This document shows, one piece after another, positions 1-64,000 of a DNA stretch of 64,000 nucleotides (the first letter of the stretch is position 1; every line of letters begins with the position of its first letter). Source of the DNA: Obrimoposthia wandeli (lineage: Eukaryota); assembly GCA_977020255.1 (NCBI GenBank), contig CDROCS010001687.1:62001-126000 (forward strand). Reading direction: 5' to 3'. The notes beneath the pieces are model-generated. The model was not told the origin of the DNA and did no database searches. It saw only the letters and a program-made list of their open reading frames with translations. A program made the translations under genes and the position numbers.

Positions 1-1
1 T

Positions 2-3000
2 AATGGTGGTTTTAAGTTAAATAATAAAAAAGATCAGGACTCAGATAACAAAGGTAGAAAAATCAGATTAAAGCCAACTAAAGTAGCACTGACAGGTACG
101 AATAATGTTAATTTTAGTAAAACGTCTTCGATTAACGCTACTAAACACACTTTCGAAAGCAGAGGTCCTACAGGAACTGCATCACAAATATCCTCTGGCA
201 GCCATAAGTCCACGAAAGCAGATATTAACAAAGGTGTCATTACTCCAAGCATACTTTATCAAAATACTCCATCCAAGTTTGCGTCATTAAGTCCCTTTAA
301 ATCTACAAATAAAAATAAAGAATTAGAAGAAAAATACGCTTCAAAGGTAGTGGCTTCAGAAGAAATTAATCGGAAGCCAAGTGACAAGGAACCTAGTACA
401 ACTGAATTTTACGAATCTCTGTTAAAGAAAACATATTCACAGAAGAACATCAAATTGAAATATCGAACATCCACTATTTCTATAAACCTTTCTAATATCA
501 ATTTAAAGAAGCATTCAAAACGTTTCCCAATCGAGTGGAAATCTCAATCAACAACAGAATCAAACAATTTAATCAAATCGTTGTCATCCAAGGCTAGATA
601 TACAACATCACTGGAACCCGTGACATCATCCTCGTCGCAACCGGAATCAAGAAAGTTGTCTCGAGATACACAATATAACATAGAAGCAACAAAAATTAAT
701 TTCGTAACTAGAAGAAAAAAACCAAAGTTCCTATCAACAAAACCAAGAAGTATTATCAATTCTACGCAACAAACACTGTCAAGATCTCAGCCAATATTCA
801 AACTAGCTCTAAAATCAGATTCAGAAATAAACGAACGTTCAACATCAAAATCATTGGAAACAAAACTAAAATCAGATGCTACAACTAAATCACAATTTAC
901 AACCACACACGGTGCATTAGAAACCACAGTAAAATCACAACCCACACAAGTAGCATTCAATAGACTATCGGAAACTCAGTCGAAAATCAAACTTACTTAT
1001 CCTCCATCAACATATTCATTGAAAGTAGGTAAGCAAACATCAGCCACTGCACCAACATCGCAAACCAGAACAGCATATTCTCCATCAACTTCTCAAGCAT
1101 CAACAACATTACATGTAACCATACAACCTCAATCCTCGAAAATCAGTTCAACATCACGTAAAGAACTTCCAAACCAATCTGTTATTCAAAATAGAGTATT
1201 AGTTCTTCCATCCATATCCCAATACACTATTGCTCAATCGACTTCTGAGTCGACAAGCAAACCTTATGCATCAGACGATTCATCATTATCACATGCTAAC
1301 TCAAAAATATCCTCAACATCTACAAGTTTAATTTCTAAGTCCAGAAAAATGCAAAGTGTTGGTACCACACGATCAACAACCAAATCGACAGCAAAAGAAC
1401 CTGAATCAAAAGCCCCTTCAAAAACACAAATACCGTCAGAACTTTCATCGAAATCTGAAATCTTAAATACACCAACAACGCTTAATATCATATTGAAACC
1501 TCAACCCTTAACAATAGAATCTATATCAAAATCAGAGGCATCAACAATACAATCAACAATAAATGTTTCGTCAAAGCTAAATTCTACAACTTCATCCACA
1601 GATCAAACAACAAAGTCACATAATCCGTCAACATCTCAATCTACTGTTACAAAATCAACATATCATACACCATCGACAAAGGTATTAGGAATGAATCCAA
1701 TACCATCAGATACTCCATCAAACTCAGAATCCTCAACAACACAATCGATACCATCTCCACTTTCATCATCACAACCCTCAACAACACAATCAACACCATC
1801 TACATTACCTTCTTTACAACCATCAACATCACAATCGACACCATCTACTGTATCATTATATCAACCAACAACAACAAAATCAACACGATATATTGGATCA
1901 TCATCACAATCCTCAACAACACAATTGACACCATGTACATTTTCATCGTCACAACCCTTAAATACACAATCAACACCATTTACAGTACCTTCTTTACAAC
2001 CCTCAGCAAAACAATCGTTACCATCTACACTTTCAACATCGCAACCCTCAACAACACATTCAACTTCATATACTGGATCATCAATACAACCCTCAACAAT
2101 ACAATCGATACCATCTACACTTTCAACATCGCAATCATCAGCAACACAATCAACTCCATCTACTGGATCATCATCACAACCCTCAACAACACAATCAACA
2201 TCATCTACTGGATCATCAATACAACCCTCAACAATACAATCGATACCATCTACACATTCAACATCGCAATCATCAGCAACACAATCAACTCCATCTACTG
2301 GATCATCAATACAACCCTCAGCAATACAATCGATCCCATCTACACTTTCATCATCTCAATCATCAATAACACAATCAACTCCATCTACCGTACCTTCATC
2401 TGAACACTCAACAACACAATCAACTCCATCTACTGGATCATCATCACAACCCTCAACAACAAAATCAACATCATCTCCACTTTCATCATCACAACCCTCA
2501 ACAACACAATCAACATCATCTACTGGATCATCAATACAACCCTCAACAATACAATCGATACCATCTACACATTCAACATCTCAATCTTCAACAACACAAT
2601 CAACTCCTTCTACCGTACCTTCTTCTGAACAATCAACAACACAATCAACTCCATCTACTGGATCATCAATACAACCCTCAACAATACAATCGATACCATC
2701 TACACTTTCATCATCTCAATCATCAACAACACAATCAACTCCATCTACCGTACCTTCATCTGAACACTCAACAACACAATCAAATCCATCTACTGGATCA
2801 TCATCACAACCCTCAACAACAAAATCAACATCATCTCCACTTTCATCATCACAAACATCAATATCACAATCGACACCATATACTGGATCATTAATACAAC
2901 CCTCAACAACACAATCGATACCATCTACACTTTCAACATCTCAACCATCAGCAATACAATCAACTCCATCTACCGTACCTTCATCTGAACACTCAACAAC

Positions 3001-4435
3001 AACATTATCAACTCCATCTACTGGATCATCATCACAACCCTCAACAACAAAATCAACATCATCTCCACTTTCATCATCACAAACATCAACAACACAATCA
3101 ACTTCATCTACTGTGTCATCAATTCAACCCTCAACAATACAAGCGATATCATTTACACTTTCAACATTGCAACCCTCAACAACACAATCAACTCCATCTA
3201 CTGGATCATCAATACAACCCTCAACAAAACAAGCGATACCATCTACACTTTCAACATCGCAACCCTCAACAACAGAATCAACTCCATCTACTGGATCATC
3301 AATACAACCCTCAACAACACAATCAACATCATCTACTGGATCATCAATACAACCCTTAACAATACAATCGATATCATATACACTTTCAACATCTCAACCC
3401 TCAACAACACAATCAACTCCATCTACTGGATCATCAATACAACCCTCAACAACACAATCAACATCATCTACTGGATCATCAATACAAACCTCAGCAATAC
3501 AATCGATACCATATTTTAAATCACATATCTCAACAATAGATACAACATCGTCTACAGAATCATCATCTGATCTCCTATCCACACGATCAACACAAGCAAT
3601 ACAAACTAAAGCATTGACATCAACAGCAGTCCTATCAACAAGACAGTCAGCTCCTAGTATTTCATCAAGGCTTCAATTGGATATTTCTTCTGCATATCAA
3701 TCAACAAAAACACAGACAAAGTTTTATATTCCATCAATTTCTAAATTCATTGTTAAGCAATCAACATATAATACACCATCAACAATTGAATTGAAAATAA
3801 ATCCATTAGTATCAAATTCTGAATCAAACTCCCAACTTTCAACACCACAATCAACGAAAACTAAAGTATCTACATATCAATCAACAGAAACACGAACACA
3901 ATCAGATTTTCCATCAACTTCACAATCCACTGGTTCACAATCAATATCTTTTCAGACTGAATTGAAAATAAATCGAATTGCATCACATGATCCATCAGGG
4001 GTGTCTACTCCTACAGCCAAATTTTCGATAACACCAACAACGTTAGGTTCTGTATCGCCAACCCATTCAATAGCTAATAAATTAGCATCAATTTATCCAC
4101 CACCATACACTATTACACAAACCTTATTATCTATCGGATCAACATCAAAATTAAAGACGGCATTTACAAAAGATAAAAAAAAATCAGCTATATCGATAAT
4201 GAAAAAAAAGTTATTTGAAAATTTGACTACATCAAAGATAAATTTATTCTCAATGAAATTTTCAAAACCGACGAAAGCGCCCGATGAATCTGTGTATAAT
4301 ATTTCCGATTCATTATCAAAGGTTCGAAGTACCTGGTCACATTATACTATTACACCCACGATATCTAATAAAGAACTACGATTACAAAGTGATAATTCAA
4401 GATATTCATCAAGTATATCATCATCTTTAATTTAG
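2..4435 (+). CDS. Giant Ser/Thr/Pro-rich mucin-like exon of the host ECM gene, open from the window start (5' end outside the window)
   Basis: The frame of ORF 350-4435 has no stop from nt 2 (NGGFKLNNKKDQDSDNKG...). It contains 15-aa PSTTQSTPSTGSSIQ-type repeats, and a GTAAG donor lies at ~4449, just after the TAG. Confidence 0.85.
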   Translation, partial: NGGFKLNNKKDQDSDNKGRKIRLKPTKVALTGTNNVNFSKTSSINATKHTFESRGPTGTASQISSGSHKSTKADINKGVITPSILYQNTPSKFASLSPFKSTNKNKELEEKYASKVVASEEINRKPSDKEPSTTEFYESLLKKTYSQKNIKLKYRTSTISINLSNINLKKHSKRFPIEWKSQSTTESNNLIKSLSSKARYTTSLEPVTSSSSQPESRKLSRDTQYNIEATKINFVTRRKKPKFLSTKPRSIINSTQQTLSRSQPIFKLALKSDSEINERSTSKSLETKLKSDATTKSQFTTTHGALETTVKSQPTQVAFNRLSETQSKIKLTYPPSTYSLKVGKQTSATAPTSQTRTAYSPSTSQASTTLHVTIQPQSSKISSTSRKELPNQSVIQNRVLVLPSISQYTIAQSTSESTSKPYASDDSSLSHANSKISSTSTSLISKSRKMQSVGTTRSTTKSTAKEPESKAPSKTQIPSELSSKSEILNTPTTLNIILKPQPLTIESISKSEASTIQSTINVSSKLNSTTSSTDQTTKSHNPSTSQSTVTKSTYHTPSTKVLGMNPIPSDTPSNSESSTTQSIPSPLSSSQPSTTQSTPSTLPSLQPSTSQSTPSTVSLYQPTTTKSTRYIGSSSQSSTTQLTPCTFSSSQPLNTQSTPFTVPSLQPSAKQSLPSTLSTSQPSTTHSTSYTGSSIQPSTIQSIPSTLSTSQSSATQSTPSTGSSSQPSTTQSTSSTGSSIQPSTIQSIPSTHSTSQSSATQSTPSTGSSIQPSAIQSIPSTLSSSQSSITQSTPSTVPSSEHSTTQSTPSTGSSSQPSTTKSTSSPLSSSQPSTTQSTSSTGSSIQPSTIQSIPSTHSTSQSSTTQSTPSTVPSSEQSTTQSTPSTGSSIQPSTIQSIPSTLSSSQSSTTQSTPSTVPSSEHSTTQSNPSTGSSSQPSTTKSTSSPLSSSQTSISQSTPYTGSLIQPSTTQSIPSTLSTSQPSAIQSTPSTVPSSEHSTTTLSTPSTGSSSQPSTTKSTSSPLSSSQTSTTQSTSSTVSSIQPSTIQAISFTLSTLQPSTTQSTPSTGSSIQPSTKQAIPSTLSTSQPSTTESTPSTGSSIQPSTTQSTSSTGSSIQPLTIQSISYTLSTSQPSTTQSTPSTGSSIQPSTTQSTSSTGSSIQTSAIQSIPYFKSHISTIDTTSSTESSSDLLSTRSTQAIQTKALTSTAVLSTRQSAPSISSRLQLDISSAYQSTKTQTKFYIPSISKFIVKQSTYNTPSTIELKINPLVSNSESNSQLSTPQSTKTKVSTYQSTETRTQSDFPSTSQSTGSQSISFQTELKINRIASHDPSGVSTPTAKFSITPTTLGSVSPTHSIANKLASIYPPPYTITQTLLSIGSTSKLKTAFTKDKKKSAISIMKKKLFENLTTSKINLFSMKFSKPTKAPDESVYNISDSLSKVRSTWSHYTITPTISNKELRLQSDNSRYSSSISSSLI
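1723..3500 (+). repeat. Coding tandem repeat, 45-bp (15-aa) unit, with a 360-bp higher-order period
   Basis: Units include QPSTTQSTSSTGSSI, QPSTIQSIPSTLSTS and EHSTTQSTPSTGSSS. The lines starting at 2281/2341/2401/2461 recur almost exactly at 2641/2701/2761/2821. Confidence 0.9.
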
Positions 4436-5154
4436 TACTACGGTATTGGTAAGAATAAAGCTTATACAAATTTTCGCATGTTATTTTTTATTGCATTTTA
4501 ATTATTTACTAATTACTTTACTAATTTAAGTTTTATAAATTTACTTACAACGGAAGTATCTGAAGAAGGAAATCACGGAATAAATTAAAACATTTATTTA
4601 AAAGTTTATACGTTTGAATTTACCTATATCGGCATTCCAATTTAAACAAAATGATATGAAATTATTTTAGACAATGACTAGAAAATTGACAATATAGACG
4701 AATTTGTGTAATTTACATTTATCAATTTATTTTGTTGTACTAAATACACTTTTGGGACTCTTAATTTAGTACGTATGCACAAATGGAGACATCGTTGTCG
4801 AAAAGAGTACATATGAAAGAGTTGTTAGTTGCTATTGTAAGTAAGAAAATATTTTAGATTTGTGAACGAAATTTATGATATAATGATTAAAATTATAAGG
4901 CACAGTAAAACAAACAACGTATAATATACATTAACATTTATTTATTTGAAAATAGTCAACAATAAAATTATGCTTTTCTGTGAAAGACATGTTGATAACA
5001 ACAATTCCAATATTATCCCTGTCATTGATGATTGAATCTGACTTATTGTAGGAACGAGTCATTGGCATTAAAAGTGCATTTGAAAAATCATATGTTGGCA
5101 AAACTAAGGTACAGTGTGGATTAGCGACCGCCGCAATTATCAGTTTGGGACCAT

Positions 5155-5371
5155 GCCAAGGGATTGGCTTATGTTGGCCCGGCCAGGAGATTGGCTTGTG
5201 TTGGCCCGGCCAGGGGATTGGCTTGTGTTGGTCCGGCCAGGGAATTGGCTTATTTTTGGTCTGGCTAGGGGATTGGCTTGTGTTGGTCTGGCTAGGGGAT
5301 TGGCTTGTGTTGGTCTGGCTAGGGGATTGGCTTGTGTTGGTCCGGCCAGGGGATTGACTTATGTTGGCTCG
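5155..5371. repeat. 27-bp minisatellite, 8 copies
   Basis: Consensus gccaggggattggcttgtgttggtccg, directly countable; one unit is 28 bp. Confidence 0.95.
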
Positions 5372-5786
5372 GCAACTTTTAAAAGCCGAGAGTGGTTCAA
5401 TGTAGTCTGGATGAGTTATGCTTTTATAGGTAGAGAATAAATTAAAGAAGGACGTAGTATCTGTTTTTATTTATGAAGATTAATCCTTGTTCTGAAATAA
5501 ATACCTGACTTCGGATTGCATTTTGACGCCATCCTTGATTGAAGGCGTGGGTATTGGTTCAATGGAATTACCATAGGTCGTCAGCTGCATTAATAGGTAT
5601 ACGAAAGTTATCGACCAATATAATCTCTTATCTTAAACTCACGTTTATCACAACTTCAGCGCCTGCATCCGATATAGACTACGTATACTGTACTTAAATC
5701 GATTCATGCACATATTGAATATTTCAAAGATTTAAACAAAATACATTTAATCGTTTTTTCTATCACAAAACTACCTTAACTATTTA

Positions 5787-8704
5787 AATTTATTTAAACC
5801 AAATAATAGAAAATATTTTTCGTAAATTTTAGAATAAAATAAATAAAGCAGCTTAATTAATCTCATTTGTGATGACAAAGTGATGTCTATCGACATTAAA
5901 CGTCATTATAATTTACCACATTAACCATCTGTAGATTCATTATTTCTCCTAAACCATTGCACCAATATATTTTTCAATTTAGAATCAATCAAGTCTTTTT
6001 GTCAAACGATGGCATATTATAAATATAAGATGAATAAGTCCCTTCTTAGTTTCAAACTCATTAAAATTGCACTTATAAAATCTTCTATTTAACATCCAAC
6101 ATTTTATAAGGAAAGAAAATATATTAAAATTTAATAGTATTCACTTTGAATGCTAGGCTTTTAACGAACCGGAACAGAAATTATTGTAGGGTCAACAAAT
6201 ATGTGGCTAGGATTTGAGCCATTTTGATAAATAAATATTTTCGAAGATTTATTGGTGTCCTGGACTTTGTTTTATCCTTAAGGAAGCCCCGTAAAAGAAA
6301 ATCTAATGGTAACCTGTGTAATCAGTGCTTGATTAGGCATCTTATAATCGAATCATTTCATATAAAAATCCCAAAGCTATTGATTCGGAGGGTTAATATC
6401 AAAATTTGGATATTTATAATGTTGTAATCTTGGTTACGCCATTTGTCTCAAACTCAAAGTGCAAGCAACGGATCAGATTTCTTTGGATCATGAAAATGTT
6501 GATTTCATTTTATAAAACAGCTCTTCAATTAAATCGCCAGAGAATTATATGGTAATATATTTATTACTGCTCTCATATAACACCTTCAAACAATACAACC
6601 AATTGGAAAAAAAATCAGCAATCATCTACGAATAAAGTTTATTATTTTAATTACTGTTTCCATCTGCAAAACTTACGCATGAATAGTTACACATTATCTG
6701 TGAGTCACAAGTTTGAGACTGGTACAAATAATAAAAGCATTTTTTTATTAAGTACCCCTAAACAAAAATTTATTTACATTTATTTTCCAGCATTGTCAAA
6801 TTTAATAGACAAATTCAAAATTTTAATTAAGACCCACTGAAATTGAACATGTTGTGATATAAATAAAGAAATAAAGTACACATACATATTTATATTAAAT
6901 TAACAGAAAAATGTTCTTAATATTTTTTGTATTCTCTTTTGCTGTTTACTTTCTACCATGCATTGATTTGATCTTTCCTAAGTGTTTCCTATCAGTGTCA
7001 CTATTCCAATAATAAATGACTGAAAATAAGCTGCTGTTTTGTTACAATTTCATGTTTTCGTATATATATTTTTTTATCTTTGAGGAATTGTCAAGGGGAA
7101 TAAGATCTAGTCAAATATCCTTACACTATTATCTCTTAGATATAGCAGCGAACTTGATAATGTTTAAATACATAATTTATTTTAGGATACCCCGATACTA
7201 TCTGTATTAATATGCAAATATCCAAAATTGTCAAGTACTCTAACAAATGAAGGCAAGAATATGGTTATTCTACTATTTATTTTGGGAATTATTGCAGTTC
7301 TTACTAAAATATGACATAAAGAGAAAAATATTAATTTACATATGTTACTACTGATAAAAGAACGACAAACATCTCATTGTTATGTTTGCTAAATTTTCAG
7401 GGAAAAAATATATCAGTAATTTTTAAAACAATAATATGATTATCTTTTATCATAATTAAATGGTGTACCAATAAATTAAAAACAAATAAAGTTTAGGAGA
7501 GCGCATAGATTTGTTATTTCATGATTATTTTATCCAAATATGTGTACGGCAATTTTATAAATTTAATGATTTCCACTTCAGTAAACTTCCCTTGTCAGTT
7601 TTTTAACAATGAAACTAAATCAACTTAACTGATAAAGCTATTTTTATCAATATTTGTAGTATATTTGACTTGTAACAATAACTTAATGCTTTTTAATTGT
7701 AATATATTGTAGGAAAGATTTTCACATCATCAGAAAAACCTTCAGAATCTGCCGGATTTGATCAATCATATTCTTCAACAGTTGGTGCTAAAAGTACGCA
7801 AAGGTTTTTTAATAAAATCTCAACCAGTTCAACAGCTATTGAGAAGGGTTAATATCTTTTACGTTCTGAAAGGTTACTTCCCAGTACACCTGAGAAAACG
7901 AGTTCCTACAAAACTGTAAATTCCTTTAAAAATACGAAACATCCAAATCTTCTACCACCTTCATTCCTTCAATTAGCACCAAATCCATCATACCAAAACC
8001 AAAATGTCAAAGCTTTACAAAAAATACTCTTCAGTAAAGTTCCAATGTCAGTTTTAACAATTAAACTAAATCAACTTTACCGACAAAGCTATTTTTATCA
8101 ATATTTGTAGTATATTTGAGTTGTAACAATAATGTAATGATTTTTAATTGTTTTATATTTTAGGAAAGATTTTCACATCATCAGAAAAACCTTCAGAATC
8201 TGCTGGATTTGATCAATCATATTCTTCAACAGCTGGTGCTAAAAGTACGCAAAGGTTTTTTAATAAACTCTCACCCAGTTCAACAGCTATTGAGAAGGGT
8301 TAATATATTTTACGTTCTGAAAGGTTACTCCCCAGTACACCTGAGAAAACAAGTTCCTACATAACTGTACATTCCATTAAAAAATACGAAAAATTTCTTC
8401 ATTTCTACAATTAGCACCAAATCCATCATACCAAAACCAAAATGTCAAAGCTTTACAAAAAATCCTCTTCAGTAAACTACCCTTGTCAGTTTTTTAACAA
8501 TTAAACTAAATCAACTTAACTGATAAAGCTATTTTTATCAATATTTGTAGTATATTTGACTTGAAACAATAGTTTAATGATTTTTAATTGTTTTATATTT
8601 TAGGAAAGATTTTCACATCATCAGAAAAACCTTCAGAATCTGCCGGATTTGATCAATCATATTCTTCAACAGTTGGTGCTAAAAGTACGCAAAGGTGTTT
8701 TAAT
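5787..8704 (+). repeat. Segmental duplication block A (copy of A', 15977-18457)
   Basis: Offset 10190 with only scattered substitutions over the first ~1.95 kb. It ends at ...aaaggtgttttaat, where A' continues aaag and A continues into the BEL gag remnant. Confidence 0.95.
7713..8704 (+). pseudogene. Three tandem partial copies (~440-450 bp unit: intron tail plus 5' part of exon) of the S/T-rich exon at 18807-19226
   Basis: AG|GAAAGATTTTCACATCATCAG acceptors at 7713, 8164 and 8604. In-frame TAA (aagggttaa) in the first two copies; the third is truncated. Confidence 0.8.
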
Positions 8705-9430
8705 TTTCCTAGTGCTCGTGCTCGTACGGTTACTTCCTGCAATAGTTGGCTATACATATCCAAATCCCGATAGTTGTTCCACCTTATTGACCTGAACTTT
8801 TCCACCTTTTCCATCAACTGTCTATAATTCCTGTCCGTCCCTCCGTATCTTACTGACAATATCTTCAGCGCTTCATCATAGCCTTCTGCTGAGTATCCCA
8901 AGCTATCAATTAACTTTAATGGTTCTCCGTCCACATAGTGCAGTAGATGCAGCATTTTCTCCACTTTATCCACCGATGACTTTGTTAAATATAGCTCGCC
9001 AGTTTTCGTACTTTTGTACTTCTCCTCTAAAAGTTGGGAGCTGAATTTCCTTCATCTGACTTACTCTCTGGTTTCCTTGGCCTATCTTATCATTGAGCTT
9101 ACCTCGCTTCGTGTCCTCTGTCCTTTCCCATACTTTCCCTTGTACTTTGTCGAATTTGTTTTCCATCTTCTTCTGCTCGCTAACCCATCTTTCTTCTTTT
9201 CTGCTGTCATCCTCTTTTTCTTCCAGCAAAAAATTGTTTATTGCAATATTTAAATCACACCTGGTTAGTTCCTTATCCTTAATTCCAGACCTTCCTTTTA
9301 GGCTTAGCATGACGTATATCTTTTCATTACTATAAATGATATCTTCCTTATGCACCTTTTTTCCTTCTCTCTGTAGCCAAAAATGTTCCTCTCTTGGTCC
9401 CCCGCCCTTCACTTTCTCTATCACTACCAC
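8705..9430 (-). mobile_element. BEL/Pao LTR retrotransposon gag remnant (DUF1759-like)
   Basis: QLPTFRGEVQKYENWRAIF, then EKMLHLLHYVDGEPLKLIDSLGYSAEGYDEALKILSVRYG after one frameshift near 8970. Confidence 0.8.
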
Positions 9431-9699
9431 CCCTATACATTTTACTGTTCCCGTTTATCTCTAGCTTTCGTGAGTTCCATAAATCGGAATCTATCCTCAA
9501 TCATCAAAATACGAAAGGGAGGAGGATGTATTTCCTCCTTATCATTTTGTGTCTCTATGCTCCATAACTCCCGCTTATCGCCTGGTTGTTCTAGAGCACA
9601 GGAACTATAAAAAACAAGATTTTTTATTAAATTTAATATTACCAACCCTAACACCAAAATCAAATAAAAGCTCATCACACAAGGCATCACAAAAAGTAC

Positions 9700-10025
9700 C
9701 AGCTGTAAGAGCATCAAATTTCTTCATACATCGAAGAAGATCAATTTCACCACCTGATACAATACCTTCTTCCATTGCAGCTCGAGTAGCATTCAATGCA
9801 TCAGTATACCGGTCCTTCTTCTCATTAACCTCTACTTCTACCTCTACTACTGCCTCCAACTTTAATGACTACAACACCATTGGATAATTTAGCAAGACGC
9901 TCGCTCATTGTCTCCTTTTCGTACTCACTTGTTGAAAGTGAAATTTCATCTTTAATTTGACCGATTCTCTTTTGAATCTCAGCTTCTTCATCTTTGCCTT
10001 TCATAATTAAGGTATCATCTTTTGT
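9700..10025 (-). pseudogene. HSPD1: Intronless fragment of mitochondrial chaperonin HSP60 (cpn60)
   Basis: [10 protein letters not shown]...[27 protein letters not shown] and, after a frameshift, [28 protein letters not shown]...LLRC. These match HSP60 motifs TKDD, SEYEKEKLNERLAKL and [21 protein letters not shown]. Confidence 0.9.
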
Positions 10026-10275
10026 ATGCTGAAGTAACTGAGGAAAGTGTGAGAGAGCCTCATACTTTAAAACATATTGTGTCTGTTCATCTGTTCCTGT
10101 CACAATATTGCCAACTGCTCTCAAGACAGCAGTTTGAACGTCAACATCATTTTGTGACAGTAATGGTACAATAAATCGTACAATATCTGCATCAATGACC
10201 ATTTGAATTTGGTCATTTCCACCATCAGTGAAATAAGATAGGTCCCAAACTGTATCAACTAAAATATAATATATT
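10026..10275 (-). pseudogene. KPNA3: Intronless fragment of importin alpha (KPNA3/4-like ARM repeats)
   Basis: [25 protein letters not shown]...[24 protein letters not shown]...LSHFPQLL matches importin-alpha-3/4 [24 protein letters not shown]...[16 protein letters not shown]. Confidence 0.9.
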
Positions 10276-10945
10276 AAAATATTATCACAAATTCGTCCTT
10301 CATCATCAACAATCATCCCCTGACTTCGTAATTGTTTCAAGGATTTGACACTTTCCCGACTGGAACGACTACGATGCTTCTCTTTTCCTCCACGATTTGG
10401 TTCTTCATCGTGTCCAAGCCCAGGAATTAATTGCAGAAATATTAAATTTTGTGCATCCAAACCAATTTTCTTCCAATGACTTTGGCTAAATCATCTTTGC
10501 ATACACCTTTGATCACTCGAACCCATTGACAGGCTTGTAATTTTTGAAACTCTTAAGCACTTTCATAACATCAGTCATCTCAGTGATGGATACCATCTTC
10601 AAGTTGTGAATCCCACGATACAAGTGACGAATATAATCCTCGGATAAGGCAGACTTAATTAGCAATGGCAAACTTGTATATTGGGCGTGAATGAATTTAT
10701 TCATTAACCTCAGTACTGCATTCTTTTCTTCGCCTCTATTACAAGTCACTTGCCACAAATTAGGGTCTTTGATCCCGATGAGGCACTTTTGCTGAAAAAT
10801 AGCTGATGCCATTGCATCACCAGTTCCGAAGTCATCGGCATCATTTTCTTCACGTCTATTGTCATATTGAAGATGTTGCATCGCATCTATCACTTCAGCT
10901 TCGTCGTAATCATAGTCTTCCTCTTCATCATAACCCCGCTATGCT
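10276..10945 (-). pseudogene. SUPT5H: Intronless, internally deleted fragment of elongation factor SPT5 (acidic N-term, NGN, KOW1)
   Basis: GIKDPNLWQVTCNRGEEKNAVLRLMNKF...IKS...MVSITEMTDVMKV, then after a frameshift [16 protein letters not shown]. These match SPT5 GVKDPNLWTVKCKIGEE, MVPIKEMTDVLKV and WVRLKRGIYKDDIAQV. Confidence 0.85.
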
Positions 10946-12520
10946 ACCAATTTTTTGACACCATAAAACATTGGAGGGCGCATATTAAAATTCAACAATT
11001 CAACAACTTTATTTAAACTTTCTACAATCGATCTCTAAATCAATTTAACATTTTAAATTCTAAATTTAAAAAACTTTACTTTGGTAACATCCACGCCAAC
11101 CATAAATCCATAACTTTACAAAGATAAAATGACATTTTTAAAACAACCTTTTATATTTTTTAAAATTTTAACTTTTATATATATATTTAAAATTTTTATA
11201 TATATTAAACTTTTTTATATATTAAATAATAAGTCGATTCTAAACAGTCAGCCTCCAGCCACTGCCTCCGAAAATAAAATTGTCGCTAAATAGGTGTTTA
11301 AAATTTTGTAAGGGATGAACTGATAATTTATTAATTTAGTTTTTATCAATTGAAAACAATTTAAGTTAAACTAAGACTTTTATTAAGATCTAGATAAACT
11401 GAAAATGTTACCCACATCCGCCATCAAAACTTTGTAATTAAAATATTGGTGGTGTTTATAAATTTGAAGCGAATACATAAAAATCACAAAATAGAAATTT
11501 GGATGTTTTAAAATAAATTCAAATTATGATAATAAAAATTTACTTCAAACTATCTGCTGTACAGCTGTGATCCCTCTCAATGCACGTTGTACGAAAATAC
11601 GATTTCATGAAGAAAATATTATAAAATAGCTTTTAATAAATTGTATTGTATCGATTTGATTTCCTTATGCATTTTTTCAAAAAATCTTCTTCTAACATTT
11701 TCAAACAAATTTAATACAAAATAAACAAAATGCTTAGTGGCACATTTTTGGTAAGAAGAACTGACGATATGAGATGAATTTGGTTAAACACTGGTATAAA
11801 CCTGACTTTTTAAGATTTTATGATTATTGCGTAAAGCTAGCGTCACTGCTACCATAGACAATTTATTAGAACTAGCTTCCGCCGCTTGCCAAACTAACAG
11901 AGCTCTGTAAAAACTTTAAAATATAGCTCTAAGTATCATTATCAAATTGTGTACAAGATGCAATATTTTTAATCAAACTGCATCTGCTATTAATATATAA
12001 AAACAGTCTATGAGAAGGGATGTAATAATACCGGACTAATCGAACCATTTACTGACTTATGCATGTCGAAGTTTCTCTCGGGATAACCGGTATTTGGAGC
12101 TCTGTTGCAGCTGGTAAAGCGAATTAGTAGAAGTACTGCGGATCGAACGTCCTCATAATATTCTTAAACTTAAAAAAAACTCAACATGTGTAATACCAAT
12201 GCCTAGGAGGCCATTTCTGGTAAGCTGAACTGTCGACGATGTGAGATGAACCGTTAATTTAATACACGAAAGTGATGAAAACTGTATATATGTTTTAATT
12301 AAATCACAAAATAATAATGAAAATATTCGACATTTTTTAATTTGGCGTGTTTCATTGTAGCATTACATGAAAATTTATTATAGAATTTCTGGGAATTTTT
12401 CTTAACATAAATAGTGAGTTCTGTAATGTATATTATAGAGCCAGTTAAAATTCCAATTAGTTGAGTAGTATACCGTTTTTACATTACAAAGGTCTCTGAT
12501 AATCATATTTGCCATTTCAG

Positions 12521-12670
12521 GTTCAACATCAGTACCAAACAAAGCTGAAGCAAAAATTATCGCGTGTGCTAAATGCTCTCAGAATGCCATTTGTCAGTTA
12601 GAATCTAATGTGGGTTGCTGTCGCTGTAAATCAGGATTCCATGGCTCTGGATTGTCATGTATCCCCAATA
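12521..12670 (+). CDS. EGF-like exon, phase 1-1 (block B copy)
   Basis: ttcag| ... CAKCSQNAICQLESNVGCCRCKSGFHGSGLSCIPN |gtgag; 150 nt. Confidence 0.85.
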
Positions 12671-12764
12671 GTGAGAACTGTTCTATCAGTCATTATTTCA
12701 AATAACTAAAATATGTCAACTTGATAATAATTATTGTTCACAAAACACCATTGCGGTCGCACAG

Positions 12765-13487
12765 AACGTGAAGTTGAGAAGACATGGAAAGGCCAGCTGC
12801 TCCTGGAGGGCATGGATGCCTCTATGCAGTCAAGCTTCAACTATCGGATCTTGTACCGCCAGTATCCGAGTAGCAATGGGAAGATCCAGCATGCAGTGTT
12901 TCTGGAGCTCGGAAGTATCGGGCCACTGCCTGGCGCTAGCGGGCAACGACTGACTCACTTGCTGTTAGGACTAACCCCGCTGTATGACGTGCCTGTGGTG
13001 TTGCTAGCACCGCGCACGGGAATGCTATCCAGATCTGCGGGTGTCATCACTGTGCGACTGCAGCTGCGTGTCGGCAGTCGCCACGATCTGCAGTTGCAGA
13101 TGACCATGTGGGACGGTGACAACGACACTGAGGGTGGCCTCAATGCCACCCTGGTCGGCGTTCCAGGCTGGTTAGCAGCAGAGTCAGTTCCGCTCGATGA
13201 GAGAGTGCTTGAGCAGTTCCAAATGCGCCCCCAGTACTCGGTGTCATACACGGTGCAGGGTCGGAGCGTTGAGTTCCCGTACGGTGAGAATGTTGGGAGA
13301 GGAGTGCAGAGTGTCAGTTTCATTGGTGAGGCACAGCTGAGCGAGTGCAGTGAGCTGCAAGCTCCGCAACGGCTGAGAGTGCGCCCACAGGAAAGCATGC
13401 TCGAGTGCAACAACCGGTGCAATGCAAATGGCAGCATTTGTCACCCTTATTGTCAGAGCTCACCGGAGGATGTCACTGTTGAGTTCA
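12765..13487 (+). CDS. GC-rich exon encoding a nidogen G2F-like beta-barrel domain plus a 4-Cys tail (intact copy)
   Basis: cacag|aa cgt gaa... to ...ttc a|gtgagt; phase 1-1, 723 nt, open frame. Its pattern (KGQLLL...LTPLY..P.vlLA...G.lsrsaG...LNATLVG.P...Pl.E..l.qf) resembles G2F. Confidence 0.6.
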
Positions 13488-15976
13488 GTGAGTGTGATCT
13501 CCCGTCTGTTAAGATAAATATTCGACCAAATCCAATTACCCATTCACAACTATTAGTTTATCGTAAGAAATCATGAGCCACGATAGTTCAGTGGTCCAAT
13601 GCATGACTTGTAAGTAGTGAGACCTGCAGTTAAATTTCCATTCGTAACGACTAACTTTCTCCCGGATCTAATACAAACAAGCCTGACTGACACTATAAGA
13701 CTGACCAGAACCTCTTTAACAGGGACAGTTTCTCCAGATTGAGATTATTTTGATATTATGCTTGTCTGGAGTCAAAATAATAGTTTTTCAATTTAAACCA
13801 ATGATGCCCAACATGGTCTATGTGAATCACTTGTAGTTCACACAGATTTTCGACTGGTTCATAGCTATATTTATATAATGAAAGAATATTTATAAAATTA
13901 TATTTCTCCCAAATTATAAGGAGTTTAATTAAACATTTATTTTATTAAATATAAACTTTTAAATTTAATGTTCTTGGATTTTAATTCCAAAATATGTTAA
14001 ATAGTAAAAAATAAAATTATTCTTTATTTCTTTTCAATCTCGTTTAAATATTTGTTTTCATAATGAATGTTACGTACTATTTTTGATAAATTTTGGATTT
14101 TTTTGTATCTTATTTGTTATCCACGGTTTAAAAAAGAGAAAAACTGATTTAAATGACAAATATGGACTGAAAAATTGAAAAAAAATGTCTACATCTCTTA
14201 TACAATTAATTTATTATAACTACTATCATTACGCAAACTTTTTTGTGAAGTCACTTTCCTTGTTAAAAACTGGCAATACATATTGAATACATAATATAAT
14301 TTTGTAACTTTGAGTCTTTGCTTGATTGGATGTTGTGTAAGTTCCTACATGTTTGAAGTCCTGATGTTTATGTAATGACTGAAGATTTTTGATCGAACAC
14401 AATAAATAGCAGTGTATACTGTATTAATGCGCATATTTTGACGCCACTTCTTCAATTTAGTTCTTCGAACATCACATTTCTCTCCTACATGTTTTTGTGA
14501 ATGCTAACCCACTTTATATGCGTAAATTTAATTCGGCTGGAATAAAAATTATCATCACATAAAATTTTTGTAACATTTTCTATTGAGATTTTATTATAAA
14601 TTAAATATGATAAATTTAAGCTTGGTGGGTTTTTCAACGATTGTTTGTGGGTTATCACATTTAGCCCCAAGCAAGAATATTTTGCAACCTGCTTTGAGCA
14701 CTTTCGTTTACAGAAATTTGTCTTTTGAACATCGAGTCTATTGTACTATTCTGCCATTGAGAGAAGTTCTTCAGATTCAAAAAATATGATCGGCATGTTG
14801 ACATGTAGATAAGATAAGAAAACTTGTCCCTACATCAATCCCACTAACCTGTATGCCTCTCTATACCTCTTCATTTCTCCCCAGAGGTATGTGAAACCCG
14901 GTAAAGAAACACTGATATAACAGTTTTCAGTTTTAATACAAAATCATCAAATGCATCAATTTTATGAGTACGATCAAATGTACTTAAACATTCCTTCAAT
15001 AAAAGAAAATTATTTTAAAATGACACTAAACAAACGTGGATCTCAGTTGAAATATTTAAAATCAGTCATGACATAGAATGAAAATGTCTGTCAGTAGACA
15101 ATGCACCAAAAACAACTTAAATATACAATACATTTAGAAGCTTTGATTAGAAGTTGTCAACTTTGAATTAATAAGTGTAAAAATTGATAGCAACACGTTT
15201 CCTAATTACTTTACACTGGAAATTGGATTTAAAACAGGTCAGTAGTTTGAAAGATTTCTGTAATGTCGGACAAAGTTTTGAGCATTTTGCATTGTTTAAG
15301 TGAACAGTAAAGTATAATATTTGTAATTTAAAGTGATAGTTTACTTTTATCAAGATTGTAAATCTAACTCCAAATGAAAAAATATTTTGAAAATTACATG
15401 TCTGAGACGTTGCTGTCAGATTTTTACAAAATTATATTTAAAATTATATATTGCTTATATTAAAAATATTAAAAGATAGAGAAAATAGTTAATCAATACT
15501 ACATAAAGTTATAGACAAAGTTTATTACATAGAAAACACACAATAAAAATATAGACTACATGATACTAACGTACAAGTAAATGAATATATATATATATAC
15601 ACCCAATTCTCTTTTTACACGTTTTTTACATGGTTTTCTAATAAGAAAACTGTATTTTTTCGTTTTTGCATGTTTTTTTGTTTTACAAGGTTTTGTTGCA
15701 CAGTTTTTTCTATTTTACATGTTTTTTTTGCACATTTTTTACTTGCTTTCAATCATTCAGAAAAGATCTTCAATAAATACATGCGTAAATCATTCTAGTT
15801 AAATGGAAACTATAGGCCAAAATACACACACAATTATCTTGTTTTTCTTACAATTATCTTAGAAGGGATAAATATTTATTTTACCAACATCTCTCCAACT
15901 ATATTAGAGATAGTAAACGTACCACTCAGTGCAGGTTATTCTGACAATTCTATGAAGTTGAAATTCACACAGAATT

Positions 15977-18457
15977 AATTTATTTAAACCAAATAATAGA
16001 AAATATTTTTCGTAAATTTTAGAATAAAATAAATAAAGCAGCTTAATTAATCTCATTTGTGATGACAAAGTGATGTCGATCGACATTAAACGTCATTATA
16101 ATTTACCACATTAACCATCTGTAGATTCATTATTTCTCCTAAACCATTGCACCAATATATTTTTCAATTTAGAATCAATCAAGTCTTTTTGTCAAACGAT
16201 GGCATATTATAAATATAAGATGAATAAGTCCCTTCTTAGTTTCAAACTCATTAAAATTGCACTTATAAAATCTTCTATTTAACATCCAACATTTTATAAG
16301 GAAAGAAAATATATTAAAATTTAATAGTATTCACTTTGAATGCTAGGCTTTTAACGAACCGGAACAGAAATTATTGTAGGGTCAACAAATATGTGGCTAG
16401 GATTTGAGCCATTTTGATAAATAAATATATTCGAAGATTTATTGGTGTCCTGGACTTTGTTTTATCCTTAAGGAAGCACCGTAAAAGAAAATCTAATGGT
16501 AACCTGTGTAATCAGTGCTTGATTAGGCATCTTATAATCGAATCATTTCATATAAAAATCCCAAAGCTATTGATTCGGAGGGTTAATATCAAAATTTGGA
16601 TATTTATAATGTTGTAATCTTGGTTACGCCATTTGTCTCAAACTCAAAGTGCAAGCAACGGATCAGATTTCTTTGGATCATGAAAATGTTGATTTCATTT
16701 TATAAAACAGCTCTTCAATTAAATCGCCAGAGAATTATATGGTAATATATTTATTACTGCTCTCATATAACACCTTCAAACAATACAACCAATTGGAAAA
16801 AAAATCAGCAATCATCTAAGAATAAAGTTTATTATTTTAATTACTGTTTCCATCTGCAAAACTTACGCATGAATAGTTACACATTATCTGTGAGTCACAA
16901 GTTTGAGACTGGTACAAATAATAAAAGCATTTTTTTATTAAGTACCCCTAAACAAAAATTTATTTACATTTATTTTCCAGCATTGTCAAATTTAATAGAC
17001 AAATTCAAAATTTTAATTAAGGCCCACTGAAATTGAACATGTTGTGATATAAATAAAGAAATAAAGTACACATACATATTTATATTAAATTAACAGAAAA
17101 ATGTTCTTAATATTTTTTGTATTCTCTTTTGCTGTTTACTTTCTACCATGCATTGATTTGATCTTTCCTAAGTGTTTCCTATCAGTGTCACTATTCCAAT
17201 AATAAATGACTGAAAATAAGCTGCTGTTTTGTTACAATTTCATGTTTTCGTATATATATTTTTTTATCTTTGAGGAATTGTCAAGGGGAATAAGATCTAG
17301 TCAAATATCCTTACACTATTATCTCTTAGATATAGCAGAGAACTTGATAATGTTTAAATACATAATTTATTTTAGGATACCCCGATACTATCTGTATTAA
17401 TATGCAAATATCCAAAATTGTCAAGTACTCTAACAAATGAAGGCAAGAATATGGTTATTCTACTATTTATTTTGGGAATTATTGCAGTTCTTACTAAAAT
17501 ATGACATAAAGAGAAAAATATTAATTTACATATGTTACTACTGATAAAAGAACGACAAACATCTCATTGTTATGTTTGCTAAATTTTCAGGGAAAAAATA
17601 TATCAGTAATTTTTAAAACAATAATATGATTATCTTTTATCATAATTAAATGGTGTACCAATAAATTAAAAACAAATAAAGTTTAGGAGAGCGCGTAGAT
17701 TTGTTATTTCATGATTATTTTATCCAAATATGTGTACGGCAATTTTATAAATTTAATGATTTCCACTTCAGTAAACTTCCCTTGTCAGTTTTTTAACAAT
17801 GAAACTAAATCAACTTAACTGATAAAGCTATTTTTATCAATATTTGTAGTATATTTGACTTGTAACGATAACTTAATGCTTTTTAATTGTAATATATTGT
17901 AGGAAAGATTTTCACATCATCAGAAAAACCTTCAGAATCTGCCGGAATTAATCAGTCATATTCATCAACAGCTGGTGCTAAAAGTACACAAAGGTTTTTA
18001 AATAAACCCTCAACTAGTTTAACAGCTATCGATAAGGATTCATATCTTTCTAGTTCTGAAAGGTTACTCCCCAGTACACCTGAGAAAACGAGTTCCTACA
18101 AAACTGTACATTCCATTAAAAATTATGAAACATCCAAATCTTCTACCACCTTCATTCCTTCAATTAGCACCAAATCCATCATACCAAAACCAAAATGTCA
18201 AAGCTTTACAAAAAATACACTTCAGTAAACTACCCTTGTCAGTTTTTTAACAATGAAACTAAATCAACTTTACTGATAAAGCTATTTTTATCAATATTTG
18301 TAGTATATTTGACTTGAAACAATAGTTTAATGATTTTTAATTGTTTTATATTTTAGGAAAGATTTTCACATCATCAGAAAAACCTTCAGAATCTGCCGGA
18401 TTTGATCAATCATATTCTTCAACAGTTGGTGCTAAAAGTACGCAAAGGTGTTTTAAT
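15977..18457 (+). repeat. Segmental duplication block A'
   Basis: See block A; includes partial exon copies starting at 17903 and 18357. Confidence 0.95.
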
Positions 18458-18806
18458 AAAGTTTCAATTAGTTTAACAGCTATCGAGAAGGATTCATATC
18501 TTTCAAGTTCTGAAAGGTTACACCCCAGTACACCTGAGAAAACGAGTTCCTACAAAACTATAAATTCCTTTAAAAATACGAAACATCCAAATCTTCTACC
18601 ACCTTTTTCCTTCAATTAGCACTAAATCCATCATACCAAAACCAAAATGTCAAAGCTTTACAAAAAATACACTTCAGTAAAGTTCCAATGTCAGTTTTAA
18701 CAATTAAACTAAATCAACTTTACTGATAAAGCTATTTTTATCAATATATGTAGTATATTTGAGTTGTAACAATAATTTAATGATTTTTAATTGTTTTTTA
18801 TTGCAG

Positions 18807-19226
18807 GAAAGATTTTCACATCATCAGAAAAACCGTCAGAATCTGCCGGAATTAATCAGTCATATTCATCAACAGCTGGTGCTAAAAGTACACAAAGGTT
18901 TTTAAATAAACCCTCAACTAGTTTAACAGCTATCGATAAGGATTCATATCTTTCTAGTTCTGAAAGGTTACTCCCCAGTACACCTGAGAAAACGAGTTCC
19001 TACAAAACTGTACATTCCATTAAAAATTATGAAACATCCAAATCTTCTACCACCTTCATTCCTTCAATTAGCACCAAATCCATCATACCAAAACCAAAGT
19101 TTCAAGACTTTACAAATAATTTTCTGGCTAGTTCAACTAAATCTCTTTCGTGGTTTGGACACTACTCGAGTAAAATATCAACAGAACTAAATTATCATGC
19201 AACGAATTCTGTTTCAGGACCACAAT
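18807..19226 (+). CDS. Ser/Thr-rich exon, the only complete copy of the ~450-bp repeated unit (phase 1-1)
   Basis: ttgcag|ga aag att... to ...cca caa t|gtaag; 420 nt, open frame. Confidence 0.8.
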
Positions 19227-19268
19227 GTAAGCATTAATTATAAAATGTCTATTCATAATCTTGTTCAG

Positions 19269-19475
19269 ATAATGAACCGAAAACGAACGCAATGAGCACG
19301 GAATTAAAATTCGAAAATCAGTTTGAAAGAGTAAGGCGATCTACAAGAAAATTGAAAATATTCGATATAAGTTGCAGCACGGATAAAGTATGTCGTCAAA
19401 ATGAAGAATGTAATCGAGGATGCTGTAGGTGTGTTTCTGGAGCCATTCATATCCACAAAAAGTGTTATACCATCG
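19269..19475 (+). CDS. Exon with a furin-type site (RVRR) and an EB/EGF-like 6-Cys module (phase 1-1)
   Basis: ttcag|at aat gaa ... FERVRRSTR...CSTDKVCRQNEECNRGCCRCVSGAIHIHKKCYTI g|gtatg. Confidence 0.8.
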
Positions 19476-21489
19476 GTATGTTTAATATAGAAATATTTCC
19501 AGTATTTTTAAATAAAAATATAAAGTAAAGTAAATGTATAGAAAGAATAATAATTACCATTTTTACATTTTGCCAAATATGCAAATGATGGCACACAAAA
19601 ATATATGGCGATACTGCTTTTAGACTTTGCAAAATTGAGTTTTTTCAATTAGACACTATATTTTCAAAGTAATTTAATCCTATTTTAAAAGATAAAAAAA
19701 TTATAAAAGTCAAAATATGGACATGTCTAACTATCTACTGAAAAGCTTCCTGCTCCCTATATCAAAGAAACTGTCTACTACAAGTTTTTGCTAGCTCTTA
19801 CTTTAAAGAGCACTAAGAATATTTTTTGTATTAACATTATGTGTACTTTTAAATAAAGTAAACGACTTAATTCTATTTTTGTTTAAAAAATTATGATTTT
19901 TAAATTACTTCATTGATTAAATTCATTTTTACATTAAAAAAATATTTAAAAATTAAGTAAATGTCTTTTTGATTTTTAATAATGTTCCAGACTTTATTTG
20001 TATTCAATTTTTCAAACTCTACTAAATTATTAATTATTTAACCAGACACTCGGTACTCTGGTACCCTCAGCTCCAATGCCGTAAACCAGGTTTCCACATT
20101 ATTGTAGAAGAATGTTGTGAGGAATAACAAAATAATTTCATTATACTTTTATGCATAATAGATATTTGTATACAGGGTACCTTGAATAAATATAATGTTG
20201 TAGATGATATTGGTGGTACCTTGAATAAATAGAATGTTGTAGTTGGAATTGGTAAACAGGAAGAATATTGTAGAACGTCGTTGGATTTAAATCTTTTATT
20301 TGATTTTGTTTTCTTTATTTTGTGCTTGTTGTCAAGATTTGAAATTGATTGATTTGTGTTTTTTAACTTTGCAAACATGCTGCTCGGCGACGCTAATTAG
20401 ATTAGCCATTTGAATTTTAATCACTCAGGATTATTATATAAGAATGAAATTATTGATTTTTTTAATTTCTTAATTTAATAAATTGGGTTTTAAATAATTA
20501 AATAATGAACTATTTTATATCACAATATATTTCCATCGAAAAACGTTCAAATTTCTAATTACTGCCGCAATAGCTTGTTCCAAAGTAAAAATCAAAGATG
20601 TCGTCAAGACTTCACTTGTATTCAACTTTTCAAACTCTACTAATTAATAATGAATATTTAAATAAATTATTTCCATAGACAAAACATATTAAGCATAAAA
20701 TCATTTTTACAATATTTTTTCATTTATTTTTATTGATCAATTTAATTTTGAATTATTATTATAACTTAGACAATTATATATATAATTTTATTTCTATTTA
20801 AATGTTAGCTTAATTGTTTAAGTTTTAATAATTAATATTTAACCGTATAATTAAGTTTTCAGTGTCCAGCACAAAACGTTTGTTCAAAAATACAATTTTC
20901 TTGCCAATTCAAACGTAGTATATTTTAACATCTCTTGAATATCTTGAGGTAACATGTCGTACGCCTTTTGTGCTAAAGCTAAATACATTTTAATTTATAT
21001 ATTTTAATTTTAAATTATTATTTTAATATATTCTTGGTTTAATTTCAATTTACATCGTTTATTTGTCTTCTCGAATTAAACAAATCTGCTGTTTTTTTTA
21101 AATTTTTTAACAATTTTATTTTGAAATAATAATAGATAAAACTTTCTCTCAGTTATATGGTGAGATTGAGCATTCTACGATTATAAAATTTAAAAAATAT
21201 AAAAAAGTTTACAAAAAAAATCAATGTAATATTCTGATATTTAATGATATCAAAGAACTTTTGGAAAAATTAATAATGTAATTAAATATTTTTGAAATCA
21301 ATATAATTTCAAAATAAAATTATATACTCGAAATTAACAAAGAATTTCTACAATACTTGAAAACAAATTATTAAAAAAAACCAATTGGTTTTTCTTTATG
21401 CATGTCCCGAAAGTGGTACATTTAATAAAAATAGCTAAAAAATAGCACCAAATAGTGAAACAGTGATAGTTATCCATAACCTTGAGCAG

Positions 21490-21926
21490 GGGAGAAATAC
21501 CATCTCAGCTACCAAGGCCAGACCAAGTTGCAGCTGACAGGTCGACCCGAGAGTACGATGAGTCTCATTATTCGGGCCTCAAAAGATGCCGGACCTGGTG
21601 GACTGTCCCGAAGCCACGTCACAATTCTTTCTAACTCGGTACTGTCTGCTTCGATTCGGAATTTCATCACCTTTCTCTACCCTCTGTTCTACATCCCTAT
21701 GGGCTTCTATGCACTGCCCCCAAATACAGAGCCCACCAAAGAATCGCTGCCAAATTTGAGTTTCATGTTGTCCCAAGGCTCGGCGTCCTTCTCCGTCTTC
21801 ATGTTCATCAGTGGCTACGGGTCGCTAAATGCCTACATCAACGTTGAGAGAAACGCTGCCTCTGACGAATGGTCCATTGATATCGGAAAAATCAACCTCA
21901 CCAGAGTGGAAGCAATGGACATCGGG
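21490..21926 (+). CDS. N-terminal half of a second G2F-like domain (phase 1-0)
   Basis: gagcag|gg gag aaa ... atc ggg|gtgagt. LSYQGQTKLQLTG, FITFLYPLFYIPMGFYA and INLTRV align with KTWKGQLLLEG, LLLGLTPLYDVPVVLLA and LNATLV of exon 12765-13487. Confidence 0.7.
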
Positions 21927-22235
21927 GTGAGTCAAGGGCAGTTCATAAAGAGAAGCATCGAAAGCATGTTGCGGCAAAGTTTCAGTTTAACTGTTTCAGA
22001 GGTTCTGAAGGGATAAAAAGAATCTTATGTCTGTTAAACATTATATTCTTTGAATTATGATTTTTATATTTTTGCAGTTTGCAGCATATTCTTATAGAAA
22101 ATAACATGCTAGGTGAAATATTTAACGATTACTTATTACTAGAGCTGTGATTTTAGTCATAAAAACATTAAATTTAGTCAATAATAAATTGTATAAAAAC
22201 ACAAATCATATTAAACACATTCATATAAAATATAA

Positions 22236-22450
22236 AATCAAATGTTTTTTCATATTTTCTTTAGTTAAAGATTTCTTTTATCAGATAGAATGTTCTGATA
22301 AGCCAAAAATTACCTCTCCACTTCCACAGAATTATTGGGAGCACTTTGGAGGGCAGCTGATTCTCTTAAATGGTATAACTCTATATTATGATCTACAAGC
22401 TTTTGAAGTCCAGGATACTTCAAGTTTTTATATCCTCATTAAGCCCATTA
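22236..22450 (-). mobile_element. hAT-family transposase C-terminal dimerization-domain relic
   Basis: Minus strand reads APNNSVEVER*FLAYQNILSDKR(fs)KSLTKENMKKH, matching hAT-type AP.tSvdVERsFS.yk.iLsd.R.sl..en. Confidence 0.6.
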
Positions 22451-24920
22451 CTTAATATGTGAGCATCAAAATAATACTTCACAAAATTTCAAATTTCAAA
22501 TTCATGAACTATATCTAAATAAATGTTCACCCACCATAAATGCATATTTCAAAACAAATTACGTCAACAAAATACTCAGAATCTCCTAGAAATAGTAATA
22601 CTATCGAAAACATTTAAATTTGGAATCAGTGATTAATGTACGTAATGAAAATAAATATGTTTCAACATATAACCATAACATTTTAAGATACTAATTTCTC
22701 AAATTATGTTTAAAGAATTGAATAAAAATGTGTGATTTGATATTTACTTTTACATACTTGGACAAAAAAGAAATCCCTCAGCAGCTTCCAGATAATATGA
22801 AGCTCCTTCAAAAGCGACCATAAATAATTTAATTGGGGATTTATCATCTGACCGAACAATAATCACAATATTGGATAACCGCTAGAAATTGGCGATGAAA
22901 AATTTGGAAAATAAAATTGTAGTTGTGGATTGAAAGAAAACACAATATCCGTACAGACATTAATAAAACAAATAGAATCATAATGTTTTCCACACTTCCT
23001 AACGACCAAAATGAAGATGAGGCGAAGTAATGTTCAGTTATTAGATAAAAATAGTGAAACATTTTGGGAAATAAACTATTCTGACTGAAGAGGGGATACG
23101 TGTGAGTGTCTACATTCCTTACTCTAAACGAGAATCTAAAGAGTAGAAGAAACACAGTTGTCGTGACTTAATTTAAAATATATTTGTAAATAAAATAAAA
23201 TTAATTAATCAAAAAAAATATTAATAGAAAATGATGATGTTGATGATGATGTCCCTATGATGAAAATAATTGCATTTATAAATAATAAAGTATAATGCAT
23301 TAAAGGATCAATGATAATTGTTTCCCATTTGAGGCAAAATTGTTATACACTCTGTTGCTAATTTAATTAGCAGAAAAATCAAGAAAACCATAACCATAAG
23401 AATTTAAAATCAAATAAAAAACTAGTTCAAAATTAAATCAACAACAAATTCAAACAACAATCCCCTTAAACAATCGTCCGTCCAACAACCAAACAACCAA
23501 ATCAAACAACAATCCCCTTAAACAATCGTCCGTCCAACAACCACACAACCAAATCAAACAATAATTCCACGAAACAATTGTCGCCCAACGAACAAAATCC
23601 GAACAAAGCCCGAACAAAGACCTCAACTATTGTCAATTCAACACAATTTCCCACCACAACAACAACTACTCATCCTCTTTCTTGTTCTTTCCACTATCTG
23701 AAACCTCAATAACCTGACAAAAATTCTCAGTAACGACGTTACCAAACAAATTCAACCGAACACGTTTTGATCAGGAAATCATCATAATATTCTTATTAAC
23801 ATCGTCATTTATTTGTTATTATGTTTAACCATTTTTAATCCCAATATAATAAAATTTGCCCAATATATCAGTATTTTTAAATTAAGTTTATCCAACAAAT
23901 AAATTGTCGAAAAATCATAAAAGCAAACAAACCTCTGCTAATATTTTTTGGTACATCTCTTGATACTTTTCTATTTATCGTTAGCAGATTACTTTTAAAT
24001 TCACGCAATCGTTAATCAACACCCAAACATCATTTAACAAATCAACAACAACGCGACAACAGGGAAAACAGTTCAACCAACACCATATAACAACACCCTC
24101 ATACTTCAGCGACGACAATGATACCCCTTGCTTATAGATAGAACTAACACAAAAAACTTTAAAAAAAACTTATAAAATACGAAATACTTCAAAAAATACT
24201 ATTTAAACTATCGACACCTACTTTGAAAGAGATCACCGAGGACATAGGCAATATCCTGAATTCAATCAAACCGTTAAAGAAACTCACAAAAATAATCAAC
24301 AAAAAGTCAAACGTTAACAACACACAATTTCTAAAAAACATTCACAAACCCGACCGCCATCAAAGAGGAAATTCTATTTTTTAGGAAATTCTACTTACTT
24401 ATTGACTGCTACAACAAAACAATAAAACCACGACACTCGATACACACGACCAACATTTACAAACCTACACAGAATGGAACATTCAATTACTAAATCAAAC
24501 CCACAAACATTTCACCAAACCAAAATACTTACAAAAATCAACTCATACATAACTTACAAATTCATAACTCAACAACACCCACAACCTCCACAACACAGAG
24601 AAAAACAAATATAACTACACACAAAATAGTAACTACAGGTTATCCATGCCATACAAGAGTACAACTTTTACCACCAGATAAATTCACAGCTACAAAAGAC
24701 ACATTCAACTATCTCATAAAATATAACGTTATCAGACCATCAGACTCACCATGGTCATCAGCCATCATAATGAAATAGAAATCATCAGGCGAATGGCGTT
24801 AGTAGGTAGAAGGATGGAGTCTAAGCCACTTGACCCCCCCCCTAAAGGGTGTCACACCATAAGGGTGTCTTGCCACACCATAAGGGGGAGGCGGGAGGGG
24901 GAGGGGAGGGGGAAGGATAG

Positions 24921-25420
24921 GGGGGTCAAGTGGCTTAGACTCCATCCTTCTTTGATATACCACTATGGTCGTCCATAGGTTAAAGGGTCAAGTGGCTTAG
25001 TCTCCACCCTTCTTTTTGAGATATACCACTATGAAAGGGTTAAGTGGCTTAGTCTCCACCCTTCTTTTTGTGATATACCACTATGAAAGGGTCAAGTGGC
25101 TTAGTCTCCACCCTTCTTTTTGAGATATACCACTATGAAAGGGTCAAGTGGCTTAGTCTCCACCCTTCTTTTTGAGATATACCACTATGAAAGGGTCAAG
25201 TGGCTTAGTCTCCACCCTTCTTTTTGTGATATACCACTATGAAAGGGTCAAGTGGCTTAGTCTCCACCCTTCTTTTTTGTGATATACCACTATGAAAGGG
25301 TCAAGTGGCTTATTCTCCACCCTTATTTTTGTGATCTAGTATCCACCCTTCTTTTTGGCTAACCATTAATTCAAAGGGTCAAGTGGCTTAGTCTCCACCC
25401 TTCTTTTTTGTGATCTAGTC
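24921..25420. repeat. Subterminal 52-bp tandem array (~9 units) in the Polinton left arm
   Basis: Unit aaagggtcaagtggcttagtctccacccttctttttgagatataccactatg; its core is the reverse complement of the TIR motif tggagtctaagccacttgaccc. Confidence 0.95.
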
Positions 25421-25690
25421 CATAATGAAAATTTAGGATAAAGTTCACTCTTATCAGTTAAGGAATGTATGACATAATCATACACACACTATTCTATGTG
25501 AAATTTAGACTAAGTTCACTCTTATCAGTTAAGAATGTATTACGTAATCACACACATACTATTCTATGTGAAAATTTAGACTAAAGTTTTTCCTAGGTTT
25601 ACACATCTAAAGAATTATGTTAAAATTTGTATTAAATCAAAAAAAAAATAAGAAAGAAGTCAGAGAAAAATACAAAATTAAACACATTTA

Positions 25691-28600
25691 TTATGTAATT
25701 TCATAATGTCCATAAGCGCGGCTTCTATTTTTCTCGATCCAATAGCGTTTGTCATCTGATGAGCTGAGAGCAGTCTTTTGTATTATGATCGTGTATAGTT
25801 GATGATTTATTGTTCCAAACTTCTTTTGAGGTATAGTATATGCAATACCGTTTTCATACACGTCTAAATATGTTTGATGTACAACCGTTGAACCCTTAAG
25901 ATTTACTCCTTTTGCTTTATTATTTTCAAAGTCATCTTCAAACTTAAGTGAATAACATTTACAAAGTAAGAAAATCCATTCTTTATACATTCGTCCTTCC
26001 GATTCATCTTTAAATAAACCTATTTTACTATTAAATTTATTAGAATATAATGGATCATTCACATTATAATTTGACGTATCTAATAATCCATTTGCAATCA
26101 TTTTTGGTAACAACTGTTTTCTTAAATTAACGTTTTTACATTCCAAAAAGAATGAGTCGGTATCACCGGCAACTATATTAATTGAACAATTGAATAAATT
26201 ACGATATATTTGCAAATCATGATACTGAAGAGTATACATTCGTAATTTGCTAAGATCTAGTACAGCTTGGCCTATATAATTTGGTCGATCGAGACAAATA
26301 AAGTCTTTTCTTAATAAAACAGCTATTAAATTATCATGAATTTCAATTGTTCGTTGAAACATAGGTTTGCTAGTATATGTAATTAATTTTGTAGAACTAG
26401 TGCAGATGCGAAGATTCAATCGTTTCTTAACATTTTCAACGGTCTTTCCATACAAACTAACATTTTTAAGTTTATAAAAATCTTTGTCACATTTATTCGT
26501 TGCTTGTGATCTCATTTCTGAATTATATTCTATATATTCTGCGAATATCTTAGCCTGAGAGAATTTTACTGCTCGATGAATAATTGTTACCACTGCTCCT
26601 AAACTAACATACATCTGCAATAGTCTCCAATGAATAACATAATGACTTTTTGGCGAATGAGTCATTAAAAGTTTTTCAACTTTTTTACCAGGTGGACATT
26701 TCTTTTCTGGAGCTATAGGAAGATCATCTAAAAAGTCATGAAGGTTTTCTGGTATTACCAAGTCTACTTCCATAAAATAACCATATTCAATATGTTCCAT
26801 GTTCACATTTTTCATTTCATGCAATATTTCGTTTAATTTTATATCATCAAGAATCCATTCAAAATCTCCTTTTGGTAAAGGTTGATCAAGAGCCCATCCA
26901 TATAAATTATTAACATATATATATATAAAAGACTTGTTTCTTCATCAGCGACTACATGATGCTTATTGACAAATGTCATTCCTCCTCGTATACCCGAAGA
27001 AATCATGTTGTACATTTCAGGATCCTGCATCAGTTCAACCTTATGTTTTAACATTTTTAGAGCACTTGCCCAACTCAATCCAGGAATGCTAAAAAAGTTA
27101 AGTGGTTCTAAACCATCTTCACTGAGAGCTTTTCTTCTGAATGTTTGAAACACGTCAGCTAATAAATATACGTCAGTCTTTAAGTAAACTAACATATAAT
27201 CCAACATATTTCTACAATTGGTTATTTTCCAAACATCTTGTGCTTTTTGATATTCAGTGTCTGTGATTTTATCATTCCATTTTACTGGTAAACTTAACTT
27301 ATTCTGGAGGACATTTAATGATGTAGCAAAATCATATGGGAATATTCCTTTGCCATCAATAAGTTTAGATGGAAAAACTGATCTTGTTAATGGAATAGTT
27401 GGTAATTTACCGGCTAAATTTTCCAAAGATGATTGCAAAAATTGCAAAGAATCTATAAATCTCAGAGTTATTTGACCTAATCTTACAATCATGGCTTGAA
27501 ACTTTTCCGTTGATTGTGGTATAATATTTATATCCCAGTCAGTAAATTTATTCAATGCATGTTTTAAAATATGATGTAAATCATAACCTCTGAGATTATG
27601 AAACACAATAGGTAAAGTTGGACGAAGTTTTCTTGATAAATTACATTCATTGCATGCAGGACCTAGATACTTGCCAGTAAAGTGATCATGATCTTTAACA
27701 TATTTTTCAGATGATTCGTGACATAAATAACATTCATCGGCATTGCTAAAAGTATGAATCTCTGCATTTGTTAAGGGAATCATTACGTTTTTAAGAGCAT
27801 CTAAATACCATGACAAAACCTTTTCTTTAGCCAAGTTCTCTATTGACTGAAGAAATTTAACTATGCAGTCATCACCAACATTATATTGATACTGGGTTTC
27901 AATTTCATCTGTACTCATAAATAACATACCAGATGCGACAGGCATATGCTTTTGATGATAACTCTCATCTGGTACTAATACAGATTCAAAATCAGCGTAA
28001 ACGACATATTTCGGCGATATAGTTTTTGACCAATCGTTGAATTTAACGTACTTATTCTTAGGCATAGTATACATTGTAGTGCTTTCTTGATTATAGTCAC
28101 ATAAAACTTTATGCTTTTCTAATGACAAATCGGTTTTGAAACCATGTAAACACTTTTCACACCATTTTCTGCTAATTCTAGTCGTTCCAGTTCGAATATT
28201 TAATAGCCGGTTAAGACAACTTATTCCTATATAATGAAACCGTTCCTTGGATTCTAGTAACAATAAATTAACTATAGTTCCTTCCTTCATTTTTGATTTG
28301 TATGCAACATCGATATAAGGATTCTTGATAACATCAGTTTTTGATTCTTTTTCACTTACCTCGTTGAATATGAATACATTTATTATTATACCAGGAATTT
28401 GCCGTTCAAATTTTGATATATTTGATATTTTCATAGGCATATCTTCGGAATTATATACAAAATCATTTAAAAATCTTTCATAGTTGCTTGGTCTATTTCT
28501 ATGTGAGTCTATTTCATTATATTTAAGTATTGACAATATTGCATAAATAAAGCAAAGATTATCAGAGTTTAGAATATTTATGACTGCTTTAGATTTTGTA

Positions 28601-28965
28601 AGAGAATTTGGTGATTTAATATATGAATGACCTGACAATGCACAAATTTGACTATATTTAGTAACAATAAATGCATATTCAAGTATATTCATCAATTTCC
28701 AACCACTACCTTTTTCTGAATATTCTTCAACTTTATTTTCCATTGTATCTTCCATTTCTGAAATTATAGCAAGTGAAAAAATCATTGCTCGATGCGAAGC
28801 ATACCATTCTTTAGTTTTTCCATCATTCTTTTCAAACCTCATTCTAATGATGTATTGTATCTTTGCTTTTCCCATTAATTGCACTATTCTTTCTAGTTCG
28901 TTTAATAATGAAACTGGAACCTTAAGACTTACAAGATTGAGATGATCTACTTTCATGGATATCAT
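25691..28965 (-). pseudogene. Protein-primed DNA polymerase B (pPolB), frameshifted at motif A
   Basis: Exo motifs YADFES, FHNLRGYD and YLKTDVYLLADVF; EndoVII-like HDHFTGKY..ACNECNL; GIRGG; motif B KLKNVSLYGK; motif C GDTDS. The expected YIDVNNLYGWAL is disrupted in the (TA)n run at ~26915-26927. Confidence 0.95.
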
Positions 28966-29014
28966 TGAATAACTATTTTCTAATGATGTTTTAGTATGTA
29001 TATTATCATTTATT

Positions 29015-29317
29015 TTACGTTTTCGTGACGGAGTAGGAGCTGAAATTACTATTAATTATATCAGTTCTTTTGCTTAAAGCCGGTACTTTAAATAATTTTT
29101 TCTTACTATCATTTTCATATTCTCTTAAATGACTAACATGTCGACTATAAAATAAGTTGAAATCAACATTTTCAGTGCTTAAACATTGTGGACATATGAA
29201 ATAATTTATCCTTTTGTATGAATAACCATAATATTTTTTCATTATATCATGACATACTTGAGGATTAAAATGTATATCCGAATAACAAAAATTTGAATAA
29301 GTTTTACATATACTCAT
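29015..29317 (-). CDS. Small Polinton ORF with a putative C2H2-like zinc finger; may be the separated N-terminus of pPolB
   Basis: CPQC-x14-H-x2-H. The pPolB frame is already open under its last ~15 codons (VISAPTPSRKRKINDN...SMISMK). Confidence 0.5.
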   Translation of the reverse strand: MSICKTYSNFCYSDIHFNPQVCHDIMKKYYGYSYKRINYFICPQCLSTENVDFNLFYSRHVSHLREYENDSKKKLFKVPALSKRTDIINSNFSSYSVTKT

Positions 29318-29418
29318 CTGATGATATGATTGATTTGATTGGACTTGAGATATTGGTTGATTTGTATACTGAATAAAAAAATATATATAAATACAATAAT
29401 TTAATTATTTTACTTACA

Positions 29419-29889
29419 ATGTTAACAAATATTAATTATAAAGGAATTTGCTTAGATGATGTATCCAAATTAAAATTTCGAACACGACCAGAACAATACG
29501 TTTATAAAACCAAAGATTATACAATACTTATTTTTAGAAATAAGAAATGCAGGATTATGGGATGTAAGGTACCTATTAAAAATATTTCTTACCCTTTAAG
29601 AATAAATATACTTGGTATTCAATCAATTACGATATGTGAAAATTTAGATCAAAGTATCAATCTATTTAAATTATGGAATGTGTTACGTAATACATGTTCA
29701 TTTGACCCTGAGTTTTTCCCAGGCTTAAGATTAAATATTTTCAATCCATTGTGTGTAAATATTTTCACATCTGGAAAGGTCGTAATTTTAGGTCTTAGAA
29801 ATTTAGATTTTCAAGATCAAGTTAACGATATCATGACATACATTAAAAAAAAGAAGTTGAATGCTCGAAATACAAATTCTCGGATATAA
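29419..29889 (+). CDS. TATA-binding-protein (TBP)-fold protein encoded by the Polinton
   Basis: [34 protein letters not shown] vs TBP repeat 2 [51 protein letters not shown] vs repeat 1 TALIFSSGKMVCTGAK. Intact 156-aa ORF. Confidence 0.85.
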   Translation: [156 protein letters not shown]

Positions 29890-30039
29890 ATAAATAAACA
29901 GAATGAAACAACTCTCATCTGGAGGATTCATACAGCGACCGAATATTTTGATGTTTAATAAATATTTAATAAAATGTTGTTATTGTTATAAACATGTACT
30001 TATTCTGATATATTTATTTTATATTAATATTTATATATA

Positions 30040-30687
30040 ATGTTATTAACAAACAATTCGACTTTTCAAGTAGTAGGACCAATTGGTAGTGGAAAAACTT
30101 TATTTGTTTGTAAATTATTAAATTCAAAAATGTTTAAAAATAAATTTAATAAAATATATTGGCATCAAGGTGGTGACGGAGAAGCTGGTTTAACAAACCA
30201 AGAATTTAATAAAATAAAAAACATTAAGATTATTAACGGTTTTGATGAAAATTGGACGACAAGACTCGTAAAAGGTGATGTAATTGTTATTGATGACTTA
30301 TATCAAGAGGCTAACAAAGAATCTGATTTTAATGATTTATTTACAAAAATTGCAAGACATAGAGAAGTTACTGTAATTTTTATAACCCAAAATTTATTTC
30401 ATCAAGGAGGAAATCATCGTACTCGTAATCATAATGTACATTATTTGATTTTATTCAAAAATCCTAGAGATCAAACAGTGATAGATTTTATTGCTCGTCA
30501 AGCATTTCCTCATAACAAGAGTTATTTAATTGATGCGTTTCATGATGCTACATCTTTACCACATGGTTATTTATTTTTAAATTTTACTCAATCATGTCCT
30601 GATGATTTAAGAATTGTTACTGATATATTTAACCGTAATGGTATTACAGTCTATAAACAAATAAATAATAATAATGTTTTAAAATAA
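30040..30687 (+). CDS. Genome-packaging ATPase (A32/FtsK-HerA family)
   Basis: Walker A GPIGSGKT, Walker B VIVIDDL, and the Polinton pATPase motif LFTKIARHREVTVIFITQNLF. Confidence 0.93.
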   Translation: MLLTNNSTFQVVGPIGSGKTLFVCKLLNSKMFKNKFNKIYWHQGGDGEAGLTNQEFNKIKNIKIINGFDENWTTRLVKGDVIVIDDLYQEANKESDFNDLFTKIARHREVTVIFITQNLFHQGGNHRTRNHNVHYLILFKNPRDQTVIDFIARQAFPHNKSYLIDAFHDATSLPHGYLFLNFTQSCPDDLRIVTDIFNRNGITVYKQINNNNVLK

Positions 30688-30688
30688 A

Positions 30689-31102
30689 ATGAATTTTAAA
30701 AAGAGTATTCTTAAACATAGTAAAAGGACAGATAAAGATGAAGTTAAAAAATTAATAAATACTGTATTATATGATCGTAATAATATTGAATTTTCAAAAA
30801 GTTTACCTTATTTTAAAACCTTAATTGACGTACCAAAAACGAATAAAATGAAAATGTTGAAATCATTTCCAATTTATGTAGTTGATGATTTAATAAAAAT
30901 TTTAAATAAAATAATTTATGGTAAAATTAAACCTGATGATAATATTTTAAAATATAAAAATTCATTAATAAATTTAGCAAATTCACGTGGTAAAATTAAT
31001 AAAAGAAACATTATTTATAATCAAAATGGCGGATTCATATTGGCCCTACTGCCCGCTATAGCATCAGTAATAGCTAGTGTTATATCTTCAAGATGGGGAT
31101 AG
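30689..31102 (+). CDS. Basic protein with a C-terminal adenovirus pX-like amphipathic peptide
   Basis: Ends QNGG-FILALLPAIASVIASVISS, similar to the adenovirus pX precursor tail (RGG-FLPALIPIIAAAI), which follows an adenain-type xGG site. Confidence 0.6.
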   Translation: MNFKKSILKHSKRTDKDEVKKLINTVLYDRNNIEFSKSLPYFKTLIDVPKTNKMKMLKSFPIYVVDDLIKILNKIIYGKIKPDDNILKYKNSLINLANSRGKINKRNIIYNQNGGFILALLPAIASVIASVISSRWG

Positions 31103-31263
31103 TTGTCTTAATAACGAAAATTATAATAATATTAAATAATTACATTCTAACATTTTATACAAACATATAAACAGATTAAAAATATATTTAACTTTTATAA
31201 TAATGGGGATAAACAATACAAAGTTGTCTAACTTATTTATAAATTTTAATTCTTCATGCTGCA

Positions 31264-32289
31264 ATGGAAAAGATTTGGAACAATCCAGAAGATCCAGACG
31301 GTTATACAGGGTTAGAAAAATTGACAAAAAGAGTCAAACAATCAAAAACAAACACACAAAAATGGTTAAGAAATGAATTATCATATAGTCTGAATAAACC
31401 TTTAAGACGTAAATTCCCTACTAGATCATATAAAACTAATGGTATTAATTCGTTATGGCAGATGGATTTAATGGAAATGATTCCTTATTCTTCAGTAAAT
31501 AATGGATTCAAGTATATTTTAACTTGTATTGATGTATTTAGTCGTTTTGCAAGGGCAGTTGGTGTTAAATCAAAATCAGGTATTGATTTATTACATGCAA
31601 TAGAATCTTTAATTGTTGATGATGTACCAGTAAATATCCAAACCGATGAAGGTAAAGAATTTTTTAATTCACATGTTAAGAAATTATTTAAAACTGAAAA
31701 TATCAATCATTATTCAGTATATTCTCAATATAAAGCTGCAGTAGTTGAAAGATTTAATAGAACGTTAAGAGAACGGTTAAAGAAATATTTTACTAAACAA
31801 GGTAATAAGAAATGGGTGAATGTATTACCAAAAATTATTTATGCTTATAATAATTCTAAACATAGAGGTTTAGATGGTTTAAAACCTGTAGATGTAAATA
31901 ATAAAAATGAATTTGATATTTTGTTGAAACAAAATCTAAAAGAAAAGAAAGTTAAATCTAAATATAAAATTGATGATTATGTTCGAATATCAAAAATAAG
32001 TACAAGTCCATTTATTAAAAATTTTAATCAAAATTGGAGTGATGAGGTTTTTCAAATTCATGATATTAATTATAAACAAAATCCAATAATGTATATTTTA
32101 AAAGATATTGATAACGTCATCATCAAAGGGAAATTTTATAAACAAGAGTTACAATTAATTGATAAACCTAAACTATATCGAATACAAGAAATTTTAGAAA
32201 CTAAAGGTCGTGGTAAGAATAAACAATATTACGTAAAGTGGCACGGATACTCTGAACCTTCTTGGATATTTGCTTCTCAAATTGAATAA
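31264..32289 (+). CDS. Retroviral-type (rve) integrase with a C-terminal chromodomain
   Basis: DDE triad WQMDL / IQTDEGKEF / AVVERFNRTL; chromodomain YRIQEIL..KGRGKNKQYYVKWHGYSEPSWI. Intact. Confidence 0.95.
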   Translation: MEKIWNNPEDPDGYTGLEKLTKRVKQSKTNTQKWLRNELSYSLNKPLRRKFPTRSYKTNGINSLWQMDLMEMIPYSSVNNGFKYILTCIDVFSRFARAVGVKSKSGIDLLHAIESLIVDDVPVNIQTDEGKEFFNSHVKKLFKTENINHYSVYSQYKAAVVERFNRTLRERLKKYFTKQGNKKWVNVLPKIIYAYNNSKHRGLDGLKPVDVNNKNEFDILLKQNLKEKKVKSKYKIDDYVRISKISTSPFIKNFNQNWSDEVFQIHDINYKQNPIMYILKDIDNVIIKGKFYKQELQLIDKPKLYRIQEILETKGRGKNKQYYVKWHGYSEPSWIFASQIE

Positions 32290-33301
32290 TGTCAAAATAT
32301 ATTATTTTACCTAGTAATAGTTGTCCAAGTACTCAACCTAACAATACAGCCAATCAATTTACTGTAGATTGGGAAAACTCTCTAAATTTAGATGGTGAAT
32401 GGGAGGTTGCCTTGACTGAATTTGTATTTAATTATACTCCTTTAACAATACAAACTAATTCAAAAATACTTTATAAAACGGAAAAGATAGAAATGAAAAC
32501 TTTCGATGTATCTTTTGCAATTTTAAATGGATTAATTTTTAATAATTTAAATACTGTTTTCAATTTCAAAATTACAAAGAATCAAAAATTAGAAATAAGT
32601 ACAATTAACAGTATTCATCGAATGTTGTTAAAATTCGAAACTTTAGAAGAATCAAAAATTATAGGTTTTAATGAAATACAAAAATTTCTAGTCATGTTAT
32701 AACAAGTGATGAAATTGTTGACATAAATAAAAATATTCATGCTAAAATGAGAATTACAATTTATTTTTTAGTTGAATATGAATACGAAATAAAATTTAAT
32801 CAAAATTATTTGATACAAGATAGTTCTTCATTATGTAATATTATAGCCAGTAAATGTAATGAAATTTTTAAAAGCTGTAATATAGATTCAGACGGATTAT
32901 TTGATATTTTAATAAAGAAAAATGTAAAATCAGTTTTATTTGACGAAAAACTTGCATCTTTATTAGGTTTAAATAATGTTTTCTTTGAGAAACGAATTAA
33001 AGGTTTTCAAAAACCAATACTTTCTAGCTCATATAATCAAATGTATATTTATACTAGTTTAACAGATTCTGTCTTAGTAGGATCTGATTATGTTCCACTG
33101 TTAAAGTCTATTTGGTTAAAATCATTAAAATATCGATATGGAGATGTAGTAAATGTTAAAATTGATAATCCAATGTACTTGAAAATGAGAGATTCAAGTA
33201 TTAATAGAATCGAGGTAAATATACGTGATGATTCTGGAAATTTAATTCCATTTTCATATGGAGCAAAAACTAGTTTAACTCTTCATTTACGTAAAGTATA
33301 A
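32289..33301 (+). pseudogene. Minor capsid protein (penton, single jelly-roll), split by one frameshift near 32685
   Basis: N-term ILPSNS..PNNTANQFTVDWENSLNLDGEWEVALTEF; C-term MYIYTSLTDSVLVG..VPLLK..NPMYL..INRIEVNIRDDSGNLIPF..TSLTLHLRK. The second frame is open from ~32686 (SHVITSDE...). Confidence 0.85.
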
Positions 33302-33338
33302 ACAATATAAATATATTTAAAATATAAATATATATAAA

Positions 33339-33599
33339 ATGAATACATCAATTATAAAATTTTATAGCAAAAGTCAACAGGGCGGTGAACTTCCCTATTT
33401 CATTGGTAAACAATATGGATCTGGTTGGTATCAAACTATTTCTAGATTAGCTATTCCATTTATTAAAAAAGTTGGTTTATCAGCAGCTACAAGTGCTGCC
33501 AATGTAATTGGTGAAACGGTAGGAACTGCGTTAACAAATCCAAAAAACATAATTTCATCTCTCAAAGAAAATACAATCAAAGAAGTCAAAACTAGGTGA
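33339..33599 (+). CDS. Small Polinton virion-core-type protein, probably truncated by the right TIR
   Basis: QQGG and QYGSG motifs followed by an amphipathic helix (WYQTISRLAIPFIKKVG); the stop is ~20 nt from the TIR. Confidence 0.55.
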   Translation: MNTSIIKFYSKSQQGGELPYFIGKQYGSGWYQTISRLAIPFIKKVGLSAATSAANVIGETVGTALTNPKNIISSLKENTIKEVKTR

Positions 33600-36500
33600 G
33601 GAGGTGAGGCAACATATACCCTTATGGTGTGGCAAGACACCCTTATGGTGTGACACCCTTTAGGAGGGGGTCAAGTGGCTTAGACTCCATCCTTCTACCT
33701 ACTGGCGTTGTTGCGGAGACTACTGTCTTCTTAACGCATCAACTACACCAGACTCCTATCCATTACCACTCATCAACGACTTAACACAAAGAATAGGAGG
33801 AGCCACGATTTTTTCAAAATTAGACCTAAATCGCATACCATCACATCCCAGTAGACACAACATCCATTCAAAAAACAACCATAATAACACCGTTTGGTTA
33901 GTTCGAATGCATCAAAATGCCATTCGGTTTAAAAATATCTGCCGCCACTTTCCAAAGATTCATGGACAATTGCTTCCGAAACACAAAGAACGTTATAACC
34001 TACATTGACGATATTTTAATAGCCAAAAAATAATAAAACAGAAAACGAAACAGACATAACCAACACCATAAAAGTAATTGCCGACAATAACCTCACTCTA
34101 AACAAAGAAAACTGCGTTTATTACTAAACCTCAATGAATGTTTTAGGTTTCACTTTGACTAAACACAGCATACAACCCAATGAGAACAAAATAAAAACAA
34201 TAAAGGAATTTCCACCACCAAACAACATCAAACAACAAAGAGGATTTTTAGGCATGATAAACTTTTATCATAAACATATCAAAAACTGCGCTCACATCAT
34301 TAAACGAAATAATCAAAAATAAACACAAAACAGCGAGAATTAAATTAGACCCACAACAAATGAAACATTTTGATAACGCAAAATACACACTTCTTAGAGC
34401 CACAACACTAACATACCCATTGACAGACATTAAACTCACCTTAACCACAGGCACATCAAACACAGAAATAGGAGCAGTCTTTAACCAAACTGACAAAGAC
34501 AACAACACACTCCCATTATCATTTTTCTCACAAAAACTGAAAGTTCACCAAATCAAATACTCCATATACGACAGAGAACTTCTCACCATCAACCTCGCTA
34601 TGAAACACTTCGAAAAGATACTAATTGATAAAACATTCGACACATTCACCGACCGCAAGCCACTCATACATGCCCTCATAATGTAAAACCCTTCACCTCG
34701 ACAGTCGAGACAACTCAATTACATTTCACAATTCACTACATCCATAAATTATATTCCAGGCTCATCCAACATAATAGCCGATACTTTATCGAGACCACCT
34801 TACACAATCAATAATATAGAACAACTCTTCAAAAGATACGAAATAATAAATAAACAAAACATAAATGAACTTTTACCAAAATCTTTAAACATTACAAACT
34901 CAAACGAAATATGGTATGATATAACAACTCCAGGACTGATCAAAACTATTTTATCAAAAAAACTTAGACAGAAATACATTAAACATTGCCACAATACTCA
35001 TCATCCAGAGATCAAACCTACATTTAATATTGTTAGACAACATTACATTTGGAAAAACATACTAAAAGACATTCAGAATCACGTCAAATCATCTATACAA
35101 TGTAATCTTTATAAATTCCAAAAATATGCAAAAACACAAAACTACACATCACATGCGATACACCCATCCAAAATAATCTCAGACCAAGGCAGACAATTCA
35201 TAAGTGACACTTTTAATGACTTTTGCAACAGGCATAACATCAAACATACAACTACTACCACTTATAACCCACAATCCAACGGAAAAACAGAAAGAATGCA
35301 TAGACGCATTAAGGAAAGCCTATCTTGCTACGAAAAACACCAAAACTGGTCAGAAAACATAGACATAGTCATGATGGGAATACATAATACATCACACAAA
35401 AAAGATAACATAAGTCCAGCACAAAACACTTCAACACAATCCACGAGTAAACTACACCAAAACGAACAAATCCAGCCTCATACCCATCCTTAAATACAAA
35501 CAAGCTTACATAAAACTACATAACACTAATCAATTGAAACCAGAATGTGAAGGTCCATATACAATAATAAAACAAAATAACAAGAATACAACATTAATAA
35601 ATTAAAAAAAACGACCCTAATAAACAACTGTAACGTCAAAATAGTTTCACCCACCAACAAAATACAAAAACACACAAAATTTAAAAACAAAACTGAAACA
35701 ATAAACTCTTAAAACTCCTCAAAACCATTAGCGTTGAACAGGATAACCACTATAAAAACCTCACTTCTTTTACAACCCAAACAACCACATCAACTCTCAA
35801 AAAAAACTATTGTGGAACAGGATAACCACCATAATAACCTATAACCGACTCACCCATAATACCCTCTCAACCTTAAAAGTCATCAAATTCGAAGAACAAT
35901 TTTTTCGAAACGCACCTTTCTTAATGCGTTTCAATTTTCCCTGTTTCAATGTTCCTTTTAATTCGTTTCCTTTGTTACTTACACTATGTTTATATTTATT
36001 CTCTTGTTTTGCTCCTTCTCTGTTACTCTATAACTTGGGGTAAAAGTTAAATGTCGTGATTTAATTTAAAATAAAACTGTAAATTAAATGAAATTAAATT
36101 AAATAAAATAAAATAAAAAGGAATAAAATAATAATAGAAAATGATGATGTCCCATTGAGGAAAATAATTGCATTCAAAAATAAGAAATTATTATATATTA
36201 ATGGATCAATGATCATTTATTTTCATTTGAGGCATAATTGTTATATACTTGGTTGCCAATTTAATTAGCAGAAAAATCAAGAAAACCATAACAATAAGAA
36301 TTTAAAATCAAATAACAAACCAGTTCAAAAATAAAATCGGCAACAAAATCAAATCACAATCCCACAAAACAATCGTTCATCCAACAACCAAACAACCAGG
36401 CAAACCCTCACAACATCATTTCCTTACATCATTTGTAGTTATCAACAAATATATCATTTATATCTTATATCATTTAATCTTTTCACCAAAAAACCCTACA

Positions 36501-38787
36501 ACAGTCAAAAGTGATTCGAGCACAATGTTCACATGAAAAATGATTCAAAATATTGATCGAATGCTGGAGAACATAATCTGGATGGAAGTTATGATGAAAA
36601 AAACTATGTATGATTATAGTTTTAAAACAAAAGTTTGATTCACATATCTTTCTTTTATTGGTCGAGTAAATTACCTTTTAGCCCTACATTATTTAATAAA
36701 AGTTACACATAGTTACCATCACTTTTGAGGATTTTTCTTATGGCTTCTGATAGTTTCTGACAGAATCAAAAATTTGAATTTTTTTGTGGCTTTTCTTTCG
36801 TTCCCTACATGGTTTCTGATCAAATAAGTATTTTTTATTCTTTGTCGTCTTGACACAGTCTTCAGACCAAACATTATTCACAAAATTATATGTTTCAGTT
36901 TCCTCCAGGCTCTTTCAATTAGATAATACAGAAAATAAACAAACCCACATAAAATGTCACAAAGATGCATTAAAGTAAATATTTATAAATTCTGTAGTTT
37001 TGTAATGTACAAATCAGAAGCCGGAAATATCATGCCAATATAATTTGTTTCAAAGTTCATATTTAAAATAAATAAATCTTATGTTTGTAGAATCTGACTT
37101 TTGAGTTATGTCTATGAAGGAAAACATAATTGATTTATATATAAACTATAGGTATCCAACCATAAAATGAAACTAAATGATCTTCGATTATATATTTTAC
37201 AGCAGACATTTATTTTATAATAACCTAAATTACTTATTTAATCGTATATGTTTTAAATACTTTTGCTTTTCATTTTAGGTTTTTTACCCGTATGCTATAA
37301 ATCATTTAATTACTTTAAAGAATTTTTAAACTTCTCCAGAGAGATATTGTGATGTACGTTTTGTTTATAACTGTTTTCAGTGAGGCTATAGTATTTTGAT
37401 TTTTATAGAATTTTATACCTTAAAATAAATTTCAAATAGGCCTAAGATTTCAATATAAGCTAACCAATTAGTATTTCAACTAAAGAATACAGATGATAAT
37501 AATAATCGCAATATCTACTGATATAAACAAAATTCGAAACGCCAGTTGATATCACAGGAGAGAGCAGAAGAATGAAAGAGAGCGAAAGAAGAAAGACACA
37601 CAAAGAAAAAAAAATGAGAAAATATCAAATGTTTATTAGTAAGAATTTGGCAAAGTTATATCAGGAGCAGTTACGCCAGAAAAGCTGCTAGTGTGGTAAT
37701 GGTACTAGGTCTGATCAGTTCACTTCATATAATTATGCACAGTGTCATTAACCAGCGAATCGATTGCTCTGTAGACATGTCAAGGTAGTTAATAACCAAG
37801 TCGTGGCAGGTAACCTCGAATCCAGACAGTTTATCAAGATTATGTTGACAAAGACGGCCCAATGGGACAGTTCGGCTTGATCTCGGCCGCTAGAAGCTGG
37901 TACTTCTTAAATTATTAAAATTATACCGATTATAACCAGATTTCAAATAAAAAAGCTTGTTATATGAGAGACCAAGTTATGTGAAGGTTTTAATAGTAAT
38001 GGAGAATTTAGATATATTACGTTGGGAAATGAAAACTCATAAAAACTATCAATAAAAGATTCAACTCAAATGAACAAGAGATAATTTTTGAAGTTTGTAA
38101 TGCAAATTTATCTATTAATTTTTTAATTGAAACCATTGAAGCACTTTAAGAACATTATGAAAAGTTTCTGTGACATCTAGTTGAAGGTAAAATAAAATGC
38201 GTATCATCAAATGACAGTCTTAGAGATCCTGTAATAAATGTTTGACGCGGGATCATTAGATTCTAAATTTATTTTATACTCAAATAATGTAAAATATAAT
38301 AGGAAACAATTATTTTTATTATTATATTTTTATCATTCCTTTCTTGTTATGATTAAAAAATCAAAACTCAAGTAAATATATTTTCATTGTGCACAATTGA
38401 CAGCTGAATCATATACCTGTTCTATTCAGATAATATTCATTTCGTAAACTACTTTTAAATGCTTCACTAATACTACACATAAAAAAACATTTTAAAAAGA
38501 ATGCAGTTGGGAGATTTGTAAGTTTATCTTTCATTTTGTCAAAGCATATGTTTGATGTTAAACTAAATTACTCAACATTTCATCGTTCATTATAAATCTT
38601 AAGTAAGTCTCAACTATTATTAATAATTGAAATTAATTTTTGTAGAATCGAAATAAACTTTTGCAATATTTTAGAATATATATGTCTTCCGTACACTGTA
38701 CAGTTGTGGTTGTATACATTATACAGATGCTGCCAATATGCATATTATATCCTCTAGCAGGATTTTAATAGACTTTTCTCATTGCAG

Positions 38788-39136
38788 TCAGCTCAGCACT
38801 CAGTCAGATTCGATGAGCTCTCGACGAGTCGCTACAACATGCTTTACGTTGTGGCCAATCGTCATTCAGTGGAGTTTCCAGAGCAATTGGTGACTTATGT
38901 CAGCGACACAACCAAGAGTACCGGTGTCCAGCAACGAGTCGAGGTTCGCTGGCGGGCCAGTATGACACTCCACAGTGTGGCCTCATGCTCGTCAAGCGAC
39001 GAATACTTCACGAATAACACTCCTCGTCACTTCTATGTAAAGTTCTCTGATCGGCGCTACTGCAACTCAGACTGCATAAATTTTCAATGTCGTATGATGT
39101 GCCTTAGCATACCACACGTGTTTTCTCACGTCCCCG
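38788..39136 (+). CDS. C-terminal half of the second G2F-like domain plus 4-Cys tail (phase 0-1)
   Basis: ttgcag|tca gct ... ccc g|gtaag. HSVRFDE, RHSVEFP and CNSDCINFQCRMMC align with ESVPLDE, GRSVEFP and CNNRCNANGSICHPYC. Confidence 0.75.
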
Positions 39137-40110
39137 GTAAGTACTATTTTAAAAAATCAAATAAAAATAAATCGAATCAAATTAACCTTAATAAAAATGT
39201 AATATTAAATTGTAGGATATCCGAGTAAAATTAATCTAAATTCGATTAAAGTTTCACTAATTCGACCCAGAAAAATAATAAATAAGAGTATAAATTGCGC
39301 TGTAGATTCTTGTGTTTATATTCTATATAACTTATGTAAATATATTAAGAATATATTAAAGAAGGATATTGTGTTTATTATTTTGAATATTAAAATAGAA
39401 AACCAACAACCAGTGTAGTGATTTAACATTGTTAATCTTGTGAAGAAAAGCAAAAAAATGACCAGTTTTGCTATTTATGTTAGTCTGTTTGTGGGGATTT
39501 GCATCCTGATATTACTGAAGATAAGGCAGCAAAGGATCGAATGAGTTTCGAGAACACTTCGTTTTCACGTTCTATAATGATGTTAAATCAGAAATATATA
39601 AACTTTGATTCAAAATCGATGAATTTTTACGTGTATATTTGAATTATAATAATATTCAAAAAAAATATAATAGCTTGTGAAAATAATATTTTACAATATA
39701 TAACGTCAAGTATAATTTAAAACAGAGTAATAATGACGTAAAATAATATAATGTAACTATTAAAATTATGCTAAATTTATAATTATACTTTAATAACAAA
39801 TATAGCAATATATATATGTATAAGTTTTAAATGTTAACTTATTCAAATCTTGAAATTTGTTATATCCGAAATATATATTGTTATTTTACTGTGAAATATT
39901 AACATTTTTAAAGATAAACAGAAGCATCAGTTTCGAAATTTATGTTCAATCATATATATTTGACACTAAGTCTTGTTACTGAAAATTTAAATGTAATTGC
40001 TTTTAAATCTTCTTCAAAATTGACATGATTAAAGAAAAGATTAGTAATAAATATTTAGCTAATACTTCAACCTAGATTGTATCAATCACAAGCATTAGTC
40101 AAATGATATA

Positions 40111-40900
40111 CAGTGCGTTCCATAAAAAAATTCTTTAGAACACAAAAGAATGATATATTTTTATAATAATCTATTTGAAAATATTTTTATAATATTGCAA
40201 TTTAATAATTTAACTTTACTTTTCGATATTACATTCCTTATAAGAAATTACAGCCTCAGGTCTTAATGGTACCAAATTTATTACTTTTCGAAGTAAGTCT
40301 TGATCAATATTTTCAACACATTTTTTTATCATTGATTTTAATGAATTTAAAGTATTTATTGATTTCCGGTATACTTTAACTTTTCCATTAATCTCAAAGA
40401 AAATGACTGTTGTGTTGAGATTTAAGTAAAGAGGTGGCCATGAAAAGTCAAAATGATGACTCATAACGCAACTATTCAAAAATGTCTTCTTTAAATTTTT
40501 AAAAATATTATTTTCGATGTGACTAGGAGCACCATCTTGCTAAAAAGTGAATTGTTTACGTTTATTACGCTTCGTTTATGACATAGTTCTTTAGCATGTT
40601 TAGGTATTTGAACTAATTTAAAGTTCCATCAAAATTATAAGGTTTGAACTTTGAACCTACAGCACACTAACACATAATTTACATGTGTCACTTTTCCTTA
40701 CTTAATTTGTACAGGAACACCAACACGAAGAGATTTTACGTATCCTTAAAGACTGAGGTAAGCTTCAACTATCTTAAAATATTTTTCAGATTTATACGTC
40801 CTTTCAGACATTAGAACGCGATTTTCATAATCATAGAGTAATCATTCTTGAACGGTTTGTTCGGTTTAAACGTCATTTACGCAGTCTTATGTAAACAGTG
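40111..40900 (-). mobile_element. Tc1/mariner transposase relic
   Basis: Minus strand has F*QDGAPSH, SWPP..LN and KVY..NTLNSLKSMI..LLRKVINLVPLRPEAVI. Probable TIR TA|CAGTGCGTTCC at 40111; the partner TIR was not found. Confidence 0.7.
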
Positions 40901-41099
40901 ATTTTACTTCAGCCAACATCACTTGCAATTAATGATAATGATGTCAAACCCTTCATATTATTTTTTGTTTGTAGCCTGTGATTATTAGTAGCTTGTTTTA
41001 TTATCTAGTCTTCTAGATATTAGCACTTTTCAAATTTAGTTGAATAAAACTTGTTATTAGTTTCACTTCAATTTATTCAACTAAATTTTACTCATCGAT

Positions 41100-41235
41100 G
41101 GAGAAACTCTTTACTTTTACAAAACTGGAAGGTAAATCTGAAACCGAGTATAAACATTGGAAACGGATTTTCGACTTAACTACAAACCGGACCAAAGCGA
41201 CGGTCGAAGAAAAACTTATTCTCCTCATCAGTATT
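41100..41235 (+). mobile_element. Possible short BEL/Pao gag (DUF1759-like) relic
   Basis: Reads KLEGKSETEYKHWKRIFDLTTNRTKATVEEKLILL; weak motif match only. Confidence 0.35.
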
Positions 41236-42244
41236 AAAGTATTGAAATTGAAATTACAATTGTAGAAAAATCAGTTATTGAAAAATGATGCTTCACATTT
41301 CCTTCTCAACAATTTTAATATTATTAAAAGATTGAAAAAAATATGCTATTTTGTTTAAACTTTGGCTAACAAAATCGATTAGAGATTAAAAGAAAAAAAT
41401 ATGACAAAATTTTCGAAATTCTGTCATTCTTATTTACTGTTTACCATAGTGCCAATAAAACTTCAACTGAAAGTTATTAATTTACAATGCAATAACGATA
41501 TAAAAACAAATATATAGAATATGAAACTAAAATTGAATTTTATAAAAAAGTTTTTATTTGAATCAAAATGGACGAATTTTAAAAAAATCTTAATTTTAAA
41601 TTAAAAGTAAGACTTGTAAAATGGATAAAAACATGAAAAATCAGCTACACATATACACAACTAAAATTGAACCTAACTTACAATTGCTAACAAAAATAAC
41701 TAAAACTCTCATTAAAAATAACATCAATAAAATTTATCAAAAATAATATTCAAGAATTTAAAACATAAAAGATTTTGAATCGAATCTAATTAACCTGATT
41801 ATGTTATTGTTTTGTATAGACATTGTTTTATTTTTACTTTGGCTCCATGTTTTCTTAATTTCTTTTAATGTGGTCCCTTAATTAATTTGGGTTAGACATA
41901 TCTGATATAAGGGTATAATCTCAAGGTCATTCAATGTTATTCATATTGATTTTATAGGTTAATAATATTAAATTGACAACTTAATGCTTAAAGGTCTAAT
42001 TTGCCTAAAACCTTAAAAATAAAGATTATAAATATTTAGATTTTTAGAAAAGTAAACGCTTATAAAAACCAAAAAGTAATTGACGGTTTGACTGTTTATC
42101 AATTAAATTTGCATCAAAGTTAAAAGAAAAATTTTAAATCGGGTCAAGGCGAATATTATTTTAAATAAGATAATTTGTTTTGATATCAAACGATTAATTA
42201 AAGCTAAAAAGAATTTAATATGGTTTTATTTATTTACTAACTAG

Positions 42245-45175
42245 ATTGGCGTGAGACTTGGAAACAGACAGATATTTGCGAGCCTTAAAACGGTTTATGG
42301 GAAGACCGGACAAGCCGCAATTAATCATTTCTGATAATGGAACCAATTTTAAGATAGCAACGAATGTCGTACAGGAACTCAGAGTGGATGACTACAAGAT
42401 GCGAGAAGTGTTACGGAAGAGAGCTTGATCAAGATCGTCAAGAAGGCGATATGAATCGTACTGGTGAACGCAGATTTAAGTGACGAAGAGTTAATGACAG
42501 TATTGTGGAAGTAGATGAACTGTTGAGTTCACAACCTATACGTCTCAATCGGTATACAGCAAAGAAGAACTACCGTTAAGACCGAAGGATTTCATGATGA
42601 GTGGACGAGAATAACATCTGAAACATTAGACCACATTAACTGAGGGAGGAAAATTTCCACATCGATGGTGTAAAATGCAGGTGGTAAATCTTATGTGGAA
42701 GAGATGGATGTGCGAAATGGTACCTACTTAAGTTAGAAGAGCTAATTGGAGGAGCACTGAAAAACCGTTGCGGTAGTACAACTGGTGTGAATATTAGGCG
42801 GGAAAATGAGCAAGGAGTATGGCCTTTAGGAAGGATCAAAGAGTTAAGGAGAGACAAGGGATTGGAAACGAGAAGCTGTGTAGTAGTTATAGACTGTAAA
42901 AAGTACATGCGGTTAAAAGAAAAATTGTGTCCACTAGAAGTAGAAAGAAGAGAAGCATGAGGGAAGGAGAGGGGATGTCTGATGTGTAGACTAAGTTGGT
43001 TGTGTTTGTAACAAGTCATCAGACAGACGCTGTCCCCAGAGGTTGCTTAAAGTTGCACATTAGGCCATCTCCCGAATATGAATTGGTTAGATTTGAGGAA
43101 AAGAGGTATGACAGTAAATGACAATAGGTTGATAAACCAAGACACGGGGTTTGATCAAGGAGAAGGGAATGTTCTGACGTGAGATCAGATGTTTTGGGCT
43201 ATTGAAATTTATTGGTGGCTTGGTTGCATTGAGAGACGGGAGGTGTATGGGTTGTAGGGGAGACCGGGGCTAGTTGGCGCAACTTTTGTGTTTTTGCATT
43301 TTTTAGTAGGAACATATTATTTTTGATCCTTTTGTTATATTATTTTGATTTAATATGATATTATAACTTAAAAAACATTAAAAAATCAATTATACTACCC
43401 CTGCTTAAAACATATTTTATGATTCTTTAAAAGAAACTAAACTGCGCCAATTTGCCCCATCACGGGGTAAGTTGGCCCAATGGTTGGGGTAATTTGGCGC
43501 ATCAAAGGGGAAATAAGTACCTACCTATGTAAATATGTATCGTTAACATTAAAAACTCAATTAAAATTTTTCAACAAAACTGCATTATGTATTGGAAATA
43601 GGATATTATACATACATACATGCGTAAGTATAAATGCAACAGGATATCATAATCAATTATTTAAGCAGAAGTCACAGCGATAACAGTCGTTTTCTTCTGT
43701 ACAAAGAACATGAGCCCACTGTTTACAAATAAGACATTGAATCCAATCTTCTCCAGGTCTGGATTTATCGAATGACTCGCCACACACCAAACATAGGTAT
43801 GTGTATTACTTACTTGAAGTAGATGCTCCTACATTTAATCTCGTTACTCTTCTTTTCATGGGAGTTTTTGTAACATCTGTAAATACATATATTTAATTTT
43901 TTGAAGTTATATAGTACCTACCAAAATTAGATTTCTTACCTGGAGAATTGTTACAGATTTCGGTTAAAATTTTTGATTCTCGCTTCTTTCTCTGTCGTCT
44001 CATTGGATTTTTTGGCAAAGCTTTATTAAAGGGGCGTATTATTTCAGGTGATACAATAATTGGATTGGCGAAAGTAGAGTCGTGATGACTTGGCACAGAA
44101 GCTGACAAACTAGAAGCAACTTGAAAGGTCGTAGGATTAGAAGCATCTTGAGGAGTCGTAGGATCTGGACCTGGAACTGGTCTATCGAAAACAAAGTTCG
44201 GTGAAAAATCTTCCTCTTTAAACACGTCTCGGTTATAAGGAAATATTCCAGTACAACTGAATCCGGCTTCGATGTTCTGTTTTGTCATTGCTGACAAAAA
44301 AGATACTTTTACTATTCCTGGAATATCATAAATGGTCATAGATTGACCTGGATGATTTAACAGCCACACATCTGATGCTCTGTTCACATATTTCTTGAAT
44401 GGTCCATAGACCGATCGATCAAGAGGCTGCAATTTATGACTGCAATGTGGCGGAAAAGAAAGCATTACAATTCCATTATTTTCGGCATACTCCAAAGCAC
44501 CTTGTATTTTGGACAAAATGTCTCAGATATTGTTGGAACAATAGTTCTGCGCCAACGTACCCCTGCCAACTTGCCCCGGCTATCCATTCTTTAAGAAAGA
44601 CTTCCTATTATATATTTATCAATTAATATTTATAATACAATCACTTTATGTTATAGAGAACTTCACAATAATCTAATAAATGTGAATTTCTAATCCTTTA
44701 ATAGGTATTTACCATCAAAAGTACATCAATGCTACAAAAGTTAATAATTCACTTACACGTCAGTATATCAAATAAGCACGATATATTTTCAAATATTACG
44801 CCAAATTGAAAAGTACATACGAATTGTTTTTCACCTCATTAAAACCAATGATTTATCATATAAAGCAGAGATATATACACTACACCTATGGATATATTAG
44901 CAGTGCACCAACTTGCCCCTGTAGCCAACTAGCCCCGGTCTCCCCTATGTGTGTTTGTCCGGTTGCGTTGTTAGTGTAAATCGCGTGGAAACATTTTATT
45001 GTGTTATTGATGTTTTGATGTGTGTTGGTTGCCGTTTCCAAGATGGGAAGATAAATTAAGACTGATACGTTGAGTTTTGAATTTAAATATAAATTTATTA
45101 TTATTAATCTAAAATGGTTGTCTTTTTGATGATGGAACATGAGCCCACACCCGAACCCATGCCAATCTACTAACA
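42245..45175 (+). mobile_element. 3' part of a BEL/Pao element (integrase, DUF5641, PPT, 3' LTR); the LTR is interrupted by a pogo element
   Basis: PQLIISDNGTNF; LIKIVKKAI..DEELMTVL; WPLGRIKELRRDKG..KLCPLEVE; purine tract gggaaggagagggga followed by TGTCTG at ~42976; probable LTR end ...CTACTAACA near 45175. Confidence 0.75.
43257..44945 (-). mobile_element. pogo/Fot1-like DNA transposon (DDE_1), 5'-deleted and non-autonomous, 1689 bp
   Basis: Perfect 22-bp TIR GGGGAGACCGGGGCTAGTTGGC with TA TSDs; FPPHCSHKLQPLDRSVYGPFK..GFSCTGIFP; C-terminal PHD-like CLVCGE..WIQCLICKQWAHVLC..CYRCDFC. Confidence 0.92.
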
Positions 45176-47307
45176 AAAGTATTGAACAATTTTCAAAAAA
45201 TAATAGTAAATGAAAAGGTTTTAATTCTATGGTTAAAATGATGTAGCATGGAAATATAATTTTAATAAATACACACTTAATATAAAGTAATTTTTAAGAT
45301 TTCACTATCTGAAATTTAACAAAATAGTTATATATTTATGTTAATATTTGAATGTTACAACCACGAACGTAATAATTTTCAATTTTCACCAATGTCGAAT
45401 GTTCAGTTAAAATTTGGACTTTTCTAAATTTTCAAAGGGATATTTTGGTAACTTGGTAACTTGGAGAATTCAGATCGAAAAATAAATATTAAGGTAATTG
45501 AGCTGGAAAATAGATAATATAATACAATTCAGTCATTTTTTTATTTAGACTTAAATTGCCGTTGTAGAATTCTATCGATTAAAGATAAATACAGAAATAA
45601 AAAATGATACAAATCTTATTTCAAGTTCATAATATTTCAAATTACTATTTTAGTTATTAAAAAATGTGATTTAAATAGGTTAAATATAATTTTGAATTTA
45701 AACATAAAATAAACTATTTTACAAAATAATATTTGTTAAATAAATAATTGTTACAAAAAATTAATTTAAACTCCACAACAATTATAAAGAATTAATATTC
45801 TAAACTTAAGTTCTATTTCATTGAAAAGTTAGTATAATTTATTTAATATTATAACCTATATGCAAAGTTTTAGAAATAAATTCTATCAAATTCAGTTTTG
45901 TTTGAAATTTTCACTATTTAAAAGCATTTAAACAAAATAAATTACATATTTTATTGTAAAAAATCTCAGTGTTTACAGACAATTTAGCAGTTACAAATAA
46001 TAGAATTAATATCTTATAAATATTTACCTTTATTTTAAATATGTTGTTTTAATTTTCAGAACTACCGAATTGGGATTATTTTCTTGGTAAATTAAAACTT
46101 TTGACATTTTAGAACTAGAACGTCTATATAAAAATATATTATTTTAAACTCTTGTCATTCTATGAAGAAAATACGTTGCACACATGATAAAAAATAAATA
46201 AACCACAACGTTAGAAATGTGAATATAATTGTGAATAAAAATTAATCTATATACAGAATTTTGCTTGAATTAAAGCATTATAAAATTTTATAACAGTTAA
46301 AACGAAACAATATTAAATTTTGAAACTACATATGTGGAAAATACATATGTTATGTAGATAAAAATATGCAAATACAACGTTTTTATCGGTATTTTAAAAA
46401 CTCTGGAATTTTACTGCGTACATTTTTGACAACAAAAAAATATAAATATATACCATGCAGTTGAAATAAAATTTGCTTTTATGCTAACTATAAAACCAAT
46501 CAAATATAACAAAATCTTTTTAAGGAACAGAATTAAATACCTATTTTATGATGTTAAATAATATCGCATTCACCGAATACACAGATAAAGAATAAACAAG
46601 GTTAACATACATGTTTGTTCTTAAGCAATAATTTTTTATTATTGTTTTTAAGTAATTTTATTATTTCAGATTGACTTGAATAAAACTAAAAATTTCAAAT
46701 CACGAAAGGTTAAGTATTATTTCAATGATACAACAATGAAAATTCAAATATACGAGAGAAAAATAATCAAAAGAATGAATCTTTAAGAAATAGAGAATGA
46801 AAATAAATAACGAATAATCATTGTGTTAATAAGCAACTTAAAGAAAGCAAAATAATCATGTTAGGATTTTGAGATATCGACATGGTCAGAAAACATTTTT
46901 TTCATATGGAAAATAAAGTTTTTTCCCGGTTTTGGATGTCCATTCACACAGAAAACGGTATTTGGTGCATCAATTCTGCGTTCCTAAAAGAGGCCATACG
47001 ACTTTGAAATCAACATATACTTGAAAACTATATTTAGGTTAACCAATAAAATTTATTAATATTTGCAAATTAGAATACGTTCCCTGTATTTGTGCAAATG
47101 GAAAAGGAGAGAAAATATTACCATTTTGACGTATCATTAAGAAACACTGAGATCATGAAAAAAAATTAAAAATGCTTTTGGAAATGAAATCATAATTTTA
47201 ATATTTTGACGTAGTCAGAATGCAAAATTATTGTCAAATGAAATAGCATATTAATTTATTATAATAATAATCATAACATAAGGAATTTCAAATATATATT
47301 TTTCTAG

Positions 47308-47421
47308 ATTTCTGTGATGCAAACATCTGTGGAGAAAACAAAGTATGTCACAATCTGAAAGATACATATGAATGTCGCTGTCAATTCGGGCTAACTTTAT
47401 TATCGAATGGAGAATGCGAAG
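47308..47421 (+). CDS. Calcium-binding-type EGF exon (phase 1-1)
   Basis: ttctag|at ttc tgt ... DFCDANICGENKVCHNLKDTYECRCQFGLTLLSNGECE g|gtaaat; contains the C-x-N-x4-Y-x-C-x-C consensus. Confidence 0.88.
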
Positions 47422-49651
47422 GTAAATATTCATTGGTTTTCAATAACAACAACATTAATATATTTAATAAAACGCTAATATCAATTAAACATATAATTTG
47501 TTATTCAAACTGCTTTATGTTTTACAAGGTAATAATTTAGAAATGGTAAACTCTTCAACTGACTTCTGAATTTTACATTATTACAATTTTTTATTCATCT
47601 GTAGATTTTTTAAAAATTCGGAGCATAAATTTTAAATATTTGATCACTCTGTTTGTTATGTGATATATATTTTTAAACCAATTTAATTGATCATCGTTGC
47701 TTCTAAAATACACCTTATACCATGCTCGAGAAGATCGTATAAATATTTGAGCTTCTAATGGCTCTTTAATGAATTGAATTCAATCCTTTCCTTGATCAGG
47801 AGACAATGTAGCTTCATTAAGCGTTCACTTGCTCTAACCATTTTCTTTAATTTGAATATTATTCTGGCTGCTTTGTTAATTCATTTTAGTAAGTGATTTA
47901 ATTGATAAGCGAACCTCATTATCGGATGGAGACCATTCATTAGTTTAATGGGATTTCATTCGATATTTAGACAATCACGAGGAATTATATATAGTTTGTG
48001 TAATGTTACAAATCTAAAACTGAAAATTTGAATTAACCATGGGTCATTTAAGGTCAGTTTTTTGACATCATAAAACATTGGAGGGCGCATAATAAAATTT
48101 AACAATTCAACAACTTTATTTAAACTTTCTACAATCGATCTCTAAATCAATTTAACATTTTAAATTCTAAATTTAAAAAACTTTACTTTGGTAACATCCA
48201 CTCCAACCATAAATCCATAACTTTACAAAGATAAAATGACATTTTTAAAACAACCTTTTATATTTTTTAAAATTTTAACTTTTATATATATATTTAAAAT
48301 TTTTATATATATTAAACTGTTTTATATATATTAAACTTTTTTATATATTAAATAATAAGTCGATTCTAAACAGTCAGCCTCCAGCCACTGCCTCCGAAAA
48401 TAAAATTGTCGCTAAATAGGTGTTTAAAATTTTGTAAGGGATGAACTGATAATTTATTAATTTAGTTTTTATCAATTGAAAACAATTTAAGTTAAACTAA
48501 GACTTTTATTAAGATCTAGATAAACTGAAAATGTTACCCACATCCGCCATCAAAACTTTGTAATTAAAATATTGGTGGTGTTTATAAATTTGAAGCGAAT
48601 ACATAAAAATCACAAAATAGAAATTTGGATGTTTTAAAATAAATTCAAATTATGATAATAAAAATTTACTTCAAACTATCTGCTGTACAGCTGTGATCCC
48701 TCTCAATGCACGTTGTACGAAAATACGATTTCATGAAGAAAATATTATAAAATAGCTTTTAATAAATTGTATTGTATCGATTTGATTTCCTTATGCATTT
48801 TTTCAAAAAATCTTCTTCTAACATTTTTAAACAAATTTAATACAAAATAAACAAAATGCTTAGTGGCACATTTTTGGTAAGAAGAACTGACGATATGAGA
48901 TGAATTTGGTTAAACACTGGTATAAACCTGACTTTTTAAGATTTTATGATTATTGCGTAAAGCTAGCGTCACTGCTACCATAGACAATTTATTAGAACTA
49001 GCTTCCGCCGCTTGCCAAACAAACAGAGCTCTGTAAAAACTTTAAAATATAGCTTAAAGTATCATTATCAAATTGTGTACAAGATGCAATATTTTTAATC
49101 AAACTGCATCTGCTATTAATATATAAAAACAGTCTATGAGAAGGGATGTAATAATACCGGACTAATCGAACCATTTACTGACTTATGTATGTCGAAGTTT
49201 CTCTCGGGATAACCGGTATTTGGAGCTCAGTTGCAGCTGGTAAAGCGAATTAGTAGAAGTACTGCGGATCGAACGTCCTCATAATATTCTTAAACTTAAA
49301 AAAAACTCAACATGTGATTTAATACCAATGCCTATGAGGCCATTTCTGGTAAGCTGAACTGTCGACGATGTGAGATGAACCGTTAATTTAATACACGAAA
49401 GTGATGAAAACTGTATATATGTTTTAATTAAATCACAAAATAATAATGAAAATATTCGACATTTTTTAATTAGGCGTGTTTCATTGTAGCATTACATGAA
49501 AATTTATTATAGAATTTCTGGGAATTTTTCTTAACATAAATAGGGAGTTCTGTAATGTATATTATATGGAGCCAGTTAAAATTCCAATTAGTTGAGTAGT
49601 ATACCGTTTTTACATTAAAAAGGTCTCTGATAATCATATTTGCCATTTCAG

Positions 49652-49801
49652 GTTCAACATCAGTACCAAACAAAGCTGAAGCAAAAATTATCGCGTGTGC
49701 TAAATGCTCTCAGAATGCCATTTGTCAGTTAGAATCTAATGTGGGTTGCTGTCGCTGTAAATCAGGATTCCATGGCTCTGGATTGTCATGTATCCCCAAT
49801 A
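49652..49801 (+). CDS. EGF-like exon (block B' copy of 12521-12670)
   Basis: Same 150-nt phase 1-1 exon with intact AG and GT. Confidence 0.85.
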
Positions 49802-49895
49802 GTGAGAACTGTTCTATCAGTCATTATTTCAAATAACTAAAATATGTCAACTTGATAATAATTATTGTTCACAAAACACCATTGCGGTCGCACAG

Positions 49896-50616
49896 AACGT
49901 GAAGTTGAGAAGACATGGAAAGGCCAGCTGCTCCTGGAGGGCATGGATGCCTCTATGCAGTCAAGCTTCAACTATCGGATCTTGTACCGCCAGTATCCGA
50001 GTAGCAATGGGAAGATCCAGCATGCAGTGTTTCTGGAGCTCGGAAGTATCGGGCCACTGCCTGGCGCTAGCGGGCAACGACTGACTCACTTGCTGTTAGG
50101 ACTAACCCCGCTGTATGACGTGCCTGTGGTGTTGCTAGCACCGCGCACGGGAATGCTATCCAGATCTGCGGGTGTCATCACTGTGCGACTGCAGCTGCGT
50201 GTCGGCAGTCGCCACGATCTGCAGTTGCAGATGACCATGTGGGACGGCACAACGACACTGAGGGTGGCCTCAATGCCACCCTGGTCGGCGTTCCAGGCTG
50301 GTTAGCAGCAGAGTCAGTTCCGCTCGATGAGAGAGTGCTTGAGCAGTTCCAAATGCGCCCCCAGTACTCGGTGTCATACACGGTGCAGGGTCAGGCGTTG
50401 AGTTCCCGTACGGTGAGAATGTTGGGAGAGGAGTGCAGAGTGTCAGTTTCATTGGTGAGGCACAGCTGAGCGAGTGCAGTGAGCTGCAAGCTCCGCAACG
50501 GCTGAGAGTGCGCCCACAGGAAAGCATGCTCGAGTGCAACAACCGGTGCAATGCAAATGGCAGCATTTGTCACCCTTATTGTCAGAGCTCACCGGAGGAT
50601 GTCCGTGTTAAGTTCA
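49896..50616 (+). pseudogene. Frameshifted copy of the G2F-like exon
   Basis: 721 nt vs 723 nt; single-base losses at ~50247 (ggcac vs ggtgac) and ~50393 (tcaggcg vs tcggagcg). Confidence 0.8.
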
Positions 50617-52289
50617 GTGAGTGTGATCTCCCGTCTGTTAAGATAAATATTCGACCAAATCCAATTACCCATTCACAACTATTAGTTTATCGTGAGAAAT
50701 CATGAGCCACGATAGTTCAGGTGGTCCAATGCATATAAGTAGTGAGACCTGCAGTTAAATTTCCATTCGTAACGACTAACTTTCTCCCGGATCTAATACA
50801 AACAAGCCTGACTGACACTATAAGACTGACCAGAACCTCTTTAACAGGGACAGTTTCTCCAGATTGAGATTATTTTGATATTATGCTTGTCTGGAGTCAA
50901 AATAATAGTTTTTCAATTTAAACCAATGATGCCCAACATGGTCTATGTGAATCACTTGTAGTTCACACAGATTTTCGACTGGTTCATAGCTATATTTATA
51001 TAATGAAAGAATATTTATAAAATTATATTTCTCCCAAATTATAAGGAGTTTAATTAAACATTTATTTTATTAAATATAAACTTTTAAATTTAATGTTCTT
51101 GGATTTTAATTCAAAAATATATTAAATAGTAAAAAATAAAATTATTCCTTATTTCTTTTCAATCTCGTTTAAATATTTGTTTTCATAATGAATGTTACGT
51201 ACTATTTTTGGTAAATTTTGGATTTTTTTGTATCTTATTTGTTATCCACGGTTTATAAAAGAGAAAAACTGATTTAAATGACAAATATGGACTGAAAAAT
51301 TGAAAAAAAAATGTCTACATCTCTTATACAATTAATTTATTATAACTACTATCATTACGCAAACTTTTTTGTGAAGTCACTTTCCTTGTTAAAAACTGGC
51401 AATACATATTGAATACATAATATAATTTTGTAACTTTGAGTCTTTGCTTGATTGGATGTTGTGTAAGTTCCTACATGTTTGAAGTCCTGATGTTTATGTA
51501 ATGACTGAAGATTTTTGATCGAACACAATAAATAGCAGTGTATACTGTATTAATGCGCATATTTTGACGCCACTTCTTCAATTTAGTTCTTCGAACATCA
51601 CATTTCTCTCCTACATGTTTTTGTGAATGCTAACCCACTTTATATGCGTAAATTTAATTCGGCTGGAATAAAAATTATCATCACATAAAATTTTTGTAAC
51701 ATTTTCTATTGAGATTTTATTATAAATTAAATATGATAAATTTAAGCTTGGTGGGTTTTTCAACGATTGTTTGTGGGTTATCACATTTAGCCCCAAGCAA
51801 GAATATTTTGCAACCTGCTTTGAGCACTTTCGTTTACAGAAATTTGTCTTTTGAACATCGAGTCTATTGTATTATTCTGCCATTGAGAGAAGTTCTTCAG
51901 ATTCAAAAAATATGATCGGCATGTTGACATGTAGATAAGATAAGATAAGAAAACTTGTCCCTACATCAATCCCACTAACCTGTATGCCTCTCTATACCTC
52001 TTCATTTCTCCACAGAGGTATGTGAAACCCGGTAAAGAAACACTGATATAACAGTTTACAGTTTTAATACAAAATCATCAAATGCATCAATTTTATGAGT
52101 ACAATCAAATGTACTTAAACATTCCTTCAATAAAAGTAAATTATTTTAAAATGACACTAAACAAACGTGGATCTCAGTTGAAATATTTAAAATCAGTCAT
52201 GACATAGAATGAAAATGTCTGTCAGTAGACAATGCACCAAAAACAACTTAAATATACAATACATTTAGAAGCTTTGATTAGAAGTTTTT

Positions 52290-52790
52290 TTTTTATTTGA
52301 ATCCCGGCTGAATCTCGGCTGGAAAAGATGACGTGCTTGAAGATGGTGGTATTGATGGCGATGGTGAAGTACTTGATTGTAGACGGAATGGTACAGCGAT
52401 ATGCACTGTATTTGGAAGATTGATGATACAGGCAGTCACCGTCTTTCTGGTCGGAGTCGGGACGATGATGATAATTAACAAGCTGATGCTATTGTAGCTG
52501 TCTCTGTTTCTGCAGTTGCTTCTTATATAAAAGAGGCATTAGTTGGCGTTGGTATTGAGGTATGGAGGTATTGTTGCAGTTGAAGTATTGTTGAAAAGCT
52601 AGAAGTAGATGAGGTTGTTGGATGATGCTGGAAATGCTGCTGAGCTGGAAGTAATTTATTGTGGGATTGGTAGAGGTGGCTTCTGACACCAATTTGTCGT
52701 AGAAGGGCGTTCGTTGATTTTGAGAACTAGTGGGATCGACAAAGGCAATTGAGTAGAATTTAGAAGTCATTTTAGGTTAACGATTTATTT
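52290..52790 (-). mobile_element. Possible Ty3/gypsy gag relic
   Basis: Minus frame DGDCLYHQSSKYSAYRCTIPS resembles the gypsy gag C-x-Y-H..A..C..P-C knuckle; it starts exactly at the block B' breakpoint. Confidence 0.4.
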
Positions 52791-53829
52791 GTATTCCAAT
52801 CAATTTACATTTATCCTTAAGAACTTGCATCACAACAAGTACAACAAAAATAATAAGAAACTCGCATAGAAAATATGTAACATGCATTGCCACAATATAA
52901 ATATATATAATTATATCAATGCTATACATACAGTAGTGCTGATTATTGAAATATGGAATTGAGTTTATACACTGTTAATTGTAATATGTTAATTTCACGT
53001 CATTTAAATTATCCATATTGTCTGTATTCCAGAAAATGGCAAGTAGCATTTTAAAATATTCAAGAAAATTAGATATCTTTATAGTCCTGGCCAAGTACAT
53101 GTTAGGGTTAGGAAAATGAAGAATTAAAGCATTTTAAAAAATGATATAAAAAGAGTGTTTAATTAAATCTGAAATAGAGAAAATTAAACTGAGTTGACCT
53201 CTGAAACGATTATTAATAGAGTCACCCGAGGCATTGGACAAACGTATGTGGGTCTATTTGATTTACCTGAGGTATAACACGAACGAATTTATGGCGGTGT
53301 GTCCAAAAATTAAGGTGCCGAGTAAATGAGCAATTCCGTAAGTCTGAAAAACTGCTATTATCTGTTTCGCTGAAACAAAAGTGGTGGAAACAAAAGCAAA
53401 AAAGTCCTTTACAATTTTGTCTTATATATCAAAGAACAATTGCAATCGTAGCTTTTCAAGAGTCAATTTTGCTACGAAAATTTGAAATTGAAACTTGGAT
53501 AACAAAATTGAACTTGAAACGTGAGACCACATTTTTAAATCCATTTTCAAATTCCTGCCTATAATTATTCCATTCTCTAAATTTCCCTAAATTTCCCTCT
53601 TGAATTATTTTAACTTAAACTCAAGGTTCGGAACCGTTTTAACAAAAATAATTTACCACCCATGAGTATAATCATATTTATTTGAATTTTTATATATGAC
53701 AATTTGAACCTGTAATAAACTACATTGTACTAACTTTGTTATAAACATTTTATCTTTAAAGTTTTCCTTATAAAAATGGATAAAAACTGGAACTTCGAAG
53801 TATTTGATGTGGAATAGCGTACAGTGATT

Positions 53830-56800
53830 GTAATTCTGTTTGGTAGGCACATAGTGCCATTGACTACATCTTATACTTCGTTGAATATTAGCTACTCTAT
53901 TTGCTACAAATGTTTTAAATAACCTATTGTGTTGTTGTATCCAATTAAGTGTAGTCATACTATCACTCCAAAATTTTATTTCACTTATCTCGATATCTAG
54001 GACCTTGGCCATCTTCTTTCCCAAATCTAAACCGACACATGCTGCCATCAACTCTAATATAGGTAAACATACTGAAGATATCGAACCACTCTGGCTTTTA
54101 CCATTACCAGTGTGTTACATACCTCACCTTTTCATCATTCACACGCATACATAACAACCCCATAGGCCTTCATTGAAGCATCCACAAAAACATGATAATC
54201 CATCACAGTCGTCTCTGTCTTTAAACATCGCATCATTCGAACTTCATCGACAAAATGACACTCATTAATCCAACTGGTAATTGATGCTATCGCTCATCTT
54301 CCAATTCTTTATCCCAACCCGCTGAATTCAACCATATATCTTGCATGATCATTTTCCCTCAAATTGTGAATGCACTATCATTACTAACGGATCATAAATT
54401 CTCACTATCAGACTAAGAAAGGTTCTTTTTGTAACTCAATCCAACTTCATTTCTTTAACATCATATTTAAAAACATCCTTCCGTGCATCCCATTTTACTC
54501 CTAAGGTTTTTGTTTCCACCTTTTTTAGTTTCTTTTATCTTCCATTCAGTCGCCCTTTCATCACTTGGTACTGTTTTCATCAATTCTTGACAATTACTCA
54601 GCCATTTTCTAGCACTCATTCATGCTGCTGCCCATAATTTTTGTAGTTCCCACCGTAGTTTTATCCCTTGATCAACGGTAGCTACAGTAACAATGCTATC
54701 ATTCTCGGGCACTTCTCTAGAATTTTTCTAGCGTTTTCTTGAGTAATTAATTGTTCCAAGTATGGTGATGCATTTAATCCAAACACCAGTCTTTTAAACT
54801 CAAATTCACGTAACCCACGGTCTTTCCACCACAAAAAAACAGGTATCTTTTATCCTCCATATACACTTTTATTTGGAGATACATTTCCCGAATATCACAT
54901 ATTAATACAATCCGATTTTTTTTGAAATCGTGTCAAGATCGTCACTAGATCACCCTGTAGCTTTGGTTCTCCTTCAATCGCATCATTCAGACTCAACTCC
55001 CGCACTTTGACAGCAGCCTCAAAAACAATTCGAACTTTTGTCGTGGTCTTATTGCGACGTATAACTGGAAAATGTGGCAATAACCACTTGGTCTCATTTT
55101 CCTTTGATTTCGAAATCATCGTCACATAACCCTTGTCTATATGATCATCTATAACTTGGCTATATTCCATCTTTAATTTAGAGTAACGTGCAAATTTCCA
55201 ATTCAAACTCTCCAATCGACTTTTACCATCTCTTTACTTTTGCATAACTCTTCTTTCACAGGTTTCTTCGGTATCCTCACCTGGTACTTGTCGCCTTTAT
55301 ATCGTGTGTTTTGTTTTATGGGTCAGTCTTTCATCTTCGATTGATAGTATCGTTTCATTCATACATTCCTCAATAACGCAAACGTTTTGGGGCGTCTTGT
55401 TTAATTGTTCGTCTTGTGCCAGATACGTTGTTGCGAAATTCATTGTATTTCCTCCACTACCATCTATCATTCCCATGCATGTCTAACCCAGCGGTGTCAG
55501 CAAGCCACCGGATTTCCATCTCTTACAGCAACTTCTCTAATCACTCTATGTGCTCTCATGCAATCTGCACCTATCAAGACATCAACGTATCACGATCTCC
55601 GCCCTATTTGTGGGAATTGTATCTTCCTGTGACATTATTCCACTCGCATACTGTCAAGTCACAATTTACGTTATTTACAGTTAAAGCATCTAATATTAAA
55701 CTTTCTTTACTGTCCTCACTTTTAACCTTCACTTTGGAAAAATCGGAAATATAGTAGTTTCTCTTCTTTTTCTCCCCTAGAATTTTCAATATATACATCG
55801 AATTTACTGTTCGTATTCTCGTACGTTTCCACTAAATGTAAGTACTGCCAATTTCTTCAACCTGTTTAGGCATATGGCATCGTCTGTGCTTTTTCTATTT
55901 CTTCACTATCAAATTATCTTTTGGAACTTGTTATTGATGGTACCTTACACAACAGGATACTTATCTCTTCGTATTTCCTTTCTATCTCCGCCAAATCCCT
56001 TTCCAATTCCACCACCTTTTCTCCTTGTTCGTTCTCCACACACCAATCAACCATTTTCAAAATTTCTTCTATAACCTCCATATACGCGCCTTTATAGTGC
56101 TCTCTTCTTTCTTTTACTTCTGTGGTATCTGGGTCTTCCAACACTTTGTTCCTTAATTTAGTCAACTGACCCTTGATTACTCGCGTTCTTGTCATCTTCT
56201 CCCTTAACTCCTCGTCACCTGACCCTCCCCACATTCGTAACTTGATATAGATCACAGTTAATTACAGAATTCTGTTTATTTTACAGAATTCCTTCGGTAT
56301 TCTAGCATCTGCCTGCTTCATTTCCACTCCATTGACCTGTAGTCAGAACTGATCTTTCTTGATCCTCCATTTCACTCTTATCTGCTTTAACAGTTCTTCA
56401 TGTAACATCTTCATATATCTACAAACTGCCCTCCTTTTCTCCCCAACCTAAAACGCTCACATTTATTTTTTCACATTTATTTATATCCCTGTTAACAGAC
56501 CTTATTATTAAAGGTTTTTTTACGTGGTTTACCCCTTCCACGATAGTTGCACATATAGATGTTTAACGTGGTTTTTCATTTCCACGACGATTGGCCATCT
56601 AAGTTTTTTAACGTGGTTTTTCATTTCCACTGTACAATCACTTTGTTTTTTAAAGTGGTTGTCATCCACCTAAACAATTAGATTTTAATAATTTCCTGAT
56701 TATCAGGAGTGGGGTTTTGTCATCGCAGATGACACCCAACCACGCTCTGATATCATATTTAGAACGAAAAGCAGTGGGCATATTAGAAAGAATTAAAAAT

Positions 56801-57106
56801 CCAATTCAATCGATTTATTTTTAAATTCAAATTGATAACGACATCAACATCCTCATCTCCCCACAGCAGTCAATCAAAACCTACCCTCAACAACAATCAC
56901 ACAACAAGTCCCACCACTACACATCACCGCAATCCTCAAAACTCACACAATATGTCACAAAAATGGCACAATCGACATATATTAACTAGTGAGCACTTAT
57001 CTAGTCACCAACGCGCAACTTCGCCCGCATTGGCGAACTATCAACCCACAATCAGGCGGTTGCCAACCGTAGGCCACTTGACGTCATCGCTTATGAAGTC
57101 ACAACA
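53830..57106 (-). mobile_element. BEL/Pao LTR retrotransposon, 3'-truncated and decayed (5' LTR ~56756-57106, PBS, gag, RT, RNase H)
   Basis: RT WLLPHFPVIRRNKTTTKVRIVFEAA..SLNDAI; RNase H FWSDSMTTLNWI..FKTFVANRVANIQ..WHYVPTKQN; minus-strand LTR start TGTTGTGAC at 57106; tRNA-iMet-like PBS at 56738-56755. Confidence 0.85.
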
Positions 57107-57718
57107 CTAGTAAAATCTTGAGACCTGGTTATCAGTAACCTTAGTTTGAATAAAAACATAGATTTTAATTATTCAGAAAGTCCCTGTCTATTAAGATAAA
57201 ATGCTTAATTATGATTATACATGTACATTGAAGGCACCAGCATCGTACAAAAAATAAGTGTTCAACGAATACATTCAATTAAAAGGTTGTGGCCAATATC
57301 TATCCTAGATGTCAAATTTTATTGCATTGATTGCTTCAAATTTTGTTGAACATTACTTTTGCGTTTTAATGTTTGTTTTGAATTTTTCATGATTTGTTTT
57401 TGTCCCAAATAAAAAGAGATTTTGACATTTCTTTTTAGGATCTATTTAGGATTTTTAAAATGTGTAATTTTTGGACGCCATACCTAGAATTTTAATGTAC
57501 TCCTCATGCACTGCCTGTAATATTGGCTTAGTGCTGGCACTATATACATGTTTTCTATGTTTGAAGAATATTTTGGGTTATGAAATAAAGGCGAAAAAAT
57601 ACAGTAACAAAAGTAAATTTCAATTGGTTAATATAAATTTTTTAAATTTAGTCAATTTTACTTTTTTAACTTTTTCAAAAAATTCTATATCACAATACAA
57701 ATCATAATTTTCACACAG

Positions 57719-57970
57719 ATAAGCTGTGTCTGATGTCCTGTGCACCAGCAGCCGTCTGTATTGATGGCACTTGTGTTGTCGACCTGGCTACTCCGGAGAC
57801 GTGGACACAAAGCTGCTCTTCAAAATCAACAAGCAGTTAGAGTGCAATATCGATTCTGACTGTACTAAATTCTCAGTTACTCCGGTGTGAATAGACGTCA
57901 ATGTCAGGTTGTGCAATTGACTATCCAGTTAAAAAGAACGGCCAGTGTGTTCACCCAAAATTTTGCAGAT
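57719..57970 (+). pseudogene. Frameshifted EGF/EB-like exon
   Basis: cacag|at aag ctg tgt: DKLCLMSCAPAAVCIDGTCV(fs)CRPGYSGD..ECNIDSDC..GQCV. Confidence 0.6.
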
Positions 57971-58071
57971 TAAATATTGAACAAGTTCGTCATTTTGATT
58001 TATCACTTACAAATATCAGTAGTATAAAGAGCTCTAAATTTAATAAAAAATTAACTTTAAATCTTCATCAG

Positions 58072-58429
58072 AGAAACAGTTGTAGCCATAATGTCACAAG
58101 TATGCCTCTGTGTCCAGGCCTGCTGGCTGCGTTTGCAATGCACGCTATCTAGGTAACGGTCTTCAGTGCTGGGTCAATTGCAGCAATGCCATGATACTTT
58201 GTCCGATTCTGCAATTCCGATCAGGGTTGTACGTGTCCTCCTGGATTACCGTGGAGACGGAGTATCGTGCACAGAAGACAAGTGTGGCGGTAAATGTCCG
58301 ACCAGATCCCGATGTCAGAACACTGGAAGGATATTCGGTGTGTTTGTGAGAATGAATTCAAGAAAATGACGCCAAACGGAGACTGTGTCGATCTTAAGAC
58401 TGTTGTTGAAGTCGATATAATACCACCAG
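58072..58429 (+). pseudogene. Tandem EGF-like exon with frameshifts
   Basis: GCVCNARYLGNGLQC, YRGDGVSCTEDKCGGKCPTRSRCQN; catcag| acceptor and ccaccag|gtaag donor. Confidence 0.7.
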
Positions 58430-58621
58430 GTAAGACAATAAGATATATTTGAAATGCATTAGTTAATAGATGGCTGCCTTCCAACGAATCATTGAACTCT
58501 TAAAACAAAATTAGTAGCGTTATTTCTATGTTATAAAAGGAACCATCATTCAGCCATCATTTGTGCAAGTTATATGTTCGAGAAACGCATAATGTTTAAT
58601 ATAAACTACGCTGGTGAGCAG

Positions 58622-58903
58622 GAAAGGAGGTGGTTGTGCAGCTGGGCAACGATGTTCAGCTGATGTGTTTCACCACTCACGAGGCCTGGGTGAAGTGGGT
58701 GATAGCCCAATCAGGAGCAGCATGCGGCAGGGGTCAACAGCCGTTACGACTCCCAAAACAAGGCCGTCACTCTCAACATCTCCGAAGCCAAGGTCAGTGA
58801 CTCGGGAATCTACGAATGTCAGGCCTTCCTCTTCGACACAAAAAGCACCGATACTCAATCTGCTCCAAATGCTGTGAAGAGTATACTTGTATCTGTCATT
58901 TCA
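58622..58903 (+). pseudogene. Immunoglobulin-like domain exon with a frameshift
   Basis: VVVQLGNDVQLMC..WVKW, then (fs) VTLNISEAKVSDSGIYECQA (D-x-G-x-Y-x-C motif); gagcag| acceptor and |gtgagt donor. Confidence 0.75.
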
Positions 58904-60029
58904 GTGAGTTCGTACAACTATTTACACATAGATCGTATCACTTGAAGTTTCTTTAATATGTTTTCTGCAAAATTTGAAACACAATTTCTTAAAATCTATG
59001 GTAAATTAATCTCATATTACTTTTTTTTTCATCGATCTTTTAATAATTTTCAGATAATTATAACTAATTATTAAACGTGGTCTTTTCTCAAAACAAACTT
59101 TTTTCTGTCTTGTTCACTGCCTCTCAGGTTCAGATTAAAATGATTTAACAGTGTCTACAAATTTTTTATCTTGCCGTTCCTTGAATGTACTTTGACATAC
59201 TACTCGAAGAAAATTTTAAGCGTTATAATTTTCAACTAAACTATTCAAACTAGATATGTTAATTTTAATTTTAATGACTATGAAGTCATATTTTTAAAAA
59301 TTATATCATGACCATACAACATTCATATCAAAAAGATTTATCTAATAAGAATACCTAATGAGATGACTACAATGCTCAGATTTGGTTTTAACATTTCTTC
59401 ACTGTTTATTATTCTAGCGTATAAATAAAATCACTGCTTAAACATTAAACAAAGCCACCAGTATATTTAAATTAAAGAAAAAGTATAAATGAAGACTTAA
59501 TGGAGCTCTAATGCCAGAAATTAATTCAATATCCCACTGATTATCACAAGTGTATTGTCTTACAAAAGCGTAAATATTTACATGATCTTCTCGAGTCTGG
59601 AACAGTTAAGGTATAAAAGCATTTAGGAGTAACGATGTTCAATACAGATTGGTTAAGAAATTCTCAAATAACAAAACAGAGTGAAGGAATATTAGAAATT
59701 TATGTTTCAAATCTATACAACTGTCTACCGATGAATATAAGAAACAGTTTTTTGAAAAATTCATCAAGCATCTGAAGACTTTACTATTCAGAAAATATTA
59801 TGAAGGATAATGGAAAACAAGATGTACTTTTAAGTAATAAATCGTGGATTTATTATATATTAGCAATGTTATTATTTGCTATTTATTTCTAATAAATATT
59901 TCTATAAAACACATTTTACTTCTATTAGGTATTTTTTATTTAACTTGGCGAAAACGACAAAACTGAAGCATTAGTTTGAAAAGTTTCTGGAGAATTATTA
60001 GCATAAAATGTCTATATTGCAATTTATGT

Positions 60030-60410
60030 ATTGTGGGAAAAATCACTACTGTGTACAGACCCAGAATTGTGGAGGAAACTGTCGAACTAGTGAGTACGAA
60101 GTCTGCAATCGAAATTGGCAAGTGCTCGTGTGCAGGATTCCTGCGCCATCGAGTATTGGGTCGGTGCTCATTCGACTGTGACCGGTGTGACTCAGTCTCA
60201 ACCGAGTGTCGGCGGGAGGGTTGCATGTGCCGGGTCGGGTTTGGTCTACTGTTAGCTATGTCCAGTGGCAAAGGTGCAGTGCAGTGTTGGTTTCGCTGTC
60301 GATATTCCGGTGCTACACCAATGAACAGTGTCAGCCCAGTGGTGTCTGTCAGTGTCAAGGTCACCGTGAGCCTGGCTCTGGCTCTGCAGTTACTAGGCCT
60401 TGTCTTCTCG
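60030..60410 (+). pseudogene. Cys-rich EB/EGF-like exon with frameshifts
   Basis: GKCSCAGF..GRCSFDCDRCDSVSTECRREGCMCRVGF and CYTNEQCQPSGVCQCQG lie in different frames; GT at 60411. Confidence 0.55.
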
Positions 60411-60595
60411 GTATTAGTGAGGCCTATTTCGTGTGTTTCCTAAATTGTCGACGGTTAAGAAATAATCTGACACAGTATTCAGTATAAATAAAATTGAATG
60501 TTCATTAAGCCATTTATCTTATGATATGGTACTTACAAATATCAGTAGTATAAAGAGCTCCTAATTAATATTAAAATTAACAAAATCTTCATCAG

Positions 60596-60925
60596 AAACA
60601 GTTGTAGCCAATGTCACAAGTATGCCTCCTGTGTCCAAGATCACTGCGTTTTGCCATTGCGCGCTATCTGGGCTAGAGTCCTTCAGTGCTGGGTCAATTG
60701 CAGCACGTGCTATGATGCCCGATTCTACAAGTTCGATCAGGGTTGTACGTGTCTCCTGGTTACCGTGGAGACGGAGTATGTTGCATAGAAGACAAGTGTG
60801 GCGGTAAATGTCCGGCCAGATCTCAATGCCTGATTTACAGCGGGATATTCGAGTGTGTTGTGAAAATGGACTAAAGAACTGTATTAATCTCAAAGCCAAC
60901 TATCGTCCCATTTTTATACCACCAG
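60596..60925 (+). pseudogene. Diverged local duplicate of exon 58072-58429
   Basis: Shares the upstream intron text acttacaaatatcagtagtataaagagctc, exon blocks such as agaagacaagtgtggcggtaaatgtcc, and the donor ataccaccag|gtaag. Confidence 0.8.
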
Positions 60926-63479
60926 GTAAGTCGGCCTCTTGGTTGTCAAGGTCATGTCAAGGTCGTAGACATGTAAATATCAAAGTCGCTGTCATGATGG
61001 TTCCTTGAAGGTCATACCCTTGATGGACCGTCAGAAGCTCATATGATCTTCATGTGTACCTCGCTAACACTTCTGATCTATTATAGTAGATATCTACTCC
61101 AAGGACTTCTGAAGAACATATTTACATACAATTTTTTGGGTGGATCTTCAAAGGTAGATCTTCAAGAATTTTACGGGTTGTAAACCTTCAAAATTTTAAT
61201 TTTCAAATTTTCCATTTTTAATTGCCTTTTTTACACGAAAATTTTTGTCGCAAATGTTTTCTTTAAATTTTTACTTTTATACTATTTTTATTTGAAAATT
61301 TAAAAGTGTTTCTATGAATTTATTAAAACCTAAAGGTCAGGAAATCCGAAACAAATACATTTATTGTACATAACTTGAAAAAGTTATAGTATTTGTTATA
61401 TTACTAAAATTAATGCATAATGATTTTTTAATTGATCTATGAATCAACTAACTAATATAAATATTTATTAAGCATCAATAATTTTCTCCAAACATTAAAT
61501 ATTTTTAATTAAGACTGAAATGATAAATAATGTTATATTCTTTTGAATTACTCTTGATTTCATCAAAATTAATTCTAATGCTTATGTACATCTGAACATA
61601 TTTATATATATCCTATTCATGATATTTTTAAAAGAGAACCCGTATACAATCAAAAAAATGATTATACCTGAAACAGTTAAAAACAGCCTTACGCGAAGAA
61701 GAGGTTGTACATTGCTTCCTATCATTAGATGTTGATAATATGGTATATATTACAGATTAGTTTACGACCAGAAAAATTCAAAAAAAAATCATGAATATGA
61801 TAAATAAACCTATTACTATTAATATTTAAAAATCAACTATACATCCAAGATGTATGCAAGCAATGAACATTTTTATGGAATCAATTTTACATAGGATTAT
61901 AAATAATAATTGTCATATTTATCATATTACAAATATTTATTTATTAGGGATAACTTAATAAATGTATTTAATATATTTGGGAAAATAATCATTATGCATT
62001 AATTCTTAATAACTATTTACCAGTTTTGTGCATAAATATCTTTGAAATTCCTAAGTTTGCTTCTATAAATGTACAAAAACATCTTCTACTCACAAATAAA
62101 GGTAATGTAAAATAATACAAATTAAAAGAAAAGTTCAAAACAAAAAAGTTTCATGTTTGAACAAATTTTACAAAATATTTCTACTCACAATTTAATAATT
62201 GAATTTTTTAAAAAATTGTTTAATGAAGATGTTATAAAGGTAAACATTTTGATTTATACATTTTTTTTAACCATCAAAATTACATATAAGTAATTTAAAA
62301 CTTTTGGCATAAAAATTTTGAAAGTTTTTAAAACATTAATTTTGAAGGCTTTGACTTAAAATCTGAAAGATTCAGTTTTAAAAATTCACTTTCGAATGTC
62401 CACATCAAAACCATAAGTCAATATGCCATTCAAAATTTCTTGAAATTATTTATTATTTATTTACTTATTACTATAGTAGATCGGAGAGGAGGAGGTACCC
62501 CTTGGAGGTCTCTCGTTTTTTTAAGGATACCAATGCATTTGTTCTCCGTCATCACATCCCACTTCTTTATTAATTAACATTGTGGTATTTATGAAGAAAC
62601 CTTCCGGGGATAACCTAAATGAAATACGTACAATGTCACATTTTTCATTTGAAATAATTTGCATTTTCTATAAACAGTAAGAAAGTTTTTTTTTCTAAAG
62701 CTCTAGGCTAATGCTATGTCGAGAAAATAAAAATTGCATGTGATTACAGATCCTAAATCAATTTACTTAGTTCTCCTGAGTATAATTCAATATTGTCGCC
62801 GCTATACTTTACTTTCTCTGAATCAAATCTACACTCCGATTCATCTTTATTTTTACAAATTCCTTTCTTTAGTTACATTTTTGTGTTTTAACTTTAAAAC
62901 TTTCTTGCGAAAAACAATTAGCCCTAAGTATGGAGGTATTTCAAGAAAGGAGTACGACTGCGTGTGCTGTGTGAGTTATGAGTTGCAAATTGATTAACAT
63001 GTTGTGTCACGCACTATAACTGTGTTCTATAACTGCTATCTTAGTTTTCTTGTATTTATGAATTTCTTCACGAACTTTTGATGACAGCTCCGCAATATTT
63101 TCTTGTCAAGGGATTAGCACCAAGCAACGAACCAATCGATGTTTCTGACCCGGCTGGGAAAACTCCGTCAAACTTTCACAATGTTACAGCAAGTTTTCGG
63201 AGATACGACAATATCGCGTTCATATGTTTTTAAAAAGCACAGTAGATTCAGGAACAATCATCAACGTCATGTTTTTTGCCTTTATTGACTCGACACTCAT
63301 AAACTACTCCCGGCCTTATCCATTTACTTTGTCGTTTGCCAACTGCTTCTTCCTCGTGGCCTCTGTCGCTTCGATCTCCACGAACACATTAATTTTATAT
63401 TACCGTGACCCAAAAGTCTAAAATATGCTTTTATTCATAAATGATGTTTTTAATGAGTTTAATTTAATAGGTTCAGTCT

Positions 63480-63900
63480 CTGCAATAACAAGCAAAAAAT
63501 TGACTCATTAATTTGAAATTTCTTCCACGAGACGATCTTCTGTAAAGTCTAAAATATAATTTTAGCAAGTTACTTTTACTGTCACATTTCATTCGCATAT
63601 GTTTTCTTCTTTACTTTGCTATATTTTGAGCCATTTGTCACATTTATTTAAATCTGGTCAATATGACGGTTGAATCACTTGTTCAATAAATTTTAAAGAA
63701 CGCGGTCGCGATATATGTTGAATATGGCTATGCATTTTCATGTTGCCACTGAATATCATTTGGTGAATTCTGACGAGATTTGCATTAACATTCATAAATA
63801 GCGATGTACTATTGAAAATTTGCCATCACCATTAAAGCAATTAATAACAAAGTCTTCTTGTTGATAGAACTGATAATGCAACTGTTGATCTTGGGGTTCT
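63480..63900 (-). mobile_element. mariner-like transposase relic
   Basis: Minus strand WQHENA*PYS and IQPSY*PDLNKCDKWL correspond to mariner HDNARPH and HPPYSPDL.P.D.wLF. Confidence 0.6.
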
Positions 63901-64000
63901 ACTTAGATGGCATACCTTAGTGTTTGATTCACATGTCTGCAAATAATATTTTATACACCTAGTCTTCAATTATCCATCTTCCAGAAGATGAAGTTCAGTA

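Follow-up and report, generated by a model that had tools for sequence, protein, structure and literature searches.

Capture of host-gene sequence by LTR retrotransposons is a known kind of event, of which the locus described here is an unusually elaborate case. For animals, Tan et al. (2016, PMC5131818) describe LTR-mediated retroposition, and among their examples is the Drosophila chimera CG4799_CG11924_r, carried by BATUMI, a Pao element; this two-gene chimera is young, has few insertion sites and went through further rounds of retrotransposition. The maize element Bs1 holds three host genes in one LTR retrotransposon present in 1-5 copies, with one piece out of frame (PMC5131818, PMC7264820), and the second source states that transduced open reading frames occur in one or a few copies. 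A maize survey counts 425 elements with gene fragments and, under the survey's criteria, none with more than one gene (PMC2774510). The high-copy planarian LTR family Burro/GYPSM1 also has host-like domains, which lie within its polyprotein or precede it; its members are giant Gypsy elements of more than 30 kb that carry whole accessory domains (PMC6431247). BEL/Pao elements possess an LTR, a primer site, a 5-bp target-site duplication and a DUF1759 gag, and are classified by pol domains (PMC3118150).

The window, by which we mean the whole stretch of 64,000 positions that was analysed, is DNA of an AT-rich animal, perhaps a flatworm to judge by an HSP60 motif. We found that its minus strand contains the 5' part of a dead, decayed LTR retrotransposon copy that is truncated at its 3' end. 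The leader of this copy, between the primer-site motif and gag, holds pieces of SPT5, importin-alpha3/4 and HSP60; from 10931 downward the order is SPT5, a 46-codon module, importin-alpha3/4, mitochondrial HSP60, a 95-base T-rich segment, a linker and gag (Table 1). The initial annotation had placed pieces of SPT5, importin-alpha, HSP60 and a BEL gag on the minus strand in one orientation, and Pfam and homologue matches confirm that these pieces are real. We consider it about 70% probable that the locus is a decayed LTR element whose leader took up host pieces from co-packaged spliced mRNAs and was amplified afterwards.

Like the BATUMI chimera, and as in a retrocopy chimera generally, the mosaic consists of partial sense pieces of more than one host gene that lie within an LTR element and replace its sequence; the carrier is again Pao-type, and further retrotransposition again seems to have followed. 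In contrast to that chimera, it has three known donors and a probable fourth, sited between primer site and gag, and apparently tens to hundreds of diverged copies with subfamilies of differing modules. Like Bs1, it combines three host genes within a single LTR retrotransposon, but it is of the BEL/Pao type, resides in an animal rather than a plant, and is far more repeated. Whereas Burro carries whole accessory domains, the present element combines a 0.3-kb LTR with short fragments of recent-looking housekeeping genes, and unlike the BEL/Pao elements described, the present copy is without pol and has about 1.3 kb of host mosaic in its leader. It stands apart from these precedents by its apparently high copy number, the modular subfamilies and the open frame ahead of gag. 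A search of main texts in the open-access literature found no report of the present family or of host mRNA pieces fused to Gag. The supplements of PMC5131818 may contain further multi-gene cases.

Table 1. Features of the element copy and its surroundings (positions in the window)
Feature	Position	Strand	Basis
Block A, host segment	5787..8704		Duplicate of 15977-18907
Deletion breakpoint, gag to 451-bp tandem array of block A	8700..8710		Other copy's contig continues with different letters
BEL/Pao-type gag	8705..9454	-	DUF1759; highest depth of stretch
Linker, probably gag start	9455..9604	-	No Pfam match above cut-off
95-base T-rich segment, GT..AG bounds	9605..9699	-	Diverged contigs 22 and 31 connect it with HSP60
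Mitochondrial HSP60 fragment	9700..10025	-	Homologue matches; frame break near 9840 in present copy
Importin-alpha3/4 (KPNA3/4) fragment, about two ARM repeats	10020..10283	-	Pfam and homologue matches
46-codon module, open in mosaic frame	10284..10421	-	Matchless; depth step against SPT5
SPT5 fragment (acidic N-terminal stretch, NGN domain)	10422..10931	-	Pfam and human SPT5 matches, to about 10528
Primer-binding-site motif, tRNA-Met type	10932..10949	-	Pattern matches and published primer-binding site
5' LTR, 296 bp	10951..11246	-	Match to solo LTR; multi-copy depth
5-bp target-site copy upstream of 5' LTR	11247..11251	-	Same 5-mer on both solo-LTR sides
Block B, host segment with EGF-like exon	11247..15155		Duplicate of 48373-52286; EGF_3 match
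Solo LTR 48058-48372 with both 5-bp target-site copies	48053..48377	-	Duplicated locus

The carrier has the parts of an LTR retrotransposon: a terminal repeat, a solo LTR with target-site duplication, and a primer-binding site right after the 5' LTR. An earlier reading of the sequence had overlooked the LTR, the primer-site motif, the target-site duplication and the multi-copy nature of the locus. The 5' LTR and the solo LTR are identical at 292 of 296 aligned bases, and the solo LTR is flanked on both sides by perfect 5-bp duplications of a 5-mer that occurs 48 times in the 64,000 positions. Both LTR copies start with TG and end with AA rather than CA, which one shared substitution would explain. 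All four substitutions between them fall within the 3' half, a pattern that a recombinant solo LTR would be expected to show, although the numbers are small. The primer-site motif was found with a pattern shaped in part by the window itself, and was compared with a published tRNA-Met primer-binding site; it matches 11 of the 12 bases of that site (PMC3587641). The window has two occurrences of the pattern where 0.01 would be expected, each ahead of a BEL-type gag region, and the second match precedes the window's other BEL element, whose gag is unrelated. The gag of the present element contains DUF1759 (E 9.9e-6; 26.1 bits against a curated cut-off of 25.4), a domain generally taken as specific to BEL/Pao. 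It is broken near 9450 and 8975 and cut off at 8705 in this copy, and we found no relatives of it among viral contigs. DUF1759 is a listed gag domain (PMC5933816). No pol is present in this element copy, and "BEL/Pao-type" is accordingly a putative label drawn from gag, with the superfamily not assignable from the copy itself.

Of the host pieces, SPT5 was recognised by the Pfam domain Spt5-NGN (E 4.8e-7) and by human SPT5 (E 2.7e-16); database searches for relatives of the piece itself found none. The stretch 10528-10422 resembles the start of the SPT5 KOW1 domain and is putatively part of the piece; searches with this short KOW-like stretch gave no match. The 46 codons that follow (10421-10284) matched nothing in PDB, Pfam or ESM Atlas, including SPT5, as which we had considered them; these blanks are weak because the short KOW-like stretch was also unmatched. 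A deep SPT5 contig stops at 10422, and the depth of the module is 3-4 times that of the SPT5 piece. Since the 46 codons are also stop-free (as are 554 of 20,000 shuffles), the module is likely to derive from a fourth coding donor.

The importin piece (Arm, E 3.8e-13; identity up to 75%) has a 4-codon gap ahead of the motif ILVDTVW. The preceding residues, NILIYY, fit importin's previous exon across this gap: their score was reached in 199 of 93,972 stop-free shuffles and in 7 of 2126 AT-rich 18-mers of the window, the motif itself included (p ~0.002-0.003), in a test chosen after the data were seen. Because NILIYY thus belongs to importin, the junction near 10284 appears to lie between the matchless module and importin, not between SPT5 and importin. 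The look-alike junction of SPT5 DFLIF and KPNA LIYH that had been proposed is not supported, as 46 matchless codons lie between the two genes. The claim of a single open reading frame through all three genes holds in part: the frame is open from 10490 to 9825 and importin joins HSP60 in frame, but the extension of SPT5 as far as importin is not confirmed. Of 111 homologue rows, which are redundant, 46 are genomic open reading frames in which an acceptor-like Q precedes ILVDTVW, and the site is accordingly an intron site conserved in other animals. The importin match across it favours an origin from spliced RNA, if the host has that intron.

The importin and HSP60 pieces meet in frame at QHTKDD, as first noted. 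They share TKD (10025-10017), a 3-residue overlap at the protein level, which fits both HSP60 (22 of 22 TKDD rows) and importin's H-x-K-E/D. Microhomology is therefore plausible at this join and at no other. The HSP60 piece shows 78% identity over its first part, its second part was matched in another frame, and it ends 7 codons short of a conserved phase-1 intron site (4 genomic open reading frames). The 95-base segment directly after it may be element leader or an intron remnant. The mosaic frame of the present copy stops at 9607, at the end of this segment; the length just before that stop differs in 23-40% of the depth, and some copies may read on beyond it.

Decay of the present copy shows in breaks of the mosaic frame near 10540, at 10460-10475 and near 9840; the first two of them lie in its SPT5 piece, which has two in-frame deletions besides. 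Other copies differ at each of these places: near 9840 nearly all of their depth differs in length in all four sequencing runs, while the frame-keeping length differences in SPT5 were seen together in one deep contig of run X1 only. From the lengths listed (12 of 88 indels), the other copies would not be out of frame, a conclusion that is firm only near 9840. For substitutions, 40 of 274 were listed; 17 of the 20 listed in host-derived pieces change a residue, and at 8 of 10 changes in importin and HSP60 the other copies have the conserved residue, as judged by eye against homologues. The frame breaks and substitutions thus look private to the present copy.

To ask how often the mosaic occurs, we placed contigs from four sequencing runs on positions 8500-11200 at 80% likeness. 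The runs come from one sample of one study, possibly the assembly's own, and contain 28-38% of the sampled words. No RNA data set was listed among those that contain the sequence, a result without bearing on expression. Between 937 and 1851 contigs per run fell on the region, and the mosaic belongs to a repeat family with many diverged copies of every piece. The many diverged contigs per piece in this one sample point to secondary amplification of the chimera. In run X1, the listed variant sites had 9-17 contigs in importin, 11-17 in HSP60, 1-3 in SPT5 and 13-46 in most of gag; one SPT5 contig reached a depth of 744, where the remaining X1 contigs and joints listed had about 20-110. Summed depth, which is not a copy number, was expressed in X1 and X4 as a multiple of that of the block-A array, itself of at least 5 units in the window: SPT5 had 3-5x, the 46-codon module with its join 12-14x, importin 34-59x, HSP60 13-25x, gag 76-88x and the LTR 10-15x. 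Copies are probably of the order of tens for SPT5 and hundreds for importin and gag.

The subfamilies differ in module content. At 9964, HSP60 is left for other, mutually diverged sequence by 23 contigs in X1 and 17 in X4, and one variant skips most of HSP60. Two diverged pieces bridge HSP60 to the linker, and one (10189-10306) crosses the junction ahead of importin with 22 bases on its short side. The importin-HSP60 join and that of the primer site with SPT5 were bridged with 31 bases on each side by none of the 32 listed among 5474 contig pieces; at the importin-HSP60 join, no loose end occurred among the 24 listed of 673, and the depth of 9684 is near importin's ~11,000. No chimeric protein appeared among 11 database matches, in the best 150 of 4782, or in the best 120 of 162 (the last judged from coverage and Pfam columns), and the junction motif had 0 occurrences in metagenomes.

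Comparison of the window with itself revealed the history of the locus. Positions 10948-15155 repeat at 48055-52286, with 3876 of 3902 aligned bases of block B and its partner identical (99.3%), and 5787-8704 repeat at 15977-18907, with 1777 of 1784 bases identical (99.6%) in the non-tandem part of block A. These likenesses suggest that a mucin/EGF-type gene region, with the element already in it, underwent a single recent segmental duplication. The right copy of the element was then reduced to a solo LTR. The left copy lost its 3' part through a deletion at 8704/8705, which placed gag next to the 451-bp tandem array of block A. The mosaic is thus older than the junction of blocks A and B. That block B might be a Burro-like LTR of 4.2 kb was also considered and is rejected, since the block contains host exons and the LTR measures only 296 bp. 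The open reading frame at 12731-13573 had no usable match in ESM Atlas.

The initial annotation offered two origins for the chimera, template switching during reverse transcription of an LTR element or microhomology-templated repair of the break that joined blocks A and B. The first option fits the data: the mosaic lies between LTR plus primer site and gag, all its pieces are in sense orientation, and it is repeated in the genome. We regard serial template switching as the likeliest route of capture, and a probable one. According to this model, reverse transcriptase would leave the element RNA for co-packaged, abundant spliced mRNAs and then return to it, so that capture takes place at the RNA level; several rounds of switching would replace the element's leader, and products that kept transposing would amplify the mosaic. 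The depths suggest a modular history, in which importin-HSP60 would be the older, commoner core and SPT5 the mark of a small, young subfamily, but the depths would look no different if most lineages had lost SPT5. The four independent in-frame events (three joins and one gap) have a naive chance near 1%, and may be due to selection, either for uninterrupted translation towards gag or for escape from nonsense-mediated decay. Variants with one frame would have an advantage, since in others start and stop codons ahead of gag would block translation of Gag; escape from decay would be an alternative advantage of the open frame, and in neither case would the fragments need a function. Microhomology between coding sequences may contribute as well, through a bias as to frame.

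If uptake was instead from unspliced RNA or DNA, by insertion, read-through and deletion as in retroviral transduction, then remnants of introns should stay in the mosaic. Two features could be such remnants: the T-rich 95-mer with GT..AG bounds that directly follows HSP60 near the conserved intron site, and the 24 bases before ILVDTVW, which exceed all 1013 24-mers of the coding pieces in AT content. As an intron tail the latter are disfavoured, for these AT-rich bases encode importin's own upstream motif. The 95-mer contains 47 T, few more than the 42 of the best other 95-mer, and a return to HSP60 after it is not significant (95/852). We therefore find this route unlikely, though deserving of some weight. 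Somewhat less probable in our judgement is that another agent (fusion of LINE retrocopies, a Helitron, a Pack-type DNA element or repair) built the mosaic, which then entered a BEL leader by insertion or recombination and was amplified by it. Such an origin would accommodate the subfamilies of differing modules, the contigs that leave HSP60 at 9964 and an LTR depth below that of importin. However, when the sequence was read by eye the mosaic ends had no poly(A), target-site repeat or terminal hairpin, and SPT5 starts directly after the primer site, that is, it replaces the leader, as in PMC5131818.

The position of the mosaic between two duplicated blocks could suggest a single origin of the chimera at this very locus, through microhomology-templated repair of the break between the two blocks A and B. 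Many diverged copies of the mosaic exist elsewhere, however, block B ends in an LTR with its target-site duplication, and the junction of block A with gag is a later deletion within a recent duplication. Because the mosaic predates the junction of A and B, we reject the repair option, to which we would grant next to no probability. Misassembly or contamination is scarcely more credible: although no contig among those listed spans the whole stretch, three runs covered all 30 depth bins and the fourth covered 28 of them, HSP60 is connected with the linker by diverged contigs, the logic of the target-site duplication is clean, and an in-frame join is unlikely to result from an assembly error. Template switching among spliced mRNAs within an LTR element remains the reading that we prefer.

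Most multi-gene captures by LTR elements published so far are single events or occur in few copies (PMC5131818). With three or four donors and subfamilies of differing modules, a repeated family of this kind in an animal would allow the captures to be ordered, microhomology to be measured at each of them, and selection for an open frame ahead of gag to be tested. It is possible, if rather doubtful, that the leader of this BEL/Pao lineage is a rolling cassette of host domains, in which SPT5 NGN, importin-alpha ARM repeats and an HSP60 segment are translated in a single frame, swapped between subfamilies and selected as an N-terminal extension of Gag. If so, the extension could help the element in nuclear import, control of elongation or folding, or hide it from piRNA silencing, and the elements would resemble viral accessory genes caught during acquisition. 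In addition, the mosaic family is a potential source of false SPT5, importin-alpha and HSP60 paralogues in annotation, and possibly of small RNAs against the SPT5, importin-alpha and HSP60 genes.

At position 9964, contigs from two of the four sequencing runs of one sample (23 from X1 and 17 from X4) diverge from the HSP60 piece of the mosaic-carrying element, and beyond this break they carry approximately 255 bases of different, diverged sequence. These contigs represent a second subfamily, in which the HSP60 piece is short.

A second BEL/Pao element, with a candidate LTR of approximately 350 bp and a weak Peptidase_A17 match, lies elsewhere in the window. Its primer-site motif (56738-56755) is of the tRNA-Met type, as in the mosaic-carrying element; its gag is unrelated to that of the latter, and inspection of its leader revealed no captured genes. 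The Maverick/Polinton-like cluster encodes an A32-type ATPase, an integrase with a chromodomain and capsid-like ORFs, together with ORFs judged by eye to be PolB-like.

Features of the window surrounding the mosaic-carrying element
Feature	Position	Strand
Open frame, 1477 codons	2-4432	+
27-bp minisatellite	5155-5367	
Tandem arrays, 451-454-bp unit	7572-8704 and 17764-19120	
281-codon ORF in block B	12731-13573	+
52-bp minisatellite	24982-25584	
Maverick/Polinton-like cluster	25691-33301	
Gypsy-type pol fragments (RNase H, integrase)	33664-35493	+
DDE_1 transposase fragment	43896-44522	-
Second BEL/Pao element, decayed	53650-57106	-

The 1477-codon frame is Ser/Thr-rich and mucin-like, with repeats built on 45 bp. 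Because EGF, EB and Ig-like exons occur at 12469, 19259, 47277, 58092 and 58706, the sequence suggests that this frame and these exons belong to a single large host gene surrounding the elements. The ORF within block B, a duplicated host segment, is GC-richer and found no match in Pfam and Atlas searches; its duplicate (49862-50705) carries a frame shift. The 451-454-bp array unit encodes a Ser/Thr/Lys-rich frame, and possibly corresponds to a repeated exon plus intron.
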